Part shown: one piece after another, positions 1 to 64,000 of the stretch
Position numbering within the stretch: the first letter of the stretch is position 1
How the letters are laid out: each line of letters opens with the position of its first letter
Assembly: GCA_900549755.1 (NCBI GenBank)
Contig: URPQ01000001.1
Span: 13,947-77,946, forward strand
Direction: 5' to 3'
DNA from: an uncultured Oscillospiraceae bacterium
GTDB taxonomy: Bacteria; Bacillota; Clostridia; Oscillospirales; Acutalibacteraceae
Length of the DNA: 64,000 nt
Translations under genes and position numbers: made by a program
The notes under the pieces: generated by a model
The model's input: the letters and a program-made list of their open reading frames with translations, nothing else
What the model was told of the DNA's origin: nothing
Databases searched by the model: none

Positions 1-850
1 ACAGCGAGGCGTTAAGCGAGTTTGTGTGGTCGCTGAACGAGAAGTTGACTATTGTCATATCCGTATTTCGCTTTGTCTTAATATCGCGGGTCTCAAGCCC
101 GAAAACCTCGCCCCAGCAGGCAATTTCGGTATCGTCACCCGTAATGCTTATCATATCGCGGGTGTGGTTTGAAATGCCGCCCCTGCCGTAAAACTGCTGC
201 GGATTATCAAGGTAGACTATGCCGTTATCGGGTCTGCCCTCTCTCTTTTCAAATTTAATTTCCTTTTTCGGCGCAGCGGGGCGCGCGGGCGCGCTCTGCC
301 TAGGCTCGGCTGCCTGCCTTTCGGGTCTTCTGACAGGCTGTGCAGGCTCTGCGGGCGGCAGGTCAATTTCCACCTTTTCAAGCTGACCGTCAAACGAAAC
401 GGTAATATCCCGCCCGAAACGTTCCTTTATAATGCGCTTAAAGGCGTTTTCAAAGCCGCAGTCGGTTATGGTGTCATACCCGCCGTATTTAAGCGTAATA
501 TTAACGTTGTTATCATTAAGGTTAAATTCCGCGCCGTTGAAATAGCCGTTAAGCGCGGCGTTTTTAAGCTTTAATTCCGCCGTAATATCGGCGCAGGCGG
601 CGGGTATTAAGGCGTCCTCAGAAAAAACGCAGGAAATATGACATTCATTTAATTTGAGCGCGTTTTTAAGCTGATTTACAAGCTCGTTTCGGCTTTCGGC
701 TGTTATGTATTTTTCTGCCCTAAGCTCTGCGTTTAAGGCGCGTTCGTCGGTATCAAGCGAGCATTTTTCTATAACGGTGCTGCCGAATATTTCCGAAATA
801 TCGGCTGACAGCCCTCTGTCGAATATTTGAGAAAATAATGCCTTGCCCAC
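1..850 (-). CDS. Partial CDS running off the window start; N-terminus begins VGKALFSQIFDRGLSADISEIF. Possibly the N-terminal region of PolC-type DNA polymerase III, judged from synteny only.
   Basis: Open minus-strand frame from a GTG at about 850 with GGAG 9 nt upstream; no stop before position 1. Lies directly downstream of ispG, where polC sits in many Clostridia. No motif was verified. Confidence 0.3.
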   Translation of the reverse strand, partial: MGKALFSQIFDRGLSADISEIFGSTVIEKCSLDTDERALNAELRAEKYITAESRNELVNQLKNALKLNECHISCVFSEDALIPAACADITAELKLKNAALNGYFNGAEFNLNDNNVNITLKYGGYDTITDCGFENAFKRIIKERFGRDITVSFDGQLEKVEIDLPPAEPAQPVRRPERQAAEPRQSAPARPAAPKKEIKFEKREGRPDNGIVYLDNPQQFYGRGGISNHTRDMISITGDDTEIACWGEVFGLETRDIKTKRNTDMTIVNFSFSDHTNSLNASL

Positions 851-865
851 TTTTTTACACTCCGT

Positions 866-1915
866 TTATAATTTTTCTATTTCCGCCAAAAGCTCGTCAA
901 GCAGTGCGCTTTCGGGCACCTTTTTAATTATCTCGCCGTTTTTAAAAAGCACGCCGCAGCCATCTCCCCCGGCAATGCCTATGTCGGCTTCTCTTGCCTC
1001 GCCCGGACCGTTTACAACGCAGCCCATTATGGCAACGGTTATATTTTTATCACAGTCTTTAAGGCGTTTTTCTGCCTCGTTCGCAATTTTTATAAGGTCT
1101 ATTTTCGTTCTGCCGCAGGTGGGGCAGGAAACGAATTTAACACCGCCTGTGCGCAGCCCCAGCGCCTTTAAAAGCCGCTTGCCCGTTTCAACCTCGCGCA
1201 CGGGGTCATCCGTTAATGAAACGCGAATTGTATCGCCTATTCCGCGCAAAAGCAGCCCGCCTATACCGGCGGCGGATTTTACCGTGCCGTTTGCCGCGGT
1301 GCCTGCCTCGGTTACGCCCAAATGCAGCGGATAGCGGCATTTTTCCGCCGCTAAAACATATGCGTTATACATTGTGGCAACGTTTGAGCTTTTAAGAGAA
1401 AGCACAATATCATCAAAATCAAATTTTTCAAGCAATGATATATGGTAAAGCCCGCTTTCCACCATAGCGCGGGGTGTGGGCGAGCCGTATTTTGCCAGAA
1501 TATTTTTTTCAAGCGAGCCTGAATTTACCCCTATTCTTATAGGCACGCCCGCCGCCTTGCAGGCGTTTGCAACGGCTTTTACCCTATCGTCCGCACCTAT
1601 ATTACCGGGGTTTATTCTTATTTTATCCGCTCCCGCCGCCACGCTTTCAAGCGCCAGCCTGTAATCAAAATGAATATCGGCTACAACGGGTATTGATATA
1701 TTGCTTTTAAGCGCCGCCAGCGTTTTAACGCTCTCTTTATCGGGCACGGAAATGCGTATAATATCGCACCCCGCCTTTTCAAGCGCTTTTGCCTGCTCTA
1801 CATTCCCCGCTATATCGTGCGCGGGTATATTAAGCATTGACTGCACCGTAACGGGCGCGCCGCCGCCGATTGCTACCCCGCCTGCAAATACCTTTTTTGT
1901 TTTATACTCCTGCAT
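866..1915 (-). CDS. ispG: 4-hydroxy-3-methylbut-2-enyl diphosphate synthase (IspG/GcpE)
   Basis: 349 aa with the CPTCGR Fe-S motif and overall IspG architecture; GGGTGA RBS; part of the conserved rseP-ispG cluster. Confidence 0.9.
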   Translation of the reverse strand: MQEYKTKKVFAGGVAIGGGAPVTVQSMLNIPAHDIAGNVEQAKALEKAGCDIIRISVPDKESVKTLAALKSNISIPVVADIHFDYRLALESVAAGADKIRINPGNIGADDRVKAVANACKAAGVPIRIGVNSGSLEKNILAKYGSPTPRAMVESGLYHISLLEKFDFDDIVLSLKSSNVATMYNAYVLAAEKCRYPLHLGVTEAGTAANGTVKSAAGIGGLLLRGIGDTIRVSLTDDPVREVETGKRLLKALGLRTGGVKFVSCPTCGRTKIDLIKIANEAEKRLKDCDKNITVAIMGCVVNGPGEAREADIGIAGGDGCGVLFKNGEIIKKVPESALLDELLAEIEKL

Positions 1916-1921
1916 TTTATG

Positions 1922-2983
1922 TCACCCTGCAATCAGCGTCCAAATATCCTTTGCGGTTATAAGCAGCATAAAGCCTATCAGCAGCGCAAAGCCCACGGCG
2001 TGAACTATCGCCTCGTACTTTTGCGGCACGGGCTTTCTGAAAATCATTTCTATTAAAATAAACAGCAGTCTGCCGCCGTCAAGCGCGGGTATGGGCAGCA
2101 AATTGAAAATACCCAGATTTATTGTTATAAGCGCCATAATAGGCAGCAAATTTTCAAGGCTTTGCTTTGCCGCCGAGCCTATCGCCGCGGTAACGCCCAC
2201 AGGGCCCGAAACCGCGCTTATGCCGTATTTCCCGCTTATCAGGTCTATAAGCGACCGCCACACAACAGCGCAGTATGACGCGGCTGTGGCAAAGGTTTGC
2301 TTAATATATGAGCCGAGGGTTTTTCTTATGCCGTAAACGTAAAAATCCACGTTTAAATAGCTTATTCCGTTTTCTTCGGAAGAATCGAACTTAACGTCTC
2401 TAAGCTCAACCTTTTCGCCGTCGCGCTTTACAACCATATCTATTTTGCCGCCCTTAACATTTGTAAAGGCGTAGCTTAAATCATAGGTGGAGAAAATTTT
2501 TCTGCCCTCCACCTCAATTATTTTATCGTCTACCTTAAGCCCCGATTGCTCGCTTACCGCGTTTTCCTTAAACTCCGCCACAACGGTTGAGTTAAACGCT
2601 TTTTGCGGCGCTAAGGTTACAGCCACAATAATAAGCCCCAAAATCAGGTTAAAGGTGGCGCCCATTGCCACTATTATAAAGCGCCGCCACGGCTTTTTAT
2701 TGCAAAAAGCGCGCTCGTCGCCGCTTTCCTCATCCTCGCCCTCCATAGCGCAGTAGCCGCCAAGGGGCACAAGATTTACCGAATACTTTGTTTCCTTGCC
2801 CTGCTTTGAGAAAAGCTTGGGACCGAAGCCCACTGCAAACTCATTTACGCGAACGCCCAAAAGCTTTGCGGCAATAAAATGCCCGAATTCGTGTATTACA
2901 ATTAAAATCAAAAACAGCGCAATAGCCACAAGATACGGCCACACATTGCTCCAAACGTTAAGTAAAGCTGAAATAATAACCAC
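1922..2983 (-). CDS. rseP: RIP site-2 metalloprotease RseP (M50 with PDZ)
   Basis: HEFGHF zinc motif, PDZ-like middle region, C-terminal LDGG motif; conserved dxr-rseP order. Confidence 0.85.
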   Translation of the reverse strand: MVIISALLNVWSNVWPYLVAIALFLILIVIHEFGHFIAAKLLGVRVNEFAVGFGPKLFSKQGKETKYSVNLVPLGGYCAMEGEDEESGDERAFCNKKPWRRFIIVAMGATFNLILGLIIVAVTLAPQKAFNSTVVAEFKENAVSEQSGLKVDDKIIEVEGRKIFSTYDLSYAFTNVKGGKIDMVVKRDGEKVELRDVKFDSSEENGISYLNVDFYVYGIRKTLGSYIKQTFATAASYCAVVWRSLIDLISGKYGISAVSGPVGVTAAIGSAAKQSLENLLPIMALITINLGIFNLLPIPALDGGRLLFILIEMIFRKPVPQKYEAIVHAVGFALLIGFMLLITAKDIWTLIAG

Positions 2984-2989
2984 CCGATT

Positions 2990-4129
2990 CTAAAAAATAC
3001 TGTCTCTTACAAGTTTTCTTGCCGCTTTATCAGTCTCAAAAATATCCTCTAATGTGAAATCCCTTTTGTTTTTAATCTCTGCAAGCGCTTTTTCAACCAA
3101 ATCGGCTATCTGCAAAAACTTGATTTTGTCCTGCAAAAACAGCGCGACCGCTTCTTCATTAGCGCCGTTTACCGCAGTTGGTGCCAGCCCGCCCTCGTTT
3201 ATCGCTTTAATGCAAAGCGGCAGGCACTTAAAGGTTTCGGTATCGGGCTTTTCAAAGGTGAGGGTGCCTATATCGGTAAGGCTGAGCCGCCGGAACGCAT
3301 TGTCGGCGCGGTCAGGGTAGGTCAGCGCATACTGTATGGGCAGGCGCATATCGGGCGTGCCGAGCTGCGCTATAACCGCGCCGTCGCAAAGCTCCACTGC
3401 CGAGTGCAGAATGCTCTGCCTGTGCACCAAAACCTCAATTTCATCCGCCGTAACGCCGAATAAATGCACCGCCTCTATAACCTCAAGCCCCTTATTCATG
3501 AGGCTTGCGGAGTCAACGGTTATTTTAGCGCCCATCGACCAGTTGGGGTGATTAAGCGCGTCCTTAACCGTTACGTTTTCAAGGTCTTTTCGTTTTCTGC
3601 CGTAAAACGGCCCGCCCGAGGCTGTAAGCAATATTTTTTTAAGAGAATTTTCGGGCGCGCCCTGCAAGGACTGAAAAATCGCGGAGTGCTCGCTGTCCAC
3701 CGGCAAAAGCCTTACACCCGTTTCTTTAAGGCGGCGGTTTACAATTTCCCCACCCGTTACAAGTGTTTCCTTATTTGCAAGGGCAACGGTAGTGCCATTG
3801 TTTATCGCCGCCAGCGTGGGTCTCAGTCCCGCAATACCCACAACCGAATTAAGCACGGTATCGCAATCGCTCTCCGCCGCGGCAATAACGCCCTCTTCGC
3901 CCGAATATACCTTAATATCTGTATCGGCAAGCTTTACTTTAAGCTCGGCTGCGGCGTCTTTATCAAACATTGCGACAAATTGCGGCTTAAATTTTCTCGC
4001 CTGCGTTTCGGCAAGCTCTACGTTTCTGCCCGCCGCCAGCGCAGTTATTTCCCAGCCGTTTTTTTCGCAGGTTTCAAGCGCCTGCGTACCTATTGAGCCG
4101 GTAGAGCCCAGAATTGAAAGCCTTTTCAT
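2990..4129 (-). CDS. dxr: 1-deoxy-D-xylulose 5-phosphate reductoisomerase
   Basis: N-terminal MKRLSILGSTGSIGTQALE NADPH-binding signature; 379 aa. Confidence 0.9.
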   Translation of the reverse strand: MKRLSILGSTGSIGTQALETCEKNGWEITALAAGRNVELAETQARKFKPQFVAMFDKDAAAELKVKLADTDIKVYSGEEGVIAAAESDCDTVLNSVVGIAGLRPTLAAINNGTTVALANKETLVTGGEIVNRRLKETGVRLLPVDSEHSAIFQSLQGAPENSLKKILLTASGGPFYGRKRKDLENVTVKDALNHPNWSMGAKITVDSASLMNKGLEVIEAVHLFGVTADEIEVLVHRQSILHSAVELCDGAVIAQLGTPDMRLPIQYALTYPDRADNAFRRLSLTDIGTLTFEKPDTETFKCLPLCIKAINEGGLAPTAVNGANEEAVALFLQDKIKFLQIADLVEKALAEIKNKRDFTLEDIFETDKAARKLVRDSIF

Positions 4130-4980
4130 TATATTACCCCTAAAGCTATAAACAAATACAAAAGCGGCGCGGTCATAATTATGCTGTCAAATCTATCAAG
4201 TATACCACCGTGACCAGGTATTAAATTCCCGTAATCCTTAATTCCCGCCGCACGCTTTATGGCAGAGGCGAAGAGGTCGCCTATCATACCCAAAATGCAG
4301 AACGGCACGGTTAAAAGCGCCGCGTTTGTAAGATTTTTTTCAAATGAGAAAGAAAAGCCCAGAATATATGTCACAATAACGCTTGATACTATTCCGCCCA
4401 CAGCGCCCTCAATCGTTTTGTGCGGGCTTATATTCGGGCAAAGCTTATGCTTACCCAACGTGCTGCCCACAAAATACGCGCCTGCGTCGCACACGCTTGA
4501 AAAGTTGAGCAGCATAAAAAGGTAATAAAGCCCGTGCTCATGGTTTATTACCACGCCGAGCGAGCTGAACGCAAACGCCACGGGTATGGGCATACCGCAA
4601 AGAAAGGCGATATGCGAAAGCTCAAAAGTCTTGTGGTTTTTAAGCGTTACCGCAGCCGAATATATAAAGTAAATAACGCTCAGCGCCAAAGTAAAGGTTA
4701 ATTTTATATATGCCTTGTGCGTGCCGTCAAACACCTGCTGCAGCCGAGCTCCCGTGCTGCCGTCTATTGCAAACACCATAAGCACCACATAGGCGCAGGC
4801 GCCTATTATTGCCGCTTTAGACTCAATTTTCGCGGCATTGTGCAAAAGCTCGTAAATTCCCACAGCAGCTAAAAACGCAATGCAGGCGGTTATAAAAAGC
4901 GGGTTTACCGTCATACCTAAGGTTATCACCGCCGCCGCTATAATTATCATAACCGCGCCTGAAATAATTCGGGTTTTCAT
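4129..4980 (-). CDS. cdsA: phosphatidate cytidylyltransferase
   Basis: Multi-TM protein with C-terminal GHGGILDRFDS signature. Confidence 0.85.
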   Translation of the reverse strand: MKTRIISGAVMIIIAAAVITLGMTVNPLFITACIAFLAAVGIYELLHNAAKIESKAAIIGACAYVVLMVFAIDGSTGARLQQVFDGTHKAYIKLTFTLALSVIYFIYSAAVTLKNHKTFELSHIAFLCGMPIPVAFAFSSLGVVINHEHGLYYLFMLLNFSSVCDAGAYFVGSTLGKHKLCPNISPHKTIEGAVGGIVSSVIVTYILGFSFSFEKNLTNAALLTVPFCILGMIGDLFASAIKRAAGIKDYGNLIPGHGGILDRFDSIIMTAPLLYLFIALGVI

Positions 4981-4997
4981 AAATTTCTACGCTCCCT

Positions 4998-5741
4998 TTA
5001 CACGCCGCCGAATCGGCGGTTACGGTGATTAAAGTCCTCTATTGCTTTATCAAGCTGCTTCGGGGTAAAATCGGGCCACAGAATATCCGAAAACCAGTAT
5101 TCCGCATAAGCCGATTGCCACAAAAGGTAGTTTGAGGTTCTGTATTCTCCGCTCGGTCTTATAATAAAATCGGGGTCGGGCATACCCGCGGTGTATAAAT
5201 TATCCGATATAAGCTGTTCGGTTATATCGGTTTCGGGTATTCCCGCGGCAATAATTTTTTTAACCGCGTGTACTATTTCATCCCGTCCGCCGTAATTTAT
5301 GGCAATATTAAGGTTTAAGCCCGTGGCGTCCTTTGAGCCGTCCTCGTTTTTAAGCATAAGCGCCTTAATATCGTCTGCAAGGGGTGTTCGGTCGCCCAAA
5401 AAGCGCACCTTTATGTTCTCGTCCTTAAAATTTTCCGCGTCCTTCAAATAGTCGCGCAAAAGGTTCATTATGCCGTCTACTTCTTCTTTCGGGCGTTTCC
5501 AGTTCTCGGTTGAGAAAGCGTAAACGGTTAAGTATTCAAGCCCTATTTTATTGCAGTAGCGCGCTATTGTCTTAAAGGTTTTAGCGCCCGATACATGCCC
5601 TGCCGAGCGCGGCAGCCCGCGCTTTTTTGCCCACCTGCCGTTGCCGTCCATAACAATTGCAATATGGCGCGGCAGCGTGCGCGCAGTATTTTCTTTTTTG
5701 CCGAACAGACCCAATTTTTCACCTGCTTTAAATGCGGGCAT
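4998..5741 (-). CDS. uppS: undecaprenyl diphosphate synthase (cis-prenyltransferase)
   Basis: HIAIVMDGNGRWAKKRG motif; 247 aa. Confidence 0.9.
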   Translation of the reverse strand: MPAFKAGEKLGLFGKKENTARTLPRHIAIVMDGNGRWAKKRGLPRSAGHVSGAKTFKTIARYCNKIGLEYLTVYAFSTENWKRPKEEVDGIMNLLRDYLKDAENFKDENIKVRFLGDRTPLADDIKALMLKNEDGSKDATGLNLNIAINYGGRDEIVHAVKKIIAAGIPETDITEQLISDNLYTAGMPDPDFIIRPSGEYRTSNYLLWQSAYAEYWFSDILWPDFTPKQLDKAIEDFNHRNRRFGGV

Positions 5742-5762
5742 TAAAATATGCCCGCAAAAGTA

Positions 5763-6323
5763 TTATATTTCCATTATTTCCTTTTCTTTAAGAGACGCCA
5801 GATCGTCAATTTCCTTGCAGAATTTATCGGTTAAATTCTGAATTTTCTTTTCGCCGTCGGCAACGTCGTCCTCGGTTATTGTGTTCGCCTTTTTAAGCGC
5901 TTTCAGCTTTTCAATCGCGTCGCGGCGGGTGTTGCGTATTGCCACCTTGTTTTCCTCGGCTGCTTTGCGCACCTCCTTAACAATATCCTTGCGGCGTTCC
6001 TCTGTAAGCGGGGGGAAGGAAAGGCGTATAACCCTGCCGTCGTTCTGCGGGTTTATACCTATGTCGGAGGTTAAAATTGCCTTTTCAATATCCTTTAGGG
6101 TGGTGGCGTCCCACGGCTGAATCATTAAAATGCGCGGCTCGGGAACAGATACCGCCGCCATTTGCTGTATCGGCGTCGGGCAGCCGTAATAATCCACCGT
6201 AACGCGGTCAAGCACCGAGACGTTCGCTCTGCCCGCTCTTATCGACTTATAGTCCCTTTCAAGCACGGCAACGGTTTTATTCATTTTTTCCTCGGTATTT
6301 TTAAGTAACTCTTTCATAAACAA
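5763..6323 (-). CDS. frr: ribosome recycling factor
   Basis: 186 aa of typical RRF length and sequence; pyrH-frr synteny. Confidence 0.9.
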   Translation of the reverse strand: MFMKELLKNTEEKMNKTVAVLERDYKSIRAGRANVSVLDRVTVDYYGCPTPIQQMAAVSVPEPRILMIQPWDATTLKDIEKAILTSDIGINPQNDGRVIRLSFPPLTEERRKDIVKEVRKAAEENKVAIRNTRRDAIEKLKALKKANTITEDDVADGEKKIQNLTDKFCKEIDDLASLKEKEIMEI

Positions 6324-6341
6324 AATCTCCTTACTACTATA

Positions 6342-7046
6342 TTATTTAACAATTGTTCCGATATGCTCGCCTGTTATCGCTTTAACTATATTATGCGGGT
6401 CGTTAAGGTTGAAAACGAGTATTTCAATACTGTTGTCCATACAAAGCGAGGCGGCGGTGCTGTCCATAACGTGCAATCCGTCCTTCAATACGTCTATATG
6501 CGAGAGTGTGTCATATTTCTTAGCCTCGGGGTTGAGCTTGGGGTCGCTGTCGTAAACGCCGTCAACATTGGTTGCCTTAAATATTACGTCCGCCCCTATT
6601 TCGGCAGCGCGCAAAGCCGCGGCGGTATCGGTCGAGAAGAACGGGTTGCCCGTGCCGCAGCCGAAAATTACCACTCTGCCCTTTTCAAGGTGCCTTACCG
6701 CCTTATTGCGAATATAAGGCTCGGCTATCTGCCGCATTTCAATGGCAGTCTGAACGCGCGCAGTGACGCCCAACTGCTCAAGTGCGTCGGCAAGCGCCAG
6801 CGCATTTATAGAGGTTGCAAGCATACCCATATGGTCGGCTCTGGTCCTGTCCATTTTGCCGCTGGAGCGCCCGCGCCAGAAGTTTCCGCCGCCCACAACA
6901 ATGGCAACCTCAACCCCCATATCCACACATTCCTTAACGCTTGCGCACACCTCAAGCACCTTGTCAAAATCAATTCCCACGCCCTTTTCGCCGGCAAGCA
7001 CCTCACCGCTGAGCTTTAAAAGTATACGTTTATAAACAGGTTTCAT
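6342..7046 (-). CDS. pyrH: UMP kinase
   Basis: N-terminal [10 protein letters not shown] motif and amino-acid kinase fold pattern; 234 aa. Confidence 0.9.
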
Positions 7047-7161
7047 ATTGTATTATCTCCGTTCCGCCGTACAGCAATATATTATCAAATTTATTTTACA
7101 ATAACCGCCCCGTAAAGTCAATTGCCAATATGTAAATTTTAAGAAGTTGCGCGCTTTGATT

Positions 7162-7440
7162 TTACATATCGCAATTAAACTCTATTTCTTCTTCCTCTGC
7201 CGCCTCTTTAAAGGTTTCGATTATTTTCAAAACATTTTCCTTTAAATTTTCTGCCGCCTTGGTTTCAGGCTTAAATATCACAGTTATACTGACAGGCGTT
7301 TCTATAAAACCTGTCAGCATATCCCATAAAGCGCTTAAATTGTTGCCGTACCATTCGGGCAGTTTCAACTTTTCTTTCATTTCATTATGTAAATCCATAG
7401 GATATTTGCATAATGAAAAATCCACAACAATATTTTTCAT
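7162..7440 (-). CDS. barstar-family ribonuclease inhibitor (orphan; no adjacent barnase)
   Basis: LPEWYGNNLSALWDMLTGFIETP closely parallels the barstar core [23 protein letters not shown]; 92 aa, acidic C-terminus. Confidence 0.8.
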   Translation of the reverse strand: MKNIVVDFSLCKYPMDLHNEMKEKLKLPEWYGNNLSALWDMLTGFIETPVSITVIFKPETKAAENLKENVLKIIETFKEAAEEEEIEFNCDM

Positions 7441-7577
7441 ACTCTTCTCCTTGGCAATATAATTATACCTTATATTCCGCCCAATGACAATTAAATATTT
7501 CTGTGTTGAATTTTAAAGAATAGTATACAAGCAGGCATACATATTCTTTATTAGAAAACAAAAGGGAGACCGTTAAA

Positions 7578-8336
7578 ATGAGATTTCTTATAATAACCAA
7601 AAAACAGCTTATGCTCGGCATATGCGCGCTTATTGCGGTAATCGCCGTTGTAATAGGCTCTGCAACCGCATTTGCCGGAAACGACCGAAAGCTGCCTATC
7701 TACTGCGTTGAAACCGAGAAAAAGCAAATTGCGATTTCATTTGACGCAGCTTGGGGCAACGACGACACTCAAACGCTTATAGATATTTTAAAGGAGTACA
7801 ACGTACCCGCGACGTTTTTCGTTGTCGGCTCGTGGGTGGATAAATACCCCGAATCTGTCAAGGCGCTTTCCGACGCGGGACATCAGGTGCAAAATCATTC
7901 CAACACCCACCCGCATATGCCGCAATTATCAAAGCAGCAAATGCGTGATGAACTTGAAAGCTGCAACAGCAAAATAAAGACGATTACGGGCGTTTGCCCC
8001 ACGCTTTTGCGCCCGCCCTACGGCGATTACGACAACGCGCTTATAGAAACGGTAGACAGCATTAATATGAAAACTATACAGTGGTCGGTTGACAGTCTTG
8101 ACTGGAAAGACAGCGCCACCCCCGACAGTATTTTTAAAAGAGTCACAAGCAATGTAACAAACGGCAGTATAGTCCTTTTTCACAACGACGCCGACCACAC
8201 CCCCGAGGCGCTGCCCGGTATACTTAAATGCCTAAAGGAGCAGGGCTATGAATTTGTGTTTATAAGTGACCTTATTTTAAAGGATAACTACACAATAGAC
8301 CATACCGGCAAGCAGTGCCCCGCCGCAGCCGAATAA
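7578..8336 (+). CDS. polysaccharide deacetylase (NodB-homology CE4 domain, PdaA/PdaB-like), N-terminal TM/signal anchor
   Basis: SFDAAWGND and HSNTHPHM NodB-type motifs; good RBS AAAGGGAG; 252 aa. Confidence 0.8.
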   Translation: MRFLIITKKQLMLGICALIAVIAVVIGSATAFAGNDRKLPIYCVETEKKQIAISFDAAWGNDDTQTLIDILKEYNVPATFFVVGSWVDKYPESVKALSDAGHQVQNHSNTHPHMPQLSKQQMRDELESCNSKIKTITGVCPTLLRPPYGDYDNALIETVDSINMKTIQWSVDSLDWKDSATPDSIFKRVTSNVTNGSIVLFHNDADHTPEALPGILKCLKEQGYEFVFISDLILKDNYTIDHTGKQCPAAAE

Positions 8337-8639
8337 TTAAAAAACACCCTTTCGGGTGCTTGACAAATTTGAAAACTATAATATAGGTGAAATGAAAAAT
8401 CGCCTCCATTGTCCTAAATGGAGCCGGATCATACTCCGGTTCACGCTGCGCCTGCCTAATATAAAAGAGAAACACAGCCGGAATATAAACTGTGTTCCTC
8501 TTTTTTTAAAAGGCGTCCTGAACCTTTAATTCTATTATAATACAAAATTTCAATTTGTTAAGTAGAATTATAAGATTTTTTGGAATATTTTGGAGTTATT
8601 TCTGCATTATGCTATATGAGCATAAAATCAGGTGAATTT

Positions 8640-8860
8640 TAAACCCAAACAAACCCTATTATTACCCGGTGCTTGCCGTGATACTATTGCCCTGCCGCCC
8701 TTTGGTGAAGGCTGCTCCCCACAGTATGGAAAGATAACTATTTTGTCTCCCTCTGAAGAGGGTGCATGTGTCCGGTGGACACCTTTGCCAAAGCAGAAGC
8801 ACCGACCGAGGCGGCAGCCGAGACGGTAGATTTGCCATAGGCAAAGACGAAGGGGTTGTT
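8640..8860. other. GC-rich, highly structured non-coding element of unknown class and strand (candidate ncRNA)
   Basis: GC-rich patch inside an AT-rich intergenic region. Several perfect local hairpins (ccctc-tgaa-gaggg, gtgtcc-ggt-ggacac, ttgcc-ata-ggcaa) and a long-range ggtgctt/aagcacc pairing enclose about 150 nt. Overlapping ORFs have no RBS. Confidence 0.25.
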
Positions 8861-8865
8861 AGAAA

Positions 8866-8894
8866 CCATACGGTACTTTGAAACAAAAATTGGG
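8866..8894 (-). terminator. intrinsic terminator after the rSAM-SPASM gene
   Basis: Minus-strand hairpin ggata-N9-tatcc followed by CAATTTTTGTTT immediately after the stop at 8913. Confidence 0.4.
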
Positions 8895-8912
8895 ATATTT
8901 CCACCCTATCCG

Positions 8913-10241
8913 CTACTTTAAATTTTCAATCTCGAATAATATTTTCTCACGGACATTTTGTATTTTTTGCATTTTACGCTCCTCAGTGCAACTATAGCCA
9001 TCATAATCAGGACATCTTTCAAGATGAATACATTCAGGGTATAGCGGGCATGTTTGACAAATTTCATCACGTGCGCTTAAAGCCTTCCATACAGTAATAT
9101 TTTCTTTTTTAATATTAGAATCATAAATATTTCCCCAGTAGCCACTATCCAAACAATGGTCGCATTTACCAAGGTTGCCATCGGGTAATATTGTAGTACT
9201 TGAATTCGCATCAGCCAGACAGGAATAATATTTAAATGTTCTTCTTAATTTCTTTTTAGAGTTTAAGCCGTAATTCCTAATTTTATCTTCCAACTCAGTA
9301 AGTTTATTCGTGAGTTCCTCTATTTCTGATTCATTTCTTTTTTTTGCTTTTCGAGAATCATATAAAAGAAATACATAAACACTTAAAAGAGATTTATTAT
9401 CTGCAAATTCGGTATTGAGGTAATCTATCAGTTCGGATAAATCATTCTTATTATGTTCATCAAGATTTAAGCGTATAGAGACCTTGATTCCTGCTGATAA
9501 TAACAATTTTATGTTTCTAATCACACGTTCAAACGGATTGGGATCCTCATGTATATAATTCTTAATTCGATTATATACCCTTTCCGTACCGTCCAGTGTG
9601 ATTTGTACCTTATACAAATTCCAATTATTTCTCGCTTTATCTATTAAATCTTGATCAAATAAATACCCGTTTGAAATCATCCATGACTTATATACAGCAT
9701 TATTTGCTTTTAAAAAATTAAATATTGTATCAATAGCAGCTATGTTACACAGTGGCTCACCACCGAATAATTGAATTGTGATATCGTGACCCTTTGATTT
9801 ATCTATCATAAAACGGGCAACATCAACTGCTGTGTCATTGGACATTATTTTCTTTTGAGCTTGCCTTTCAAAGCAATAAAAACATCTGGCATTACAATCT
9901 GTTGTCGGAAAGACAATAAAATTGTTTATATAATTTTGTCGCATAATCAATGAATACAAATTATAAATTTGCTCATAAAACTTTATATCATTAAATTTTT
10001 CCGGTACAAGAATCCAATTTTTAATTAAAAAGTCATATGTTTCTCTGTGTTTAGTTAAATTATTGTATTCATCTTTATCAAGTAAAACCATTTGACGTGT
10101 TAAGCTATTAAAAAGAACAATACTATCCCCTACCTCAGAAACAATTATAAATTGTATAAGTCGAAATTTTTCTTCATTCAAAATTCTTTGTTCTGATAAT
10201 AAGGCGTATATTTCCGGTGGAATTTTACAAATCTCTTTCAC
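8913..10241 (-). CDS. radical SAM / SPASM-domain peptide-modifying enzyme (RiPP maturase-like; sactisynthase/ranthipeptide/QhpD-like class) with about 100-aa N-terminal extension
   Basis: CNARCFYC (CxxxCxxC) rSAM cluster motif. Cys-rich C-terminus (CDHC...CQTCPLYPECIHLERCPDYDGYSC) typical of SPASM twin auxiliary clusters. GTG start with GGAG RBS. Very AT-rich compared with neighbours. Confidence 0.85.
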   Translation of the reverse strand: MKEICKIPPEIYALLSEQRILNEEKFRLIQFIIVSEVGDSIVLFNSLTRQMVLLDKDEYNNLTKHRETYDFLIKNWILVPEKFNDIKFYEQIYNLYSLIMRQNYINNFIVFPTTDCNARCFYCFERQAQKKIMSNDTAVDVARFMIDKSKGHDITIQLFGGEPLCNIAAIDTIFNFLKANNAVYKSWMISNGYLFDQDLIDKARNNWNLYKVQITLDGTERVYNRIKNYIHEDPNPFERVIRNIKLLLSAGIKVSIRLNLDEHNKNDLSELIDYLNTEFADNKSLLSVYVFLLYDSRKAKKRNESEIEELTNKLTELEDKIRNYGLNSKKKLRRTFKYYSCLADANSSTTILPDGNLGKCDHCLDSGYWGNIYDSNIKKENITVWKALSARDEICQTCPLYPECIHLERCPDYDGYSCTEERKMQKIQNVREKILFEIENLK

Positions 10242-10261
10242 TTACATAAACTCCATTATTG

Positions 10262-10297
10262 TTAATTAAAAGCGGTCACTCTTAAGTGACCGCTTTT
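10262..10297 (-). terminator. intrinsic terminator/attenuator between precursor peptide ORF and maturase
   Basis: Minus strand reads AAAAGCGGTCACT-TAAGA-GTGACCGCTTTT then AATTAAC; 13-bp perfect stem plus U-run. Confidence 0.6.
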
Positions 10298-10310
10298 AAA
10301 TTGAACTTTA

Positions 10311-10409
10311 GTCTAAATCGCCTTCAACTTCGCATGTGTACGATGTAGCAACCACATCATTGCAATTCAAATCAACGATATCAACATATGCCTTTTCAAA
10401 TTTCATTAT
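10311..10409 (-). CDS. unannotated 32-aa putative RiPP precursor peptide MKFEKAYVDIVDLNCNDVVATSYTCEVEGDLD
   Basis: Small ORF below the track threshold with a strong RBS (AGGTGGTGA, 6 nt spacer, ATG). It sits 70 nt upstream of the rSAM-SPASM start and is separated from it by an attenuator. Two Cys in an Asp/Glu-rich sequence. Confidence 0.55.
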
Positions 10410-10439
10410 TCTCACCACCTATATTATAATGAAAACATA

Positions 10440-10796
10440 TTAAGAAAAGCGAACAACAGCAGCATCACCATACGCAATCATTGCTGTATAGAAATCAGTA
10501 TATTTTGTTTCAGTAGGATGCTTGGCAATTTGTCCAGCAGCATACGATTCTATAGAATAGGTTCTTGTTACTGAAATTTGTTCATCACCATTATAAAGTG
10601 CAATTGTAAGGGCAGATGAAAGTTCTGTAGACTTTAAATCTCTGCAATACGCATAATAATAACCATTTGCCTTTAACTCAAAGTTAGAGCCGTTATATAC
10701 CAATTCTTTTGAACCATACGAAATAACAAATTTTAAATTGTTAATATCATAGCTAGCAACATCCGCTGATTTAACCGCGCAAACCAATTCTATCAT
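10440..10796 (-). pseudogene. C-terminal segment (118 aa from a putative Met) apparently split by a frameshift from the upstream cohesin-like gene
   Basis: No RBS before the putative ATG. Its frame stays open upstream through the last about 30 codons of the 10820..11968 gene, which suggests one gene split by a 1-nt indel near 10800-10880. Confidence 0.4.
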
Positions 10797-10819
10797 GTCG
10801 GTGCAATTAACAGTATTGC

Positions 10820-11968
10820 TTATAGAAATCCCGGTGCCAGCCTTGTTATCAATTGAAACTGGTGTTCTGGGGTTGCAGTAGCATACTCAGCAATATAAGC
10901 AGCTACACTTTCATATTCATTAACTAAAGCATCCAGTCTGTAGCCACTTCCAAAGAACTTCTGAGCCTCTGCGCCATAATTCAAGACACGAGCAAGGAGA
11001 GTTTTTTGAGCTACAGATGCACTTGTCTTAGTAAACTGACTTGCACAATAATTCAGCACACAAGTAGTGTATGCATTTGAAGACACGTAAATCTCATTAT
11101 TATCAGCATCTACACCGTGGACCTTAAACTCAATTTTATCGCCATACTGACGTGCGTCAAAGCCTTTGAATACAAATCTGTATCTTTTTGCTCCACCTAA
11201 TGTTACCGGAGTCATAGATTCAACATTAACTTTGTCTTCTACATATTTTAAAGTACCGTTGGAATAATCCTCTTTCTTTGCAGAAAGGTACAAATTAGAG
11301 CAGGATGCCCACTGTTCATTATAAAGAACATAAACATTTATGCTAAGTGTGCTTTCAAATGATACAGATTGGTTAAATTTTGCTTCTAATTCAACCGGCG
11401 CAACTGTATTCTTAACAACTACATTAGAATTTCTAAAATCAATGGTGTTTACCCAAGCCTCGCCCTGATCAGCAGCAGTAGCAGTAACATTAACCGCATA
11501 ATTACCATCGGCAGTACCATCAGCTATTTTAACGCTGAAAGTAAGCGTGAGCGAAGGAGTATGCTCATCATATGTATTATCGGATTTAACAAAGTTAAGA
11601 ATATTAACATCTGCAACAGTAGTTACACCTGTGTTTGTGTCAATGCTCTTTTTGAACTGGAAGTTTTCGCCTTCGGCAACATCAGTATCAAATTTGACCG
11701 GCTTACCACGTGTAACATCATACATAGATACAACCGTAAGTTCCTTAGCAAATGTGAACTTAACATGGTGTGCACAAATGCCTTCAATGTTTTGCAGCTT
11801 AGCGGTTACGGTTACGGTTTCGCCCGCTTTGCCTTCTGCTCCTACCATTTCATAAATGGGGGTGGTTGTCTCGTCTGCGGCTGATACGGTCAGGCAACCT
11901 ACGAGTGCGGTTAAGCAAAGGGCTGCCGAAAGTACAAGCGCAAGAGACTTTTTGAAAATCTTTTCCAT
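10820..11968 (-). CDS. secreted/lipoprotein with cohesin-like domain (cell-surface scaffold-like protein); likely continues into 10440..10796 after frameshift
   Basis: Signal peptide with LVGC lipobox or SAA-DE signal-peptidase I site. AGETVTVTAKLQNIEGICAHHVKFTF...YDV...ADGNYAVNVTATAAD resembles type-I cohesin beta-sandwich signatures. The true start is the ATG at 11968 (AGGAGAAAAG RBS), not the upstream-extended track start. Confidence 0.5.
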   Translation of the reverse strand: MEKIFKKSLALVLSAALCLTALVGCLTVSAADETTTPIYEMVGAEGKAGETVTVTAKLQNIEGICAHHVKFTFAKELTVVSMYDVTRGKPVKFDTDVAEGENFQFKKSIDTNTGVTTVADVNILNFVKSDNTYDEHTPSLTLTFSVKIADGTADGNYAVNVTATAADQGEAWVNTIDFRNSNVVVKNTVAPVELEAKFNQSVSFESTLSINVYVLYNEQWASCSNLYLSAKKEDYSNGTLKYVEDKVNVESMTPVTLGGAKRYRFVFKGFDARQYGDKIEFKVHGVDADNNEIYVSSNAYTTCVLNYCASQFTKTSASVAQKTLLARVLNYGAEAQKFFGSGYRLDALVNEYESVAAYIAEYATATPEHQFQLITRLAPGFL

Positions 11969-12357
11969 ATCTTTTCTCCTAACCGGCTTTCGCCATAAAT
12001 ATTTATACGCCGCCTTTCGGCGCCGCTTACCGCAAGCGGCAATGCCACGTTCAGCCACTAACGGTTTTCTTCATTTTATCATTAAAATAAATCTTTGTCA
12101 AGTCTTTAGGAGGTTAATAACCGGTCTGCGGCGGCTAAATATTCCGCCTTGTTTTTGTGCAAATAGACAAATGGCACTACCGGTTGTTTAATATGTTTTA
12201 TAATATGTATAAGGAGCACAAAATATCGTAGGCTGACGAGAACTGAAAAGCCCGAAACGAATATTCTTGTCTCTTTGTATACAATTATATATTTGCTACA
12301 ATAAAAAGCCAAGCATTTTTCATCGTCATTTTTCACCAACATTTGGCAATTCAGACG

Positions 12358-12385
12358 TTAGATATTAGATATTAGATCTTAGACG
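12358..12385. repeat. four tandem heptamers TTAGATA/TTAGATA/TTAGATC/TTAGACG in the divergent intergenic region
   Basis: Direct inspection. Confidence 0.4.
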
Positions 12386-12472
12386 ACGGATTTCGCCGCA
12401 TTTTCCGCATTACTCCCGCTGTGCTTTGCTTTTTTCATAAAAAAGAGTTATAATATGTATAGGTGATAAAAA

Positions 12473-13011
12473 TGGATTATAAAAAACAGGCGTATAACGC
12501 CGCAAAAGAAATAATAGAAATTGCAAATTTAAAAGCGGGGCAAATACTGGTTGTGGGCTGCTCCACAAGCGAAATTTCAGGCGAGAAAATCGGCACCGAT
12601 TCCTCCCCCGATACCGCAAAGGAGGTATTTGCGGGCATTTATGCCGCCGCCGAGGAAAAGGGAGTATTTATAGCCGCGCAGTGCTGCGAGCATTTAAACC
12701 GCGCAATAATCTGCGAGCGAAAAGCCGCGCCCTATGCCGAGCCTGTAAACGTTGTGCCGTTCCCGAAAGCCGGCGGCTCATTTGCAACAGCGGCATACGC
12801 CGCGTTTTCAGATCCGGTGGCACTTGAGGAAATAAAAGCCGACGCCGGGCTTGATATAGGCTTTACGCTTATAGGTATGCACCTTAAAAGGGTTGCCGTG
12901 CCTGTAAGGCTTGAAAATGATTATATAGGCAAGGCGCGTGTGCTTGCGGCAAGAGTGCGCCCGAAATTTATCGGCGGGGAAAGAGCCCACTACAATAAGG
13001 ATTTGCTTTAA
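12473..13011 (+). CDS. UPF0340/DUF436 (YwlG-like, TIGR01440 family) protein
   Basis: ILVVGCSTSEISGEKIGT motif typical of UPF0340; TATAAT -10 and AGGTGA RBS; start taken at the ATG at 12473. Confidence 0.55.
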
Positions 13012-13068
13012 TAGCTTTTATGAAATATGTATGAGCGTGCCGAAAAAGCGGCACGCTCATATGCATTT

Positions 13069-14352
<1,284 letters not shown>

Positions 14353-14471
14353 TTATATTATTTCTCCGCAATTTTCTTTTATTTAAAAAGAATTTGAAAA
14401 AATTAAAAATAACACTTGATTTTATTATCATAATGTGATATTATACTATGGCAGTCTAAAAACAGGTACAC

Positions 14472-14548
14472 GCGCTGATAGCTCAGCTGGATAGAGCGTC
14501 TGGCTACGGACCAGAAGGTCGGGAGTTCGAATCTTCTTCAGCGCGCCA
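14472..14548 (+). tRNA. tRNA-Arg (anticodon ACG)
   Basis: Cloverleaf: acceptor GCGCUGA/UCAGCGC, D-arm GCUC-AGCUGGAUA-GAGC, anticodon stem UCUGG/CCAGA with loop CUACGGA, T-loop UUCGAAU, encoded CCA. The T-stem has two G-U wobbles. Confidence 0.85.
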
Positions 14549-14550
14549 AA

Positions 14551-14588
14551 AATCGGCAAACACCTAAAGGCATTTGCCGATTTTTATT
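14551..14588 (+). terminator. intrinsic terminator after tRNA-Arg
   Basis: aatcggcaaa-N12-tttgccgatt followed by TTTTT. Confidence 0.6.
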
Positions 14589-14711
14589 ATTTTAATGTAT
14601 ATTATGTCTGCCGGTATCTATCTTTATACATTTATATTTCGGCTCAAAAGCGGATACATTGCAGTTTTTCAATGTGTCCGCTTTTTTATTATGAAAAACG
14701 GAGGAACAGAA

Positions 14712-17051
14712 ATGAACTTTTCCAGCAAATTTATTCGGGCAAACGGCGATATGTGTGATTTTGACAGGCATATTCCTTCGCCTTATTTCAGAAAGGAATT
14801 TGAGCTTGATTTCACAGCTGAAAAGGCAGAAATTTTAATATGCGGTCTCGGTTTTTACCGCCTTTGGATAAACGGAACCGAAATAACCAAGGGTGCGCTG
14901 GCGCCCTACATCAGCAATACGGGCGATATATGCTATTATGATTTATATAATATTGCCGCCCTGCTTAAAAACGGCAAAAACGTTATAGGCGTGCAGCTGG
15001 GCAACGGCTTCCGCAATCCGTTCGGCGGGTTTGTTTGGGACTTTGAAAAAATGGAAAGCAGGGGTCCTGTTTGCCTGGCTCTTACCTTTAAAGCAGAGGG
15101 CGGCGGCAAGGAGCTTTGCTTTGAGGCTGACGAAAGCTTTAAGACGCACGCGTCGCCTGTTATATTTGACGAGCTGCGCATGGGCTGCCGCTATGACGCA
15201 CGGCTTGAAATTCCCGGGTGGAGCCTGCCCGATTTTGACGACAGCGGCTGGAGCTTTGCCGAAAAAAGCGAAACACCAAAGGGCAAGGCGCGCCTTTGCA
15301 CCGTGCCGCCTATTGTTACGCTGCGCGAAATAAAGCCCGTTTCGGTGGAGCATTTTGACAGCCTGCCGTTTGATTACGAAACAACCGCCGACGCCTCAAA
15401 GCCCGAGCCTGATACAGTGCGCAGCAACGTGTATGTTTTTGATTTCGGGGTTAATACCGCCGGCATTTCACGGCTACACATAAACGGTGTTGCGGGGCAG
15501 AAAATTACCGTTCGCCACGCGGAAAGAAAGCTTGACGGCGGCATAACCGTGGGAACAACCCTTTTCAAGCGCGCTGACGGGATATATGAGAAATATCTTG
15601 AATACGGTCAGGTTGACGAGTACATATGCCGCGGCGGTGATGAAAGCTTTACCCCCGTATTTAAGTATGACGGCTTTAGATACGCCTACGTTGAGGGGCT
15701 TAATGCCGACCAAATAACAGACGACACTCTTGTGCTTATAGAGCAGTCATCGGAAATGGAGACGCGCAGCGGGTTTAACTGCTCTGACGATACGCTTAAT
15801 AAGCTGTTTGAGTACAGCCGCCGCAGCGACCGCGCGAATTTCTTCTATTTCCCGACGGATTGCCCGCACCGCGAGAAAAACGGTTGGACGGGCGACGCCA
15901 GCGTTTCATCAGAGCATTTTCTGCTCGGCTTCCGTATGACGGCGCTTTTAAAGGAATGGCTGCTTAACATACGCTGCGCTCAGAGTAAAGACGGCAACCT
16001 GCCGGGAATAGTTCCCACGGGTGGCTGGGGCTTTGAATGGGGCAACGGCCCCGCATGGGACGCGGTTTGCGTAAATCTGCCCTACTTTATTTATAAATTT
16101 GACGGCGATACCGAGGTTATACGTGATAACGCCGATATGATTATAAAATACTTCAAATACACCCTTACCCGATTAAACGATAAGGGCCTGGCAGAATTCG
16201 GACTGGGAGACTGGTGCGACCCGTTCCCCGATAAGGACGGTATGCCGAGCACGCCCCTTGCGGTAACCTCAACCGCCGAGCTTTATGATATAGGTGCCAA
16301 GGCAGCATTTCTTTTTGAAAAAGCAGGGCTTGAAAAGGAGGCGGAGCTTGCACGGGAATACGCACAGAAGCTGCGCGCCGCTTTCCGCAGTAATTTAATT
16401 GATTTTAACACTATGACCGTGGCGGGCGACCACCAGACCTCACAGGCTGTGGCGCTTTGCAGGGGGCTTTTTGAAAAGGACGAGATTCCCGCGGCGCGTA
16501 AAAGGCTTGTTGAAATCGTGCACCGCGACGGCGATATAAACACCTGCGGAATGATAGGGCTGCGCTATATTTTCCATGCGCTTACCGCCGCGGGTGAAAC
16601 CGAACTTGCATATAAAATTATTACAGGCAAATCGGAAAGCTGCTACGGCTACTGGGTTGAGCACAACGCCACCTCGCTGTGGGAAAACTTTGTTCCCACC
16701 GATAAGGGCGGGGATTCGCAGAACCACCACTTTATGGGGGATATTTCAAGCTGGATGCTGCAAAATATAGCCGGAATAAAGGTAAACCCAACGCTTTCAA
16801 ATATTTCCTCCTTTGAAATTTCACCCGGATTTATTCCGCAAATTTCTTCTGCCGGCGCATATTATGATTTCAAAGAAGGCAGGCTTTCCTGCGGCTTTGA
16901 AAAAACCGGCAAAGAAATTATGCTTGAAATTACCGTGCCCGAGGGTGTTTCCGGCACACTGCGCCTGCCCTGCGGCTACGCACTGGCCGATAAGCAGACA
17001 CATATTGCGCTTTCAAACGGGCATTACTGCTTTACGGTTTGCAAAATGTAA
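14712..17051 (+). CDS. alpha-L-rhamnosidase (GH78 family) -like glycoside hydrolase
   Basis: N-terminal YFRKEFELD...ICGLGFYRLWINGTEI matches the rhamnosidase N-terminal domain; GDWCDP six-hairpin-type motif. Start taken at the ATG at 14712 with GGAGGA RBS (the track start upstream is unlikely). Confidence 0.7.
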   Translation: MNFSSKFIRANGDMCDFDRHIPSPYFRKEFELDFTAEKAEILICGLGFYRLWINGTEITKGALAPYISNTGDICYYDLYNIAALLKNGKNVIGVQLGNGFRNPFGGFVWDFEKMESRGPVCLALTFKAEGGGKELCFEADESFKTHASPVIFDELRMGCRYDARLEIPGWSLPDFDDSGWSFAEKSETPKGKARLCTVPPIVTLREIKPVSVEHFDSLPFDYETTADASKPEPDTVRSNVYVFDFGVNTAGISRLHINGVAGQKITVRHAERKLDGGITVGTTLFKRADGIYEKYLEYGQVDEYICRGGDESFTPVFKYDGFRYAYVEGLNADQITDDTLVLIEQSSEMETRSGFNCSDDTLNKLFEYSRRSDRANFFYFPTDCPHREKNGWTGDASVSSEHFLLGFRMTALLKEWLLNIRCAQSKDGNLPGIVPTGGWGFEWGNGPAWDAVCVNLPYFIYKFDGDTEVIRDNADMIIKYFKYTLTRLNDKGLAEFGLGDWCDPFPDKDGMPSTPLAVTSTAELYDIGAKAAFLFEKAGLEKEAELAREYAQKLRAAFRSNLIDFNTMTVAGDHQTSQAVALCRGLFEKDEIPAARKRLVEIVHRDGDINTCGMIGLRYIFHALTAAGETELAYKIITGKSESCYGYWVEHNATSLWENFVPTDKGGDSQNHHFMGDISSWMLQNIAGIKVNPTLSNISSFEISPGFIPQISSAGAYYDFKEGRLSCGFEKTGKEIMLEITVPEGVSGTLRLPCGYALADKQTHIALSNGHYCFTVCKM

Positions 17052-17066
17052 TTTTTCTATATTCAT

Positions 17067-17109
17067 AATACGCTTGTCCGCCGCTTTAAATACGGCGGAC
17101 AAGCGTATT
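17067..17109. terminator. bidirectional intrinsic terminator
   Basis: aatacgcttgtccgccg-N9-cggcggacaagcgtatt; 17-bp stem. Confidence 0.6.
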
Positions 17110-17183
17110 CTATGCTTTTAAATCAGCTTAATGGTATTATTTTTCACTCCCTAAGATATACATTAAATAAGGGAGTTGGAATT

Positions 17184-17402
17184 ATGGAAGAAAACGAAAA
17201 AATAAGCGCCTCGGGTATTGCCGGAATTATAATTGCCGAGGCGGCGGCGGTTTTAATATTTTTGCTGACCCTGACAGTGCTTAAATATTTTTTTAAGGAT
17301 TACTACGCCGAGGTTAAGAAGTGGTACGGCGCGTCCCTTTGCGCCGAGACCGACATAAAGGAAGTAATTGAAACGGCGGGCGGTGACATAGTTGAGGTTT
17401 AA
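17184..17402 (+). CDS. small single-pass membrane protein (72 aa), hypothetical
   Basis: GGGAG RBS; one hydrophobic helix; overlaps the start of the downstream M50 gene. Confidence 0.4.
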   Translation: MEENEKISASGIAGIIIAEAAAVLIFLLTLTVLKYFFKDYYAEVKKWYGASLCAETDIKEVIETAGGDIVEV

Positions 17403-17985
17403 GCTTTTGGGAACGGAATTTTACGTTTCTTTCTTGTTTTCCGCCGTTATTACCGCAATGCTCGCGTTTGACAGGACGGGCTATGCCCTGCCCCTTATCT
17501 TTGCGGTTGTAATGCACGAGGGCGGGCATTTGCTTGCCATGTGGATACTCGATTGCTCCCCTAAACGTGTGCGCCTTGTACCAGCGGCGGTGGAAATAAC
17601 CACCGCGTTCGGCTGCTCGCGCAAAAAGGAAATTGCCGTGGCGCTTGCGGGACCCGCGGTTAATTTAGTGTTGTTTTTTACGCTTTGGTTTAATTTTCTC
17701 GCCTACAAAAACGAGCCTGTGCTTGTGTGCGCGCTTATAAACCTTTTGGTTTTTGCTTTCAATATGCTGCCCGTAACGGGGCTTGACGGCGGAACGGTGC
17801 TTTTCTCACTGCTCACCTGTAAAAGAACGCCTGAAAAATCCGTGCTTATAATGCGTATAATAAATTTATCACTTGCTGCGGCGGTGCTTTTCGCCGCGGT
17901 TCACCTCTGCTTTCACGGTAAAGTGAATATTTCGCTTTTTATAACGGCGCTTTACCTTATTGTTATAAGCATTATTAAAATGTAG
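17392..17985 (+). CDS. M50-family (site-2 protease-like) membrane metallopeptidase, short form
   Basis: HEGGH (HExxH) in a TM helix and NMLPVTGLDGG motif; TTG start is uncertain. Confidence 0.6.
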   Translation: MRFKLLGTEFYVSFLFSAVITAMLAFDRTGYALPLIFAVVMHEGGHLLAMWILDCSPKRVRLVPAAVEITTAFGCSRKKEIAVALAGPAVNLVLFFTLWFNFLAYKNEPVLVCALINLLVFAFNMLPVTGLDGGTVLFSLLTCKRTPEKSVLIMRIINLSLAAAVLFAAVHLCFHGKVNISLFITALYLIVISIIKM

Positions 17986-18042
17986 TTGAAAGAACGGATG
18001 AAATATTGTAAAATAGATGTATCAAAAATACGGAGATAAAAA

Positions 18043-19887
18043 ATGGACGATAAAGAATTTGAAAGACTGCTGCTTTCGGTGCAAAAGCCAGGCAGATATT
18101 CGGGCGGCGAGATAAACAGCGTTGTAAAGGACAAAAACAAGGTGGACGTGCGGTTTGCCTTCTGCTTTCCCGATACATACGAAATAGGAATGTCGCATTT
18201 GGGAATAAAGATACTTTATTCCCAATTTAACGAACGCGACGATATTTGGTGCGAGCGCGTTTTTGCCCCGTGCGAGGATTTTGAGAAAATAATGCGCGAA
18301 AAAAACATTCCGCTTTTCGGGCTTGAAAGCCGCGACAGTATACGCGATTTTGATTTCATAGGCTTTACGCTGCAATACGAAATGTCCTACACCAATATTT
18401 TAAATATGCTCGACCTTGCGGGCGTGCCGCTGCGCGCCGCCGACCGCACAGAGCTTTCTCCCCTTGTGGTGGCGGGCGGGCCCTGCTGCAGCAACGCAGA
18501 GCCGATAGCCGACTTTTTCGACCTTTTCTTTTTGGGCGAAGGCGAGGAGGTTGACTTAGAGGTTATAGACCTTTACAAGGAGTATAAAAAGCAGGGCAGG
18601 AGCAAACGCGAATTTTTGCGCGCCGCCGCCCAAATTGAGGGGGTATACGTACCCTCGCTTTATGATGTAAGCTATAATGCCGACGGCACCGTGAAAGCGA
18701 TAACCCCGCTTGACGGCGCGCCCGCCAAAATACGCAAGAGAATTATAAACGACCTTGATACCTGCTATTTCCCCGCAAAGCCTGTTGTTCCATTTATTGA
18801 GGTTATACACGACCGCGCCGTGCAGGAAATTTTTCGCGGATGTATTCGCGGCTGCCGCTTTTGTCAGGCAGGCTTTATTTGCCGCCCCGTGCGCGAAAAA
18901 AGCGTGGATGTTATAAACGCGCAGGCAAAAGCTACCTGCAAAAATACGGGGTATGATGAAATTTCAATTTCATCGCTCAGCACCAGCGACTACACAAAAT
19001 TAGAGCCTATGCTCGAAAAAATGCTTGAATGGACGGAGCCTAAGCACATAAGCCTTTCGCTGCCGTCGCTGAGAATTGATAATTTTTCAAAGGAGCTTTT
19101 GCAAAAGACCAACCACATAAGAAAAAGCGGGCTTACCTTTGCGCCCGAGGCGGGCACGCAAAGGCTGCGCGACGTTATAAACAAAAATGTTACCGAGGGC
19201 GAAATCTTCCGCACCTGCCTTACCGCCTTTGAGGGCGGCTATACGGCGGTAAAGCTGTACTTTATGCTGGGGCTGCCCACAGAGACCGACGCGGATTTAG
19301 AGGGCATTGCGGAATTGGGACAGAAAATAGTAGACCTTTATTACCACCAGGAAAACAAACCCAAGGGCAAGCCTGTTTCGGTTTCAATAAGCGTTTCCAC
19401 CTTTGTACCCAAGCCCTTTACGCCCTTTCAGTTTGAACCGCAAATTTCCAAAGAGGAAACCGAGCGCCGCCAGTATTACCTGCGTGGCTGCAATAAAAAC
19501 CGCAAGGTAAACATAAGCTGGCACGATTCGGCAACAAGCTATATGGAGGGTGTTTTAGCAAGAGGGGACAGGCGGTTATCCGCAGTTATTGAGGCGGCGT
19601 TTAAAAAGGGCTGCAAGTTCGATAGCTGGTCGGAATATTTCAGCCTTGAAAAATGGCTTGAAACCTTTAAGGAGTGCGGCATTGACCCCGATTTTTATAC
19701 ATCCCGCCGACGCGCATATGATGAAATTATGCCGTGGGAGCACCTTGATTACGGCGTTTCAAAGAACTTTTTAATATCCGAAAACAAGGCGGCGCACGCG
19801 GGCATTACCACGCCCAACTGCCGCGAAAAATGCTCGGCGTGCGGCGCCGCGCGCTATGGGGAGGGCGTCTGCTTTGAAAAACGTTAG
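18043..19887 (+). CDS. B12-binding-domain radical SAM protein, TIGR03960 family
   Basis: CIRGCRFCQAGF radical SAM motif after an N-terminal B12-like domain; 614 aa; followed by its usual partner gene. Confidence 0.75.
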   Translation: MDDKEFERLLLSVQKPGRYSGGEINSVVKDKNKVDVRFAFCFPDTYEIGMSHLGIKILYSQFNERDDIWCERVFAPCEDFEKIMREKNIPLFGLESRDSIRDFDFIGFTLQYEMSYTNILNMLDLAGVPLRAADRTELSPLVVAGGPCCSNAEPIADFFDLFFLGEGEEVDLEVIDLYKEYKKQGRSKREFLRAAAQIEGVYVPSLYDVSYNADGTVKAITPLDGAPAKIRKRIINDLDTCYFPAKPVVPFIEVIHDRAVQEIFRGCIRGCRFCQAGFICRPVREKSVDVINAQAKATCKNTGYDEISISSLSTSDYTKLEPMLEKMLEWTEPKHISLSLPSLRIDNFSKELLQKTNHIRKSGLTFAPEAGTQRLRDVINKNVTEGEIFRTCLTAFEGGYTAVKLYFMLGLPTETDADLEGIAELGQKIVDLYYHQENKPKGKPVSVSISVSTFVPKPFTPFQFEPQISKEETERRQYYLRGCNKNRKVNISWHDSATSYMEGVLARGDRRLSAVIEAAFKKGCKFDSWSEYFSLEKWLETFKECGIDPDFYTSRRRAYDEIMPWEHLDYGVSKNFLISENKAAHAGITTPNCREKCSACGAARYGEGVCFEKR

Positions 19888-20512
19888 AATTTTTTACACC
19901 AAAACCGACCGAATGAAGTTCGTCTCTCACCTTGATATGAACCGCCTTATGAGCCGCATTATTATGCGGGCGGATATTCCCGTGTGGTACACCGAGGGCT
20001 TTAATCAGCGAATTTATATTAACTATGCCGTGCCGCTGTCATTAGGCTTTGAGGGGCTGTATGAGATAATTGACATACGCTTAACAGACGATAATTACCC
20101 GTTAGATACCTTGCCCCAAAGGCTTAACGGCGTGTCGGTTCCCGGTATTGAGTTTATTCGCGCAGCAGAGCCCTGTTTGCCCACAAAGGATATTTGCTTT
20201 GCGGGCTTCCGCCTGCAATTTGACAGTGCAGAAATTTTTCCCGAGCTTGAAAAATTTTTATCACAGAAAAGCGTTATTTGCCAAAAGCGGGATAAACGCG
20301 GCGGCACAAAGGATTTTGATATTATACCCAACATAAAATCCTTTGAGCTTACAGGCAGCACCGCGCAATTTATTCTGGCGGCGGGAAATAACGGCAGCCT
20401 TAACCCCTCGCTTATTATGAGCGCGTTTTTTGAGCAAACAAAAACGCCGCCCGCATATTTCACTGTTACGCGTTATATGCTGTACGACGGCGCTATGAAT
20501 GAATTTAACTGA
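19856..20512 (+). CDS. TIGR03936/DUF2344 radical-SAM-associated protein
   Basis: Conserved pairing with TIGR03960; RIFYTKTDRMKFVSHLD N-terminus typical of the family. Confidence 0.7.
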   Translation: MGRASALKNVRIFYTKTDRMKFVSHLDMNRLMSRIIMRADIPVWYTEGFNQRIYINYAVPLSLGFEGLYEIIDIRLTDDNYPLDTLPQRLNGVSVPGIEFIRAAEPCLPTKDICFAGFRLQFDSAEIFPELEKFLSQKSVICQKRDKRGGTKDFDIIPNIKSFELTGSTAQFILAAGNNGSLNPSLIMSAFFEQTKTPPAYFTVTRYMLYDGAMNEFN

Positions 20513-22631
20513 TTTCGGCAAAAACACCTTGCATTGCCTTATATGATTTTTTAAGCCGTGTTTTAACGGTTATATTCCCGAGGGGACGAAACGCGGCGGA
20601 AAACATTTTTATTTCACCGCCGCTGCCCGAGCCGACGTAAATATCCGAAAACGGAATAAAGCCTATTTCCTCTTTATTAAGCTCGCCTATACATATGCCG
20701 AGCCTTGCGTTTGCAACGTTTAAAAGATACCAGGCAATGCGCACCTCCAGCTTTCCGTTTTTAAAATAAAAATCCGCCTGCGAGTCGTAATTGCCGCTCT
20801 CGGGGTTTGCGTTGCCGTATTTTAAAAGTCCGCTTTCGTAATACTGCGGCGGAATTGTCTTTTTATCGTCGGGTAAATACATCTCGTTTGAAACAAGGGT
20901 GTTTATTTTAACATATTCCCCGCTGTTTTTAACCGCCGCTTTACCCTCAACAACCTTTTTCAAAACCGAATATCTGTAATTGAACAGGTCGTAATACGCG
21001 TCGCACAAAAGGCGCGTATTTTCTTTTCCGTTTATTTTAAGCAGAAAATCGCAGCTTTTATCAAACGTAAGCCCGTTACTGCGGCTCATAGCGCTGCCCG
21101 TGCCCAAAACCGAAATCGGAACGTAATAAACTTTCTTTTCAAAATCAAAGCCCGCGGGCAGGTCTATATAAATGTGCATATACTCGGCGTCATACTGCAC
21201 TTTAAGGCTCGTGCCGTTTACGGTGCTTACATTATCCCATTCGGTAAAATCGCCGTCGGGGTAAGCAACCGAGGTTTCAAAGCTTAACATGCCGTAGCCC
21301 TGCTCGGCAGAGGAAAGGTTACGCGTTCTGTCGGTCGGGTTATCGGGGTAATACATAACCGTGTTCCAGGTGCGCTTGAACCATTCGTCCTGCCAGGAGA
21401 AAAGCAAGCCGCCGCAGTAGCCCTCAAGCGCTATGCTGCGGGTCATATCGGCGCAGTATTTTCCCTGCTCTTCCTCTGTCAGTCCGCCCTGATTATAGCC
21501 CATAACCGATTTATGCGCCACCCCGCGCGAGGTGGAAAGCCCGTATTCCGCAATAAGCACAGGCACGGTATACTGCGTTTTAAGCGCCTTTAAATACGCG
21601 CGGTAGGTGTTTTGCCGTCCGTTCTCATCGCGGTAGTCAAGGTATTCCTTTTGGTAGTTCATAAATTCGGGGTAATATGGGTAAACGTCAACCGCGGCGA
21701 AAAGCCCGGGAGCGTATTTTTCGGTTTTCAGTATATTTTCGGTATTGACCAATTGAGAATCCTCTTCCTCAAACGGCTCGTTAGAGTGGGTGAGCGTATC
21801 AAGCGTTTGCCAGTTTAAAAACGCAACGGGGGTCTGGTGCGAATAGCTTTCGGTTTCAAAGCTTATAAGGCTTTCCCCCACCTCGCACAAAAACGCCTCA
21901 AAGGGCGACGCGTTTTTCGCGGTGTAAAGGTATTTTCCCGAAAAGCTGTTTTGCTTAGGGTGCGAGGCATTTGTCTCCGCCACAAAATCGGCGGGGTATT
22001 CAAGCCCCAGTATATATCCCACCACATACTTTGAAATATCCTTATCGTATACCGCGGGGGAAATTTTGCCGTAAACGGTGTAATCGCTGTTGCCGTGAAC
22101 AATATCCACCGTTTCTTTAGCCGAGCGCTTAAAGGCGTTTATAATAATTTCGTCGCTTTCAAGCGCGTCGGTCAGCTCGTACATTAAATCCTCGGAAAAC
22201 CATATGCCCTGAATAAGATAGAGCGGCGACTCTGCATTACGGCTGTTAAAATCGTAAAGCGCCCTGTAAAAATCGGGGTTCATAACCGTAAACACCCGCA
22301 CGGTGTTCGCGTTCATCTGCTTTATTTTTTCAAACCAATCGGTATAGGTGGAGTAAGAAACATTCGGGTTATTAAGGTCGGTAAGGGCGCTTGTAAGCCC
22401 CATATTAACGCCCTTAATATAAAAAAGCTCCGGTTTCTCCCCCATATTGCTGTAAAAATAGCCGTTTTCATTTGTAAAAAAGGCAAAATCATTATCGCCC
22501 TGCGGTGGTTTTACGCTATCGGTCGGAAACGAAAATTCACTTTGGCTTTTTTTGTTTATTACCGGGCTTTTACAGCCCGATAATGAGAATATAAGCGTGA
22601 AAATAAGCAGCAGCGAGGTTATTTTTTTCAT
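20505..22631 (-). CDS. lipoprotein, clan GH-A (GH5-like TIM-barrel) glycoside-hydrolase-like protein, paralog A
   Basis: Lipobox LSGC. Putative acid/base SNEPF and nucleophile IAEYGLSTSRG motifs. C-terminal domain FYFKNGKLEVRIAWYLLNV shared with the two paralogs. Confidence 0.6.
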   Translation of the reverse strand: MKKITSLLLIFTLIFSLSGCKSPVINKKSQSEFSFPTDSVKPPQGDNDFAFFTNENGYFYSNMGEKPELFYIKGVNMGLTSALTDLNNPNVSYSTYTDWFEKIKQMNANTVRVFTVMNPDFYRALYDFNSRNAESPLYLIQGIWFSEDLMYELTDALESDEIIINAFKRSAKETVDIVHGNSDYTVYGKISPAVYDKDISKYVVGYILGLEYPADFVAETNASHPKQNSFSGKYLYTAKNASPFEAFLCEVGESLISFETESYSHQTPVAFLNWQTLDTLTHSNEPFEEEDSQLVNTENILKTEKYAPGLFAAVDVYPYYPEFMNYQKEYLDYRDENGRQNTYRAYLKALKTQYTVPVLIAEYGLSTSRGVAHKSVMGYNQGGLTEEEQGKYCADMTRSIALEGYCGGLLFSWQDEWFKRTWNTVMYYPDNPTDRTRNLSSAEQGYGMLSFETSVAYPDGDFTEWDNVSTVNGTSLKVQYDAEYMHIYIDLPAGFDFEKKVYYVPISVLGTGSAMSRSNGLTFDKSCDFLLKINGKENTRLLCDAYYDLFNYRYSVLKKVVEGKAAVKNSGEYVKINTLVSNEMYLPDDKKTIPPQYYESGLLKYGNANPESGNYDSQADFYFKNGKLEVRIAWYLLNVANARLGICIGELNKEEIGFIPFSDIYVGSGSGGEIKMFSAAFRPLGNITVKTRLKKSYKAMQGVFAEIS

Positions 22632-24838
22632 TTTTTCTCCGTGAATTTCTTAAAATAATTTTGCAGCTCGTAATATGCGGGTTTCAGCCTTTCGTGCCAT
22701 GTGGGGGTATTCCAGCCGTTATATTCATAGCTGCCGCCGAGAGTGATTTTAAGGCTTTCGGTGCCCGTGCGGTAAGCAAAGCCGAAATCAAAGCTTTGGT
22801 ACGCCTGCGGCGATATTACCTGCGTTTTACGAAAATCCGATATTTGCTGCTTGCCCGAGGGGTCCATTACATTGAGCAGCTGCCACGGTATTCTTATTTC
22901 AAGCTTGCCGTTTTTAAAGTAAAAATCCGAAAGCGATTTATATTCCTGCGCTTTGGGATTGCCGTTTCCGTAGCGCAGCTTTCCGGTTTCATAAGCCTTA
23001 TCGGGCACAACCTGATTTGTCCCCTTAACGGTCAAATTATAGCCGTAGCACAGCCGCATTATATCAAACATACCGCTGTTTTTAACTCCCGCGTTTTCCT
23101 CCGCCTTAATATCGCTTAATTTCTTTGACTCAAGGAAGTAGTAATTGAACGCATCATAATAACGGTCTACATAAATATGCGAATTATCCTTACCGTTTAT
23201 ATAAATCAGAAAATCGGCGGCGGTATCAAACTCGGCGTTGTACTGCGCGGCTTTTAGGTTGCCCTGGTCGGCAATGGTGTTTATCGGAATAAGCAGCGTA
23301 TCCTTTTCAAAATCATAGTTCCCCGCGTCCAGCATTATATACAGGTATCTTTCATCACTCTTTATATAAAGCTTGCCCTGCCCGGTGGTAACGGTGGGCT
23401 GTGTGTTTTTCCATTCGGATACGTCCCCGTCAACATATGCCGCCATACTCTCTTTACCTGGGTCAAACGCCAGCAACCCGAAGCACTGCTCGGTCGTTTG
23501 AATGTTCGACCAGTAAGGGCGGCGATCGGCTATATCAAACATAACGTTATTCCAGGTGCGCTTGAACCACTCATCCTGCCAGGTGAACACAATTCCGCCG
23601 GCATATTTCGCGTTTTCAATACTGCCGAGCATATCTATAAGCATAGCGCCCTGCGCGGTTTCGTCCACCATACCCTGGTTATAGCCCATAACGCTCTCGT
23701 GCCCCATACCGCGTGAGGTGGGAATACCGAACTCCGCCACGATTATAGGCACGGTGTGCGCCAGCTTTAAATCCTCTAAATACGCCTCGTAGGTGTTCAC
23801 CTTTCCGCTGTCGTCGGTGTATTCAAGGTAATCCTCTTGGTAATTCAGACTGTCGGGATAATAGGGATAAATATGGTAAGAAGCGAACATTCCCGGTCCG
23901 AAATTGCGGCACTTTACGTTTTCGGTGTTTACGGTAGCCTTATCCTCATCAAAGTGCGGCTCGTTCGGGTGGGTGAGCGGGTCGGTGGTTATCCAGTTGC
24001 TGAAAGCAAGCGGAACCTGAAATTTGTAGGTTTCCGCCTCGTGCTTTATAAGCGCGTCTCCCACGCGGCACAAAAACGCCTCGAAGGGCGAAGCGGTCTG
24101 CGTATACAAATACTCGCCGTCGTAATCCTTTTTATCGGGGTGCTGGTTGTTGGTATTTATAACAAAATTCGGGTCCCATTCAATGCCTATAATCCACCCT
24201 ACAAGCCATGGCGACACATCGGTGTTGTACGTTCCGTATGCCTCACCCGCGGTTTCGGCAATTTTTGCCTTGCCGTGAATTACGTTTACAAGGTTTACCG
24301 CGTCAGTCATGAAATCGTTCAGTATCTTTTCATTTTCGGCGTAGGTATCGGATAAACGCTCTATATCCTCCTCGTTTACCCATATGCCCTGGTAAAGATA
24401 CAGCTTGTTTTTCGCCTTTTTATTGAAGTCCCCAAGCGCCTGGTAAAACTGCGGCGGCATAAGGGTATAAATTCGTATGCAGTTGCAGTTCATTTCGCTT
24501 ATATAGCCGAACCAGCGGTAATAGGTATCGTAGGATATCGTCAGGTCTCCCGGGAAAAGCCCCGGCTCGGTTGCGCCTATATTAACGCCGCGCATGAACA
24601 TCTGTTTCCAGTCGCCGCTTTCGTAAATGTAGAAATAATCGCCTTCCGCTTTAAAGCGGAAGCTTATGCCGGTTTGATTATCGGTGTAGCTTTCGGCGCC
24701 GCCGGCAGACGAGTCCTTTTCTTTCTTTTTTGTGTAAAAGGAAATTCCGTGTATTCCGAATATTTCAAGAAGTCCGGTTTGAGCAAGGCAGACAAGCACC
24801 AAAAGCGTTGCCACGACCGAAATAACGACCTTTTTCAT
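22628..24838 (-). CDS. secreted clan GH-A-like glycoside-hydrolase-like protein, paralog B
   Basis: PNEPH and VAEFGIPTSRG motifs; aligns along its length with 20505..22631; shares the C-terminal FYFKNGKLEIRIPWQLLNV domain. Confidence 0.6.
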   Translation of the reverse strand: MKKVVISVVATLLVLVCLAQTGLLEIFGIHGISFYTKKKEKDSSAGGAESYTDNQTGISFRFKAEGDYFYIYESGDWKQMFMRGVNIGATEPGLFPGDLTISYDTYYRWFGYISEMNCNCIRIYTLMPPQFYQALGDFNKKAKNKLYLYQGIWVNEEDIERLSDTYAENEKILNDFMTDAVNLVNVIHGKAKIAETAGEAYGTYNTDVSPWLVGWIIGIEWDPNFVINTNNQHPDKKDYDGEYLYTQTASPFEAFLCRVGDALIKHEAETYKFQVPLAFSNWITTDPLTHPNEPHFDEDKATVNTENVKCRNFGPGMFASYHIYPYYPDSLNYQEDYLEYTDDSGKVNTYEAYLEDLKLAHTVPIIVAEFGIPTSRGMGHESVMGYNQGMVDETAQGAMLIDMLGSIENAKYAGGIVFTWQDEWFKRTWNNVMFDIADRRPYWSNIQTTEQCFGLLAFDPGKESMAAYVDGDVSEWKNTQPTVTTGQGKLYIKSDERYLYIMLDAGNYDFEKDTLLIPINTIADQGNLKAAQYNAEFDTAADFLIYINGKDNSHIYVDRYYDAFNYYFLESKKLSDIKAEENAGVKNSGMFDIMRLCYGYNLTVKGTNQVVPDKAYETGKLRYGNGNPKAQEYKSLSDFYFKNGKLEIRIPWQLLNVMDPSGKQQISDFRKTQVISPQAYQSFDFGFAYRTGTESLKITLGGSYEYNGWNTPTWHERLKPAYYELQNYFKKFTEKK

Positions 24839-26247
24839 TGCTCAACATCCTTTCTTTTAATTTTGCCCCAGGTTTTTCTGAGCTTTCGGTATTTTAAAAT
24901 GCCCTCCAGGCGGAAAAGGGTTATCATTTGCCGATAACCGAAGTTTTCAAGAACGGCGTAAAGCGATAATGACAGGCACTGTTTTGCGCTCATAACCGAT
25001 CTTCGTGTGTATTGCTCCAAAATAAGGCTGCCCATTGAAAGTATAACGCCGAGCAGCACGGCAAGCAGAAAATAAATTGTGAAGAAGAACATATTAAGCT
25101 CGCCCATTAAAAGCGAAAACGGAATTATGAAATAGCCGAGCGCCTCAACCACCGCTCCGAAAAGCTCAAACACCCAGTTATAGGGTATTGCCGCAAGCCC
25201 CACGCTGCCGTAGCGCGGGTTGAAGAAAAGCCCCTTGTGCGCAAGCAGCGTATCAAGCAAGCCTATCTGCCAGCGCCTGCGCTGACTGCGTATATCGTTT
25301 ACCGACATGGGTCCCTGCGTCCAGCACACCGCGTCCTCGCAGAATATTATTTTATATTTGCGCCTGTTTGCGCGCATATATTTGTGAAGGCGCACTACAA
25401 TTTCCATATCCTCGCCTATTGTGTTGGTCTTGTAACCGCCCACCTCAATTACCGCCTGTTTTTTAAAAACGCCGAACGCGCCCGACACTATAAGCATTGA
25501 GTTTGTGGCGCCCCAGCTTACCCTGCCCGAGAGGAAAGAACGGTAATATTCCACAATCTGAAAGCGCTCTATCATTTTCTGCGGCATTGAAAAGCCGCTT
25601 ACCCGCCCGTCACGTATTTTAAAGCCGTTTGCAATGCGCACAAGTCCGCCCGCCACAACCGTATCGGTATTTTTAAGAAACTCAACCGAAAGTCTTAAAA
25701 GCGCGTCCGGCTCAATGCGGGAATCCGCGTCAAGGCAGGCAAAAAGCGGGTAGGAGGATATATTTATCCCTGCGTTCAGCGCGTCGGATTTACCGCCGTT
25801 TTCCTTATCAACATAAATAAGGTTTGGGTACTCTATGTTATAGTATACCCCGCGGACTTCCTTTGTGGGTATTGAGGTTTTTACGGCGGATTCGATTTTA
25901 TAAAGCCCGAAGGTCTCCACAATTTTTTCGTGAGTTTTATCGGTCGAGCCGTCGTTCACAACCACAATTTCAAACTGCGGGTAATCTATTTTCATAAGCG
26001 ATTTTATGTTTGAAACAATATTTTCCTGCTCGTTATACGCCGGTATAAGCAAAGAAATGGGTAAAAGATTTTCGCTTGAAACATATCTTCCGTAGTCGTT
26101 TGACTGCCTTGCCTTATCGTTTTTGCGCACCCGCACAAACGAAATTATGAGCTGAATTATGTATATCAGGCTCAGAATAATGGTAAATGCCATGCAAAAC
26201 CAGTTAAAAAAGGATATAAAGTAGCGTACATAGGTTATGAAATTCAA
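24835..26247 (-). CDS. processive family-2 glycosyltransferase (PgaC/IcaA/cellulose-synthase-like polysaccharide synthase)
   Basis: GT-A motifs (VVNDGSTD, DAD, GED) plus QRRRW (QxxRW) processivity motif; N- and C-terminal TM helices. Confidence 0.8.
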   Translation of the reverse strand: MNFITYVRYFISFFNWFCMAFTIILSLIYIIQLIISFVRVRKNDKARQSNDYGRYVSSENLLPISLLIPAYNEQENIVSNIKSLMKIDYPQFEIVVVNDGSTDKTHEKIVETFGLYKIESAVKTSIPTKEVRGVYYNIEYPNLIYVDKENGGKSDALNAGINISSYPLFACLDADSRIEPDALLRLSVEFLKNTDTVVAGGLVRIANGFKIRDGRVSGFSMPQKMIERFQIVEYYRSFLSGRVSWGATNSMLIVSGAFGVFKKQAVIEVGGYKTNTIGEDMEIVVRLHKYMRANRRKYKIIFCEDAVCWTQGPMSVNDIRSQRRRWQIGLLDTLLAHKGLFFNPRYGSVGLAAIPYNWVFELFGAVVEALGYFIIPFSLLMGELNMFFFTIYFLLAVLLGVILSMGSLILEQYTRRSVMSAKQCLSLSLYAVLENFGYRQMITLFRLEGILKYRKLRKTWGKIKRKDVEQ

Positions 26248-26249
26248 AC

Positions 26250-27347
26250 TTAATCCTCCTTTAAATTAACCGAACGGTAAAGCGCGTATTTAACCGCGTC
26301 CGACGCATACTTATCGTACCCGCCGAGCACATCCTCAACTTCCGAAATATTTACGTTCATATCAATAAGCGAATACGCCGCCGCCTGGCGTACCCACCAT
26401 TCCTTATCCTTTGTGGCTTCCTTTACGCCCTGTATTGCCGCGGGGGTGCCCAGCTTCTGAAGCCCCTTAACGGCGGCGGAGCGCACTACCCACTCCCTGT
26501 CCTTTGCGGCGGTGAGCAGCGTGTGCTCATCTGCCGGGTCGGCAAGAAAACCGAGCGCCCGCACGCAGGCTATGCGCATATCGGTATTCCGCGAAGCGGT
26601 ACCCTCGGAATAAAGGCGGTGAAAGCGCTTAAAACCGTATGGTGCAATAGCCTTTATTATAACCGCTTTCATATACTCATCGCATTTTTCAATTACCGCG
26701 ACCGCCAGAGCCTCTCTGTCCGCGCTGAAATTTGCAAAAAGCTCGTATATAATGCGGAATGAGAACTTTTTATCATTTTGGATTTTTAAAATATATTCCG
26801 CCACGCCCTCTGTATATCCCAAACGTGCAAGCGCCATTGCGGCGTTGTAGGCAATGCTGCGGTTTTTACCCTTTGAAAGCTCGTAAATATCGTTTAAATA
26901 ATCATAAGCGTCTAAATCGGCAAGTCGGCGGCAGGCATAGCCCACCCTGTATTTATCGCCCGATTTTAAAATATCCGAAAAAAGCTTTACGGGGTCAAGC
27001 GCCGCATACACACCGTCAATAACCATATCCTTTCTGCCGATGGTTTCGCTGTCGCCGTATTCCTCCCAAAAAAGGAGCTGCGCGCTTATCATTTCAAAAA
27101 GCCTTGTATCGTTTCCCATAAGCTCCTTTAAAAGCTCGGTTTCATTTTTGCGGCTGTTTTCGGTAGGGCTGTAAATAATGCCCTCTACCATACTCTGAAT
27201 TTTCTGCGATGCCGCCGTGTATTTATTTTTGCTGTCCTCCTGCCGTTTAGCCAGAATTGCCAGCCACAAATACTCACCGCCTAAAACCAGCAGGCAGAAA
27301 ATAATGCTTAACACCGCAAACAGTTCATAATGCAAAGCCCTTAGCAC
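26250..27347 (-). CDS. HEAT (PBS-lyase-type) repeat membrane-anchored protein
   Basis: N-terminal TM helix; repeated DxxWxVRxxAxxxL units near the C-terminus. Confidence 0.6.
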   Translation of the reverse strand: MLRALHYELFAVLSIIFCLLVLGGEYLWLAILAKRQEDSKNKYTAASQKIQSMVEGIIYSPTENSRKNETELLKELMGNDTRLFEMISAQLLFWEEYGDSETIGRKDMVIDGVYAALDPVKLFSDILKSGDKYRVGYACRRLADLDAYDYLNDIYELSKGKNRSIAYNAAMALARLGYTEGVAEYILKIQNDKKFSFRIIYELFANFSADREALAVAVIEKCDEYMKAVIIKAIAPYGFKRFHRLYSEGTASRNTDMRIACVRALGFLADPADEHTLLTAAKDREWVVRSAAVKGLQKLGTPAAIQGVKEATKDKEWWVRQAAAYSLIDMNVNISEVEDVLGGYDKYASDAVKYALYRSVNLKED

Positions 27348-27353
27348 CTCCCT

Positions 27354-30353
27354 TTATTTTGATGCAAAATATTTCTTTATCTGCGCAAAGCTTTCCTTTT
27401 CGCGCATGGTGTAGTTCACCTTTTCCCAGGTTGCCCATTTAAAGGTTTTGTAAGCCGGGTCTTCCTTTTTCTCGGGGAACAGGTAAAGCTGGTCGCCCGT
27501 TTGCTTATCGGCTATAAGCACCGAAACAATAGCGCCGTTTGTGCTTACCGTCTTTGCCTGACCCGATAAAGCGCCCTCGTTATTTATAACAATTCGCTGT
27601 GACGGGTCTGTAACGTTAAGCCATGACCAGGGTATTCTTATATAAATTGTAGAGCCGGTCTGGTAAAACTGGTTATCGCCCGAGGTAAAGCCGCCGTATT
27701 TAAGGCGGGAAACAAGGTTATAATCCCCAGAGTAGCTTTCCTTTGTAGCATACGCGCCGCGGCTGCGGTCATATGATTTTATAACGTACAGCCCCGCTTC
27801 CTGCTTGCCGTCAAACCGTAAAACAAACTCCATACCCGAAAGGGAGGTTGGGGTGCAGTCCTTTGAATAGTAGTATTCGCCGTCATTCCGCTGGTAGGTA
27901 TCTATGCCTATAAAGAACTGCTCGGTTGAAAAATCAATCTCGGTCAGCAGCTGTGCGGATATATAGAAATATCCCGCTCCCGAGGATAGCGAAAGCATCT
28001 GAACGCGGTCGTCGTCCGATAGGTTTATTCCCGTCTCCTTGGGTGCTTCGGAGTCAAGCGCCACAAGCCCCGTGGTTTGCGCGGGGTCGGCTACATTCTG
28101 CCACAGGCTGTTGTTTTCAAGCGGCACCGTGAACGGGTAAAGCTCATCGGATACAGCTGACCAATCATCGTTAAGGTCTGCCGCCACCGCTGCCGCAGCG
28201 CCCGCCTTGTCCGCCGCCGAAAGCAGAGCCACAGTTTGCTGACCCTGTGTTTTTTCGGTAACGGCGGCTCTGTCGCCCTGACCGTTTGCAGAGTTTGCGC
28301 CCAGCCCCGAAATCAGCAGTCGGTTACCCGTCGCGCTGTTAAGGCTTTCAAATTCCTCTTCCTTAACATCTCCGTAAGAAACGGCAAAGAATGCGTAATT
28401 TTCGCGGCAGGCTTTGTCGCTTATTATATCGCCAAGCGAATACGCACCATCGCCCGCCGTTTCGCTGCCCTTTATAAGCGATTTATCGCAATAAACGCCT
28501 ATCGGCACGGTGCTGCCGTACTGCCCTGCTGCGCGCTCCTGCACCGTATCGTACATAAGCGCGGCAATTCCCGCGTTTCCGCCGGAGGCGGCATATTTGC
28601 CCGAATATGAAATATTTGCGGGCGCGTTTTCGGCGTTTAACGTAACCGCAAGCAGATAAGCTGATACATCAATAAAGTATGATGAGGTTTCTTCGCTGCC
28701 GCTCGGTTTAAATGTGCCCTTGCCGTGAAGAACGTCAACCGCCGACTGTAAGCGGGTTTTAATATTATCCTCGTTTTCATCCCCGTTTACGGCAATATTC
28801 TGTATTATATAAACCGTATCCGCTCCCGATTTTGTATTGTTGGAATAAACCGCGCGGTAAAACTCAGGCGGCAGAATATCCTTTGCGTAAATACAGTTCG
28901 CGCCCAGCTTCAGCGCCTTGTCAATTAAATTCTGATAAAAGGTATAATTCCGCGAAAAGCCCTTTTGCCCCGGCTCCGAGCCGTTAATGCTTACGGCGTT
29001 AATTCGCATATCCTCCCAATTATCCCCCGAAAGCAGCTGAAAACCGCTGTCGGTAATGCGGAAACGCTCCGCCTTGTTATTACCCGTTTCCGCTTTTGCC
29101 TTGGGCTCAATTTCTTTAAGAATTTTTTTCATTAAGGGGTTGTAAAAATTCCAGTAAAAATTGCTTATATCGCCCTGGCGGTCGTAGGATATCCACCGGT
29201 AAACGCTTTCGGCAAACAAAAAGCGATTGTAATTTTCGTGGCTTACATAATCGTTAAAATCGCCCGCGAAATAATAAACCGGCGCCTTTCCCTCTACCCT
29301 TTTGCACATTGCCGCCGAAAAAACGGGACTTTTTAAAACGCCCTTGAGCTTTTCCATACCCGTAGCGTTTACGTCAAATTCAAAGCTTGCAATAACATCC
29401 GTACCGCTGTTCGGCTCAACAATTTCAAACCAGTTGTAAAAGTTCACCTTATTGCAGCTGCCGAACTGCTTTTTAAAATCCTTGTTTATGCGCACGGTAA
29501 GCAGGTTTTTAGATTCAAAGTCGGTTTTCTGCTCAAGAATTATAATTCTGTCTGAGGAAACGAGCAGTATTCCGGGTCCCGAAAATTGCCACTCAACGCC
29601 CTCCTGCTTTTCATACATCGGCGGCGCCCAGTCGGGCACGTCGGTGAAATCCTGCAAATCGTAAATATATCGTCCCACCCAGCCCGTCGGTCTTATGCCG
29701 CAAAGCGAGGATAACTGCGAATAAACCGAGGAATCAAGCCCCGAATTAAAAAGTTCCATTTCCGCAACAACGGTTGCGCCGTTTTCGTAGGCATATGAAA
29801 TAACCGACATATCGTCTACGGTTATTCCGGCGCCCCTAGCCGTGGAATTATCGTAATAGCCGTAGGTATCGTCCACCGCGCCGTAAACGTCCGCAATATA
29901 CATAAGGTCGGGCGTGTAATCGAGGGTGGATAAATCACGTCGAGACTTTATTTTGCCTGTTTCATCAAGCAGCGGTCCGAAATAATCGGTTTTGTAATTA
30001 TAAAATTTTTTATTCTGAAAAACATACTTCTGCTGCTCCAAAAGCCAGAAAAAGCCCTGATGCTTGCGGTAGGCAGAGCGTATGTCAATATCGTTGCCGT
30101 CCTCTACGGTTAAAACCGTTTTATCAAGCAGGCAAACGTTAAGCAGGGTTTTAGGCTTTATCCGCCACCCTATAAACACAAAAGCAAACAGTGCCAGAAA
30201 CACAAGGGGTATAATAAAATACCACTTTGCTTTTTTCGGCTTTTTAACCTTTTCAACCTCAGCCTCAGTCTGCTTTTCGCGGTCTTTTTCCGGGTCAAAG
30301 CGTATTTCTCCGTCCTCGGCGGTAAATTCGTTTTCGTTCGGGTTTTCGTTCAT
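27354..30353 (-). CDS. large type-II membrane-anchored extracellular protein, divergent paralog C of the GH-A-like family (catalytic motifs not evident)
   Basis: Charged cytoplasmic N-terminus plus one TM. Central barrel region aligns with the paralogs (CIYAKDILPPEFYRAVY...VYIIQNIAV) but lacks NEP and EYG motifs. Shares the C-terminal IYIRIPWSWLNV domain. Confidence 0.55.
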   Translation of the reverse strand: MNENPNENEFTAEDGEIRFDPEKDREKQTEAEVEKVKKPKKAKWYFIIPLVFLALFAFVFIGWRIKPKTLLNVCLLDKTVLTVEDGNDIDIRSAYRKHQGFFWLLEQQKYVFQNKKFYNYKTDYFGPLLDETGKIKSRRDLSTLDYTPDLMYIADVYGAVDDTYGYYDNSTARGAGITVDDMSVISYAYENGATVVAEMELFNSGLDSSVYSQLSSLCGIRPTGWVGRYIYDLQDFTDVPDWAPPMYEKQEGVEWQFSGPGILLVSSDRIIILEQKTDFESKNLLTVRINKDFKKQFGSCNKVNFYNWFEIVEPNSGTDVIASFEFDVNATGMEKLKGVLKSPVFSAAMCKRVEGKAPVYYFAGDFNDYVSHENYNRFLFAESVYRWISYDRQGDISNFYWNFYNPLMKKILKEIEPKAKAETGNNKAERFRITDSGFQLLSGDNWEDMRINAVSINGSEPGQKGFSRNYTFYQNLIDKALKLGANCIYAKDILPPEFYRAVYSNNTKSGADTVYIIQNIAVNGDENEDNIKTRLQSAVDVLHGKGTFKPSGSEETSSYFIDVSAYLLAVTLNAENAPANISYSGKYAASGGNAGIAALMYDTVQERAAGQYGSTVPIGVYCDKSLIKGSETAGDGAYSLGDIISDKACRENYAFFAVSYGDVKEEEFESLNSATGNRLLISGLGANSANGQGDRAAVTEKTQGQQTVALLSAADKAGAAAAVAADLNDDWSAVSDELYPFTVPLENNSLWQNVADPAQTTGLVALDSEAPKETGINLSDDDRVQMLSLSSGAGYFYISAQLLTEIDFSTEQFFIGIDTYQRNDGEYYYSKDCTPTSLSGMEFVLRFDGKQEAGLYVIKSYDRSRGAYATKESYSGDYNLVSRLKYGGFTSGDNQFYQTGSTIYIRIPWSWLNVTDPSQRIVINNEGALSGQAKTVSTNGAIVSVLIADKQTGDQLYLFPEKKEDPAYKTFKWATWEKVNYTMREKESFAQIKKYFASK

Positions 30354-32581
30354 TTGTTTTTCTCCGCTACCTTTGCTTTTATTTCATCTATACACCCGTG
30401 CATTGCCTCAACCACCGCCGGGTCATACATTGTTCCGGAGTTTGAGTTTATATAATCCACAACATTATCAACCTGCCATGCGTCCTTATATGAGCGCTTG
30501 GTGGTAAGCGCATCTATTGTGTCGGCAACCGTTACTATGCGCGCGTATTCGTTTATATTTTCCCCCGCAATTCCGTTGTAGCCCTTGCCGTCCCACCGCT
30601 CGTGGTGCTCGGCGGCTATTTCGGCGGCGCAACGCATAAACTCACCGTCAAAAACAGATAACAGCCGCCTGCCGTATTCGGTGTGCTCCTTAATAGTTTC
30701 GCGTTCGCTTTCCGAAAGCAGACCCGTTTTGTTTGTAATTTCGGTAGGTATTGCCGTTTTGCCTATATCGTGCAGCATTGCCGCGGCAGCTACCGTATTG
30801 CATATTTCTTGGGGATAGCCCATTTTTCGCATAAGCAAATCGGTATAATACGCCACGCACTCAATGTGGTCGGGGTTGTTTCCGGCGGCTGTCTCGGTAT
30901 CGGCTGCAAGCTGTGTGAATGCTTCTATTTTCGTCTTTTCCGTATCCTCATACTGTGAAAAGCGCGATAAAGCAACCTCGGTGCAGGTGTAAACCGTATC
31001 CATAATGCTTGTGAAAAAGTGTGAAAGCCCGTTGCTTAAATTTTCAAAATGGAAAAAAACGGCGGGATTACCGTTTTCGGTAAATACAAAATCAAAATAA
31101 GCGTCGGCAAAAACGCAAAGCCTGCCGCTTTCGGCGCACCGTTTTTCTATTATTTCATAGTTTACACCGCCCGGCAGGGAATTATAAATCTGCCTGTAGC
31201 TGCCGTTTTCCTTTACCGAAACCTCAAAGGCAATATTTTGCGCGGCGTTTTCGGTAAATATTTCGCTGCAAAGCTTAATAACGCCGTCCGCCGCCGCTTT
31301 ACAGACAGAAAGCTTATCGCGGCGGGAAATTATATCTGCCATAATATCCGCCGTTTCCCCCACGCATTTATCATAAGTTTCGGTTTTAAGCCTTGCTGTA
31401 TCGGCACTGTCCCTTGCAAACGCCTTTGCCGATAAAATAAAGCTGATAAAGCCCAAAAACACCAGCTCGCCTATAATTCGGCAATAGGTAAAGTTGTTTC
31501 TGAACCTGAGCGAAAACTGCATAGCGCCGCAAAGTGCATCCAGCAGCGACAGGTAGGTAAGCATTATAAAAAAGCCCGCGGCAAACTGTATTCTGTGTTT
31601 TAAAGGGCGGGCGCACCCGTAAGCGCAAGCAGCCGTGCAAATTGCCGAAAGCAGCGCCGATAAAAGCATAACCGGCCTTGCAATAACTACATTCGGTATA
31701 AAAAACGTTGCAGCGGCGGCAGCTACACTGAGCGCGGAAAAAAGAAATATTTTTTTTCCCTTAATTTCAAGCGCGGATTTTGCCGTTAACGTGAAAATTA
31801 AAATAATAAATATCTCTGTGGCGACAGCTGTATTGTAAAGCTGCGGAAAATTTATAAAATAGGTTGCACCGGTTATCGCCTGCAAAGCCGCGGCTGTGCC
31901 GTAAAGTAAAATAAGCCCCGCCGTTTTAAAGCCCGGCGCCCTGTTTTTTTTGTAAAAAGGCAGGAAAGCTGCCAAAAACAGTGCCGCTATGCCGAGCACC
32001 ACCATTATTGCGGCAAAAACCAATGCGCCGTTTACTATAAATCCGGGATTTTCGGATTTCTCGGTAATTTCGGTTGTAATTTCGGCTGAAAATGGAAGGC
32101 ACAAAGACATTTCAACCTTGGTTTCGCCGTCAGTCGCCGGCAATACCACCGCGTTATAGCGGTTGCCCACATATTCGCTTTCGCCGTAGTGATTATTATA
32201 AACCGCCTCGCCGTTAATAGCTATTTGCATAGGCGCGTAGTCAGCCCTTATAATAAGCTTACGTTCTATTGCAGCGCCGTCAAGGCTGAAACGAATGTGC
32301 ATATATTTCCCGCTTTTTTCCCTTGACATGGGCGTAAACGCATTAGCCGCGCTCCACTCAGCCCTGTTATCGGTCGGTGGCTGCTTGCTGTTTGTGTAAA
32401 TATACTCCCACGCCGGCACCGATTTACCTGATATAACCGAAGCCTCCACATGATTAAAAACATAGGTTACTGCCACTGTTACAACAAGCAAAACCGCCGC
32501 AAACTCGGCTAAAAGCCAAAAGTTTGCCCCGCCTGCGGCTGTTTTTTTAATTTTTTGCAAAAAGTAGGTTACTTTACGCAT
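30350..32581 (-). CDS. 7TM-receptor with extracellular domain and C-terminal HD-GYP c-di-GMP phosphodiesterase domain
   Basis: HD motif MLHDIGK and HHERWDGKGYNG (HD-GYP signature); N-terminal TM, periplasmic domain, multi-TM block. Confidence 0.75.
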   Translation of the reverse strand: MRKVTYFLQKIKKTAAGGANFWLLAEFAAVLLVVTVAVTYVFNHVEASVISGKSVPAWEYIYTNSKQPPTDNRAEWSAANAFTPMSREKSGKYMHIRFSLDGAAIERKLIIRADYAPMQIAINGEAVYNNHYGESEYVGNRYNAVVLPATDGETKVEMSLCLPFSAEITTEITEKSENPGFIVNGALVFAAIMVVLGIAALFLAAFLPFYKKNRAPGFKTAGLILLYGTAAALQAITGATYFINFPQLYNTAVATEIFIILIFTLTAKSALEIKGKKIFLFSALSVAAAAATFFIPNVVIARPVMLLSALLSAICTAACAYGCARPLKHRIQFAAGFFIMLTYLSLLDALCGAMQFSLRFRNNFTYCRIIGELVFLGFISFILSAKAFARDSADTARLKTETYDKCVGETADIMADIISRRDKLSVCKAAADGVIKLCSEIFTENAAQNIAFEVSVKENGSYRQIYNSLPGGVNYEIIEKRCAESGRLCVFADAYFDFVFTENGNPAVFFHFENLSNGLSHFFTSIMDTVYTCTEVALSRFSQYEDTEKTKIEAFTQLAADTETAAGNNPDHIECVAYYTDLLMRKMGYPQEICNTVAAAAMLHDIGKTAIPTEITNKTGLLSESERETIKEHTEYGRRLLSVFDGEFMRCAAEIAAEHHERWDGKGYNGIAGENINEYARIVTVADTIDALTTKRSYKDAWQVDNVVDYINSNSGTMYDPAVVEAMHGCIDEIKAKVAEKNK

Positions 32582-32590
32582 TTTTCACCC

Positions 32591-32788
32591 CTACAAACGC
32601 GAATATTTTTCCAAAAGCTTTTTAACCTCAGGCGGGCTTTGCGCGGTGGCGGCGCTGCTGCCCGAAATATCGGGGCAGGCTTTTATAGCCTCGCCCAAAG
32701 CCTCATACGCCCGCGTCACCCGCTCAAGCGCCGCTCTCAGCTCTTTATTTTCCCTTTCAAGCTCTTCAAGCGTTTTTTCTCTGCTCAA
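32591..32788 (-). CDS. small coiled-coil protein (65 aa), hypothetical
   Basis: Heptad-like EELERENKELRAALERV; sits between the lipoprotein and HD-GYP genes; weak support. Confidence 0.3.
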   Translation of the reverse strand: MSREKTLEELERENKELRAALERVTRAYEALGEAIKACPDISGSSAATAQSPPEVKKLLEKYSRL

Positions 32789-32801
32789 TCCTTTACGCCC
32801 C

Positions 32802-33482
32802 TTATTTTGAAGAAGTCATTTTTTTAATAATCGCACGCCCCGAACTATCCTCAACCGTTAAAACGGTTTTGCCCGTTTTTTCGGTCTTAGCCGAATCGGA
32901 GTAAAACACCGTGGTAACCTTATAGGTATCGGTTCCGGCGCGTTTTATTTCGGTATCGTAGTAAATTTCGGTGCCGTAGTGCGGCTCCCACATTTCAAAC
33001 TGCTTTTTGCCACTGTTATAAAGGTCTGCCTTTGTAATATCCACCGAAACCGAGCCGAAATATTTTAAAATCTGCAATTTAATATCATCGGCAGAGGCGG
33101 TTCTCAGTCTGTTTCCGGAGCTCGGCATATCGGTAAGATTTTCATAGTAAATATGGCAAAAGGCAAACTGCACCAGCGCGTTCACCGAAATATCATCCGC
33201 CGACGAAAATTTTTCCTGCGCCAGCAAATACCGCAATTCATAGCTGCGGTGCGCAAGCGCGTCGGCGTTTATATATTCAGGAACAGGCTTATTGCTTGTT
33301 TCCCCGCCCTGCTCTTCCGAAGTAATTTCGGAAGAATTCTTTTTTATTCCGGGGTTTGTGTTGTTGCAACCCGCAAAAGTAAATATTATAAGCAGCGCCA
33401 AAAGGCACGCAAACCTTTTCATTATCATGTCTCCCAAATCTATAAAAAATCGCCGCCGCACAACCTTGCGCAGCAGCGACAA
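32802..33482 (-). CDS. lipoprotein, hypothetical
   Basis: Signal peptide with FAGC lipobox; 226 aa. Confidence 0.5.
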   Translation of the reverse strand: MSLLRKVVRRRFFIDLGDMIMKRFACLLALLIIFTFAGCNNTNPGIKKNSSEITSEEQGGETSNKPVPEYINADALAHRSYELRYLLAQEKFSSADDISVNALVQFAFCHIYYENLTDMPSSGNRLRTASADDIKLQILKYFGSVSVDITKADLYNSGKKQFEMWEPHYGTEIYYDTEIKRAGTDTYKVTTVFYSDSAKTEKTGKTVLTVEDSSGRAIIKKMTSSK

Positions 33483-33515
33483 AACCTTAAAATTTATAAC
33501 GGCTGACAGTACGGT

Positions 33516-34745
33516 TTAATAATTCCACATATAATCGGTATATGAAATTGTCAAATCATCGTTGTTCTCAATAAACACATCAGCCGAGCCGACATACTTA
33601 TGAGCAATGTATGCGTCGGACTTAATTGTTGAGCCTAACGGCAGATTTACCGAAAGACTTTCAAGCGGAGTGTTTACAACCTGCTTTATTCCGGTCTGCT
33701 TATTGTAGTCGGTCTTAAAGTGGTATCTGTAGGCCATAAAGCACTTGTTTACATCGGTTCTGAGCACCGGGTCACCCTTCGGCAAAACAAAGGTCTTGGT
33801 TTCGGGGTCAAAGCTTCTCTCATCATAGCGGTTGGATACCTTAACTGTGTAAACCACGGTACCGCAAATACCGTCGCCGTCATCCGAATATCTGTCATTA
33901 TCCCAGTTGTTAGAGCACATCTGAAATTTATATTCTTTTCCGATTTCAAGAATTATGCTTTCGCCGCCGTAGTAAACGGTGCCATCTTCAAAACGAACCG
34001 ACATTCTTTTCGGGCACACAATGCTGCCCTTAACCTCATTTTTTCCGGGTTCTCTGTCAGCGTCGGGCTTATCGGTTGCGGGCTGCTTTTTCCAGCATGC
34101 GTAAAGGGTTACGGTATTCATATTTGCCGAAAAAATAAGTTTGTCCGACGTTATAACGTCGCCCGCCTTGTATGCGGTGCCCGAACCGTCGGCAGCGGTG
34201 TTCCAACCTATAAAATCATAGCCCTCGCGGGTAAAGCCGTTTTCCTTTACGGTAGCCGAGTCGCCTTTATAATAATGAGTTCCGTCGGTTACGGCACCTG
34301 CCGCGTTATCGCAGTTAGCATCATAAAGCACGCTGCAGAAAGGAGTTACAACGCCGTCAACATGCCAGCCGTCGTCTTCCCACTTCACAACATACCAAAT
34401 GATTGACTGCCCGTCTTTAAGAGTTATACTCGGCGCGCTTACAATAATTTTTTCGATGCTTGCGCCGGTTTCATCATAAATTCCGTCCAAATTACTGTTG
34501 GTAATTGTTATTTTACCCCAGCCTGCTGCCATATAATTTTTTGACGGCTGCGACGCTGTTCCTACCGGAACCTCAAGACCTTCGTTAAGTAAATAGAACC
34601 TTGCGTCAACGGTTCTTGACCAATTGCTGCCGTGACCGGGATAGTAATCCCAATCCTCCCAGCTGTATGCCTCTGCCGATGCGGTTACGCCGAAAATGCC
34701 CAAAAGCATTGCAGCGGCAACTAATAAGGAAAATAACTTTTTCAT
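33516..34745 (-). CDS. secreted protein with Listeria-Bacteroides (InlB B-repeat/Flg_new) repeat domain
   Basis: Signal peptide MKKLFSLLVAAAMLLGIFGVTASA. REGYDFIGWNTAADGSGTAYKAGDVI...TLYACW repeat signature. Start moved to the ATG at 34745 because the track GTG start lies in the leader-terminator stem. Confidence 0.6.
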   Translation of the reverse strand: MKKLFSLLVAAAMLLGIFGVTASAEAYSWEDWDYYPGHGSNWSRTVDARFYLLNEGLEVPVGTASQPSKNYMAAGWGKITITNSNLDGIYDETGASIEKIIVSAPSITLKDGQSIIWYVVKWEDDGWHVDGVVTPFCSVLYDANCDNAAGAVTDGTHYYKGDSATVKENGFTREGYDFIGWNTAADGSGTAYKAGDVITSDKLIFSANMNTVTLYACWKKQPATDKPDADREPGKNEVKGSIVCPKRMSVRFEDGTVYYGGESIILEIGKEYKFQMCSNNWDNDRYSDDGDGICGTVVYTVKVSNRYDERSFDPETKTFVLPKGDPVLRTDVNKCFMAYRYHFKTDYNKQTGIKQVVNTPLESLSVNLPLGSTIKSDAYIAHKYVGSADVFIENNDDLTISYTDYMWNY

Positions 34746-34764
34746 AAACATCCGTCCTTTTAAG

Positions 34765-34821
34765 AGAAAATAAAAAAGCTGCACCTATAACGGAATTTAA
34801 AAATTCCATATAAGTGCAGCC
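34765..34821 (-). terminator. intrinsic terminator inside the 5' leader (riboswitch expression platform)
   Basis: Minus strand: GGCTGCAC-N30 (with internal ggaatttttaaattcc palindrome)-GTGCAGC then TTTTTTATTTT, just upstream of the RBS/ATG. Confidence 0.55.
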
Positions 34822-34896
34822 TGACAATCATAGCATAAAAGCCTTAGATTCATAGCTTTGCGTCACACGCTTTCGCGTGTTTTGCCTTTTAACTGT
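34822..34896 (-). promoter_or_regulatory. candidate c-di-GMP-I (GEMM) riboswitch aptamer
   Basis: Minus-strand RNA reads AAAAGGCAAAAC-ACGC-GAAA-GCGU-GU-GACGCAAAGC. This parallels the Vc2 element GGGCAAACC-AUUC-GAAA-GAGU-GG-GACGCAAAGCC element for element: GCAAA bulge, GNRA-capped 4-bp stem, GACGCAAAGC. It is followed by CUAAG/UAUG receptor-like elements and then the terminator. Confidence 0.55.
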
Positions 34897-34902
34897 AAGG
34901 TG

Positions 34903-34931
34903 ATTATATCACATCGTTTTGTAAATTGCAA
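34903..34931 (-). promoter_or_regulatory. sigma-A promoter TTGCAA-17-TATAAT driving the riboswitch leader/operon
   Basis: Minus strand: TTGCAA (34926-34931), 17-nt spacer, TATAAT (34903-34908). Confidence 0.6.
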
Positions 34932-35026
34932 GTGTTTTTTTAAATTTTTTTATTTAAAAAATCATTCTTGAAAAATAGGGTAAACGGGGGTATAATATTA
35001 ACAGTGAAATTTTAGGGGGCGATACC

Positions 35027-35578
35027 TTGGAAAAAGACGCGCTTGAAGCGGGCGTTTCCCGTATAGGCGGGCTTTTCAGCACCGCAGATATACGAATACT
35101 TATTTGCTATATTATTTCTACCATAAACGAGCCGGTTCCCGGCAGGCTTTTGGCGGATGTTTTACACTATGAGGGTATAGCCAACTGCTTTGAGGTAAAC
35201 GATTCCATAGCCGCGCTGCTGCAAAGCGGGCATTTATCGCTTGTGGATGAAAAGGAGGACACCTACACCGCAACACCGAGCGGGCGGGATATTGCCGAAA
35301 CGCTTAAAACCTCTATTCCCTTCAGTGTTAAGGACAGAGCCTACGCTGCCGCGCTTAAAATGGTTTCCCGCTTTAAAAACGCAAAGGAAAGCGATATTAA
35401 AATAACCAAGGAAGACGGAAAAACCTTTATAACCTGCTCGGCGATTGATAACGGCAAGCCCTTTATGAGCGTAAAGCTGCTTGTGGGGGATGAGGAACAG
35501 GCACTGTATATTAAAAACCGATTTTTAAACGATAACGCCATATACTCCGAAATAATTGAGCTGCTGACAAAGGAATAA
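35027..35578 (+). CDS. hypothetical cytoplasmic protein (183 aa)
   Basis: TTG start with GGGGG RBS; terminator follows; no recognisable motif. Confidence 0.45.
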   Translation: MEKDALEAGVSRIGGLFSTADIRILICYIISTINEPVPGRLLADVLHYEGIANCFEVNDSIAALLQSGHLSLVDEKEDTYTATPSGRDIAETLKTSIPFSVKDRAYAAALKMVSRFKNAKESDIKITKEDGKTFITCSAIDNGKPFMSVKLLVGDEEQALYIKNRFLNDNAIYSEIIELLTKE

Positions 35579-35586
35579 TAAAGAAC

Positions 35587-35624
35587 GCACCCATTCATTT
35601 GAATCCGAATGGGTGCATTTTTTG
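35587..35624 (+). terminator. intrinsic terminator
   Basis: gcacccattc-N11-gaatgggtgc then TTTTTTG. Confidence 0.7.
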
Positions 35625-36512
35625 TTAAAACATTTTTATCATTATCATTGAGCCGATTCCTATAATAACGCCCCAAATGCTGTAAACCGAAAGCTTTTCC
35701 TTATACATAACAGCCGCCACAAGGGTTGATATTATTGTGCCGCCGCCGTTAATAAAAGTAAACAGGAATACAGGCGGCAAAAGCGCCGTAAGCGTTGTTG
35801 CAAACTGGTTTATAACAAACACCGCAGCCGCAAGTGCTATGCCGCAAATATAAAGCGTTTTTCCAAGCTTTATATTCTCGCCCTTGTATTTTTCCGTTTT
35901 GCCCATAACAAGCGCTGTGGGCAGTCCCGCCGCGGCAACTATACCGAAGGATAAAAACGAAAACAGACTTATACTGCCGTTCGGCACATAGTGGGTATAC
36001 ATTTGCTGCGCCAGCATTGTTGTGCCGTTTGCAAGCATTGAGCCTATAAGCAAAAGAAATGTTTTAAAGTTGAAGCGGCTGTATGTATTTTTGGAATTTT
36101 TAATAAGCAGCCAGGCAGAAACAAAAAATATTGCCGTGCCTATGCCCTGCATAAGGCTTACGGGCTGGTCAAATAAAAACACACCCGCAATTATGGGAAC
36201 CAGCAGCCCCGCCGTGCCGAACATGGAAACCAAGCTTACCGTGCCGCTTTTCATTCCGTATATACTGAAAAACGTGCTGAAAAAGAGCGATACGCCCGAT
36301 AAAGCCGCTATTGAAACAGTAGGCAGGTCAAACCTGATATCTGAAATATCGGTAAGCAGAAGAATAAGCCCGAATCCAGCCGACACCGCACACTTATAAG
36401 CCGTGTATTTTACCGTGAGGGCAATATTATCCACCTCATTGCTTGAACGCTTGCTGAATATAGCCTGAACCACGCGGGCTATAAGAATTGAAAAAAGATA
36501 AACATAAATCAT
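35625..36512 (-). CDS. DMT/EamA-like 10-TM permease
   Basis: 295 aa, two 5-TM halves, hydrophobic throughout. Confidence 0.5.
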   Translation of the reverse strand: MIYVYLFSILIARVVQAIFSKRSSNEVDNIALTVKYTAYKCAVSAGFGLILLLTDISDIRFDLPTVSIAALSGVSLFFSTFFSIYGMKSGTVSLVSMFGTAGLLVPIIAGVFLFDQPVSLMQGIGTAIFFVSAWLLIKNSKNTYSRFNFKTFLLLIGSMLANGTTMLAQQMYTHYVPNGSISLFSFLSFGIVAAAGLPTALVMGKTEKYKGENIKLGKTLYICGIALAAAVFVINQFATTLTALLPPVFLFTFINGGGTIISTLVAAVMYKEKLSVYSIWGVIIGIGSMIMIKMF

Positions 36513-36614
36513 ATTGACAGACCCCCGAAAAATTTGATATTATAATATCATGGCGCGTACTGAGTTTCAACAGCTTGCGCACCGAAAAATTTTCGGTTTT
36601 CGGAGTGGTGTAAA

Positions 36615-37571
36615 ATGACCCTTTCAAAGCTGGCACGGCTTGCAAACGTTGCCGTTTCAACCGCGTCAAAGGCTTTTTCTATGAGCGACGATATAAACGA
36701 GCAAACCCGTGAAGAAATTTTCAGGGTTGCAAGGGAAAACGGCTGCTTTAAAAAATTCTTTAACGCAAAATATCCTAAATTTGTTATAGCGCTCATCTGC
36801 CCCGAGGTTGACAGCCGACATTACTCCGAGCTTTGCAGATATTTGCAGCAGCGCCTTCAAACCCGCGGGTGCGAAATATGCATTTCCTCCACGGAATTTT
36901 CAGCCGCCGCCACCGCAGATATGATAGAGTATTACGAAAAATACTCCTCTGTCGATGCTATAATTCTTATAGACCCGCCCGCCACGGTCCTGCCCCCGCA
37001 CGAAACACCTATAATATCGTTAGGCAGCAGGGCGCATAACGCCGATGTTACACTGTGCCTTGATTATATGACAGCCCTTAAAAGCGCCTTAACCGATTTT
37101 AAAGCCGCAGGTATTTCGCACATAGGCTTTATAGGCGAGCCTCACACCGTCACTAAGCTTTCGGCTTTTAAAAGCGCCGTATCGGAAATTTACGGCTTTA
37201 CAGAGGAAAAATATATATCCGTAAGTGATTTGCGTTTTGAAAAGGGCGGCTGCGCGGCAGCCCGCGCGCTTTATTCACGCGGCGCACTGCCAGAGGCGAT
37301 TATCTGCGCGTATGACGATATGGCACTCGGTGCAATGCGCTTTTTTCACGATAACGGCATTTCGGTGCCGGACGATATAAAAGTAATAGGAATGGATAAC
37401 ATTTTGCACTCGGAATATTTTGTTCCGAGCCTTTCCACCATTGACTATATGAATGAGGAAATAGCCAAAACCGCAACCGAAAGCGTTTTTGAACTGCTGG
37501 ACGGAAAAACGTCCGCTGAAATTCATAATTTTTCGGCAAGGCTTATTACCCGTGAATCCTCGCAAATTTAA
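36615..37571 (+). CDS. LacI-family transcriptional regulator
   Basis: N-terminal HTH (LARLANVAVSTASKAF) plus periplasmic-binding-protein-like sugar-binding fold. Confidence 0.8.
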   Translation: MTLSKLARLANVAVSTASKAFSMSDDINEQTREEIFRVARENGCFKKFFNAKYPKFVIALICPEVDSRHYSELCRYLQQRLQTRGCEICISSTEFSAAATADMIEYYEKYSSVDAIILIDPPATVLPPHETPIISLGSRAHNADVTLCLDYMTALKSALTDFKAAGISHIGFIGEPHTVTKLSAFKSAVSEIYGFTEEKYISVSDLRFEKGGCAAARALYSRGALPEAIICAYDDMALGAMRFFHDNGISVPDDIKVIGMDNILHSEYFVPSLSTIDYMNEEIAKTATESVFELLDGKTSAEIHNFSARLITRESSQI

Positions 37572-37574
37572 TGC

Positions 37575-37630
37575 TTGACATTTTTACTCTAATATGTTAG
37601 ACTAAAATTACACTCTAACGAATTAGAGTA
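37575..37630 (+). promoter_or_regulatory. promoter (TTGACA-17-TAGACT) with two BlaI-type palindromic operator sites
   Basis: TACTCTAA-TATG-TTAGAC overlapping the -10 region, and a perfect ACTCTAA-CGAA-TTAGAGT inverted repeat at 37613-37630 just upstream of the RBS. Confidence 0.5.
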
Positions 37631-37647
37631 AGAAAGGAGCATTTATT

Positions 37648-38022
37648 ATGAGCACACCCAAGATTTTTGAAAGCGAATACCGTTTTTGTCTTATTTTGTG
37701 GGAATATGAGCCGATAAAAAGCAGCGAGCTTGTAAAGCTTTGCAAAGATAAGCTCGGCTGGAAGCCCACCACAACCTACACCGTTATAAAGCGCTTATCC
37801 GAGCGTGGCGTTGTGAAAAACGAAAACACGGTGGTTTCGTCCCTCGTAAGCCGCGAGGAGGCACAGGCGGCGGAAATAGACGAAATGGTGGAAAAAACCT
37901 TCGGCGGCTCTTTACCTGCGTTTATAGCGGCGTTTACAAAGCACCGCAGGCTCTCAGAGCGGGAAATTGACGAAGTTCAGCAGATGATAGACCGTTTCAG
38001 GGAGGGCGAAAACAATGGGTGA
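37648..38022 (+). CDS. BlaI/MecI/CopY-family transcriptional repressor
   Basis: 124-aa winged-helix protein with characteristic N-terminus. Confidence 0.8.
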   Translation: MSTPKIFESEYRFCLILWEYEPIKSSELVKLCKDKLGWKPTTTYTVIKRLSERGVVKNENTVVSSLVSREEAQAAEIDEMVEKTFGGSLPAFIAAFTKHRRLSEREIDEVQQMIDRFREGENNG

Positions 38023-39808
38023 TTTGTTTTTAGCCGTTCTTAATATGAGCATATCCGCCGCGTGGGTATTGCTTGCGGTGCTGCTGCTCCGTTTGATTTT
38101 TAAAAAAGCGCCAAAGCGCATAACCGTGCTGCTTTGGTGCATTGTGGGGCTGCGGCTTGTAATGCCCTTTTCGGTTGAAAGCATTTTCAGCCTTATACCG
38201 AGCAGCGAGACAGTGAGTAAGGCGTGGGACTCACCAAGACCCAGCCTTGAGTCGGGTATTACCGCGATTGATAACGGGGTAAACAATTATTTGGAGGGTC
38301 ATTATTTTGAGGGCGTTACAAGACCCGCCGGGCATTTTACCGATATTACAACAATAGCCGCCGCAATTTGGCTTATCGGCACAGCGGCGCTGCTTATATA
38401 CACCGCAGTAAGCTTTTTCAGGCTTAAAAAAGGGTTGCGCACGGCGGTGCTTTTGCACGATAACATTTTTCAAAGCGAAAAAACTCCCTCGCCCTTTGTT
38501 TTCGGAATTATAAAGCCTAAAATTTATCTGCCCTTCGGCATAACGGAGCGCGACGCAGAAAGCGTAATTCTGCACGAGCAGGCGCATATTTCCCGCAGAG
38601 ATTATTTATGGAAGCCGCTGGGTTTCCTGCTTTTAAGCGTTCATTGGTTCAACCCGCTTATGTGGCTTGCGTATATACTGTTTTGCAGAGATATAGAGTT
38701 CGCCTGTGACGAAAGAGCAATTAGCCTGTTGAACGCCGATAAACGGGCGGATTATTCCGAGGCACTGCTCAATTGCAGCGCGGGGAGGCATATGCTTTTC
38801 GCCTATCCCCCGTCATTCGGCGAGGTGGGCGTTAAAAGTCGGGTAAAAAGCGTGCTTAATTACAAAAAGCCCGCCTTTTGGTTAGCCGCCGCGGCGGTTA
38901 TTGCGGGCATAGCTGCGTCCGTTTGCCTGCTTACAAGCCCCAAAACCGGCTCGCGCAGGTCAGACAGTCTTGTGGTGCGGGATTGCATTGTAGAAGACGG
39001 GTGCGAGGGCATTGGCTATAAGCTTGTTTCAAGCACATACGAAAAAAATAATATATCTATCCGCGTTAAGTGGACTAATAAACGAAAAGAAGATCTTTAT
39101 TTCGGTGAAGAATTTAAGCTTTTTAAAACCGACGGCGACGCCGCCTGCACGCAGAAAAAAGCTACCGGCTTTGCCGCCGTGGGGAATATAATAAGCCCCG
39201 GCGGCAGCAAGACCGAAATTTATAATTTATCGGCTTATTACGATATTGAGCCCGGGGTACAATACAGGCTTGAAAAAACCTTTTATTTAAAGAGCGCGAA
39301 TGACAAAAAATACAAAGCCTATATTGTTTTCAAAGCGGGCGATGCTTTGGCTGAATATATGCCCGAAAAGGCAGCATATACTGAGCCTTCGTCCGACTAT
39401 ACGAATAATAATATTCCGCAATTCAAAGTGGATAATTTCAGTTTTTCATTGCTTAAAAAAGAGCCTGCCTCGTCCGAATGGGAAAAAATCGACGGACTTC
39501 AATCAGTAAGGCTTAAAAAATCAGAATTTGATAAATCGTTTTCAGGCGGAGTGTGGACCGGTGATTTATCGGCGAAGAAGCTCCGTCGGGATAATTTACA
39601 CGCTTTTACGGCGTTTAATACAGACGGCAGCTTTTATTATCTGCTTGAGCAGAAAAACGGTGACGTTTATATTGCAAAGGGCAGCCAGCTGTCAGAGGAT
39701 CTTCCCGTCAACTGGCTGTTCAAAATGAAACATACAGATGAAAAAAGTAATATAGATCTCGGCAAGCTGCGTAACGCGGTATACCCCGGCGGATACAGCG
39801 AGCAATAA
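38015..39808 (+). CDS. BlaR1/MecR1-like M56 peptidase signal transducer with non-PBP extracellular sensor domain
   Basis: Four N-terminal TMs and HEQAHISRRD (HExxH) M56 motif. The C-terminal ~300 aa have no SxxK/KTG penicillin-binding motifs. Confidence 0.75.
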   Translation: MGDLFLAVLNMSISAAWVLLAVLLLRLIFKKAPKRITVLLWCIVGLRLVMPFSVESIFSLIPSSETVSKAWDSPRPSLESGITAIDNGVNNYLEGHYFEGVTRPAGHFTDITTIAAAIWLIGTAALLIYTAVSFFRLKKGLRTAVLLHDNIFQSEKTPSPFVFGIIKPKIYLPFGITERDAESVILHEQAHISRRDYLWKPLGFLLLSVHWFNPLMWLAYILFCRDIEFACDERAISLLNADKRADYSEALLNCSAGRHMLFAYPPSFGEVGVKSRVKSVLNYKKPAFWLAAAAVIAGIAASVCLLTSPKTGSRRSDSLVVRDCIVEDGCEGIGYKLVSSTYEKNNISIRVKWTNKRKEDLYFGEEFKLFKTDGDAACTQKKATGFAAVGNIISPGGSKTEIYNLSAYYDIEPGVQYRLEKTFYLKSANDKKYKAYIVFKAGDALAEYMPEKAAYTEPSSDYTNNNIPQFKVDNFSFSLLKKEPASSEWEKIDGLQSVRLKKSEFDKSFSGGVWTGDLSAKKLRRDNLHAFTAFNTDGSFYYLLEQKNGDVYIAKGSQLSEDLPVNWLFKMKHTDEKSNIDLGKLRNAVYPGGYSEQ

Positions 39809-39979
39809 AAAATGCAGACATATCCCCAAAAAGGAATACCGGCGCGCCGAAAAAATAAAACCCGGGTTGATTTTTAAAACTGATATACTTCTCTCCGCTA
39901 TTTATTAACAATTTTCACTTGTTTTAGTATATAAAATATGGTATTATATAATTTACTAAACAGAGAAGGAGGCGTTACC

Positions 39980-40357
39980 ATGCATCTTCAGGAATCGGGA
40001 GAAATGTATCTCGAAACAATACTTATTCTAAGCCGCAAAAGTCAGTTTGTGCGCTCAATTGATATAAGCGAGTATATGAATTTTTCAAAACCCAGTGTCA
40101 GCCGCGCAATAGGGCTTTTAAAAGAGGGCGGCTACATAACGGTTGACGGGAGCGGCTATATATCACTGACAGACGCAGGCGAAGAAATTGCCGGAAAAAT
40201 TTACGAACGGCACAATGTGCTTACCGAATTTTTAAAGGAAATAGGCGTGGGTGATGAAACTGCCGCGGCAGACGCCTGCAAAATTGAGCATAATATATGC
40301 GACGAAACCTTTGAAGCGCTCAAAAAGCATATGAAAGCTTTGAAGGCGCAGCAATGA
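39980..40357 (+). CDS. DtxR/MntR-family metal-dependent transcriptional regulator
   Basis: HTH SKPSVSRAIGLLKEGGYI plus metal-binding/dimerisation region; AAGGAGG RBS; start taken at the ATG at 39980. Confidence 0.75.
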   Translation: MHLQESGEMYLETILILSRKSQFVRSIDISEYMNFSKPSVSRAIGLLKEGGYITVDGSGYISLTDAGEEIAGKIYERHNVLTEFLKEIGVGDETAAADACKIEHNICDETFEALKKHMKALKAQQ

Positions 40358-41037
40358 ACTTTTCGCTTAATTTTACCGAAAAGGGCTACGGCGCGCCGCT
40401 TATACTGCTGCACGGCAACGGAGAAAGCAGCGGCTATTTTGTCAATCAGATTGACCGCTTTGCAAATGAGTACCGTGTAATTGCGGTTGATACGCGCGGG
40501 CACGGGGCGTCGCCGCGCGGAAATAAGCCCTTTACGCTTGAAACCTTTGCAGACGACCTTAAAAATCTGCTTGACAGCCTGAATATAGAAAAAGCAAATA
40601 TTTTAGGCTTTTCGGACGGCGGCAATATTGCCGTTATTTTCGCATTAAAATACCCCGAAAGGGTAGCCAGCCTGGTGCTTAACGGCGCCAACCTTTTCCC
40701 CTCGGGGCTTAAAAGTTCATTTTTAATTCCGGTTAAGGTGCTTTTTGCCGTTTTCAGCCTTTTATCACACTTCAGCCGCCGCGCAAAGCGCCGCAGCGAG
40801 CTGCTTTATTTAATGGCAAAGCAGCCGAATATTCAGCCTGAAAGACTTTCGAGCATTAAGTGCCCCGTGCTCGTAATTGCGGGAACGCAGGACGTTATAA
40901 AAGAAAAGCATACAAAGCTTATTGCGGCGTCGCTGCCTGATTCAAGCCTTTGCTTTTTAAAGGGCGGTCACTCCATAGCCAAAACAAACAGCGTGGAATT
41001 TAACAGTGCAGTTGAAAAATTTCTAAATTCCCTATAG
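40354..41037 (+). CDS. alpha/beta-fold hydrolase
   Basis: LLHGNGESSGYF and GFSDGG (GxSxG nucleophile elbow). Confidence 0.7.
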   Translation: MNFSLNFTEKGYGAPLILLHGNGESSGYFVNQIDRFANEYRVIAVDTRGHGASPRGNKPFTLETFADDLKNLLDSLNIEKANILGFSDGGNIAVIFALKYPERVASLVLNGANLFPSGLKSSFLIPVKVLFAVFSLLSHFSRRAKRRSELLYLMAKQPNIQPERLSSIKCPVLVIAGTQDVIKEKHTKLIAASLPDSSLCFLKGGHSIAKTNSVEFNSAVEKFLNSL

Positions 41038-41042
41038 CTTTT

Positions 41043-41076
41043 GAGCGTGTCGAAAAAATCGACACGCTCAATTTTT
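41043..41076 (+). terminator. intrinsic terminator
   Basis: gagcgtgtcg-aaaaaa-cgacacgctc then AATTTTTTAT. Confidence 0.6.
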
Positions 41077-41078
41077 TA

Positions 41079-41615
41079 TCAGCCTATGTGCATTTTTAAA
41101 AGCAGCCGTTTAATGTAAACCGCCGGCAGAAAAGCCAGCGCCACCGATATTGCGTCCTTTAAAAGGTACGGGGCGGAAACCAGCAAAAAAGCCGGAACAA
41201 ATGACATTTTGTAAATAAGCGCATACTGCACCGTGCCTAAAAGGTGGCAAACGGCAAGCCCCGCAAAGCCCGGCAGAATTTTAAGGTATTTATTTTTAAT
41301 TATTTCGGCAGCACCGCAAAACGCCGCCAAAAACAAAAAGCCGAAAATAAACCCGCCGGTAGCGCCGAAAAGCACCTGAGCGCCGCCCTTAAAGCCCGAA
41401 AAAACAGGCACGCCGAACACGCCCAGAAGAATATACGTAATAATTGAGGCAAGTCCCCATTTAATGCCCAAAACATAGCCGCACAGCGCTACGGCAAAGG
41501 TCTGCAAAGTGAGCGGCACCCCAAACGGCGTTGGAATTGCCGCCTGCGAAAGCGCGGCGGTAATTGCCGTGAACAGCGCCGCAAATGTTATATTCAGTAT
41601 TCTTTTCTTCATCAT
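41079..41615 (-). CDS. bioY: biotin ECF-transporter S component BioY
   Basis: PFGVPLTLQTF...GVPVFSG..GG...LFGATGGFIFGF BioY signature; start at the ATGATG at 41615 with GGGAGA RBS. Confidence 0.8.
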   Translation of the reverse strand: MMKKRILNITFAALFTAITAALSQAAIPTPFGVPLTLQTFAVALCGYVLGIKWGLASIITYILLGVFGVPVFSGFKGGAQVLFGATGGFIFGFLFLAAFCGAAEIIKNKYLKILPGFAGLAVCHLLGTVQYALIYKMSFVPAFLLVSAPYLLKDAISVALAFLPAVYIKRLLLKMHIG

Positions 41616-41722
41616 TACATCATCTCCCGACAGAAATATATTGTAAAGCATAAAAGCGGAATTGTCAACCTTAAAATAAATTTAGGTTGACAATTCCGCT
41701 TGGTACTATACTGTCGGCTAAA

Positions 41723-42031
41723 TTACAAAATCATTTTCAAAACCGCGCGCTTAGGCATAGAGCCAACGGCGGAATTAACAGCTATTCCGTTTTTGAAAGC
41801 AATAAGTGTAGGAATAGACTCAACCGAAAATCTCGCTGCCAGCTGTGGCTGTTCGTCTACATTTACCTTGCACACCTTAATTTCGGGGTGCTCCTCGGCT
41901 ATTTCGTCCACCACTGAGGACATAACGCGGCACGGCGCGCACCAGTTTGCAAAAAAGTCCACAAGCACGTTTTTTTCGCTCAGTATTACTTCGCTTTCAA
42001 AGTTTTCCGAAGTTAAATTTATAACAGACAT
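41723..42031 (-). CDS. thioredoxin
   Basis: WCAPC active site in a thioredoxin fold; AGGGAGG RBS; 102 aa. Confidence 0.8.
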   Translation of the reverse strand: MSVINLTSENFESEVILSEKNVLVDFFANWCAPCRVMSSVVDEIAEEHPEIKVCKVNVDEQPQLAARFSVESIPTLIAFKNGIAVNSAVGSMPKRAVLKMIL

Positions 42032-42091
42032 ATTAAAATTTCCTCCCTTTTAATATTGTATGATTATTTTCCCCTACATTTATGTAAAATA

Positions 42092-42886
42092 CTATTCTAA
42101 GTTAAGCTTTTTTGAAAGAAAGTGGCGTGTTATGCAAAAATATACGGCGGCTAAACTAAGACTGTAAACCGCAATTAAACCTAAGAAAGCCTGAAATGTG
42201 CCGACTGATATTGTCAGATCTACTTCTATGCTTCCGAACACAGCTATGCCTATTATCATAATAAACGTGTTTATTACCTGCACCGCGGCATAAAGGCATA
42301 TATAAGCCACGACCGCGCCGCCTACCCTGCTTTTAAACTGCTGACCTATCGCGATAGCGGCGTAGAACATTAAAAGCGACTGGAACATACCTATAATAAT
42401 CGCTATTATAAATTCTGCGGTCAGGCTTACAATTTGAGCGGCGGTAAGATTTTGCCCCGCAAATTTAAAGCCGGCTTTCAGCACCTCAAAAACTTCAGCG
42501 AGCACTTCTGTTCCCGCGCCCATTATAAGCAGTGACGCGATAACCGCGATAAAATCGATTACAATAACCAAAACGCCGCAGAGCAGTTTGCAAACAATAT
42601 GTTGAGTGGCGGTAAATGGCAAGGTAAAGGTTAAATAGCCCTCGCCAGATAAAAGGTTTTTGTAAAACCGCATTACCACAACTACCATACCCACAACAAA
42701 AACCGCTATTATCGAAAAAGCATAAACCGTTGTGCTTATACCCGCGGGAATTTGCAAAAGCGGGTTATCGGTTTTAATAAGCAAGGTTAATCTGCTTAAA
42801 AGCGCAAAGCCCAACACCGCCGCATATATGGGTAAAAGATTTCTGAAAAGTGAATACAGCTCGTATTTATATAGCTTTTTTAACAT
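42092..42886 (-). CDS. ABC-2 type transporter permease
   Basis: 6-TM protein; overlaps the ATPase gene upstream. Confidence 0.6.
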   Translation of the reverse strand: MLKKLYKYELYSLFRNLLPIYAAVLGFALLSRLTLLIKTDNPLLQIPAGISTTVYAFSIIAVFVVGMVVVVMRFYKNLLSGEGYLTFTLPFTATQHIVCKLLCGVLVIVIDFIAVIASLLIMGAGTEVLAEVFEVLKAGFKFAGQNLTAAQIVSLTAEFIIAIIIGMFQSLLMFYAAIAIGQQFKSRVGGAVVAYICLYAAVQVINTFIMIIGIAVFGSIEVDLTISVGTFQAFLGLIAVYSLSLAAVYFCITRHFLSKKLNLE

Positions 42887-43578
42887 CTGAATACCTCCCT
42901 GAACAGCTCGTCAACACTCTTACCCTCGCGCATACGTATGTTATCCACCGTGTCGCACAGCACCACGTCGCCGCGGTTTATAAATATAACGTCGCTTAAT
43001 ATCTGCTCAACATCTGCAATTAAGTGGGTGGATATTATAACCGTTGCGTTTTCGTTGTAGTTGCTTATTATGGTGCGCAGAATATAATCCCTTGTAGCGG
43101 GGTCAACGCCCGCTATCGGCTCGTCGAGCATATAAAGCTCCGCCTCTCTGCTCATTACCAGAATAAGCGCTACCTTCTCCTGTGTGCCCTTTGAAAGGGT
43201 CTTTATTTTGCGCTTTCGGTCTATTCCTAAATTTTCAAGCATTGCGTCCGCCCGCTCGCGCTTAAAATCCGAGTAAAAATCGGCGAAGTAATTTATCATG
43301 CCGTCAACCGTCATCCATTGCGCCAAAAAATTTCTGTCCGGTAAATATGATACTATTTTTTTGGTTTCCACGCCCACAGGCTTACCGTCTATCAGTATTT
43401 CGCCGGCGGTGGGGGTAAGTAATCCGTTCGCTATTTTTATAAGCGTTGTTTTACCGCTGCCGTTCGGTCCCAGTAATCCTACAATTCTGCCCTTCGCGAT
43501 TTGCAGATTAACCGCAGATAATGCCACGGCGTTTTTATAAATTTTTGAAAGGCTTTTACATTCAAGAATGTTCTCCAT
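42880..43578 (-). CDS. ABC transporter ATP-binding protein
   Basis: Walker A GPNGSGKTT, signature LSKGTQEKV, Walker B. Confidence 0.8.
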   Translation of the reverse strand: MENILECKSLSKIYKNAVALSAVNLQIAKGRIVGLLGPNGSGKTTLIKIANGLLTPTAGEILIDGKPVGVETKKIVSYLPDRNFLAQWMTVDGMINYFADFYSDFKRERADAMLENLGIDRKRKIKTLSKGTQEKVALILVMSREAELYMLDEPIAGVDPATRDYILRTIISNYNENATVIISTHLIADVEQILSDVIFINRGDVVLCDTVDNIRMREGKSVDELFREVFRC

Positions 43579-43951
43579 TGTCAGTTCCTCCCTTATTCAG
43601 TACACTTTTTAAAGCCGAAGAAATTTCGCCTTTTTCAAGCCCCAAGGCTTTCAGCCGCTCGGTAAATTCCCGCGTTTGCTTTAAAACATATTCGTTTTTG
43701 AGCGCCGCTATTCTTTCCGTATCCTCAGTGACATAGCGACCCTCTCCACGCCTTACATAAATAATTCCGCTTTCCTCGGCAAAGGAGAGCGCACGCTGCA
43801 TAGTGTTGGGGTTTACCCCGGCAATAAGCGCTAAATCCCGCACTGTCTCAAGCCTGTAGCCCGGTGGGTACTCGCCGCTTATTATTTTCAAAATAATAAT
43901 ATCGGCAATTTGCTGAAAAATAGGTTTATCATTTGAAAAGCTCCAAGACAC
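43562..43951 (-). CDS. GntR-family (YtrA-subfamily) transcriptional regulator
   Basis: winged HTH VRDLALIAGVNPNTMQRAL; the GntR-ATPase-permease triad is the classic YtrA-type operon. Confidence 0.8.
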   Translation of the reverse strand: MSWSFSNDKPIFQQIADIIILKIISGEYPPGYRLETVRDLALIAGVNPNTMQRALSFAEESGIIYVRRGEGRYVTEDTERIAALKNEYVLKQTREFTERLKALGLEKGEISSALKSVLNKGGTDNGEHS

Positions 43952-44094
43952 CTTATCACCTCACTGTATTATTACGCTAATACAATAATACATCGGTGAT
44001 GCAAAATTGTCAAGTATTTTTTGCTGTAATATGTACCAACACATAACGGATATTATTGATTTTGAATTTAAAGGTTCAGCTCTCAATAGCGTTT

Positions 44095-44886
44095 TCACTT
44101 TGCATAAATAGCGCCAACTATGCGATTGATAAGCCGCAGCGGCAAAATTTTTTTTAAAATTCCCACGGCCTTATATTGTGCGCCTATAATTAAAACCGGT
44201 TTTCCTGATTGCTTTGAAGCGATTTTGGCAATGTATTTTCCGGCAGTCTCAGGCAGCATACCGGTTTGTTCGTCCTTTTCCATTTTTTCTACCGAACGTG
44301 AAATTCTTCCGTTATAAATATCGTCCCCTTGGGTATTTTTATTTCTTGCCGCAGTAAAACCGGTGCGAATGTCGCCGGGCTCAATACAAACTGCGGTTAT
44401 ATTAAATTCGCGCACCTCATTTATAAGCGCCAGCGTGTAAGAGCACAGCGCCGCTTTAGCGGCAGAATAAAAGCTTTGAAAGGGAATAGCTATATCACCG
44501 GCAACCGAGCCGATATTTACAATGCGCCCAAAGCCCTGCTTTCGCATAATCGGCAGCACAGCCCTGCACATTCTGACCGCACCGAAAAAATTAACGTTAA
44601 ACTGACATTCGGCGTCCTCGGTCCTTGTAAATTCAACAGCCCCCGAAATGCCAAAGCCCGCGTTGTTAATTAACACATCAATACGTCCGCTTTCCGCCAT
44701 AACCGTATCAACGGCTTTAATAATCTCCTGCTCGTCGGTTACATCGGCACACAGGCTTACCACATTATCAATGTCGCCGCCGCGGCGGGAAATACCGTAT
44801 ACCTTGTATCCGCGTTTTAACATATTTTCGGCGGCAGCCCTGCCTATTCCCGAGCTTGCGCCGGTTATTATACATACCTTCATCAT
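44095..44886 (-). CDS. SDR-family short-chain dehydrogenase/reductase
   Basis: TGASSGIG cofactor motif and YxxxK (YSAAK) catalytic motif. Confidence 0.85.
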   Translation of the reverse strand: MMKVCIITGASSGIGRAAAENMLKRGYKVYGISRRGGDIDNVVSLCADVTDEQEIIKAVDTVMAESGRIDVLINNAGFGISGAVEFTRTEDAECQFNVNFFGAVRMCRAVLPIMRKQGFGRIVNIGSVAGDIAIPFQSFYSAAKAALCSYTLALINEVREFNITAVCIEPGDIRTGFTAARNKNTQGDDIYNGRISRSVEKMEKDEQTGMLPETAGKYIAKIASKQSGKPVLIIGAQYKAVGILKKILPLRLINRIVGAIYAK

Positions 44887-45022
44887 TTTAAATCACCATT
44901 ATGTATAATAGCATAGCTTTTTCAAAAAAGCAATGCTGCCAAAGGATATATGCACTTCAAAAGAGTACAAAATTCGTACATTAAAAATTAAAACCCGCCT
45001 GAATAGCGGGTTTTAAAACTTA

Positions 45023-45369
45023 TGGTGGAGACGATGGGAATCGAACCCATGTCCAAAAATCAATCCATACCGGCATCTCCGAGCGCAGACGTTTATTTAC
45101 ATTCCCTTACGCAGACGTCAGACGTCAGACTTCCGCGCTTGGTAGCTCCAAAGCCGTGACAGGGGCAGGAGCGCGCCCCTGTTCACGTTCACCGCTAAAA
45201 TGACACCCTTGCCGGGTCGCGGTGTTCCCGGGTCGGATGAGCAGCCTAAATTAGGCTGCTAAAGCAACTTTATTGTTGTCAGTTAATTTTGTTTGCGGAT
45301 TTTATAGCGGTTCCGCACCGCTGCTCGCTTCCGATACTTCAAAATCCCTGTCGAAACCTTTACGCCCCC
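45023..45369 (-). ncRNA. ssrA: tmRNA (ssrA)
   Basis: 5' GGGGGCGUAAAGGUUUCGACAGGGAUU tRNA-like start and 3' end GGGUUCGAUUCCCAUCGUCUCCACCA. Internal tag frame GAC AAC AAU AAA GUU GCU UUA GCA GCC UAA gives (A)DNNKVALAA. Terminator hairpin downstream; -10 box directly upstream. Confidence 0.85.
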
Positions 45370-45396
45370 GTATATATAATACGCTGAATAGCGATA

Positions 45397-45849
45397 TTAT
45401 CTGTTTTGCTCTTTCATTGCTCTGTCAATTGCTCTTGCGGCGTCGCGCTTTGCCGCCGTTTCGCGCTTATCGTGCAGCTTTTTGCCCTTGCAAAGCCCCA
45501 ACTGCACCTTAACAAGCGAGCCCTTAAAATAGAGAGAAAGCGGAATAAGCGCCAGACCCTCCTGCTTTACCGCGCCTAAAAGCCGCATTATTTCACGTTT
45601 ATGAAGCAGCAGCCGCCTGTTTCTTGAAGGGTCCTTGTTAAAAATGTTGCCATGCTCATAAGGGCTTATATGCAGCTGCTTTATTATCATTTCGCCGCCG
45701 TCCACGCTGCACCAGGCGTCCTTTAAATTTGCACCGCCCTGACGAATCGACTTTATTTCCGTTCCCGAAAGCTCAATACCGCATTCAAAGCTTTCAAGCA
45801 CAAAATACTCGTGAAAAGCTTTTTTATTGGTAGTTATGGTTTTTGTGTT
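45397..45849 (-). CDS. smpB: SsrA-binding protein SmpB
   Basis: Typical SmpB sequence (GIELSGTEIKS...) and C-terminal basic tail. Start taken at MENTKT; the upstream extension in the track is unlikely. Confidence 0.85.
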   Translation of the reverse strand, partial: NTKTITTNKKAFHEYFVLESFECGIELSGTEIKSIRQGGANLKDAWCSVDGGEMIIKQLHISPYEHGNIFNKDPSRNRRLLLHKREIMRLLGAVKQEGLALIPLSLYFKGSLVKVQLGLCKGKKLHDKRETAAKRDAARAIDRAMKEQNR

Positions 45850-46023
45850 TTCCATTTGCGCCCTCCGAGGAATAGTGCCGCAGCACTTAAAAATCCGAAA
45901 ATGCTTTGCTACTATGATAACACAGTACGGCGTATAAATCAAGTGCTTACAGGAAAATATACACAAATATTATACCCCGAAATTCGCCTGAAAATCGGGG
46001 TATAATACACATTTAAAGGATTT

Positions 46024-46634
46024 TCAATCAAAAAGCACCTTTTCCGCCTTAGCACAAAGATAATGGTACACGGGCAAATGCAGCTCCTGCACCTTAAATG
46101 TCTCGGTTTCGGGAACGCAAATGCAAATATCCGCTTTTTCCTTAAGCAGCCCGCCCTTTGAGCCTGTCAGCGCAATAACGGTTAGTCCGAGCGCCTTGCC
46201 TACCTCGGCGGCGGCAACGCAGTTTGCCGAATTACCCGAGGTGCTTATGCAAAGCAGCATATCCCCTGTTTTACCTAACCCCATAAGCTCCTGCGCATAT
46301 ACAAGCTGCGGGTCAACGTCGTTACAAAAAGCGGAGTTAAGCCCCGTAAGCGACGGCAGCGGTATTGCGGGAACGGCAAGCTGCAATTTTGAGAGTACCT
46401 CCTCGCTGAGCGTGGGGTTGAGCCGCAGGATATTCCTATTTTTTCGGGTTTTTCGCCGTCTAAAATATTTTCAGCCGACTTTATCAGGCTTTCTATCATT
46501 TCCTCAGGCGAAATATCAAAGCGGGTGGCGCATTTTTCCTTTTTTAAAAACTCTATATTTTCGCCCTGTACCTCTGCCGTCATGACGGCGCACTTTGTTC
46601 CGCCTATATCAAAACCGAGTATCAAATCTTCCAC
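46024..46634 (-). pseudogene. frameshifted SIS-domain sugar-phosphate isomerase gene (GmhA-like) with atypical N-terminal segment
   Basis: Downstream frame matches the GmhA C-terminal half (DMLLCISTSGNSAN...ALTGSKGG). Upstream frame (MEDLILGFDIGGTK...KIGISCG) ends in nonsense after a frame change at homopolymer runs near 46430-46445. The two frames together are about 203 codons, near GmhA length. Confidence 0.5.
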
Positions 46635-46647
46635 CGTCTTTCGTCAG

Positions 46648-46941
46648 TTATTGCTTTTCCTCACCGTCGACAAGGAATTTTCTGTAGCCCTCGCCGTACT
46701 GAACACAGCGGGAAACGCGGCTTAATGTAGCCGACGATATATCGGTTTCCTCTATAACCTGATTATAGGTTTTGCCCTCAATTAAAAGCCTCGCAGCGTA
46801 AATGCGCTGCGCCATTTGCTCAATTTCCTTATTTGTGCACATATCGCTGAAAAGCGCTCGGCAGTCTTCTCTGCTTTTGAGCGACGCTATAAGGTCGTAT
46901 AAATCGTCTATCATCTTATTGTCGGTGCCTTTAATATTCAT
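46648..46941 (-). CDS. TrpR-like YerC/YecD-family protein
   Basis: 97 aa with ISSATLSRVSRCVQYG HTH region typical of YerC/YecD. Confidence 0.65.
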   Translation of the reverse strand: MNIKGTDNKMIDDLYDLIASLKSREDCRALFSDMCTNKEIEQMAQRIYAARLLIEGKTYNQVIEETDISSATLSRVSRCVQYGEGYRKFLVDGEEKQ

Positions 46942-46944
46942 ACA

Positions 46945-47703
<759 letters not shown>

Positions 47704-47712
47704 TGTTACACC

Positions 47713-48372
47713 TCAGGCGCTAAAGTAGCTAAGCTTCTTTTCTATGTAGCCGAAAAGCAGGGTAAGTATTCCGCTGAAAGCAAGATAAAATATACCCGTC
47801 ATAAACAGCGGCCAGATAATCGCCGCGCCCTTTATAAAGGTCTGCCCCGCCCAGATAAGCTCATAAACCGCGATTATGCGGGCAAGTGAGGTATCCTTAA
47901 CAAGCGTTATTATCTCATTGCTCATAGGCGGCACAATGCGCTTTATAACCTGCAGAAGCACTATTTTGAAAAATATCTGGCTGCGGGTCATACCCAAAAC
48001 CTGACCCGCCTCAATCTGCCCTTTGGATATGCTCTCAATTCCGCCGCGGTAAATTTCGGAAAAATAGCAGGCATAGTTTATTATAAACGCTGCGAGTGCC
48101 GCTGTCAATCTTCCGTTTGCACCGCCGCCCCAAATATTATTGTCAAACAAAATTCCGGGGCCGTAGTATATTATTAAAAGCTGGAGCATAAGCGGCGTGC
48201 CGCGCACTATCCATACAATCGTTCTTATAAGGGCTTTTAGCGGAATAAAGCGGCTCATTGAGCCGAACGCGATTATAAGCCCCAAGGGCAAAGCGCCGAG
48301 GAGCGTAACAGCAAATATTTCAAGCGTTTTTAAAAAGCCGCCGCAAAGCGTGGTTATTACCGTTTGTAACAT
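47713..48372 (-). CDS. polar amino-acid ABC transporter permease
   Basis: HisM/GlnP-type 5-TM permease with EAA-like loop. Confidence 0.8.
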   Translation of the reverse strand: MLQTVITTLCGGFLKTLEIFAVTLLGALPLGLIIAFGSMSRFIPLKALIRTIVWIVRGTPLMLQLLIIYYGPGILFDNNIWGGGANGRLTAALAAFIINYACYFSEIYRGGIESISKGQIEAGQVLGMTRSQIFFKIVLLQVIKRIVPPMSNEIITLVKDTSLARIIAVYELIWAGQTFIKGAAIIWPLFMTGIFYLAFSGILTLLFGYIEKKLSYFSA

Positions 48373-48443
48373 AAATATATAATTCCTTTTTTACAGTACA
48401 AGGCAGGCAGAGAAAACTCCCCCCTGCCTGTCAAATTAAATTT

Positions 48444-49238
48444 TTACTTCTGCTCGATTACAGCTTCCTGAACGCCGTATGTAGTTGCGGTTTCTTTCAT
48501 AGAGCCGTTAGAATACGCTTTCTTGAAGAAATCGTTGAGCTTTTCAGCCAAATCAGAGCCCTTGCGGAAGCCTACGCCGAAATCTTCTTCATCAGCTACG
48601 CCTACGGTGTAAGCTAAGTTTTCATAGCTTGTGCCCTCGCCTATCATAGCGCCCGCCATAAGCAGGTCTATAACCGCCGCGTCGCTTGTGCCCGCGTTAA
48701 CCTCCATAAGCGCGTCGGACTGTGCGCCGACAGCCGTTACACTGTAGCCAAGGTCTTTGAGCGCCTTTTCTCCGGCAGAGCCTGCCTCAGCTGCAAATTT
48801 AAGGTCCTTAACGCTTTCGATTGTCTTATACTTATCGGCTACATCCTTTTTAACCACTACAACCTGCGTGTTCTTGCAGTAAGCGTTTGAAACCTCCATG
48901 CCGTTCTTAACCTCGTCGGTTATCGTCATACCGTTCCATACGCAGTCAATGCTTTTGCCTTTAAGCTCCATTAATTTGTTATCCCACTCGATAACAACAA
49001 ATTCCGCCTCAACGCCCAGCTCCTTTGCAAACGCCTTTGCCATATCTGCGTCAAAGCCTATCCACTCGCCGCTGCCCTCGGTCTTTTTATAATCCATAGG
49101 AGCGTAATCGGTTATACCTATAACAAGCTTGCCCTTTTCCTTTACATACTCGCTGTCGGTTTGATCCTTACCTTTTCCGCAGGCGGTGAACATAACCGCG
49201 AGACACACACACATTACCATTGCCAATAATTTTTTCAT
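48444..49238 (-). CDS. amino-acid ABC transporter substrate-binding lipoprotein (family 3 SBP)
   Basis: Lipobox FTACG; SBP_bac_3-like sequence. Confidence 0.8.
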   Translation of the reverse strand: MKKLLAMVMCVCLAVMFTACGKGKDQTDSEYVKEKGKLVIGITDYAPMDYKKTEGSGEWIGFDADMAKAFAKELGVEAEFVVIEWDNKLMELKGKSIDCVWNGMTITDEVKNGMEVSNAYCKNTQVVVVKKDVADKYKTIESVKDLKFAAEAGSAGEKALKDLGYSVTAVGAQSDALMEVNAGTSDAAVIDLLMAGAMIGEGTSYENLAYTVGVADEEDFGVGFRKGSDLAEKLNDFFKKAYSNGSMKETATTYGVQEAVIEQK

Positions 49239-49408
49239 TTTTCTGCACCTCTGTTTAAGTAGTTGTCCTTATTATACTTCATTACGATAAAGTTGTAAAG
49301 TGTTTTTTTAAATTTTTTTAAAGTTTTAAGGTTTGGAATAAATGTTATAAATATTTCGACATAATTTTGGTATATATTCAACAATGTAGCATTTGTTTAA
49401 GAAGAAAT

Positions 49409-49437
49409 TTGACAAACGGGGCGGATTATGGTATATT
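49409..49437 (+). promoter_or_regulatory. sigma-A promoter TTGACA-17-TATATT
   Basis: Direct inspection upstream of the kinase gene. Confidence 0.5.
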
Positions 49438-49470
49438 TATTTTTATAACACAATTTAGGTGGAGATATTT

Positions 49471-50574
49471 ATGTCAATATCTGTTTCCGAACAGAAAACC
49501 GCAAAGGAAATTGCGGAGAAATTTAATCTTCCCGGCAAAATTACGGGCTGCGAGTGCTTCGGCAGCGGCCATATAAACAGCACCTTTCTTCTTGAAATGG
49601 CAGAGGGCGGCAAAAAGAAAAAATACATACTTCAGGCAATAAACACCAATGTTTTCAAAAACATTTGTGCGGTTATGGAAAACATTGACCGCGTGACCGC
49701 GCATATTAAAGAAAGCGCGGCGGACGGAGAAAAGATAATTAACTTTTTAAGGTCGGAGGACGGACATACATATTATATAGACGAAAATAAAACCTTTTGG
49801 CGGATTTATGAGTTTATAGATAATTCTGTAAGCATTGATCTGCCCGAAAGCGACGAGGATTTTTACCAGTGCGCCTTAGCCTTCGGTAAATTTCAGAAGG
49901 CGCTCAATGACTTTCCCGCAGAAAGCCTGCATGAAATAATTCCGGATTTTCACAATACCCCGAAAAGGTACAAGGATTTTCTGCAATCGGTAAGTGAAGA
50001 CCGCTCGGGCAGAGCGCACCTTGTAAAGCCGGAAATTGATTTTATTAAGGCGCGCGCCGACTTTTACCCCGTGCTTTTTGAAAACCACAGCGCGGGCAAG
50101 CTGCCGCTGCGAGTCAGCCATAACGATACCAAGTGCAACAACGTTTTGCTTGATAACACCACGCGCAAGGCGCTTTGCGTTATAGACCTTGATACAATTA
50201 TGCCCGGCTTTTCGGTAACCGATTTCGGCGACGCAATACGTTTCGGTGCAAGCACCGCGGCAGAGGATGAAAAGGACCTTTCAAAGGTTAAGCTTGATAT
50301 GGAGAAATTCCGCGTATACACAAAGGGCTTTTTAGACGGCTGCGGCGGGCTTTTATCAGATGCCGAAATTATGCTGCTGCCCGAGGGCGCTAAAATGATG
50401 ACTATTGAATGCGGAATGCGATTTTTAGCAGATTTCATTGACGGCGACAAGTATTTTAAAATTGCCTATCCCGAGCATAATCTTGACCGCTGCCGCACCC
50501 AGTTAAAGCTTGTAAGCGAAATGGAAGACCACTGGGACGAAATGAAAAAATGCGTTTCGGAATATGTAAAATAA
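49471..50574 (+). CDS. APH-fold sugar kinase, N-acetylhexosamine 1-kinase (NahK)-like
   Basis: Brenner motif RVSHNDTKCNNVLLD, IDLDTIMPGF, DFGDAIRFGAS, ECGMRFLADF, YPEHNL resemble NahK-family kinases as I recall them; AGGTGGAG RBS; start at the ATG at 49471. Confidence 0.6.
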   Translation: MSISVSEQKTAKEIAEKFNLPGKITGCECFGSGHINSTFLLEMAEGGKKKKYILQAINTNVFKNICAVMENIDRVTAHIKESAADGEKIINFLRSEDGHTYYIDENKTFWRIYEFIDNSVSIDLPESDEDFYQCALAFGKFQKALNDFPAESLHEIIPDFHNTPKRYKDFLQSVSEDRSGRAHLVKPEIDFIKARADFYPVLFENHSAGKLPLRVSHNDTKCNNVLLDNTTRKALCVIDLDTIMPGFSVTDFGDAIRFGASTAAEDEKDLSKVKLDMEKFRVYTKGFLDGCGGLLSDAEIMLLPEGAKMMTIECGMRFLADFIDGDKYFKIAYPEHNLDRCRTQLKLVSEMEDHWDEMKKCVSEYVK

Positions 50575-50918
50575 AAAACGCGGTTGCCGAACTATACACC
50601 GCGATTGAAAGCACTGTGAATACGCCCGATGACGAGCATTACGCCGCCGCCCTTAATACTGCTGTAAGCACACAGCAAATTTGCTGCAACGCATACGGCG
50701 AAATAAGCGATTCGGCGGCAATCTAGTGTGACAGGACTCTAACCTGTCGCGGTTTCGCTCGCCGCCTTTTAGAGAAAATTTTATTGCTTTATAACGCTCC
50801 ACTCTCATCTGTCAGCACAACAAGCGAAAAGGTAAAGGAAATTGAAGGCTTTTATAAATCGCTGTCGCTGCTTAATGACGATATGATGAATTTAACCGAA
50901 TATTTATCTGATATATAA

Positions 50919-50964
50919 AGTAAGAGGAGCTGCCTTAACACGGCAGCCCCTCTTACTGTTTTAT
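50919..50964. terminator. bidirectional intrinsic terminator
   Basis: gtaagaggagctgcc-ttaacac-ggcagcccctcttac; 15-bp stem flanked by A/T runs on both sides. Confidence 0.7.
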
Positions 50965-50966
50965 AA

Positions 50967-52352
50967 TTATTTTTGCATAATATATTCGTCAATCGCTTTG
51001 GCGGCGGTTTTACCCGCGCCCATAGCAAGAATAACGGTTGCAGCGCCGGTAACGGCGTCGCCGCCGGCGTAAACTCCGTCGCGGCTGGTTTTGCCGGTTT
51101 CCTCGTTTACAATTATTCCGCCGCGCTTATTTACTTCAAGTCCGCTTGTGGTGGACTTTATAAGCGGGTTGGGGGATGTGCCGATAGACATTATAACACA
51201 ATCAGCCTCAACCTCGTATTCGCTGCCCTCAACGGGAACGGGACGCGCGCGCCCCGATTCATCGGGCTCTGACAGCTTCATTTCCTGGCAGAGAATACTC
51301 TTTACCCAGCCGTCTTCACCCTCAATTTTAATCGGGTTGGTAAGGAATTTAAACTCAATTCCTTCCTCCATTGCGTGTTCAACCTCTTCTCTGCGGGCGG
51401 GCAGCTCGTTTTCGGTGCGGCGGTAAACCACGGTAACGTCCGCTCCCAGGCGCTTTGCGGTACGCGCCGCGTCCATAGCAACGTTGCCGCCGCCTACTAT
51501 AACCGCCTTTTTTGCGTGCATAACGGGGGTAGCGCTGCCGTCCTTGTAGGCTTTCATAAGGTTATTGCGGGTTAAAAACTCATTGGCGGAATAAACGCCG
51601 CAGAGCGCCTCGCCCTCAATTCCCATAAAGCGGGGCAGTCCCGCGCCCGAGCCGATAAACACCGCCTCGTAGCCCATATCGAAAAGCTCGTCAACCGTAA
51701 CGGTTTTGCCTATTATCACGTTGGTATCAATTTCAACGCCTAATTGCTTTAAGGTATCAACCTCTTTTTTAACTATTGCCTTCGGCAGGCGGAACTCGGG
51801 TATTCCGTAAACCAAAACGCCGCCCGCGGTGTGCAGAGCCTCAAAAACCGCAACCTTATAGCCCTTTTTGGCAAGGTCGCCCGCACAGGTAAGTCCCGAG
51901 GGACCCGAGCCTACCACCGCCACCTTATGACCGTTAGGCTCCGGGCGGGTAATATTGCCCTTGGCGTGCTCGTTGTGCCAGTCGGCAACAAAGCGCTCCA
52001 GCCTGCCTATGCCCACAGGCTCGCCCTTTATGCCGCGCACGCACTTTGCCTCGCACTGCTTCTCCTGCGGACATACTCTGCCGCAAACGGCGGGCAGGCT
52101 TGAGGACTGCGCTATTACCCTGTAAGCACCCTCAAAGTCGCCCTCTTTTACCTTTTCTATAAACGCCGGTATATGAATATTAACGGGGCAGCCCGAAACA
52201 CAGGGCATATGCTTGCAGTTAAGGCAGCGTGTAGCCTCTTCAAGCGCGGTTTCCTCGCTGTAACCGAGGGCAACCTCGGAAAAATTGTGATTGCGCACAT
52301 CGGGTGCCTGAACCGGCATTTCGTGCTTTTTGGGATCCATATTAACAGCCAT
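50967..52352 (-). CDS. nfnB: NADH-dependent reduced ferredoxin:NADP+ oxidoreductase subunit B (GltD-like)
   Basis: GltD-family FAD/NAD(P) domains; N-terminal 2x[4Fe-4S] Cys pattern (CLNCKHMPCVSGCP, CGRVCPQEKQCEAKC); paired with the PyrK-like subunit. Confidence 0.75.
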   Translation of the reverse strand: MAVNMDPKKHEMPVQAPDVRNHNFSEVALGYSEETALEEATRCLNCKHMPCVSGCPVNIHIPAFIEKVKEGDFEGAYRVIAQSSSLPAVCGRVCPQEKQCEAKCVRGIKGEPVGIGRLERFVADWHNEHAKGNITRPEPNGHKVAVVGSGPSGLTCAGDLAKKGYKVAVFEALHTAGGVLVYGIPEFRLPKAIVKKEVDTLKQLGVEIDTNVIIGKTVTVDELFDMGYEAVFIGSGAGLPRFMGIEGEALCGVYSANEFLTRNNLMKAYKDGSATPVMHAKKAVIVGGGNVAMDAARTAKRLGADVTVVYRRTENELPARREEVEHAMEEGIEFKFLTNPIKIEGEDGWVKSILCQEMKLSEPDESGRARPVPVEGSEYEVEADCVIMSIGTSPNPLIKSTTSGLEVNKRGGIIVNEETGKTSRDGVYAGGDAVTGAATVILAMGAGKTAAKAIDEYIMQK

Positions 52353-52354
52353 TA

Positions 52355-53197
52355 TTACCGCGCCTCCTTTTTAAATAAATTGCAGGTTTCTTCGTATGCG
52401 TGTCTCTCGAAATCGCGGTACATAGCGCCGCGCTTCATAGCCTCGTCAAAATCGACCTCGAAGCCGTCAAAATCGGGCCCGTCAACGCAAGCAAACCTTG
52501 TTTGCCCGCCCACGGTAAGGCGGCAGCCGCCGCACATACCCGTGCCGTCAATCATAATCGGGTTCATTGAAACAACCGTTTTAACGCCCGCAGGCTTGGT
52601 GGTTGCAACAACAAACTTCATCATAATAAGCGGACCTATTGTTATAACCTCGTCGTAATTTTCGCCCGCGTCGATAGCCTCCTTAAGCGGAGCGGTAACA
52701 ACGCCCTTTGTGCCGTAAGAGCCGTCGTCGGTCATTATCGTAAGCTTATCGGAGCAGGCGGAGAACTCCTCCTCCAAAATGACTAAATCCTTATTACGGA
52801 ATCCAACTATGGTGTGCACCTCGCAGCCCTCGGCGTGCAGCTTTTCGGCTATAGGCAGCGCTATTGCGCAGCCTACGCCGCCGCCCACAACGCAGACCTT
52901 GCGCAGTCCCTCAGTCTCGGTAGGCTTACCGAGAGGACCCGCAAAATCGGCAAGGCAGTCTCCCACGTTTTTATGATTCAGCTTTTCGGTGGTAGCGCCC
53001 ACAATCTGAAATATAATTTTAACCGTGCCTTTCTCGCGGTCAAAGCCCGCAACGGTAAGCGGAATACGCTCGCCGTCTTCATCGGTGCGGAGGATAATGA
53101 ACTGACCCGCCTCGGCTTTTTTAGCCACAAGCGGCGCTTCAATATCCATCATGGTAACGGTTGGGTTCAGGTTTCGTTTGCTTACGATTTTAAACAT
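52355..53197 (-). CDS. nfnA: NfnA / sulfide-dehydrogenase-like FAD-[2Fe-2S] subunit (PyrK family)
   Basis: Ferredoxin-reductase-type FAD/NAD domains with C-terminal CGGCRLTVGGQTRFACVDGP 2Fe-2S motif; the stop is separated from the nfnB start by 2 nt. Confidence 0.75.
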   Translation of the reverse strand: MFKIVSKRNLNPTVTMMDIEAPLVAKKAEAGQFIILRTDEDGERIPLTVAGFDREKGTVKIIFQIVGATTEKLNHKNVGDCLADFAGPLGKPTETEGLRKVCVVGGGVGCAIALPIAEKLHAEGCEVHTIVGFRNKDLVILEEEFSACSDKLTIMTDDGSYGTKGVVTAPLKEAIDAGENYDEVITIGPLIMMKFVVATTKPAGVKTVVSMNPIMIDGTGMCGGCRLTVGGQTRFACVDGPDFDGFEVDFDEAMKRGAMYRDFERHAYEETCNLFKKEAR

Positions 53198-53223
53198 TTT
53201 ACGGTATCATTCCTTAAATAGAT

Positions 53224-54420
53224 TTAAAAATCCACCTCTGTGCCGTAGTAGGTGCATTTAAATAGCTTAGCCATAGTGGCAGGGTCAATTGCGCGGGGGT
53301 TAGAGCCTGTGCAGGCGTCGCCCACGGCGTTTGCGGCAATTTCATCAACCTTGGCGTTAAATTCAGCCTCATCAACGCCGAAGTCCTTTAAGGTGTGCGG
53401 TATATCGAAAATGCCGTTCATACTGCCTATAAGCGTGCAAAGGCTCTCAATAAGCGCCTTATCGCTGCTGCCGGGCAGACCTAACATTCTTGCAATATCG
53501 GCATATCTTTCAGCGGCTCTTTCGTCATGCGCGTTGTATTTTATAACATATGGCAGGTAAATTGCGTTTGCGCAACCGTGCGGCAGGTGTCTGCCCTTCA
53601 TGCTGCCCTCGCAAAAAGCGGCGCCGGTTTTGTGTGCCATTGAGTGAACAATGCCGAGCAGTGCGTTTGAAAACGCCATTCCCGCAAGGCACTGTGCGTT
53701 GTGCATAGCGGCGCGGGACTCGCGATTGCCCTTGTAGGATGAGGGCAGGTACGAGGTTACCATTTCAATTGCCTTCATAGCAAGCGCGTCGGTATAATCA
53801 TTAGCGGCGGTGGAAACATACGCTTCAATTGCGTGGGTCAGCGCGTCCATACCGGTGTGCGCTATAAGCTTTTGCGGCATTGTCTGTGCAAGCTCGGGGT
53901 CAACTATTGCAACATCCGGTGTTATATTAAAGTCCGCCAGCGGGTACTTAATGCCCTTTGAGTAATCGGTAATTACCGAGAAAGCGGTAACCTCCGTAGC
54001 AGTTCCCGAGGTTGAGGAAATAGCGCAGAATTTAGCCTTCTGGCGAAGCTCGGGGAAATTAAAGGGAACGCAGAGCGACTCAAAGGTAACATCGGGGTAT
54101 TCATAAAACGCCCACATAGCCTTTGCCGCGTCTATCGGGGAGCCGCCGCCTATTGCAACTATCCAGTCAGGCTGGAATTTACGCATAGCCTCGGCGCCGC
54201 GCATAACGGTTTCAACAGAGGGGTCTGGCTCAACACCCTCAAACAGCTCTACCTCCATTCCCGCCTCTTTAAGGTAATTTACTGCCTTATCAAGAAAGCC
54301 GAAACGCTTCATAGAGCCGCCGCCCACAACTACTATCGCCTTTTTGCCTTTGAGGTTTTTCAGGTTTTCCATTGCGTTTTCGCCGAAATAAATATCTCTG
54401 GGTAAAGTGAATCTTGACAT
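53224..54420 (-). CDS. iron-containing alcohol dehydrogenase
   Basis: GGGSPIDAAK motif and His-rich metal site; 398 aa. Confidence 0.85.
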   Translation of the reverse strand: MSRFTLPRDIYFGENAMENLKNLKGKKAIVVVGGGSMKRFGFLDKAVNYLKEAGMEVELFEGVEPDPSVETVMRGAEAMRKFQPDWIVAIGGGSPIDAAKAMWAFYEYPDVTFESLCVPFNFPELRQKAKFCAISSTSGTATEVTAFSVITDYSKGIKYPLADFNITPDVAIVDPELAQTMPQKLIAHTGMDALTHAIEAYVSTAANDYTDALAMKAIEMVTSYLPSSYKGNRESRAAMHNAQCLAGMAFSNALLGIVHSMAHKTGAAFCEGSMKGRHLPHGCANAIYLPYVIKYNAHDERAAERYADIARMLGLPGSSDKALIESLCTLIGSMNGIFDIPHTLKDFGVDEAEFNAKVDEIAANAVGDACTGSNPRAIDPATMAKLFKCTYYGTEVDF

Positions 54421-54550
54421 ATGCCATTCCTCCGTTTTTTATTTGGTAAGTTTATTATACACAATTTTAAAATAAAACGGAAATATGATAAATATATATC
54501 AGGTATATGTTACAGTATATGTCATTTTTCTACACAAAAAGTTAAATATT

Positions 54551-55225
54551 TTAAGCTTTGCTTTCGGCGGACAGTAATTTTATTACCCCTTTTTCCGCTT
54601 TGAAATGTATTTCAAGGCTTTTAAATGTAAAGCCGTACACTCTCTCAGGGTCGGTTTGGTAATGCGGGCGCGGGTCTTCCTCTAAAATTTTCTTTAATTG
54701 CAAAAGCGTTTCCGCGTCCAGTGTATCTGCAATGCTTTCGGGAATTTCCACCGTCGCCTTTTCACCGAATTTTTCAGCGGCAAAGCCGCAAACCGCGTGG
54801 GGGTAAGAGTCTGAAAAGCTTAAATACGGCTTTATATCGTAAATCAGCGTGCCGTCCATCATATCAATTCCCGAAACCTCTAGCACCGCGCCCAGCTTTT
54901 TATCAAGGCTTATTTTTTCAAGCCTTACGGCAGAAAGCCCTATGGGGTTAGGGCGGTTGGGCGAGCGGGTTGCAAAAACTCCTACACGCTTATTTCCGCC
55001 CAGCCTCGGCGGGCGCACCGTGGGCGACCAATCGCCGCCCTTAAAGCCCGAAAATTCCCACAAAAGCCATATATGCGAGTATTCTTCAAGCCCTCGCACG
55101 GCGGAAATATCGCGGTATTCAGGCTCAAACACTATTTTCCCGCGTAAATTTTCTACTAATCCGCTTTGCCGCGGCAGCCCGAATTTTTCGGGAAAATCGG
55201 TATAAATTTTCGCTATCGGACGCAT
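54551..55225 (-). CDS. trmO: tRNA (t6A37-N6)-methyltransferase TrmO (TsaA/YaeB family)
   Basis: VFATRSPNRPNPIGLS family signature. Confidence 0.75.
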   Translation of the reverse strand: MRPIAKIYTDFPEKFGLPRQSGLVENLRGKIVFEPEYRDISAVRGLEEYSHIWLLWEFSGFKGGDWSPTVRPPRLGGNKRVGVFATRSPNRPNPIGLSAVRLEKISLDKKLGAVLEVSGIDMMDGTLIYDIKPYLSFSDSYPHAVCGFAAEKFGEKATVEIPESIADTLDAETLLQLKKILEEDPRPHYQTDPERVYGFTFKSLEIHFKAEKGVIKLLSAESKA

Positions 55226-57504
55226 TATCCGTCGCCCCCGGCAGGTGTATCGGATGACGGCGGAGTGGGCTCGGTAGACGAGCTTTCCGATGAGGATGAC
55301 GGTGTATCGGGCTGTGAGGTAGAGGTGTCGGACGATGTGTCGGACGGCGTTGATGATGAAGATGTGTTTTCCGACGAGGTTACTGTGGACGACGACCCGG
55401 AAGAAGACGGTGCAGAGCTGCTTGAAGACGATGCCGACGAAGAAGACGCGGCAGATGAAGAATTATAATAGATAGGCGTTTCAACCTTTGCACCCTTTTT
55501 ATAGTAGCCTATGCCCTTTTTAACAACGTCCTCGCTGTCCTCAAATTCCTTTACATCAAGGTTTCTGTGCACCTCGGTCATAACGTCGCGCCATATTTTA
55601 GCCGCCGCGCCGCCGTTATATATATTGTGCGATAAGTCAAAGCCGTACCAAACGGAGCCTATATAATAAGGAGAGCCGGCAACCATCCAAAGGTCGTAGG
55701 ATTCGCTTGAAGTACCTGTTTTGGCATATGCCTTGAGCTTGTAGTTAAAGCCCCTTATTCCGCCGCCGGTGCCCTCGCTGCCGTAAACAACCTCTTGCAA
55801 AAGGTGGTTCATTATGGTGGCGGAGGCAGGGCTTATTACCTGCTCGCCGGTATCGTCATATTTAATTATGGTATCGCCGTTTGCGTGCTTTATTTCGTAA
55901 TATGTCGTCGGCTTGTGGTAAACGCCCTTATTGCCGAAAATCGCGTAAGCCGCGGCGGATTCGGTGGTGGTAATGCCGTAGTGCGTGCCGCCGAGAGCCA
56001 GCGCCGCAAGGTTTTTGTCAGCCTCAACCAAATGCCTGCAGTGCAGCTTTTGGGTTAAGAAATTATACGAATCGGTAACCCCTACCTCTTGCAGAAGCCG
56101 CACGGGAATAGTATTCATTGATTTGCGTATTGCGTAGTTAAGGGAAACCGTGCCCTTATAGTAGCCGTACCATTCCTTCGGCCCGCTCTTGCCGTCGGCA
56201 TAGTATTTTTCTATCGGCTTATCGAGCACGCGGGAGGTGTAATCCACAATGTTCTTATCTATTGCCAGCGCGTAAACGCCTATCGGCTTCATGGTAGAGC
56301 CGGGCTGACGCGGCGAATCGGTAGCGCGGTTAAGCCCGCGGTTTGTGGTTTTTTCACCCGCTCCCCCCACTATTCCGACTATATGCCCCTTATAGTCCAT
56401 AACCGTCATAGCAGATTGCGCATGCGCGGTTACGCCGTTATCATAGGTCGCCTTTTGGGGGAAATAGGTGTCAATATTTGTGTAAACCTTTTCCATTTGC
56501 GCCTGTATATCGGGCTTTAGGGTGGAGTATATTTTAAAGCCGCCGTTATAGAAAAGGGTTGAAGCCATTTGAGTATTCAGGTTGTATTTTTCCGCAAGGT
56601 CGTCTATTACCTGGTCTATCAGCGCGTCAACAAAATAGCTGTTTATTTCGCCCTCGTATTCGTCCTTTTGCGAATCGTCTATCTTAAGCTCGGTGTTATA
56701 CGCCTTATCGTACTCATCATAGCTTATCATTTTAAGCTCCAGCATTTTATCAAGCACCGTTTGCCGCCGCTTTTTGTTTTCCACCGCACCCTTTTCGGTT
56801 ACGGGGTTAAATCTTGAGGGGTTTTTGGTTATTGCCGCAAGGGCGGCGCATTCGGTTAAATTAAGCTCGCTTACATCCTTATTAAAATAGTAGTTCGCCG
56901 CCACCTGAACGCCGCAAATGCCGTTGCCGAGGGATATTGTATTAAGGTATGCTTCAAGTATCTCTTTTTTTGTGAGCTTGCGGGTTATAAGTGTTGCGCG
57001 CACAATTTCGCGTAATTTGCGCATGGCGTCGCGGTCCTTATCGTTCGTAACGTTTTTTATAAGCTGCTGCGTTATGGTGGAGCCGCCAAATTCGGTGGAA
57101 TTAAATTTTAAAAGCTTATTACCCACAGCCGCAAAGGTTCTTTTCCAGTCAACCCCGCGGTTTTCGTAAAATCGCTCGTCCTCAATGGCAATAAAGGCGT
57201 TGCCCAATTGCGCGGGCATTTTATCAATTCCCGCCCACAGGCGGTTTTCGCTGCCGTGCAGGCGGCGGTATTCCTCCCACTGCCCCTTAGCGTTCTGAAC
57301 GTATATGACCGTAGTCATATTCATTTCCATATTTTTAATATTGCTCACGATTTTATTGGACGAGAAAAAGTCTATCTTCCTATCCGATTTTATATAAGTG
57401 GGAATAACAAAGATTAAAAAAACAGTTGTTACAATAAGCAGCCCCGATAAAAACACGGTAAGCTTTTTAAAAATCTTTTCCATAGTTCCCTGCCTTTCCT
57501 GCAT
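55225..57504 (-). CDS. class A penicillin-binding protein (PBP1A: transglycosylase + transpeptidase) with Ser/Thr/Asp-rich C-terminal tail
   Basis: GT51 motifs (TITQQLIKN, RKxxE), SxxK STMKP, KTG motif; N-terminal TM; about 80-aa low-complexity tail. Confidence 0.9.
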   Translation of the reverse strand: MQERQGTMEKIFKKLTVFLSGLLIVTTVFLIFVIPTYIKSDRKIDFFSSNKIVSNIKNMEMNMTTVIYVQNAKGQWEEYRRLHGSENRLWAGIDKMPAQLGNAFIAIEDERFYENRGVDWKRTFAAVGNKLLKFNSTEFGGSTITQQLIKNVTNDKDRDAMRKLREIVRATLITRKLTKKEILEAYLNTISLGNGICGVQVAANYYFNKDVSELNLTECAALAAITKNPSRFNPVTEKGAVENKKRRQTVLDKMLELKMISYDEYDKAYNTELKIDDSQKDEYEGEINSYFVDALIDQVIDDLAEKYNLNTQMASTLFYNGGFKIYSTLKPDIQAQMEKVYTNIDTYFPQKATYDNGVTAHAQSAMTVMDYKGHIVGIVGGAGEKTTNRGLNRATDSPRQPGSTMKPIGVYALAIDKNIVDYTSRVLDKPIEKYYADGKSGPKEWYGYYKGTVSLNYAIRKSMNTIPVRLLQEVGVTDSYNFLTQKLHCRHLVEADKNLAALALGGTHYGITTTESAAAYAIFGNKGVYHKPTTYYEIKHANGDTIIKYDDTGEQVISPASATIMNHLLQEVVYGSEGTGGGIRGFNYKLKAYAKTGTSSESYDLWMVAGSPYYIGSVWYGFDLSHNIYNGGAAAKIWRDVMTEVHRNLDVKEFEDSEDVVKKGIGYYKKGAKVETPIYYNSSSAASSSSASSSSSSAPSSSGSSSTVTSSENTSSSSTPSDTSSDTSTSQPDTPSSSSESSSTEPTPPSSDTPAGGDG

Positions 57505-57610
57505 ACTGATTTGATTATAACACTAACTTGCTTATTTATCAAATATTTTTTAAACATTCATAATGTATTTAAAAATTGGGAATATAATGCATAGGTCTGG
57601 AGGAATATGG

Positions 57611-60223
57611 ATGCTTAAATTAGAAAATATTAAAAAGGACTATATTACCGGGGACACCACGGTGCACGCGCTTAAAGGCGTGAGCGTTGAATTTCGCAAA
57701 AGCGAATTTGTATCAATACTCGGTCAGTCGGGCTGCGGCAAGACTACATTGCTTAATATTATAGGCGGACTTGACAGGTACACAAGCGGCGAGCTTTATA
57801 TAGGCGGCAGGGCTACAAGCGACTTTCGCGACAGGGACTGGGATAACTACCGCAACCACTCGGTAGGCTTTATTTTTCAAAGCTACAACCTTATTCCGCA
57901 CCAATCCGTGCTTTCAAATGTAGAGCTTGCATTGACGCTTACGGGCGTTCCGCGCGCCGAGCGCCGCCGCAGAGCGGCAGAGGCGCTTGAAAAGGTAGGG
58001 CTCGCCGACCAGCTTAATAAAAAGCCGAACGAAATGTCGGGCGGGCAAATGCAGCGCGTAGCCATTGCCCGCGCGCTTGTAAACGACCCCGAAATACTGC
58101 TTGCCGACGAGCCTACCGGCGCGCTGGACAGCGAGACTTCTGTTCAGATAATGGAGCTTTTAAAGGAAATTTCCAAGGATAGACTTGTAATAATGGTTAC
58201 CCACAACCCCGAGCTTGCCAAGCGGTACTCCACGCGTATTATAAGGCTGCTTGACGGCAATATTACGGACGATACCATGCCCTACTCGGGCGGCGAGGGG
58301 GAAAAAACGGCGGCGAAAAGCGGTAAGCGCCCCTCAATGTCGTTTTTAACGGCGCTTTCCTTATCCCTTAACAACCTTATGACCAAAAAAGCAAGAACCT
58401 TTTTAACCGCCTTTGCGGGGTCTATCGGCATTATAGGCATAGCGCTTATTTTATCCCTTTCAAACGGCGTAAACGCGTATATCGCGCGTGTTGAGGAGGA
58501 AACGCTTTCAAGCTACCCCATAACGATTGAGCAGGCGGGAATGGACGTAAGCCAATTGGTAAGCGACCTTATGGGGAAAAACGAGCCGAGCGGCGACCGC
58601 GAGGACGGCAAAATTTACAGCAACAACGTTATGACCGAAATGATGTCTACCATGGTGAACGGAATTTCGGCGAATAATCTTTCGGAATTAAAAAAGCATA
58701 TTGAAAAAACCTCCGCCTTTTCGGATAATACAAGCGAGATTGAGTATAAATATTCAACGGTTATGAATATATACGATGAAAAGGGCAACCGCGTAAACCC
58801 GAATACCGTGTTTTCCACCGTGTTCCCCGAAAGTCAGAGCAGTGGCAGCGGGAATATGCAAATGTCCTCCTCTTTTTCCAATACCGAGGTATGGACGCGC
58901 CTTTTTGAAAACAAGGAATTTTTGAAAAAGCAGTATGACGTTATTGCTGGGCGTATGCCTGAGAAATACAACGAAATTGTGCTTGCGGTGGATAAAAACA
59001 ACCAGATAAGCGACTACGCGCTGTATTCTTTGGGACTAAAGGATTCGGCAGAGCTTGAAGAAATGATGAAAAAGGCGCAGGCGGGTGAAAAAATAGAGCC
59101 TACCGCAGAAGTAAGCTACACATACGACGATATTTTGGGGCTTAAATTCAAGCTGCTTTGCAATACCGATTATTTTGAAAAGAACGCCGACGGCACCTGG
59201 AGCGATAAAACAGAGGATTCGCTTTACGTTTCTTCAAAGCTTAACACAGCGGCAGAGGATATAACCGTGGTGGGAATAATAAGACCCGCCGATTCGTCGG
59301 TTGCAAATCAAACAAGCGGCTTTGTGGGCTACCCCGAATCGCTTATGGAGCACCTTATAAACAGGGTGAACGACAGCGAAATAGTAAAGGCGCAAAAGGC
59401 TGAGCCCGAAAAGAACGTTTTCACGGGCAGACCCTTTGAGACCGACGCGGATAATATGACCTATGAGCAATTAACGGCATATATAGCCACCCTGCCCGAA
59501 AAGGAGCAGGCAGAGTATAACGCGTATATAAGCCAAATGACCGCCGCAGGGCAGACCAAGGAGCAAATAACCGAGCAGTTTAAAGCGGCAATAAAGGAAA
59601 AAAGCAACAACGCCACATATGACGGCAATTTGAAACTTATGGGCGTATCAAGCCTTGATGAGCCTTCGGTTATAAATATCTACCCCAAGGATTTTGAGGC
59701 GAAAGAAAAAATTTCCGACCTTATAACCGAATACAACAAGGGCGTGGGCGACGCCGAGAAAATAACCTACACCGATTATATAGGGCTTATGCTCTCATCG
59801 GTTACTACGATTATAAACGCAATAAGCTATATTTTAATTGCGTTTGTAAGCATTTCGCTTATAGTTTCATCTATTATGATAGGCATTATAACCTATATTT
59901 CGGTGCTGGAGCGCACTAAAGAGATAGGCGTGCTGCGCGCTATGGGCGCCTCGAAAAAGGACGTTTCACGCGTGTTCAACGCCGAAACGCTTATAGTGGG
60001 CTTTGCCGCGGGGGCAATAGGCATTGCGGTGACCTTGCTGCTGCTTATTCCCATAAACGCGATAATCGCCGCCATAACCGATATTTCAGGGCTTGCCGTG
60101 CTGCCGATAGCGGGCGGTGTTGCGCTTGTTGTTATAAGTATGCTCTTGACCCTTATAGCGGGCTTGTTCCCCTCAAAGGTAGCAGCTAAGAAAGACCCCG
60201 TAACCGCACTTCGCAGCGAGTGA
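57611..60223 (+). CDS. fused ABC transporter ATP-binding / FtsX-like permease protein (MacB-type)
   Basis: N-terminal Walker A GQSGCGKTT, LSGGQMQRVAIARAL; large extracytoplasmic region; C-terminal 4-TM FtsX-like block. Start at the ATG at 57611 with GGAGGA RBS. Confidence 0.8.
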   Translation: MLKLENIKKDYITGDTTVHALKGVSVEFRKSEFVSILGQSGCGKTTLLNIIGGLDRYTSGELYIGGRATSDFRDRDWDNYRNHSVGFIFQSYNLIPHQSVLSNVELALTLTGVPRAERRRRAAEALEKVGLADQLNKKPNEMSGGQMQRVAIARALVNDPEILLADEPTGALDSETSVQIMELLKEISKDRLVIMVTHNPELAKRYSTRIIRLLDGNITDDTMPYSGGEGEKTAAKSGKRPSMSFLTALSLSLNNLMTKKARTFLTAFAGSIGIIGIALILSLSNGVNAYIARVEEETLSSYPITIEQAGMDVSQLVSDLMGKNEPSGDREDGKIYSNNVMTEMMSTMVNGISANNLSELKKHIEKTSAFSDNTSEIEYKYSTVMNIYDEKGNRVNPNTVFSTVFPESQSSGSGNMQMSSSFSNTEVWTRLFENKEFLKKQYDVIAGRMPEKYNEIVLAVDKNNQISDYALYSLGLKDSAELEEMMKKAQAGEKIEPTAEVSYTYDDILGLKFKLLCNTDYFEKNADGTWSDKTEDSLYVSSKLNTAAEDITVVGIIRPADSSVANQTSGFVGYPESLMEHLINRVNDSEIVKAQKAEPEKNVFTGRPFETDADNMTYEQLTAYIATLPEKEQAEYNAYISQMTAAGQTKEQITEQFKAAIKEKSNNATYDGNLKLMGVSSLDEPSVINIYPKDFEAKEKISDLITEYNKGVGDAEKITYTDYIGLMLSSVTTIINAISYILIAFVSISLIVSSIMIGIITYISVLERTKEIGVLRAMGASKKDVSRVFNAETLIVGFAAGAIGIAVTLLLLIPINAIIAAITDISGLAVLPIAGGVALVVISMLLTLIAGLFPSKVAAKKDPVTALRSE

Positions 60224-60352
60224 AAACAAAATGGTTACAAAATAAAAATTGCTATTGAAATTTTCCGGTAAAAGGCTTATACTTGTAAAGTATCATTTTA
60301 AGCACTTGGCAGGGGCTACCCTGTCAAGTGTAATTTTCACGGAGGAATTTTA

Positions 60353-61384
60353 ATGCTGAAAAGAATATTACCGCTGGCGCTGGCATTGTGTATGCTCACT
60401 ATGGCAGGCTGTAAAAAGGAACAGGACAGATTAAGTGTAGATAAGGGTTCGGAGCCCTCGGTAGTCTCCGAAACAAAGCCCGTAACATATAAAAACCCGC
60501 TTACAGGCGTTTCGGGTATATCTGAGGAAAAAACCAAAAACCGTCCGGTTGCAATTATGATAAACAATATTTCAACCGCCCAGCCGGTGCAAACAGGGCT
60601 TAGCAAGGCAGATATTATTTACGAAACCGAGGTTGAGGGCGGAATAACCCGTCTTATGGCAGTTTTTCAGGATATAACCACTGCTGAAAAGATAGGCGCA
60701 ATACGCTCGGCACGCTACCCCTATGTTGACCTTGCAATGGGTCACAATGCAATTTATATTCACTGCGGGCAGGATAATAAATACTGCGCCCCGCACTTAA
60801 AGGATACTGATGACGTTGACCTTATGGTAAAGAATTACGGTGTGCGCATTAAAAACGGATTAGCCTCTGAGCACACATTGTATGCTTACGGCGAAAAGCT
60901 CTGGGGCTCGCTTGTAAAGGACGGGCACAAAACAACCTCAACAGACGTTACCCCGTGGGCAAGCTTTGCCGAGGAGGACGCGCCCGTAACGCTTGAAAGT
61001 CAGGCAAAAACCATAAACATTCCGGCGTCTGCCAGCTACCGCACGGTATTCAAGTATGATGAGGCAAAGGGCAAATACACAAGATATTACGGCAACACCA
61101 TTCGCAAGGATTATTTCACCGGCGAAACGGCGGATATGAAAAACGTATTTATTCTTTTCACTACCATTCGCAATTATCCCGATAATTACCACCGCCAGGT
61201 AATGCTTGGGAGCGGCGACGGCTACTATTGCGTAAACGGTACCTCCACCCCGATTAAGTGGAGCAAGGGCAATGCCAAAAACAGCTTTAAATTTACAAAG
61301 ACCGACGGCAGCGAGCTCACCGTAAACCCGGGCAACAGCTGGGTAAGCATAGTAAACATAGGCAACAACCCCACATTCGGATGA
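60353..61384 (+). CDS. lipoprotein, hypothetical (343 aa)
   Basis: Lipobox MAGC; GGAGGA RBS; no confident domain call. Confidence 0.5.
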   Translation: MLKRILPLALALCMLTMAGCKKEQDRLSVDKGSEPSVVSETKPVTYKNPLTGVSGISEEKTKNRPVAIMINNISTAQPVQTGLSKADIIYETEVEGGITRLMAVFQDITTAEKIGAIRSARYPYVDLAMGHNAIYIHCGQDNKYCAPHLKDTDDVDLMVKNYGVRIKNGLASEHTLYAYGEKLWGSLVKDGHKTTSTDVTPWASFAEEDAPVTLESQAKTINIPASASYRTVFKYDEAKGKYTRYYGNTIRKDYFTGETADMKNVFILFTTIRNYPDNYHRQVMLGSGDGYYCVNGTSTPIKWSKGNAKNSFKFTKTDGSELTVNPGNSWVSIVNIGNNPTFG

Positions 61385-61416
61385 TTTTTAATGCGGAATT
61401 CGGAATAACAAATTTA

Positions 61417-61461
61417 CAGCCCTGCTGCTATTTTCAGTAATAACAGCAGGGCTGTGCTTTA
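61417..61461 (+). terminator. intrinsic terminator
   Basis: cagccctgctg-N17-cagcagggctg then TGCTTT. Confidence 0.55.
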
Positions 61462-61520
61462 TAATGGATAAATGTCTGCGCAATGCGGTTTCGGCTCCCT
61501 GCAGTGTGGCGGAATATCTT

Positions 61521-61652
61521 CGGCTCCCTCTGACGTGGGTGCCGGCGCCGATAGGCGACTGAGGGAGAGAAAAGGTAAAGCTTTTATGTATCTAAACTCT
61601 TTCTCTCCTTCCGTCTCGTTTCACTCGACACCTCCCTCGTCAGAGGGAGGCA
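61521..61652. repeat. long imperfect palindrome (about 130 bp, nested inverted repeats) between convergent genes
   Basis: Outer arms GGCTCCCTCTGACG / CGTCAGAGGGAGGC; inner arms GACTGAGGGAGAGAAAAGG / CTTTCTCTCCTTCCGTC; terminal perfect hairpin cctccctc-gtca-gagggagg. Confidence 0.4.
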
Positions 61653-61653
61653 A

Positions 61654-61983
61654 TCAGTTCCACATTTCGCTTTTTCGGGGTTTGTTAAGCTCCTGCCCAC
61701 GCTTTTCAAGCTCTCTCATAAAATTTACTGCCGCAATAAATCCAAGCTGAAAGTATGTATCTCTTATTACGGCATCGCGGCTAGCAATTTCCTTATAAAA
61801 TTTATCGCGTTCATCTTCATTTTTAAAATAAGAATCGATAAGTTTTTCGGTGCGGCACTCCATATTTCTTATTGTAGTTTCATAGTCAAGGTCTTCCTTT
61901 TCAATAAGACTTTGCCCCAAGCCTAAAAAATAATCGCTTAATTCCGATAGCTTACATCTTTTTAACATATTTGAAAATTCCAT
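61654..61983 (-). CDS. hypothetical protein (109 aa), divergent from XRE regulator
   Basis: ORF with plausible codon usage; no recognisable motif. Confidence 0.4.
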   Translation of the reverse strand: MEFSNMLKRCKLSELSDYFLGLGQSLIEKEDLDYETTIRNMECRTEKLIDSYFKNEDERDKFYKEIASRDAVIRDTYFQLGFIAAVNFMRELEKRGQELNKPRKSEMWN

Positions 61984-62014
61984 ATTATTTCACCCCATTG
62001 TATATTGCATCCAT

Positions 62015-62059
62015 ACAATAACACATTATTGTGTTATTGTCAACACTTTTTTGTGTTTT
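62015..62059 (+). promoter_or_regulatory. perfect 11-4-11 inverted-repeat operator overlapping an extended -10 promoter (TGgTAGAAT)
   Basis: ACAATAACACA-TTAT-TGTGTTATTGT followed by TTTTTTGGTAGAATG upstream of the XRE gene. Confidence 0.45.
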
Positions 62060-62090
62060 TTGGTAGAATGATTTTGGGGTGAAGTATAAG

Positions 62091-62324
62091 GTGAAATACA
62101 AATATCAAAGAATACGCGATTTAAGAGAGGATAACGATAAAACCCAAGCGCAAATCGCAGAATTACTCAATGAACACACAACACAGTATCAGCGGTGGGA
62201 ACGCGGGGAAAGCGAAATACCCGCGCATGTAATAAAGGCATTATGTATTTATTACAATGTATCGGCAGATTATATTTTAGGTCTGCCCGAAAATTTACCT
62301 TTCCCGAAAGGGTCTAAAGGTTAA
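62091..62324 (+). CDS. XRE-family (Cro/CI-type HTH) transcriptional regulator
   Basis: QAQIAELLNEHTTQYQRWERGESEIPAHVIKALCIYYNVSADYILGL is a canonical HTH_3; GTG start at 62091 with GGGGTGA RBS. Confidence 0.75.
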   Translation: MKYKYQRIRDLREDNDKTQAQIAELLNEHTTQYQRWERGESEIPAHVIKALCIYYNVSADYILGLPENLPFPKGSKG

Positions 62325-62335
62325 ATACCAATCAA

Positions 62336-62388
62336 AAAAAAGCACGGCAGGCGGATAAACCTATCCGTCTGCCGTGAATGCTTTTATC
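62336..62388. terminator. bidirectional intrinsic terminator
   Basis: A8-gcacggcaggcggata-aacc-tatccgtctgccgtg-AATGCTTTT. Confidence 0.7.
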
Positions 62389-62511
62389 AGTAATCCTGGT
62401 TTTCGTTCTTCTTGTTCTGATTATTCTGATTATTCTTATTCTGTTCCTTGTTCTGGTTGTTCTTATTCTGGTTGTTGTTCTGGTTATTCTTGTTCTGATT
62501 GTTTTCCACAA
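62389..62511 (-). CDS. hypothetical 40-aa Asn/Gln/Lys-only micro-ORF encoded by a 9-bp-periodic repeat (MENNQNKNNQNNNQNKNNQNKEQNKNNQNNQNKKNENQDY); may instead be non-coding repeat DNA
   Basis: GTG start 5 nt after GGGGTGA; ends just before the bidirectional terminator; lies between the tatD terminator hairpin and that terminator. Low-complexity. Confidence 0.25.
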
Positions 62512-62563
62512 AAATCACCCCGCTTTCAGCCTTTATTATTTGCCGGCGGGGTGAAAATTATAC

Positions 62564-63346
62564 TTATATTCCGAATATTTTTTCGGCGTTATTCCGAGAC
62601 TCTTTCAAAATGCTTTCGCAATCGGTGTTCCGCAGCTCCGCTAATTTTTCGGCAACAAGTAAAATCAGCGCTGAATTATTTATTTTTGAGCGGTACGGCA
62701 CGGGCGCTAAATAGGGTGCGTCGGTTTCAAGCAGAAATCTGTCGCTCGGTAGAGCGGCTGCAATTTCGGGCAGCTTTTTTGCGTTTTTAAAGGTTAAAAC
62801 GCCGCCAATACCTATATACATACCCAAATTCAAAATTTCCTTTGCCATTTCCGCGCTGCCCGAAAAGCTGTGCACCACACCCTTGGGGCGGTGCTTTTTT
62901 AAAAGCTCCAGCGTATCGGCGTGGGCTTCACGGTCATGCACTATTACGGGCAGGTTTAACCTGTTCGCCAAAACAAGCTGTTCTTCAAAAAGCGCCCTTT
63001 GCTGCTCCTTGTTATCGTCCACCCAGTAATAATCGAGCCCTATTTCGCCTATTGCCACGCATTTTTTGCGGCGTGCAAGGTCTTCGATTTCCGCTACCTC
63101 TCCGCCGCCTATATTCTCGGGGTGTATACCCACCGCGGCGTAAAAATAGGGATACTTTTCGGCAAGCGCCAGCGCCGCTTTTGAAGACGCGGTATCACAC
63201 CCGCAGTTTACAACGCCGCAAACGCCGTGAACGGGCAACTCTGCTAAAAGCTCTGCGCGAATTTCGTCGAACTTCGCGTCGTCATAGTGCGCGTGGCTGT
63301 CAAATATCAGCGGTTCTGTATATGGATAATTCGGGAAATCCGTCAT
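62564..63346 (-). CDS. tatD: TatD-family metal-dependent hydrolase/DNase
   Basis: N-terminal FDSHAHYDD and downstream His/Glu/Asp metal ligands; conserved metG-tatD order. Confidence 0.85.
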   Translation of the reverse strand: MTDFPNYPYTEPLIFDSHAHYDDAKFDEIRAELLAELPVHGVCGVVNCGCDTASSKAALALAEKYPYFYAAVGIHPENIGGGEVAEIEDLARRKKCVAIGEIGLDYYWVDDNKEQQRALFEEQLVLANRLNLPVIVHDREAHADTLELLKKHRPKGVVHSFSGSAEMAKEILNLGMYIGIGGVLTFKNAKKLPEIAAALPSDRFLLETDAPYLAPVPYRSKINNSALILLVAEKLAELRNTDCESILKESRNNAEKIFGI

Positions 63347-64000
63347 CTTATTTTGCTGCCTGCGGGTACGTTATCAATAAACAGTACCTTTACGTCATTA
63401 TCGGCGCAATCCGCCGCTAAAATCATTCCATTTGACTCTACGCCGCAAAGCTTTGCGGGTTTCAGGTTTGCCACCACAATTACCGTGTGTCCTATAAGCT
63501 CCTCGGGCTTATAATACATAGCGATTCCCGAGGCTACTGTGCGCGATAAGCCGCTGCCGTCGTCAAGGGTCAGCTTTAAAAGCTTTTTAGCCTTGGGAAT
63601 AGGCTCGCAAGCCGTAATTTTTGCCGCGCGCAGCTCTACCTTTGCAAAGTCCTCAATTCCTATTTGCTCCATAGTCACAACATTTTCGGCTTTTTTCTGC
63701 TCCGCTGCCTTTTCCGCCGCTATTTCGGCTAAAACCTTTTCCGCATCTAAGCGGGCGAAAAGCGGAGTGGGCGCGCCTACGGAATACTCGGTAACAGCGC
63801 CGAAAGCAAGCTCTGTGCTGCCGTTATTTAACTGCTCCGCAATTGATTTTGAGCTATCGGGAATAATGGGCGAGAGCATAAGCCCCAAAAGACGAATACA
63901 TTCAAGCAGATTGTAAAGCACGTTTTCAAGGTATGCCTTTTTGCTCTCGTCCTTTGCAAGCGCCCAGGGGGCGGTCTCGTCAATATATTTATTGCAGCGC
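63343..64000 (-). CDS. metG: methionyl-tRNA synthetase, C-terminal part (gene continues beyond window end)
   Basis: C-terminal EMAP/Trbp111-like tRNA-binding domain (VELRAAKI...KLLKLTLDDGSG...IVVANLKPAKLCGVESNGMILAA) preceded by the anticodon-binding region; open to the window edge. Confidence 0.85.
   Translation of the reverse strand, partial: RCNKYIDETAPWALAKDESKKAYLENVLYNLLECIRLLGLMLSPIIPDSSKSIAEQLNNGSTELAFGAVTEYSVGAPTPLFARLDAEKVLAEIAAEKAAEQKKAENVVTMEQIGIEDFAKVELRAAKITACEPIPKAKKLLKLTLDDGSGLSRTVASGIAMYYKPEELIGHTVIVVANLKPAKLCGVESNGMILAADCADNDVKVLFIDNVPAGSKIR

Follow-up and report, generated by a model that had tools for sequence, protein, structure and literature searches.

The small ORF and the radical SAM enzyme gene that follows it in the 64-kb stretch of DNA analysed here (the window) are, as judged from their sequences and those of their relatives, a real RiPP precursor–maturase pair. 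Together they quite probably form a functional, reduced RiPP cassette whose peptide would carry a Cys thioether at a CxxD/E motif, and they belong to a family that is large, uncurated and apparently undescribed. All the elements on which the original prediction relied, that is the small ORF, a hairpin and the radical SAM ORF, are present and all lie on the minus strand.

The precursor gene and its family

The small ORF (32 codons, 10406→10308, minus strand) encodes MKFEKAYVDIVDLNCNDVVATSYTCEVEGDLD and is preceded by a Shine-Dalgarno sequence, AGGTGGTGA / AGGTGGTGAG (10411..10420, minus strand), that pairs with the 3' end of the 16S rRNA with a duplex energy of -11.7 kcal/mol and ranks 12 among the 1424 ATGs of the window, in agreement with the claim that this ribosome-binding site is one of the best in the window. 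The gene starts 33 nt past the upstream gene c2 and ends 66 nt ahead of the enzyme gene, so that its proposed position upstream of the enzyme holds while the proposed distance of 70 nt does not. Against a profile of homologous upstream ORFs the small ORF scores E = 8.5e-12, and the same profile finds no second precursor copy in the 64 kb. It had been suggested to check whether homologues of the enzyme are accompanied by such an ORF: a homologous one is indeed present in 58 of 81 enzyme loci (64 ORFs at E<1e-3), with 43 of these ORFs lying on the same strand at most 300 nt upstream of the enzyme. The profile match and the recurrence of the family beside the enzyme rule out that the small ORF is a chance ORF.

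The first 22 residues of the peptide, MKFEKAYVDIVDLNCNDVVATS (10341..10406, minus strand), align with a family leader of the pattern (KK)F/YE.P..E(V/I)(V/I).(F/L)…D(V/I)(V/I)T(T/A)S, and the boundary between leader and core was drawn at the conserved Ser column of the family alignment. Past this column lies the predicted core YTCEVEGDLD (residues 23-32; 10308..10340 with the stop codon included, minus strand), which is about 10 residues long and anionic, with a single cysteine, Cys25, in a C-x-x-E context. The core had been described as holding two cysteines, but Cys15 belongs to the leader, where it occupies a variable column of the family alignment. The core of locus L001, EGEYTCPTEGDLD, is almost identical to that of the window. 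Across the family the leader is kept between phyla and the cores are variable; they hold 1-4 Cys in an acidic context and are mostly made of Cys, Gly, Asp and Glu, with rare aromatics, Tyr23 being the only one in the window core.

The presence of cysteine follows that of the enzyme. Indeed, Cys is found in 61 of 63 enzyme-linked cores versus none of the 5 cores of enzyme-free cassettes (Fisher p = 2e-6). As read from the encoded cores, this correlation shows a Cys-directed chemistry and not a thioether specifically. In parallel, Asp is enriched at position Cys+3 across the family, a modest effect among sequences that are not phylogenetically independent (30/134, p = 1.5e-4), and the same position is acidic in the window core (C-E-V-E) and in that of L001 (C-P-T-E).

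The radical SAM/SPASM enzyme

The maturase ORF (442 aa, 8913..10241, minus strand) starts with a GTG at 10241, with a GGAG at 10251-10254, 9 nt upstream of the start. Its radical SAM cluster motif, C116-N-A-R-C120-F-Y-C123 (9873..9896, minus strand), was located by the family alignment and by Pfam Radical_SAM (PF04055), which matches the enzyme at 58.3 bits against a cut-off of 29.5 bits and places it in the radical SAM superfamily; C116-x3-C120-x2-C123 is invariant in a 33-sequence family alignment. The SPASM-type auxiliary-cluster region (8988..9221, minus strand) reads C341-x13-G355-x4-C360 … C395-x2-C398-x5-C404-x5-C410-x7-C418, where six of the seven cysteines (C341, C395, C398, C404, C410 and C418) are invariant in the same 33 sequences and the seventh, C360, is conserved in at least 90% of them. 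With respect to the defining arrangement of the SPASM subfamily (CX9-15GX4C … CX2CX5CX3C … C, 7-8 Cys, two auxiliary 4Fe-4S clusters), the enzyme belongs to it with a single deviation, a spacing of x5 where x3 is expected. SPASM maturase profiles align up to residue 433 and the SPASM region of CteB aligns too; among Pfam models, Radical_SAM and Fer4_12 are the only ones listed and no SPASM-domain model is among them. Thus, the PF04055 match and the conserved cysteines bear out the original prediction of a radical SAM enzyme with a CxxxCxxC motif and a Cys-rich SPASM C-terminus.

The sequence ahead of the radical SAM core is about 105 residues long, in keeping with the predicted extension of about 100 aa. 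This N-terminal domain (residues 1-105, 9927..10241, minus strand) is a candidate leader-binding, RRE-like domain, and in the AF2 model it is built with a pLDDT of about 93-97 as a strand-rich sheet (strands 32-37, 40-45 and 50-55) followed by helices. An RRE is a PqqD-like winged helix of three strands and three helices. A Pfam search gives no match to PqqD (PF05402) in this domain and hhalign against the PqqD family associated with the cassettes returns a probability of 1%, so that an RRE is not detected at the sequence level; from the modelled fold, an RRE in the extension is plausible.

The whole AF2 model (pLDDT 90.9) is matched by Foldseek to CteB, TigE, SuiB and SkfB, ahead of anSME, with alignments to CteB, TigE and SuiB that are near full length, and a profile search against PDB sequences retrieves CteB at E = 2e-20. 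In NCBIfam the best matches are TIGR04463 'very short Cys-rich' (126 bits versus a cut-off of 525), CefB (119 versus 600), Clo7bot (97 versus 600) and PapB (NF047865, 72.8 versus 340); RiPP maturases come on top, and there is no anSME among the 25 NCBIfam matches listed. None of the curated cut-offs is reached and all are missed widely, so that the enzyme is a member of none of these families, while the precursor matches no NCBIfam family even at E<=10. The earlier view that the product class is not assignable and may be new is consistent with both results. The nearest characterised enzyme shares about 16% identity.

It is extremely improbable that the enzyme is an anSME, or another non-RiPP SPASM enzyme, with the small ORF beside it by chance. 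Structures of anSME do appear among the fold matches (E about 1e-10, TM about 0.55), but RiPP maturases score higher in sequence and structure searches, four of them ranking above the anSME structures, there is no sulfatase gene adjacent or nearby, and the small-ORF family is conserved beside the enzyme as described above. The anSME reading was rejected on these grounds. Neither of the two computational checks named beforehand as able to overturn the RiPP reading, one on an anSME match with a sulfatase gene and one on the adjacent small ORF, did so.

Fairly unlikely, though deserving more weight, is that the pair is genuine and its chemistry a different one, namely a sactionine (S-C-alpha) bond to some other residue, an anSME-like Cys oxidation, or an epimerisation or C-C link at another place in the core. 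The fold neighbours CteB, TigE, SuiB, SkfB and anSME span several chemistries (cyclopropylglycine formation for TigE, a C-C crosslink for SuiB, Cys oxidation for anSME), the enzyme has no close characterised homologue, and some single-Cys cores, such as those of L072 (CATP) and L002 (CITH), have no acidic residue at +3. On the other hand, Cys, Gly, Asp and Glu prevail in the cores, Asp/Glu are enriched at Cys+3, those curated families that come nearest all have Cys-rich peptides as partners, and C-C maturases act on aromatics, of which the window core offers Tyr23 only. A thioether at CxxD/E is the preferred reading; with the Cys sulfur on a beta or gamma carbon of the acceptor the product would by definition be a ranthipeptide, with the sulfur on the alpha carbon a sactipeptide.

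The hairpin between precursor and enzyme

The two genes are separated by a hairpin (10267..10298, minus strand) whose 14-bp stem is perfectly paired, with a loop of 4 nt and a U tract that is short; it is a candidate partial intrinsic terminator or attenuator. Its strands, UAAAAGCGGUCACU-UAAG-AGUGACCGCUUUUA, fold with about -20 kcal/mol on their own, and the 106-nt spacer region has a fold z of -4.5 versus shuffles. A consensus terminator scan did not call the hairpin because its A/U flanks pair into the stem. The U tract beyond the 9-bp GC core consists of UUUU-AAUU only, and thus the hairpin looks like a weak, partial terminator; as the U tract is short, it could also be an RNA stabiliser or a processing site instead. 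Of the perfect 13-bp intrinsic terminator that had been announced, the stem is confirmed, with 14 bp rather than 13, and the terminator character looks weak. Only 25 nt lie between the hairpin and the start codon of the enzyme, which leaves no room for a promoter, and Rfam gives chance-level matches only for the region. The layout of precursor, hairpin and enzyme recurs across loci without conservation of sequence: spacer hairpins with dG <= -18 occur in 24 of 41 loci versus 1 of 82 shuffles.

The upstream cohesin-fold protein c2 and its 5' region

The gene that precedes the precursor, c2, has a promoter-like site in front of it, TTGACA-17-TAAAAT with an upstream TG (12073..12101, minus strand), which is the best match of the scan (11/12) and is likely the promoter of a c2–precursor–rSAM operon; both its -35 and its extended -10 recur ahead of c2 in L025, L027, L087 and L090. 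Downstream follows a conserved, structured 5' UTR of about 100 nt (11969..12066, minus strand, fold z = -2.9), composed of a 5' hairpin (ACCG…CGGU), a GC-rich hairpin and a GGC-GAAA-GCC mini-hairpin that abuts the Shine-Dalgarno sequence GGTTAGGAG. Exact copies of the sequence GCCGGTTAGGAG precede c2 in 16 loci. The 5' stem has compensatory changes as seen by eye only, since the MAFFT alignment of the c2 5' UTRs is too poor in its 5' half for a formal covariation count, and Rfam matches to this leader are at chance level only.

The N-terminal part of c2 (10820..11968, minus strand) comprises a conserved signal peptide, MEKIFKKSLALVLSAALCLTALVGCLTVSA, a cohesin-fold domain and a first beta-sandwich/helical module. 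The Pfam Cohesin match is weak, and the AF2 model (pLDDT 86) superposes on type I cohesins with a TM of about 0.7. A 1-nt deletion at a C4 run near 10870-10873 interrupts the reading frame, and the C-terminal part is listed as a separate ORF (10440..10796, minus strand) that continues c2 past the frameshift. Intact c2 (509/539 aa) is found in L081/P0121, the two parts being contiguous in L081/L082. The frameshift is a C4/C5 run difference that is absent from two independent assemblies and may therefore be an assembly error. A C-terminal motif, YS.E…YG.AA..F, is common to the c2 proteins encoded upstream of precursors in 21 loci.

A strain-variable cassette and its relatives

A low-GC, strain-variable cassette (8815..11390, minus strand), of about 30-37% GC versus roughly 45-50% around it, takes in the last two thirds of c2 together with the precursor gene, the hairpin and the gene of the rSAM enzyme. 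In a blastn comparison of the window with L084 the flanks are 99% and 96% identical, with nothing matching between them, and other cassettes occupy the same locus in genomes that are otherwise 96-99% identical (L086, L088 and L089 are further alleles), some of them without any enzyme. From these sequence comparisons, the locus is polymorphic and the cassette one of its alleles, which is co-inherited with the C-terminal modules of c2 and swapped between near-identical strains. The earlier reading had missed both that the cassette is tied to the cohesin-like gene upstream and that it is allelic.

Relatives of the enzyme are present in at least 534 loci of species-representative genomes, and the precursor and enzyme families co-occur in Bacillota, Bacteroidota and Actinomycetota of gut and rumen; a metagenome scan with a single protein retrieved only three contigs, all of the same species. 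Many relatives add a ScmC/HprK-like protein, a PqqD and an S24/S26 peptidase, with respect to which the window copy is a reduced form. The tailoring set differs by block: some have the rSAM enzyme, others a ScmC-like protein and PqqD accompanied by either a peptidase or an acetyltransferase, others again a small P-loop protein; the leader is common to cassettes with and without the enzyme, and to cores with and without Cys. No gene for a ScmC-like protein, PqqD, S24 peptidase or dedicated ABC transporter is found elsewhere in the 64 kb, where the only PqqD-labelled match lies inside the rSAM gene and the ABC matches look like generic ATPases. Thus, the statement that no protease or transporter is adjacent holds for the window and fails as a family trait, relatives carrying the S24/S26 peptidase.

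The missing accessory genes, the 1-nt deletion in c2 and the other cassettes, some enzyme-free, that near-identical strains hold at the locus would all suit a decaying remnant, in which the ScmC-like protein, PqqD and peptidase have been lost, c2 carries a frameshift and no mature product arises. We regard this as quite unlikely. Indeed, neither the enzyme ORF nor the precursor ORF is disrupted, and both retain every residue that is invariant in the family; across independent assemblies the enzyme allele differs by 7 synonymous versus 2 nonsynonymous changes, with the precursor and hairpin invariant; the allele is common, with 82 member sequences in the 90%-identity cluster of the enzyme and 107 for intact c2; the frameshift is absent from two assemblies, as noted above; and the minimal layout without ScmC, PqqD and S24 recurs in 18 of 44 fully flanked loci. 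These data argue for a functional, reduced cassette.

Comparison with known systems

The closest known system by both sequence profile and fold is CteB/thermocellin, a SCIFF ranthipeptide system (PDB 5WGG, 5WHY). CteB resembles the window enzyme in its size of about 450 aa and in the domain ahead of its core, and in both systems a short Cys-containing precursor adjoins the enzyme. However, the two enzymes share only about 15% identity, the precursor leaders are quite different, as are the gene neighbourhoods, and SCIFF peptides have six Cys in 45 residues, whereas the window family has 1-4 in an acidic core. The antiSMASH ranthipeptide rule, as quoted in PMC13289728, is keyed to the SCIFF precursor TIGR03973 and the maturase TIGR03974; the window precursor does not match TIGR03973 at E<=10 and the enzyme scores 51 bits against the 425 of TIGR03974, so that under the rule as given there the pair is no SCIFF/ranthipeptide system.

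A second parallel is with PapB, whose substrates are crosslinked at CXnD/E motifs by thioethers of the Cys-Asp(beta)/Glu(gamma) type (PMC9413430). Freyrasin and the window family have in common an acidic, Cys-bearing core with Asp/Glu enriched at a fixed offset from Cys, and by this likeness the expected change would be a -2 Da thioether to an acidic beta/gamma carbon (PMC9413430). In contrast to freyrasin, with its repeated CX3D/E motifs (CX3D), the window family has CxxD/E and the window core a single Cys in a single C-x-x-E, and the NF047865 model aligns from enzyme residue 108 on.

TIGR04463, CefB (Cys-every-fifth) and Clo7bot, the closest curated families, align to the enzyme over nearly its full length and by name partner short Cys-rich peptides; to our knowledge their maturases are themselves uncharacterised. 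The SynChlorMet (Scm) parts list, that is a small peptide, an rSAM/SPASM enzyme, a ScmC/HprK-like P-loop protein, a PqqD and a peptidase, is that of the fuller relatives, but their ScmC match is weak (23-28 bits versus 125), the window copy lacks these genes, the taxa are others and the window family has a cohesin-like partner.

QhpD, an enzyme of the rSAM/SPASM type, introduces Cys-to-Asp/Glu thioethers into a small polypeptide that then functions in a complex with larger protein subunits, and QhpD/QhpC offers an analogy for a window peptide that perhaps works together with c2. The enzyme differs from QhpD in scoring 43 bits versus 453 for TIGR03906, there are no dehydrogenase genes, and the peptide has 32 aa versus about 80-110. 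For the polymorphism only, the locus also recalls the agr/ComC pherotype loci, where, as here, a hypervariable block covers the peptide gene and parts of partner proteins, the flanks are conserved and recombination breakpoints fall within a gene; unlike them, the locus has neither a histidine kinase nor an AgrB-like protease, and a signalling role is speculative.

The P. gulae 'BGC8' enzyme was considered as a member of the same family and rejected, as it differs in its CTLNCKYC motif and GG leader (PMC10352776). Literature searches on the family leader, on ranthipeptides of Bacteroidetes, on HPr kinase with PqqD, on rumen RiPPs, on SynChlorMet and on cohesin with radical SAM gave no description of the precursor–maturase family.

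Proposed mechanism and implications

In the mechanism that we propose, one promoter and the structured 5' UTR upstream of c2 would drive c2, the precursor and the enzyme. The strong Shine-Dalgarno sequence and ATG would yield abundant peptide, while the leaky hairpin would allow only a fraction of the transcripts through to the enzyme gene with its GTG start, leaving substrate in excess of enzyme. The leader would then be bound by the N-terminal domain of the enzyme itself, a separate PqqD being presumably unneeded because PqqD travels with the ScmC-like protein in enzyme-free cassettes. The 5'-deoxyadenosyl-radical chemistry would attach the thiol of Cys25 to a carbon atom in a residue close by, with a change of -2 Da; Glu28, the acidic residue of C-x-x-E, would be the most likely partner and would close a small ranthipeptide-type ring, although the identity of the acceptor is a guess from the sequence. 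Finally, a peptidase whose gene lies elsewhere would probably remove the leader by cleaving behind A-T-S22, a motif of small residues.

Gut anaerobes yield new chemistry, antibiotics and signals through their radical-SAM-modified peptides. With one enzyme and a 10-residue core that holds one Cys, the copy in the window makes a very compact test system, and its chemistry is directly testable. The modular cassettes in turn are a natural experiment, in which the leader occurs with or without the enzyme and the core with or without Cys. That the cassettes are tightly linked to a polymorphic secreted protein with a cohesin fold is a hint of a role in strain-specific surface biology over simple antibiosis. 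An unlikely further reading, drawn by analogy, is that the peptide is a small partner of c2 and not a free bacteriocin, in a pherotype- or QhpC-like surface pairing controlled by the 5' leader RNA; it is suggested by the exchange of the C-terminal modules of c2, the peptide and the tailoring enzymes as one block and by the variation of the tailoring set between blocks. If true, it would mean that a peptide–protein pairing system operates on the cell surface of gut Clostridia under a conserved, undescribed 5' leader RNA.

A precursor family upstream of a radical SAM/SPASM enzyme

The precursor, the spacer hairpin, the enzyme and c2, a cohesin-fold secreted protein encoded directly upstream of the precursor, all lie on the minus strand of the window. 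The precursor ORF (10406→10308, minus strand) comprises 32 codons, with the product MKFEKAYVDIVDLNCNDVVATSYTCEVEGDLD, and its Shine-Dalgarno sequence AGGTGGTGA ranks 12th among the 1424 window ATGs in its pairing to the 3' end of the 16S rRNA, in agreement with the strong ribosome binding site of the original prediction. Counted over one genome per species, enzyme loci number at least 534, and the 80 that were retrieved come from gut and rumen Oscillospiraceae, Acutalibacteraceae, Ruminococcus, Lachnospiraceae, Prevotella and other Bacteroidales, Atopobiaceae and Erysipelotrichales-type MAGs. The small ORFs upstream have a common leader, (KK)F/YE.P..E(V/I)(V/I).(F/L)…D(V/I)(V/I)T(T/A)S, ahead of a core that varies. 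By profile search (E<1e-3), 64 precursor-type ORFs were found in 58 of 81 loci, 43 of them on the same strand and at most 300 nt upstream of the enzyme, so the proposed pairing with a short ORF recurs across genomes. The window precursor matches the family profile at 8.5e-12 and is the sole such ORF in the 64 kb; this match and the recurrence across loci rule out a chance ORF. Several relatives (L008, L015, L023, L037, L052, L069, L074 and L079) carry 2-3 tandem paralogous radical SAM genes, some of them also with 2-3 tandem precursor copies.

With the core starting directly behind the conserved Ser22, that of the window is YTCEVEGDLD, with one Cys and not the two originally counted, as Cys15 falls at a variable leader column of the family alignment. 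In the nearest cassette, L001, the enzyme is 45% identical and the core, EGEYTCPTEGDLD, is near-identical to that of the window. NCBIfam models gave no match to seven precursors even at E<=10, and the window precursor does not match the SCIFF precursor model, to which the antiSMASH ranthipeptide rule is keyed (PMC13289728).

The enzyme (442 aa, GTG start at 10241, end at 8913, minus strand) matches Radical_SAM and Fer4_12 in Pfam, and its best NCBIfam matches are all RiPP maturases partnering Cys-rich peptides: TIGR04463 (126 bits), CefB (119), Clo7bot (97) and PapB (73), each far under its curated cut-off (525, 600, 600 and 340 bits, respectively). Together with the recurrent precursor, these matches uphold a RiPP reading. 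In a 33-sequence family alignment, C116/C120/C123 are invariant, as are the SPASM cysteines (C341-x13-G-x4-C360, C395-x2-C398-x5-C404-x5-C410-x7-C418) except C360, whose conservation is at least 90%. By sequence profile, CteB ranks first among solved proteins (E = 2e-20), with TigE and SkfB next; likewise, the AlphaFold2 model (pLDDT 90.9) matches the peptide maturases CteB, TigE, SuiB and SkfB above the anaerobic sulfatase-maturating enzyme. Residues 1-105 are modelled as a confident strand-plus-helix domain, but this domain has no PqqD Pfam match, and its profile comparison with PqqD proteins from related cassettes was negative (hhalign 1%); the predicted RiPP recognition element is therefore plausible by fold and unproven by sequence. 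None of the 3697 related proteins at E<=1e-10 has a name, the literature search returned no description of the enzyme or precursor family, and no curated model covers either, the general type, radical SAM/SPASM-modified Cys peptides, being already known.

Core composition and likely chemistry

Gly and Cys each make up 13% of core residues, Asp 11% and Glu 10%, and K+R+H together 2%. Cys occurs in 61 of 63 enzyme-linked cores, while all five related cassettes with a leader of the same family and no radical SAM gene (L084, L086, L087, L089, L090) have Cys-free cores (Fisher p = 2e-6), which ties the enzyme to Cys. Asp at Cys+3 is over-represented (30/134, p = 1.5e-4), and D+E reach 35% at this position vs a 21% background; the window core reads C-E-V-E. 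PapB forms Cys-Asp(beta) or Cys-Glu(gamma) thioethers at CXnD/E motifs (PMC9413430). A PapB-type Cys-Asp/Glu thioether would thus offer the best analogy for the window enzyme. Chemistry of another type could also apply, as a cyclopropyl synthase, a Cys oxidase and an enzyme forming C-C crosslinks are also among the structural neighbours. We infer the chemistry of the window peptide, and likewise its leader removal, export and biological role.

The spacer between precursor and enzyme

Within the 66-nt gap between the two genes lies a perfect 14-bp hairpin (10298→10267, minus strand; about -20 kcal/mol), and the fold of the 106-nt spacer region has z = -4.5. The terminator placed here earlier holds as a structure; its U tract after the 9-bp GC core is short (UUUU-AAUU), and a consensus terminator scan missed the hairpin because its A and U flanks pair. 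Spacer hairpins with dG <= -18 kcal/mol occur in 24 of 41 loci vs 1 of 82 shuffled spacers, their sequence not being conserved across loci except in one Prevotella group. The hairpin ends just 25 nt before the GTG start, too short a distance to hold a promoter. Purifying selection acts on the enzyme (within the window allele, the assemblies compared differ by 7 synonymous and 2 nonsynonymous changes), so that some read-through must occur, which supports the hairpin as an attenuator; it may instead act as an RNA stabiliser. Neither precursor nor hairpin varies between the 2 assemblies covering them. A four-codon mini-ORF, ATG GAG TTT ATG TAA (10242-10256, minus strand), includes the GGAG of the radical SAM gene and ends directly before its GTG, which may allow translational coupling or may be coincidence.

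The c2 gene and a strain-variable cassette

The c2 gene starts at ATG 11968, not at the listed GTG 12058. Its product has a signal peptide that is strikingly well conserved, then a cohesin-fold domain and two modules of the beta-sandwich/helical-hairpin type. A C4 run at ~10870-10873 (minus strand), vs C5 in L081, splits the window copy into 412-aa and 118-aa ORFs; the frame is intact in L081 and L082, two independent 99.5%-identical assemblies, and the intact form also corresponds to a protein cluster of 107 members. The C4/C5 difference may stem from misassembly, mutation or phase variation.

The c2 promoter and ~100-nt 5' UTR (11969-12101, minus strand) are conserved upstream of c2 in L003, L025, L027, L055, L072, L077, L085, L087 and L090. 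The UTR has three hairpins, with compensatory changes in the 5' stem (ACCG/CGGU, ACCA/UGGU, CCGC/GCGG, CCAC/GUGG), and the exact motif GCCGGTTAGGAG directly precedes the start codon in 16 loci; as an Rfam search gave no match, the UTR is a candidate for an undescribed leader with a cis-regulatory or stabilising role. The signal peptide MEKIFKKSLALVLSAALCLTALVGCLTVSA (11879-11968, minus strand) is identical among proteins otherwise just 25-50% identical, a conservation that the word-based prefilter of the homologue search exaggerates, and its DNA is 93-98% conserved in L025, L027, L087 and L090. This may reflect a dedicated SipW-like S24/S26 peptidase or recombination at the signal-peptide end.

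The cassette occupies a shared chromosomal site, enolase–DUF436–[cassette]–polysaccharide deacetylase–barstar–pyrH. Compared with the window, L084 shows 99% identity down to 11391 and 96% from 8814 onward, with nothing aligned between; the replaced block lacks a radical SAM gene and encodes another C-terminus for c2, a leader-type peptide free of Cys and a small P-loop protein. At the same site, L086 carries c2, a Gly-rich peptide, an ScmC-like protein, PqqD and an acetyltransferase, and L089 a further allele. The P-loop proteins of L084 (7888-8391) and L089 (4789-5301), 167-170 aa long and encoded after the Cys-free peptide at this site, have as sole Pfam match a weak nSTAND3 (E = 0.003). Block GC is ~30-37% vs roughly 45-50% in the surroundings. 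Across alleles the cohesin N-terminal part of c2 is 91-99% identical, and the C-terminal part of the window allele is similar only to that of L001 (45%), also the nearest locus for enzyme and peptide.

The boundary at 8814/8815 lies within an ORF-poor stretch of ~575 nt downstream of the radical SAM gene (8337-8912), beside a weak terminator-like site (8816-8800, minus strand); the sequence below 8815 is 96% conserved in L084, and Rfam found nothing in the stretch at gathering threshold. The barstar-family ORF (7162-7440, minus strand; PF01337 on the L084 orthologue) lies within a patch of low GC (34%), and no barnase gene is evident next to it. Elsewhere in the window, Rfam places at gathering threshold a c-di-GMP-I riboswitch (34812-34896, minus strand; 75 bits), a tmRNA (45023-45369, minus strand; 159 bits) and a tRNA (14472-14545, plus strand).

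A reduced member of a modular system

In many relatives the cluster is longer and runs in the order c2 (secreted, 500-900 aa), precursor, radical SAM enzyme, ScmC/HprK-like P-loop protein, PqqD and an S24/S26 signal-peptidase-like protein, in some cases ending with an ABC transporter. The absence of an adjacent protease or transporter thus stands for the window and not for the family. Genes for ScmC/HprK-like protein, PqqD, S24/S26 peptidase and a dedicated ABC transporter are missing throughout the window, and 18 of 44 fully flanked loci share this reduced layout.

PqqD and the ScmC-like protein stay paired in the cassettes of L086 (6763-8902), L087 (5017-6616) and L090 (3496-4654), which have no radical SAM gene, and PqqD therefore probably works with the ScmC-like protein, not with the radical SAM enzyme. 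In these cassettes c2 is accompanied by a peptide that lacks Cys, is rich in Gly and acidic residues and has the same leader type, and by the ScmC/HprK-like protein and PqqD; L086 and L087 add a GNAT fusion or a 153-aa protein. The cassettes appear to represent a distinct, undescribed route of peptide tailoring built on the same scaffold.

Collectively, the window copy belongs in reduced form to a larger modular system and is not the self-contained compact design first proposed; its peptide–enzyme cassette is tied physically and evolutionarily to the upstream cohesin-like gene c2.

Follow-up and report, generated by a model that had tools for sequence, protein, structure and literature searches.

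How might a 32-codon open reading frame (ORF) that lies between a surface lipoprotein gene and a radical SAM enzyme gene be transcribed, and what does the hairpin that follows it do to expression of the enzyme? We addressed this question in a stretch of 64,000 nucleotides of gut bacterial DNA (the window). The reading that we favour, with a probability of about 0.62, is that the lipoprotein, precursor and maturase genes form a three-gene unit on the minus strand, in which the hairpin would attenuate transcription of the enzyme gene. The observed sequence features, their positional recurrence in relatives, the synteny of the genes and the replacement of all three as one block would suit co-transcription and partial rather than complete termination. 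The elements of the unit, in the order in which they would be transcribed from the lipoprotein gene onwards, are as follows.

10440..11968, minus strand: surface lipoprotein gene (SURF), 509 aa when intact, present here as two ORFs; ATG at 11968, TAA at 10442..10440
10407..10439, minus strand: lipoprotein-to-peptide spacer, 33 nt, read directly; contains TATAAT at 10428..10423 and the SD sequence AGGTGGTGA at 10420..10412
10308..10406, minus strand: probable precursor peptide gene, 32 aa, from the ORF list; ATG at 10406, stop codon TAA at 10310..10308
10268..10297, minus strand: intrinsic-terminator-like hairpin with a 13-bp stem and a UAAG loop, from folding and our own terminator scan; tail UUUUAAUU
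10242..10267, minus strand: spacer before the enzyme gene, 26 nt, read directly; contains GGAG at 10254..10251 and an ATG-TAA pair at 10247..10242
8913..10241, minus strand: radical SAM/SPASM peptide maturase gene, 442 aa, GTG start; Pfam Radical_SAM and Fer4_12

Three adjoining genes encode a lipoprotein, a short peptide and a radical SAM/SPASM enzyme

SURF appears in the window as two ORFs (10820..12058 and 10440..10796). The original prediction took the second of these for the upstream gene; it is in fact the 3' part of a 509-aa gene that is frameshifted by a 1-nt deletion, one C having been lost from the C5 run at 10872..10869. The ORF is intact in relatives that are 99% identical to the window. 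Because the deletion falls in a homopolymer, it may be a sequencing error; if it is real, it introduces premature stops 380 nt upstream that could influence the expression of what follows. The signal peptide, read from the sequence as MEKIFKKSLALVLSAALCLTALVG followed by C, carries the lipobox LVGC, which is nearly invariant in 50 aligned homologues retrieved by a word-based search. Pfam and NCBIfam searches with SURF returned sub-threshold matches only, among them Cohesin PF00963 (17.7 bits, under the cut-off of 24.1), and many SURF homologues carry a precomputed PF00963 match. In an AlphaFold model (pLDDT 85), residues 38-185 match type I cohesins with TM scores of 0.66-0.70 (normalised to the target), and SURF is predicted on this model to be a cohesin-fold surface lipoprotein.

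The enzyme matches Pfam PF04055 with 58 bits. The cysteines of its CX3CX2C motif (C116, C120 and C123) are invariant in 30 homologues, as are the C-terminal SPASM cysteines C341, C395, C398, C404, C410 and C418, with C360 nearly so; the spacing, read from the sequence, is C341-X13-G-X4-C360 and C395-X2-C398-X5-C404-X5-C410, C418. All of the named NCBIfam maturase families (TIGR04463, CefB, Clo7bot, PapB and SCIFF TIGR03974) scored far below their cut-offs, the best being TIGR04463 with 126 bits against a cut-off of 525, compared with 73 against 340 for PapB and 51 against 425 for SCIFF TIGR03974. The predicted structure (pLDDT 90) aligned over its full length with CteB and TigE (TM 0.62-0.65), the CteB alignment spanning 445-471 columns, and residues 1-100, where a leader-binding RRE/PqqD-like domain would lie, are modelled as a beta-strand/helix domain. 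Pfam detected no PqqD domain in the enzyme itself and one in a single homologue, P0110. Relatives of the enzyme are numerous: 3,697 database proteins matched it, and a relative is encoded by 534 stretches from species-representative genomes of gut and rumen Firmicutes and Bacteroidales.

Between these two genes, the small ORF encodes MKFEKAYVDIVDLNCNDVVATSYTCEVEGDLD, which divides into a leader, MKFEKAYVDIVDLNCNDVVATS, and a core, YTCEVEGDLD. A hidden Markov model (HMM) of the leader identified 51 related ORFs in 45 loci, nearly all adjoining a member of the enzyme family, and nearly all enzyme-linked cores in this set contain Cys, as the core here does. Contigs L001-L003 have a called gene for the identical peptide, which L134 also encodes, the sole nucleotide difference being silent (GCT/GCA); Pfam and NCBIfam profile searches gave no match for the peptide. 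The 32-codon ORF is probably the precursor gene of an uncharacterised family of radical SAM/SPASM-modified peptides and the reaction is most likely formation of a thioether cross-link from the core Cys, the donor that a sactipeptide or ranthipeptide would need. A fusion of lipoprotein and peptide by stop-codon read-through was also considered. Although the two reading frames agree in the window, two stops intervene, and the in-frame arrangement is found in only 6 of 17 loci, which is the chance expectation from the gap lengths; this candidate was rejected.

A promoter and structured leader precede the lipoprotein gene

Three elements lie upstream of SURF.

12152..12166, minus strand: conserved upstream box CTATTTGCACAAAAA, unique in the window, about 50 nt before the -35 hexamer
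12073..12101, minus strand: predicted promoter of the unit, TTGACA, 17 nt and a TG-extended TAAAAT, from the promoter scan
11969..12066, minus strand: 5' leader, about 100 nt long, predicted from folding to form three hairpins

The promoter at 12101..12073 is the best promoter-like site in 8500..12500, with 11 of 12 matches plus the TG, and it sits in a flank that is conserved between alleles of the locus. Equivalent TTGxxx/TGnTAtAAT promoters lie ahead of the lipoprotein gene in 12 other loci, and a strong extended -10 promoter with a structured leader behind it is present wherever the sequence upstream of the lipoprotein gene was available. The leader in the window folds with a predicted energy of -35.4 kcal/mol (z = -2.27), its last hairpin being a mini-hairpin, GGC-GAAA-GCC (11994..11985), placed 4 nt before AGGAG (11980..11976). 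The three-hairpin layout is repeated in other loci with different sequences, and a script tabulation found the SD-proximal mini-hairpin in 13/13 leaders, GGG/CCC variants included. RNAalifold predicted no pairs for a MAFFT alignment of the 13 leaders because that alignment is not structure-aware. A gapped leader pattern proved too permissive when metagenomes were scanned with it; of its 120 hits, 19 (L087, L093, L106 and L201 among them) are followed by a signal peptide beginning MEKIFKKSLAL, and the others look like chance matches. The upstream box is a possible regulator site: related boxes occupy a similar position upstream of the lipoprotein gene in L006, L028, L030, L054 and L064, with weaker ones in L058 and L075, and matches with up to 2 mismatches are not rare by chance.

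The peptide gene is closely spaced behind the lipoprotein gene

The small ORF had been placed about 30 nt past the upstream stop codon, and the measured distance from TAA (10442..10440) to ATG (10406) is 33 nt. Its SD sequence, AGGTGGTGA at 10420..10412, is strong, and the spacer could fold into a hairpin that occludes it. The TATAAT at 10428..10423 had been judged too near the ribosome-binding site to serve as a promoter; it lies 2 nt from the SD sequence, no -35 element accompanies it, and no site in the 33-nt spacer passed the promoter scan. Among related loci, the gap between the lipoprotein and peptide genes ranges from 17 to 125 nt (median 41.5 nt, 24 loci), and most gaps contain no hairpin.

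These observations bear on an alternative that we consider unlikely, in which the peptide gene has its own promoter, located either in the spacer or near the 3' end of the lipoprotein gene, so that the lipoprotein gene is linked but separate and the hairpin still attenuates the enzyme gene. The AT-rich TATAAT beside the SD sequence is conceivable as a weak promoter, but its transcription start would fall inside the SD sequence. Three 9-of-12 sites in the 3' region of the lipoprotein gene (10759..10730, 10681..10653 and 10631..10603) could also be proposed, yet such sites occur at chance level (22 found versus 15.8 +/- 3.8 expected), and none passes in the 125 nt before the peptide ATG of the window allele.

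Relatives provide evidence in both directions. In L037 the lipoprotein gene is followed by a terminator and the peptide gene is preceded by a clear TTGACA/TG-TAATGT promoter, L058 has a terminator-like hairpin between the two genes, L199-L201 have a hairpin without a T-tail at this position, and L126 has a 10-of-12 promoter-like site whose -10 element ends 15 nt before the peptide ATG. The separators in L037, L058 and, in part, L199-L201 indicate that co-transcription is not universal and that independent transcription of the peptide occurs in the family. Against this as the general arrangement, promoter-like sites before the peptide were found in 6/22 loci, and were weak, compared with 62/440 control windows (14%) drawn from coding sequence, and the shortest spacers, 17-20 nt in L004, L043 and L069, are too short to hold a promoter. 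Co-transcription of the peptide with the lipoprotein gene, as first suggested, is thus the reading that the short median gap and the lack of a consistent peptide promoter would favour.

A terminator-like hairpin separates the peptide and enzyme genes

A hairpin and U-tract had been predicted between the small ORF and the maturase start, and both are present. The hairpin at 10297..10268 reads AAAAGCGGTCACT-TAAG-AGTGACCGCTTTT, a perfect 13-bp stem closed by a 4-nt loop, TAAG rather than the TAAGA first proposed. Its predicted energy is -19.0 kcal/mol as a whole and -14.7 kcal/mol for the 9-bp GC core, and it is found in both the minimum free energy (MFE) and the centroid folds of the region (z = -4.57 versus shuffles). 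It begins 10 nt past the stop codon of the peptide gene, with the GC core 14 nt past. The stable GC-rich stem-loop of an intrinsic terminator is accompanied by a directly 3' U-rich tract, UUUUAAUU, which has 6 U in 8 counted from the GC core. The run is short and interrupted, with four U followed by AAUU, and the first four U are able to pair with the upstream A-run, so that termination efficiency is not predictable and either nearly complete or weak termination is possible.

A standard terminator scan did not list this hairpin, probably because the stem absorbs the T-run when these first four U pair. In our own scan the T-run was taken as tail, with the same rule applied to relatives and control junctions, and the hairpin was the only strong terminator from the lipoprotein promoter to the end of the enzyme gene. 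Its sequence is unique in the 64-kb window, which rules out a repeated palindromic element, and we calculate that chance would give about 0.006-0.02 perfect 13-bp inverted repeats with loops of 3-8 nt per 64 kb. A terminator of a convergent plus-strand gene was likewise ruled out, as no plus-strand gene ends there. None of the three RNA elements searched against Rfam at E <= 1, namely the hairpin, the leader and the 3' region, had a credible match. Downstream, the ATG-TAA start-stop pair (10247..10242) abuts the enzyme GTG at 10241, and the scan found no minus-strand promoter-like site with its -10 element inside the 26-nt spacer (10242..10267); transcripts that reach the enzyme gene must therefore cross the hairpin.

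The position of the hairpin recurs in relatives. A hairpin with a T-tail within 75 nt of the stop codon follows 27/47 non-redundant precursor ORFs, compared with 41/348 control same-strand junctions (odds ratio 10, Fisher p = 1.4e-11). In the lipoprotein-linked subgroup the figure is about 24/30 under the strict rule (hand count), and nearly all members have a strong hairpin; the peptide subgroup MKEAYE..IIFAS mostly has no terminator. Across relatives the stems are wholly different in sequence and conserved in position, starting 2-29 nt (median 14) past the precursor stop, with a distance to the next gene of 16 to 240 nt. This recurrence, together with the promoter-free 26-nt spacer, lends indirect, comparative support to the original prediction that the maturase would be expressed by partial read-through of the terminator.

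The hairpin could instead have a main role other than attenuation, either as an efficient transcript end that leaves the enzyme gene silent or rarely expressed, or as a 3' stabiliser or processing barrier against exonucleases. The strength and perfection of the stem (-19 kcal/mol) would suit such roles, strong hairpins without a proper T-tail (L034, L054, L080, L016 and L048) fit a stabiliser better than a terminator, and in microcin C the excess of the short transcript is partly due to stability (PMC4231749). However, T-tails are present on most of the hairpins, and the two roles are not exclusive. In addition, an enzyme gene that is intact and 99% conserved in relatives is presumably expressed, and it lacks a promoter of its own. 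We therefore regard a main role other than attenuation as quite improbable.

In the attenuated three-gene unit, transcription would start at the extended -10 promoter (12101..12073), and polymerase would pass through the structured 100-nt leader, the lipoprotein gene and the 33-nt spacer into the peptide gene. The 13-bp hairpin and its U-rich tail, 10 nt past the peptide stop, would then halt a fraction of the polymerases, with the result that a transcript of the lipoprotein and peptide genes would outnumber the read-through transcript that includes the enzyme gene. The GTG start and modest SD sequence of the enzyme gene may further lower the amount of enzyme relative to its substrate.

The three genes are replaced as one block

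We compared the window with contigs that share its flanks, which are most likely from the same species, and delimited a replaceable cassette.

8423..11846, minus strand: replaceable cassette as defined against L093 (blastn of the window versus contigs with 97-99% identical flanks)
8394..11392, minus strand: replaceable cassette as defined against L201 and L199 (blastn, same flank criterion)
8423..8912, minus strand: 3' region of the cassette that differs between alleles, containing a GC-rich element at about 8662..8904 and a terminator at 8501..8466

By blastn, the cassette is unalignable between contigs whose flanking DNA is 97-99% identical; the flanking proteins are 98-100% identical between alleles, and the enzymes 38-39%. 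Near-identical flanks around an unalignable lipoprotein body, peptide and enzyme indicate that the three genes have been replaced as one block. The exchanged block sits behind an unchanged promoter, leader and signal peptide. At its other end, DNA identity with L093 and L201 resumes only below 8422 and 8393, respectively, and the next strong terminator after the peptide hairpin, at 8501..8466, has a predicted energy of -18.1 kcal/mol. The contigs L001-L003 end within the GC-rich element. The lipoprotein gene is directly upstream in 23/80 loci that were found via the enzyme alone. With the joint replacement of its body, the peptide and the enzyme, this synteny agrees with its proposed membership of the unit.

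A fourth allele was found besides the window, L093 and L199-L201 types. Among cassettes behind the shared leader and signal peptide, the enzyme accompanies cores that contain Cys and is missing from the Cys-free alleles with enough downstream sequence (L119 and L204). Alleles also differ in enzyme class, with a radical SAM enzyme in one and ScmC-like, PqqD and acetyltransferase proteins in another. No histidine kinase or response regulator was found in or adjoining the cassette.

Some relatives have fuller clusters that include a weakly ScmC-like P-loop protein, a stand-alone PqqD, a signal-peptidase-I-like protein and sometimes an ABC exporter. No dedicated ABC exporter, ScmC-like, PqqD or signal-peptidase-like gene adjoins the cassette in the window, and no ScmC-like, PqqD or signal-peptidase-like gene was found anywhere in the window. 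This gap in the canonical cluster and the split lipoprotein gene could be taken to mean that the unit is decaying here, with a lipoprotein pseudogene and relic regulatory features, a reading that is highly improbable given that the homopolymer deletion, possibly a sequencing error, is the sole gap versus L001 in 3.6 kb, that L001-L003 and L134 have the same cassette with an intact lipoprotein gene, and that the L093 and L199-L201 alleles, with the same flanks, likewise comprise three genes only, so that the three-gene form appears to be maintained.

Implications for strain-level variation

As a mode of regulation, the proposed attenuation would be ordinary, as a leaky terminator past a precursor gene is a standard route to much substrate and little enzyme. 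What is less ordinary is the link to a lipoprotein and the exchange of the genes as a cassette. A large uncharacterised family includes this peptide and its radical SAM enzyme, and in one branch the pair consistently follows a gene for a lipoprotein with a predicted cohesin fold; literature searches on the enzyme and peptide family, on a lipoprotein or cohesin link and on pherotype-like radical SAM peptide loci returned nothing relevant.

We tentatively suggest, as a possibility on which we would not rely, that gut Clostridia have in these loci a type of strain-specific cassette that has not been described before. Interchangeable blocks would be driven by a conserved promoter, a structured leader and the lipoprotein signal peptide, at times together with the cohesin module, and each block would combine variable lipoprotein C-terminal domains with the matching peptide and enzymes. 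The lipoprotein would be the specific partner of the peptide, whether as receptor, as scaffold for display or as immunity protein, and the alleles would be recognition or incompatibility types. The terminator would keep lipoprotein and peptide at a high level relative to enzyme. If the lipoprotein and peptide do interact, a modified peptide would be paired with a surface protein in a new way, and gut communities would have a testable source of recognition or antagonism between strains. The few alleles at one locus offer a natural experiment on such pairing.

Comparison with known systems

The agr specificity groups and comQXP pherotypes are polymorphic peptide-signal loci with conserved flanks. 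As in those systems, the block that is swapped between near-identical flanks holds genes for a peptide and its modifying enzyme, together with part of the gene for a surface or membrane protein. Unlike them, the present locus has no histidine kinase or response regulator and its alleles differ even in enzyme class, and a receptor role for the lipoprotein is conjectural. The likeness to SynChlorMet-type cassettes, which combine ScmC-like, PqqD and radical SAM/SPASM proteins, extends to accessory genes in the fuller relatives only; matches in those relatives are far below cut-off (23 bits versus 125), and the window cassette is without accessory genes.

At the level of the enzyme, the closest parallels are the RRE-radical SAM-SPASM maturases, namely CteB with its substrate CteA (thermocellin, a SCIFF-type ranthipeptide), TigE, SuiB and SkfB, with which it shares a predicted three-part fold (TM 0.62-0.65 to 5WHY, 5WGG and 8VPO). 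Like the CteB-type maturases, it has CX3CX2C and seven SPASM cysteines, and its substrate has a leader followed by a short acidic, Cys-containing core. In contrast, sequence similarity is minimal (phmmer E = 2e-9 over 145 residues), and the core carries one or two Cys instead of six.

Weak terminators also lie past lantibiotic and sactipeptide structural genes, as in nisA-nisB and sboA-albA, where they allow limited read-through into the biosynthetic genes. The enzyme classes differ from those considered here, and those clusters, unlike this one, have dedicated immunity and export genes.

The regulatory layout most resembles that of microcin C, in which, owing to an intrinsic terminator between mccA and mccB, the short precursor transcript is abundant and the long one minor (Zukher et al. 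2014, PMC4231749). There the precursor gene comes first and termination depends on the ribosome bound to mccA (PMC4231749), whereas here a gene for a 509-aa lipoprotein comes first and, with the GC core 14 nt past the stop codon, a terminating ribosome would barely touch the hairpin. In both systems a terminator stands between a short precursor gene and the gene of a peptide-using enzyme on the same strand, one upstream promoter would serve both genes (predicted here from sequence, with no separate enzyme promoter detected at that level), and the layout is conserved in homologous operons while the sequence is not.

The hairpin between the peptide and enzyme genes

The genes concerned are all on the minus strand, with the following features:

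12101..12073, minus strand: predicted promoter of SURF (the lipoprotein gene), TTGACA-17-TG-TAAAAT, the best promoter-like site of the region
10442..10440, minus strand: TAA stop codon of the upstream ORF, read from the sequence
10420..10412, minus strand: strong Shine-Dalgarno sequence (SD) of the peptide ORF, AGGTGGTGA
ATG 10406 to TAA 10310..10308, minus strand: precursor peptide ORF of 32 codons, encoding MKFEKAYVDIVDLNCNDVVATSYTCEVEGDLD
10297..10268, minus strand: hairpin AAAAGCGGTCACT-TAAG-AGTGACCGCTTTT, beginning 10 nt past the peptide stop and followed by AATTAAC
GTG 10241, minus strand: start of the 442-aa ORF, 26 nt past the hairpin, with GGAG and an ATG-TAA pair between them

The hairpin has a perfect 13-bp stem and a 4-nt loop (-19.0 kcal/mol); its 9-bp GC core alone reaches -14.7 kcal/mol, with UUUUAAUU as the tail counted from the core. 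Both predicted structures of the region, MFE and centroid, contain it (z = -4.57), and its sequence occurs once in the window. The hairpin and U-tract described in the original prediction are thus real and precede the enzyme start, although the loop is TAAG and not TAAGA, an error of one base. A built-in terminator scan of the window did not list the hairpin, probably because the stem absorbs the T-run. Using a scan that treats the T-run as tail, we found it to be the sole strong terminator from the promoter at 12101 to where the 442-aa gene ends; after it come those at 8501..8466 and 8361..8342.

We next asked how widely this arrangement is shared. Small ORFs 5′ of the enzyme gene fall into recognisable families in related loci, and the window peptide gene differs from close relatives by a single, silent change; together these argue that the small ORF genuinely encodes a precursor, one that belongs to a radical SAM/SPASM peptide family not yet characterised. 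The Firmicutes-type leader reads M-K-x-x-[LV]-E-I-V-x-[FL]-x-x-x-D-V-[VI]-T-T-S; after it comes a short acidic core containing 1-3 Cys, and an HMM of this leader recovered 51 such ORFs in 45 loci; the Bacteroidales-type peptide begins MEGKKKFEKPQMEVVKLK.

Every locus was judged by one rule, which asks for a hairpin of ≤-8 kcal/mol and then TTT, with four or more T in 8. A passing site lay within 75 nt of the stop for 27 of 47 non-redundant precursor ORFs; the control set, junctions of same-strand ORFs from these loci, gave 41 of 348 (odds ratio 10, Fisher p = 1.4e-11). In the SURF-linked subgroup, about 24 of 30 pass the strict rule by a hand count of rows, and the rest mostly have strong hairpins with poorer tails. 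The stems share no common sequence (for example, GGCTGCC/GGCGGCC, GCAGCTTGC/GCAAGCTGC and GGGTGTCTC/GAGGCACCC). Among relatives, the GC stem starts 2-29 nt past the peptide stop (median 14) and lies 16 to 240 nt from the next gene, so the hairpin belongs to the 3′ end of the precursor gene. The MKEAYE..IIFAS peptide subgroup mostly lacks a rule-passing hairpin, as does the Bacteroidales type (present in 2 of 15 loci).

Six Bacteroidales-type loci (L019, L021, L024, L025, L029 and L053) carry a conserved 48-nt imperfect hairpin, TTGTGCTCAGTAGAAATCCGCAAGCAAGTGAAGTTCTACTGAGCACGA, without a T-tail, in the terminator's place about 40 nt 5′ of the enzyme start.

The enzyme and its expression

The 442-aa protein is a radical SAM enzyme: it matches Pfam Radical_SAM and Fer4_12, carries CX3CX2C at C116/C120/C123 and has a C-terminal set of seven Cys that is invariant except for the nearly invariant C360. 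Its model (pLDDT 90, pTM 0.88) aligns over the full length with CteB, TigE, SuiB and SkfB, and CteB alone was detectable in a PDB sequence search (E = 2e-9). All named NCBIfam maturase families scored far under cut-off (best TIGR04463, 126 bits versus 525; SCIFF maturase, 51 versus 425). The enzyme is a CteB-like radical SAM-SPASM protein with a putative RRE, outside every named family. The family is large: 3,697 database proteins match at E ≤ 0.001, the nearest non-self one being 46% identical, and a relative is encoded in at least 534 stretches of species-representative genomes. Those stretches come from gut and rumen Oscillospiraceae, Acutalibacteraceae and Lachnospiraceae, as well as Prevotella and other Bacteroidales.

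The 26-nt spacer between hairpin and GTG holds an SD only, and a promoter scan found no promoter-like site with a -10 in it; in several relatives the equivalent distance is 16-34 nt. Judged by sequence, any enzyme transcript would therefore have to cross the hairpin, in line with the proposal that the maturase is reached by read-through. The short, interrupted U-tract, the GTG start and the modest SD all fit low enzyme output. As the GC core starts 14 nt past the peptide stop, a terminating ribosome would probably barely overlap it. The ATG-TAA start-stop pair (10242-10247, minus strand) abuts the enzyme GTG, downstream of the same GGAG.

Four Bacteroidales loci (L008 772-1752, L062 231-1328, L068 2340-3440 and L083 4956-5987) have a gene for a 326-366-aa lipoprotein 5′ of the enzyme, immediately upstream in L008 and L083. 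In L008, L062 and L068 the lipoprotein C-terminus resembles a core peptide (..NDWEKEELCPTCTPVAW, ..EEEDTCSTCYPVAF), and a search by eye gave no small precursor ORF; in those loci the lipoprotein tail itself may be the enzyme substrate.

The lipoprotein gene and probable co-transcription

The upstream frame at 10440..10796 is the 3′ part of a larger gene, SURF. The window splits SURF into two ORFs (10820..12058 and 10440..10796), which form one 509-aa ORF in three 99% identical Logan contigs (L001-L003) and in the metagenome contig L134, about 98% identical to the window. The sole gap in the 3.6-kb alignment is one C lost from a C5 run (10872..10869, minus strand) that L001-L003 and L134 retain; the loss could be a homopolymer sequencing error, a real frameshift making a pseudogene, or phase variation. 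SURF begins with a lipoprotein signal peptide, MEKIFKKSLALVLSAALCLTALVG|C. In an AlphaFold model built from 50 homologues (pLDDT 85), residues 38-185 form a beta-sandwich matching type I cohesins (TM 0.66-0.70, normalised to target), followed by two modules, each a beta-sandwich plus helical hairpin. Pfam Cohesin is sub-threshold in window SURF and is recorded for many homologues.

Among 50 aligned SURF homologues (from P0121-P0240; 22-54% identical to P0121), invariant columns are confined to the signal peptide, an invariance that is partly ascertainment, since the homologue search requires shared 5-residue words. Loci L006, L028 and L030, found via the enzyme, carry the same signal peptide.

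An extended -10 promoter equivalent to the window's lies 5′ of every SURF gene with upstream sequence available. SURF and peptide genes are separated by 17-125 nt (median 41.5, 24 loci), usually AT-rich and hairpin-free, and the 33-nt gap in the window (TAA 10442..10440 to ATG 10406) agrees with the spacing of about 30 nt first reported. In the 125 nt 5′ of the peptide ATG, promoter-like sites occur in 6 of 22 loci, and in 14% of control windows taken within SURF; with one exception they match just 9 of 12 positions, and the window allele has none. The TATAAT at 10428..10423 is an unlikely promoter for the peptide: no -35 accompanies it, and transcription from it would begin within the SD. With a short gap, no promoter-like site of its own in this allele and a strong predicted SURF promoter, the peptide gene is likely co-transcribed with SURF, as originally predicted. 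This is no rule for the whole family: in L037 a terminator follows SURF and the peptide is preceded by a clear promoter, in L058 a terminator-like hairpin follows SURF, and in L199-L201 the 125-nt gap holds a hairpin without T-tail.

At 10407-10437 (minus strand), MFE and centroid folds alike pair GUUUUCAUUAUA with the peptide SD region, a possible SD-occluding hairpin.

Behind the SURF promoter lies a leader of about 100 nt with three predicted hairpins (11969-12066, minus strand). In all 13 leaders compared, the last, GGC-GAAA-GCC or a variant (GGG...CCC), stops 2-7 nt short of AGGAG. Rfam gave no match; this may be an undescribed cis-regulatory or stabilising leader. Across the window and 12 other loci (L006, L009, L012, L028, L030, L032, L054, L058, L064, L075, L076 and L080) the first two hairpins vary in sequence, while the mini-hairpin is nearly invariant and abuts GGTTAGGAGAA. 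A box, CTATTTGCACAAAAA, about 50 nt 5′ of the -35 hexamer (12152-12166, minus strand), may be a regulator binding site; similar boxes (GACTATTTACACAAAAAA, GACTATTCGCACAAAAAA) lie upstream of SURF promoters in distant loci.

An exchangeable cassette

We clustered all ORFs around 80 loci found via the enzyme alone. In 23 of the 80, the next gene upstream is a same-strand member of the SURF family, as it is in nearly every locus of the SURF-linked peptide subgroup with upstream sequence. In fuller clusters further genes follow, for a P-loop protein weakly like ScmC, a stand-alone PqqD, a protein resembling signal peptidase I and in some cases an ABC exporter; none of these genes is among the window cassette's neighbours.

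The strongest evidence that SURF is part of the unit, as proposed, comes from contigs carrying the window's leader motif. L093, L118 and L199-L201 match the window at 98-100% identity in enolase, DUF436, polysaccharide deacetylase and PyrH and at 94-99% in flanking DNA, while window 8423 to 11846 is unalignable with L093 and 8394 to 11392 with L201 and L199. The enzymes of these contigs share 38-39% identity with that of the window, and the peptides differ (MKFEKAEIQVISLNVNDVVTASDDCASLLEWD and MNKAELDIVLFNVNDIVATSVDPCDDCACDVPNVFMG). SURF identity is 78-100% over the first 40 residues, then drops to about 20-45%, immediately or, in L201 and L204, past about residue 190, the end of the predicted cohesin module. 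SURF body, peptide, terminator and enzyme are thus exchanged as one block, behind a promoter, leader and signal peptide that do not change.

L204 represents a fourth allele at this chromosomal site; it encodes SURF, a Cys-free Gly-rich peptide, a ScmC-like protein, PqqD and an acetyltransferase-domain protein, with no radical SAM enzyme and no terminator 3′ of the peptide gene. In total, at least 4 unalignable alleles (window 8394-11846; L093, L118, L199, L201, L204) occupy this site between DUF436/enolase and deacetylase/barstar/pyrH, and metagenomes hold at least 9 different peptides behind the same leader and signal peptide. Of these cassettes, the ones with a core Cys carry the enzyme, and Cys-free alleles with enough downstream sequence (L119, L204) have none, which fits Cys-dependent chemistry such as thioether formation.

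In L204, the ScmC-like gene has its start codon inside a hairpin at 8895-8935 (AAGGCGGTAAA...TTTACCGCCTT), suggesting translational, not transcriptional, damping. The allele-specific 3′ region past the window's enzyme gene contains a GC-rich element (8662-8904), single-copy in the window; contigs L001-L003 break off within it, pointing to a genomic repeat. The L028 cluster (8243-8485) has a spurious translation similar to that of the element (..KQKHRPRRQPRR). A weak Rfam Gut-1 RNA match (8335-8398, plus strand; 27 bits versus a gathering score of 50, E = 0.033) sits at the bidirectional terminator behind the deacetylase gene and is probably due to chance.

Comparison with known systems

Comparative evidence supports the original interpretation. 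Similar hairpins lie behind lantibiotic and subtilosin structural genes. In the microcin C operon, an intrinsic terminator between mccA and mccB yields much of a short precursor transcript and little of a long one, and this layout is kept in Helicobacter without sequence conservation (PMC4231749). The window likewise has a predicted terminator between precursor and enzyme genes. Unlike in microcin C, the precursor gene is second, behind a large lipoprotein gene, and there is no sign of ribosome control. The regulation would thus be a new example of a known scheme.

Polymorphism in agr and comQXP also involves block replacement between conserved flanks, as in the window cassette; unlike those systems, the cassette comes with no sensor kinase or regulator, and its alleles differ even in enzyme class. 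A search of a paper library found no description of this peptide/enzyme family, the lipoprotein link or such polymorphism. It is this context, rather than the regulation, that makes the cassette worth following up: a family of peptide modification not yet characterised and linked to a surface lipoprotein of predicted cohesin fold, in an exchangeable cassette under a fixed control region.

Follow-up and report, generated by a model that had tools for sequence, protein, structure and literature searches.

The window analysed here, a 64,000-nucleotide stretch from an uncultured Oscillospiraceae bacterium, contains an operon which, judging from its sequence and predicted structures, probably makes and processes a surface or biofilm polysaccharide under the control of c-di-GMP, and which appears to represent an uncharacterised synthase-dependent type. 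No description of this system was found in the searchable literature. Nine close-packed ORFs (g1 to g9) occupy positions 20505-34745 of the minus strand downstream of a c-di-GMP riboswitch, the arrangement first described by a sequence-only reading of this DNA. The junctions between the genes measure -4, -4, +2, +6, -4, +9, and +13 nt, with a 93-nt gap between g1 and g2, and unrelated housekeeping genes flank the operon. Its features, in the direction of transcription, are as follows.

34903-34931, minus strand: sigma-70-type promoter, TTGCAA-17 nt-TATAAT with an extended -10 TG (10/12 matches)
34812-34896, minus strand: c-di-GMP-I (GEMM-I) riboswitch aptamer, Rfam RF01051, full length (1-87)
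34768-34822, minus strand: expression-platform intrinsic terminator, hairpin of ~21 bp followed by U6AU4
33516-34745, minus strand: g1, secreted 409-aa protein with one Listeria-Bacteroides (Flg_new) repeat; signal peptide ...TASA/EA
33444-33480, minus strand: intrinsic terminator between g1 and g2, 14-bp stem with 8 G-C pairs, then U6
32802-33422, minus strand: g2, 206-aa lipoprotein, lipobox FAGC
32591-32788, minus strand: g3, 65-aa coiled-coil protein, TTG start
30350-32581, minus strand: g4, 743-aa membrane HD-GYP c-di-GMP phosphodiesterase, GYN variant
27354-30353, minus strand: g5, 999-aa type-II membrane protein ("long form"), domain order given below
26250-27347, minus strand: g6, 365-aa single-TM protein with cytoplasmic HEAT repeats (Pfam HEAT_2, 71.6 bits)
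24835-26247, minus strand: g7, 470-aa membrane GT2 (Pfam GT2 families), putative processive polysaccharide synthase
22628-24838, minus strand: g8, 736-aa predicted enzyme of clan GH-A (GH157-like), extracytoplasmic and membrane-anchored, ending in a beta-sandwich; putative catalytic pair E220/E369
20505-22631, minus strand: g9, 708-aa lipoprotein paralogue of g8, lipobox LSGC, both catalytic Glu residues kept

The position of the promoter places the transcript start at approximately the first base of the aptamer, which scores 74.8 bits against RF01051 (gathering score 35). The GGCUGC that closes the aptamer is also the start of the 5′ arm of the platform terminator; this overlap of the terminator 5′ arm with the aptamer 3′ strand is found in six orthologous leaders, and the same terminator design is present in those of L010, L012, L013a/b, and L015. 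Orthologous aptamers were identified in eight related loci (L010, L012, L013, L015, L016, L017, L019, and L025). When the aptamer fold is enforced a 16-bp terminator hairpin still forms, so that the proposed ON direction of the riboswitch would depend on the loss of the basal pairs adjoining the U-tract.

The repeat of g1 matches Pfam PF09479 (33.6 bits) and TIGR02543 (24.4 bits), and the protein is likely an adhesin or matrix protein. While g2 has no match in Pfam or NCBIfam, it is kept as the first operon gene in L002-L013. L002 and L010 have g3 homologues in the equivalent position, where L013 has a coiled-coil ORF. The g4 product matches HD_5 (109 bits) and the phosphodiesterase PmGH (4mcw; E 5e-37), with which it shares the catalytic motifs HDIGK and EHHERWDG.GY(N), the GYP motif reading GYN. 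These intact motifs agree with the earlier proposal that the operon encodes its own c-di-GMP degrader, and g4 is accordingly annotated as a predicted enzyme; a counterpart is present in 14 related loci. A crude hydropathy scan gives an N-terminal TM segment, an ectodomain of ~140 aa, and six more hydrophobic segments, that is seven in all, with a seventh further one possible, so that of the original label "7TM HD-GYP" the second half stands and the first is approximate.

The synthase candidate, g7, possesses the DAD, GED, and QRRRW motifs and several TM segments, as in processive synthases. Its best NCBIfam match is PgaC_IcaA (E 1e-38), at 133 bits versus an equivalog cutoff of 422; CelA scores 52 bits versus a cutoff of 699. 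Chitin_synth_2 (Pfam) is also matched, and the best PDB sequence match is BcsA (E 2e-7). No PilZ domain is found on g7, nor is any c-di-GMP-binding domain recognisable on the synthase complex. Pfam reveals no polysaccharide deacetylase, PilZ, PgaD, or BcsB among the nine products, as had been noted for the PgaB/IcaB-type deacetylase-hydrolase, PilZ, and PgaD, and the operon encodes no Pel or Wzx/Wzy-type component. With the defining features of pga/ica and bcs likewise missing, the claim that this is neither a pga/ica, bcs, pel, nor eps locus is borne out. The HEAT protein g6 co-occurs with the GT2 in 57 of 71 loci, is in places fused to it, and is regarded as the obligate partner of this synthase.

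Three of the products share a GH-A-like domain. In g5 the order is TM segment, a novel alpha/beta N-domain without relatives in Pfam or the PDB, a GH-A-like barrel, and a beta-sandwich; the barrel lacks the catalytic nucleophile, and this long form is predicted to be catalytically dead. Residues 419-925 align to g8 (E 6e-21), which makes the triplication real. The modelled g8 structure is a barrel of clan GH-A in which strands 4 and 7 carry Glu, and g8 and g9 are 42% identical. The nearest structures are the GH157 endo-beta-1,3-glucanase,(PMC10229575) GH2, and GH5 mannanases, and the nearest characterised relatives of g8 and g9 are catabolic enzymes. GH157 is the best Foldseek match of g5 and the only PDB sequence match of the family profile (E 0.0024, at an identity of 16%), and the family nucleophile aligns to E224 of GH157 (xEFG versus TEFG). 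In 79 of 80 loci one or more copies retain both Glu residues, the long form being degenerate in this clade. On these alignments the family is predicted to belong to clan GH-A with GH157 as its nearest family, a better description than the "GH5-like" originally given; the clan and the triplication stand. All other domain calls made from the raw sequence were reproduced computationally. As to the polymer, the closest relatives of the synthase are GlcNAc-type synthases, and those of the hydrolases are beta-1,3-glucan enzymes.

The triad of HEAT protein, GT2, and GH-A-like protein recurs in hundreds of Firmicutes species. Among 71 usable loci (those of at least 14 kb, from Clostridia, Paenibacillus, and Bacillaceae), the GT2 is present in 58, the HEAT protein in 57, and a c-di-GMP element (GGDEF gene, HD-GYP gene, or riboswitch) in 42. 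The GH-like gene occurs without the GT2 in the remaining 13, and the family is therefore not strictly tied to the synthase. HEAT-GT2 fusions are found in L036 and L053 and GH-HEAT fusions in three representatives (P0123, P0134, and P0140). Genes for a REC-GGDEF cyclase and for a REC plus hybrid kinase pair flank the triad in Peribacillus. The operon core is a widespread conserved module and not a one-off oddity, which qualifies the "unusual composition" first ascribed to it. This profiling of the GT2 with its GH-A-like neighbours, suggested along with that description, lends weight together with the fusions and the c-di-GMP elements to the notion of an undescribed, c-di-GMP-linked, synthase-dependent exopolysaccharide system.

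We propose that at high c-di-GMP the stabilised aptamer would sequester the GGCUGC at the base of the terminator stem and permit read-through (an ON switch). The secreted repeat protein g1, probably the adhesin or matrix component, would be transcribed first, and the second, leaky terminator behind it would lower the dose of g2-g9 relative to g1. The GT2 would polymerise a nucleotide sugar and extrude the chain through its own TM channel, with the cytoplasmic HEAT protein acting as its obligate regulatory or scaffold subunit. Outside the membrane the dead long form g5 may receive or bind the polymer, which the active short forms g8 (TM-anchored) and g9 (lipoprotein) may cut, trim, or transglycosylate, in parallel with BcsZ, PslG, and PgaB-C of other systems. 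The co-expressed g4, with its putative extracellular sensor domain, would hydrolyse c-di-GMP and so feed back negatively on the riboswitch.

The terminator between g1 and g2 did not figure in the sequence-only reading. It is the top-ranked terminator-like site of a 16.5-kb scan, no riboswitch was found in the g1-g2 gap, and such a strong terminator means that g2-g9 in this genome rely on read-through. It bears on the prospect, raised at the outset as fatal to the operon, that the genes are transcribed separately, although it falls short of establishing this. The riboswitch might then gate g1 alone, leaving g2-g9 as a separate downstream unit with no c-di-GMP gating at the RNA level in this genome. 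In favour of this, five relatives (L004, L006, L007, L008, and L011) have a hairpin in the corresponding place, followed in L007 and L008 by AT-rich sequence with TATAAT-like boxes, and in L013 the g1 homologue forms a separate unit with its own riboswitch. We nevertheless consider it unlikely. The ~20 nt from the U-tract to the g2 start are too few to hold a promoter ahead of the g2 ribosome-binding site, and the promoter-like matches within g1 are weak and no more numerous than expected from shuffled sequence. Moreover, a near-identical aptamer and terminator directly precede g2 in L010, where g1 is absent; the riboswitch also lies directly 5′ of g2 in L012 and L013 and at the operon head in L015, and three Paenibacillus species and L025 carry it upstream of the operon.

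Two other explanations accept the gene cluster and differ as to its product. The match to PgaC_IcaA, that to Chitin_synth_2, and a CE4 polysaccharide deacetylase gene within the window (7578-8336) would suit a divergent PNAG (pga/ica-type) locus, with g7 as the PgaC/IcaA orthologue and the deacetylase and PgaD/IcaD encoded elsewhere. This is a distinctly poor prospect given a score so far below the equivalog cutoff, and the CE4 gene lies 12 kb away on the opposite strand amid housekeeping genes. The deacetylase, PgaD, and IcaD are absent from the operon and from the related loci whose neighbours were scanned, the conserved partners being HEAT and GH157-like proteins instead; to our knowledge neither is part of the described pga/ica operon composition. 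It is highly improbable that the GH-A-like proteins serve as surface glycosidases in the catabolism of an external substrate of the beta-glucan type and that the cluster is a glycan-utilisation locus, even though their closest structures are degradative, 13 loci carry the gene without a GT2, and the organism derives from gut or rumen metagenomes. The cluster has no sugar transporter, sugar kinase, catabolic gene, or catabolic regulator; the GH-like gene adjoins the membrane GT2 in 58/71 loci, and some genomes carry it as a fusion with the HEAT partner; the operon keeps a paralogue that is catalytically dead; and c-di-GMP control is typical of matrix production rather than catabolism. A c-di-GMP-controlled operon for making and processing polysaccharide remains the preferred explanation.

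Set against known systems, the locus does not qualify as pga/ica, bcs, pss/yda, or ccs by the features that define them. It resembles PNAG pgaABCD/icaADBC in having a membrane GT2 synthase without PilZ whose best NCBIfam match is PgaC_IcaA, in predicted c-di-GMP control, and in extracytoplasmic glycoside-hydrolase activity predicted to act on the product (there the PgaB C-terminal domain). It differs in lacking the CE4 deacetylase, PgaD/IcaD, and PgaA, in the low score of g7, in its HEAT-repeat TM and GH157-like partners, and in that c-di-GMP would act via an RNA leader. With BcsAB-Z and clostridial ccsZABHI it shares a processive GT2, an extracytoplasmic membrane-anchored partner, a dedicated endoglycanase, and a dependence on c-di-GMP that is here predicted, CcsZ belonging to GH5, likewise of clan GH-A.(PMC7710045) Unlike these it has no PilZ on the synthase, BcsB, CBM11-type CcsB, or MBOAT/DHHW pair, the CelA score is far below its cutoff, and the hydrolase family is different and triplicated.

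Listeria pssA-E and B. subtilis ydaJKLMN are, like the system predicted here, synthase-type EPS operons of Firmicutes that depend on c-di-GMP, and their IcaA-like GT2 lacks PilZ.(PMC4125290; PMC13274460) Those operons, however, include PssD, which is orthologous to BcsB, a receptor with a degenerate GGDEF domain (PssE/YdaK), and PssZ/YdaJ as a separate glycosyl hydrolase, and neither HEAT nor GH157-like proteins are listed among their products. The PssZ/YdaJ hydrolase is a GH8 enzyme; Pfam finds no PssD/BcsB, degenerate-GGDEF, or PssZ/YdaJ domain among the nine products here. The characterised CAZy GH157 members (LaGH157, BcellWH2_01931) share the nucleophile motif, the profile match, and the fold match to g5. 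In contrast to these, g8 and g9, whose activity is predicted and whose family shows an identity of only 16%, are membrane- or lipid-anchored, have a different C-terminal beta-sandwich, and are encoded beside a synthase, not within a utilisation locus of Bacteroidetes. The leader resembles those of C. difficile pilA1 and adhesin genes, where a c-di-GMP riboswitch with a terminator platform precedes a surface or adhesion gene. The pilA1 locus begins with its structural gene, after which come a terminator and the genes for assembly, the same order as seen here with g1. Unlike the C. difficile leaders, the class I aptamer described here heads a polysaccharide-synthase operon that also encodes a c-di-GMP-degrading enzyme.

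The operon consists of nine minus-strand ORFs, g1 to g9, numbered from the riboswitch end and running from 34745 down to 20505. Neighbouring ORFs overlap by 4 nt or stand 2-13 nt apart, save for a 93-nt gap between g1 and g2, the sole wide junction. The operon is bordered upstream by a divergent DUF4364 gene and downstream by a convergent radical-SAM/DUF2344 pair; since these flanking genes are unrelated, the unit is well bounded. Its features are:

34931-34903: sigma-70-type promoter, TTGCAA-17-TATAAT with a TG extension, directly 5′ of the aptamer
34812-34896, minus: c-di-GMP-I aptamer (RF01051), full length (model positions 1-87), Rfam score 74.8 bits (gathering threshold 35)
33516-34745, minus: g1, signal peptide and one Listeria-Bacteroides (Flg_new) repeat
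33480-33444, minus: strong intrinsic terminator between g1 and g2, 14-bp stem and U6, top-ranked site of the terminator scan
32802-33422, minus: g2, lipoprotein with no family in Pfam or NCBIfam
32591-32788, minus: g3, 65-residue coiled coil, kept in relatives
30350-32581, minus: g4, N-terminal TM, ectodomain of ~140 residues, multi-TM block and HD-GYP domain
27354-30353, minus: g5, 999-aa type-II membrane protein, the long-form GH-A-like paralogue
26250-27347, minus: g6, single TM helix and cytoplasmic HEAT repeats
24835-26247, minus: g7, membrane GT2 with DAD, GED and QRRRW motifs
22628-24838, minus: g8, membrane-anchored GH-A-like protein
20505-22631, minus: g9, lipoprotein paralogue of g8 (42% identical)

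The sequence-only reading had described a polysaccharide operon of this composition, and every item of it is borne out, the nearest glycosidase family being GH157.

The position of the promoter places the expected transcript start at about the first base of the aptamer. Directly 3′ of the aptamer lies the riboswitch terminator, a hairpin of ~21 bp followed by U6AU4, whose 5′ arm starts in the 3′ strand of the aptamer, giving a platform that competes structurally with it. The sequence GGCUGC (or CCAGGUUGC) is both the 3′ strand of the aptamer helix and the start of the terminator 5′ arm in all six Ruminococcaceae-type leaders, and the overlap design is kept in the related loci L010, L012, L013 and L015. 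Enforcing the aptamer in the fold costs the terminator five basal pairs and parts the rest of the hairpin from the U-tract; a 16-bp hairpin persists in this constrained fold of the window leader. Because the pairs stripped are those next to the U-tract, ligand would favour read-through, that is, an ON switch, a direction suggested by the conserved overlap design rather than settled by thermodynamics.

A covariance model built from six aptamers finds a riboswitch in ten of the related loci. It lies directly 5′ of g2 in L010, L012 and L013 and at the operon head in L015; three Paenibacillus species and L025 carry it upstream of the operon. The closest relative with usable flanks, L010, is without g1 and has almost the same aptamer and terminator sequences as the window. 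This near-identity, with the riboswitch heading the operon in relatives, argues that the element is ancestrally the operon's own. The terminator between g1 and g2 is the main caveat to the earlier description of the unit as c-di-GMP-gated. Hairpins occur at its position in five relatives, only ~20 nt separate its U-tract from the start of g2, and a second (degenerate) riboswitch sought between g1 and g2 was not found; given this spacing and the single riboswitch, g2-g9 must be reached by read-through. The terminator would thus set a high level of g1 and a low level of the enzymes. Two c-di-GMP-I riboswitches are present in L013 (1027-1106 and 14413-14500), one heading g2-g9 and the other preceding a g1-like secreted-protein gene located after g9, a layout that shows g1 to be a separable riboswitch-controlled unit.

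Other riboswitch neighbours were also seen in the related loci. The gene that comes first behind the riboswitch in Paenibacillus and a Clostridiaceae MAG (L016 8955-9851, L019 8788-9684, L025 8669-9655) encodes a secreted protein of ~300 aa with no Pfam match, sitting where the window clade has g2. In Aquibacillus koreensis (L041) a c-di-GMP-I riboswitch at 8421-8507 lies just after the HEAT-GT2-long-form cluster and precedes a membrane GGDEF gene (8562-9527); here the gene for a c-di-GMP synthase would carry a leader that senses c-di-GMP, a possible feed-forward or feedback loop. A further c-di-GMP-I riboswitch (L070 18276-18371) is found 5′ of a 711-aa LPXTG-anchored DUF7601/DUF5979 protein, this riboswitch-adhesin pairing being a few kb from a GT2/GH-like pair.

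The HD-GYP domain of g4 (HD_5, 109 bits) aligns to Persephonella PmGH (4mcw) with an E-value of 5e-37 and retains the H..HD..H..HHE..D metal ligands in the motifs of that enzyme (HDIGK, EHHERWDG and D..ALT); it reads GYN (KGYNG) where PmGH reads GYP, so that the literal GYP motif is missing. The TM segments of g7 are at 17-35 and 359-404, and its motifs are those of a processive GT2 (D, DxD, (G/T)ED and Q(R/Q)xRW). Its best curated match is PgaC_IcaA, at 133 bits against an equivalog cutoff of 422.3; for CelA the score is 52 bits and the cutoff 699, and PilZ gives no match on g7. Pfam likewise detects no known c-di-GMP receptor domain (PilZ, GGDEF or other) in g2-g9, though a novel receptor on the synthase complex, such as the HEAT protein g6, is conceivable.

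The GH-A-like proteins g5, g8 and g9 have no sequence match in Pfam, NCBIfam or PDB. Residues 419-925 of g5 are homologous to g8 (E 6e-21), and the family numbers 1,619 representatives at 50% clustering, 618 of them below 1e-30. Structure prediction and Foldseek comparison of the products, which the sequence-only reading had proposed, revealed a GH-A-like barrel in g8 with GH157 as its nearest relative. The AlphaFold model of g8, made with 63 homologues, is very confident (pLDDT 94.6, pTM 0.90); in it a (beta/alpha)8 barrel is accompanied by a TM helix, a small beta subdomain and a C-terminal beta-sandwich. A glutamate pair is present on strands 4 and 7, as in the clan GH-A fold; by strand position the predicted catalytic residues of g8 are E220 (strand 4) and E369 (strand 7). 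The only marginally significant PDB sequence match of the family profile is GH157 (E 0.0024, 19 bits, ~110 residues), and the structural identity is 16%. The AEFG of g8 aligns with TEFG of LaGH157, the Glu of which is replaced in the E224A complex 9g4n. GH157 enzymes are endo-beta-1,3-glucanases (PMC10229575). A sister family of GH157 is more likely than membership in it.

In the long form, typified by g5, a TM segment and a novel alpha/beta N-domain of ~350 residues precede the barrel and the beta-sandwich; from end to end g5 is colinear with the sole homologue of a Peribacillus, of 1,082 residues (E 1e-57). Profile searches detect no relatives of the N-domain in Pfam or PDB; it is encoded as a separate gene in four loci. 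The g5 model is moderate (pLDDT 69), and the barrel dominates its Foldseek matches. Agd3, the galactosaminogalactan deacetylase (6nwz), appears among them at rank 9 (E 8e-6) with a TM score of 0.13 over 976 columns, and is probably spurious as a relative. In a census of the best 80 loci, from a scan with relatives in at least 594 species, 79 carry at least one copy keeping both glutamates. Bacillaceae possess a single long form with an intact pair; in the window and L002-L015 the pair is lost from the long form and kept in one or two short forms (the g8 and g9 type). Duplication followed by a division of labour should leave just such a pattern; one copy would then be a non-catalytic polymer-handling scaffold and the others active processing enzymes. 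In two family representatives (P0232 and P0212) N-terminal TPR repeats are fused to the GH-A-like domain, recalling the TPR scaffolds PgaA, BcsC and PelB of diderm export systems.

Relatives were sought in one genome per species using a 15-sequence alignment as query, and at least 594 species-level genomes carry one. The best 80 of these loci include Eubacteriales and Ruminococcaceae MAGs at 57-82% identity, Paenibacillus, Cohnella, Desulfosporosinus, Clostridium and many Bacillaceae, as well as Christensenellaceae, Lachnospiraceae and Izemoplasmatales. Four layouts are seen: the full g2-g9 order (L002-L015), g8-g5-g6-g7 (Paenibacillus), g8-(REC)-g6-g7 (Clostridium), and (GGDEF)-g6-g7-long form-(REC, hybrid kinase) in Bacillaceae. 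Co-occurrence of the synthase with the GH-A-like family, another check proposed at the outset, was counted with iterated profiles in 71 loci of at least 14 kb: a g7-type GT2 is present in 58, next to the GH-A-like gene, and the HEAT protein in 57. A c-di-GMP element accompanies 42 of the 71 (GGDEF gene in 30, HD-GYP gene in 14, riboswitch in 10). HEAT and GT2 are fused in L036 and L053, GH-like and HEAT domains in three representatives, and TPR and GH-like domains in two others. Co-occurrence and fusions together define a conserved core of HEAT, GT2 and GH-A-like proteins that is habitually wired to c-di-GMP signalling. Adjoining the HEAT-GT2 fusion genes are ODP-GGDEF-REC proteins (L036 8004-9992, L053 3854-5896), ODP being a diiron oxygen-binding domain of the metallo-beta-lactamase fold; this domain content suggests that the module receives redox or oxygen signals in Izemoplasmatales and Clostridium grantii.

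The only deacetylase gene of the window (7578-8336, plus; Polysacc_deac_1, 137 bits) encodes a CE4 protein and lies 12 kb from the operon on the opposite strand, among the housekeeping genes pyrH, frr, uppS, cdsA, dxr, rseP and ispG. Its product is probably a peptidoglycan deacetylase, which could in principle act on the operon's polymer. Seemingly unrelated to the operon are a tmRNA gene (45023-45369, minus, 158.8 bits), a tRNA gene (14472-14545, plus), a GH78 alpha-L-rhamnosidase (14574-17051, plus) and a BlaR1-type M56 sensor-peptidase (38015-39808, plus). The ORFs at 10820-12058 (minus, 412 aa) and 42092-42886 (minus, 264 aa) match no Pfam family at E 1e-5.

The anatomy of the operon, its conservation and the fusions are observed; from them we infer a scheme for polymer synthesis, for the activity of the enzymes, for what the HEAT protein does and for a feedback. 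High c-di-GMP would switch transcription on, and the secreted repeat protein g1 would be produced in excess. Read-through would yield g7, the synthase, together with g6, its HEAT partner, on the cytoplasmic side; beyond the membrane g5 as scaffold, with active g8 and g9, would trim, release or cross-link the nascent polymer. The co-expressed HD-GYP protein g4, with its extracellular sensor domain, would then lower c-di-GMP and close a negative feedback loop. By their nearest relatives the synthase leans to GlcNAc-type enzymes and the hydrolases to beta-1,3-glucan enzymes.

Polysaccharide systems of the synthase-dependent kind (cellulose, PNAG, Pel, alginate) have a central place in biofilm biology. 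Only a few types are known, the Gram-positive versions being the least understood. What is of interest here is a widespread uncharacterised module, found in gut and rumen Clostridia, Paenibacillus and many Bacillaceae. Two of its signature proteins are without a Pfam, NCBIfam or PDB family: the GH157-like enzyme, which includes a dead paralogue and whose long form has a novel N-domain, and, in this role, the HEAT partner. The locus provides a new glycoside-hydrolase-like family for study, a candidate new way for c-di-GMP to control a synthase, and a natural feedback circuit of riboswitch plus phosphodiesterase; the cultured carriers Paenibacillus, Peribacillus and Clostridium are tractable hosts for finding the polymer.

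A bolder interpretation, which we consider less likely than not, is that the triad of HEAT, GT2 and GH157-like proteins constitutes a distinct Firmicutes-wide class of synthase-dependent exopolysaccharide system that ranks beside Bcs, Pga, Pel and Alg. The cytoplasmic HEAT subunit would be a new post-translational switch, acting as c-di-GMP receptor or as docking site for neighbouring cyclases, and the dead long form a polymer handler, the functional analogue of BcsB in extracellular polymer handling. The polymer would be none of those known, possibly a beta-1,3-linked glycan in view of the hydrolases' nearest relatives, and the placing of the whole machine, with its own c-di-GMP-degrading sensor, under a class I riboswitch would make a self-limiting matrix pulse generator in this gut or rumen lineage. 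A literature search leaving out most subscription journals found no description of the module.

We prefer to class the locus as a variant of the synthase-dependent systems, and the comparison with those known is as follows. The earlier statement that the operon is neither pga/ica nor bcs agrees with the g7 scores and with the Pfam results, in which deacetylase (Polysacc_deac_1), PilZ, PgaD and BcsB domains are missing from all nine products. Compared with pga/ica, g7 is below the PgaC_IcaA cutoff, and the CE4 de-N-acetylase (PgaB/IcaB) and PgaD/IcaD are absent. Nor does Pfam find in the nine products the BcsB-like subunit, the degenerate GGDEF receptor or the GH8 domain of pss/yda, the last being what we take to be the dedicated glycosyl hydrolase of those systems. 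Identification of the cluster as B. subtilis ydaJKLMN was rejected on domain content (no BcsB, GGDEF or GH8). The composition of Listeria pss (BcsB-like subunit, GGDEF receptor, glycosyl hydrolase) is that of PMC4125290, and the yda comparison follows PMC13274460. Unlike bcs and ccs (composition from PMC7710045), the operon is without PilZ, BcsB, the CBM11 protein (CcsB) and MBOAT, and the CelA score is far below cutoff. The Pel system consists of PelF (GT4), PelD, PelE, PelG and the PelA hydrolase/deacetylase, whereas the operon's only glycosyltransferase is a GT2; no Pel-related or GT4 match was found among the products in Pfam and NCBIfam, a result that is indicative only. Synthase-dependent systems in general have c-di-GMP receptors such as PilZ, the PgaCD interface, PelD or Alg44, and the operon is without a known post-translational receptor. 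They also combine a processive membrane GT2 with a co-encoded extracytoplasmic glycosidase, and the operon has both. The locus is a real feature, best classed as a variant of synthase-dependent exopolysaccharide systems that lacks the defining characters of pga/ica, bcs/ccs and pss/yda and has in common with the known systems a processive GT2, an extracytoplasmic partner, a dedicated glycosidase and c-di-GMP control.
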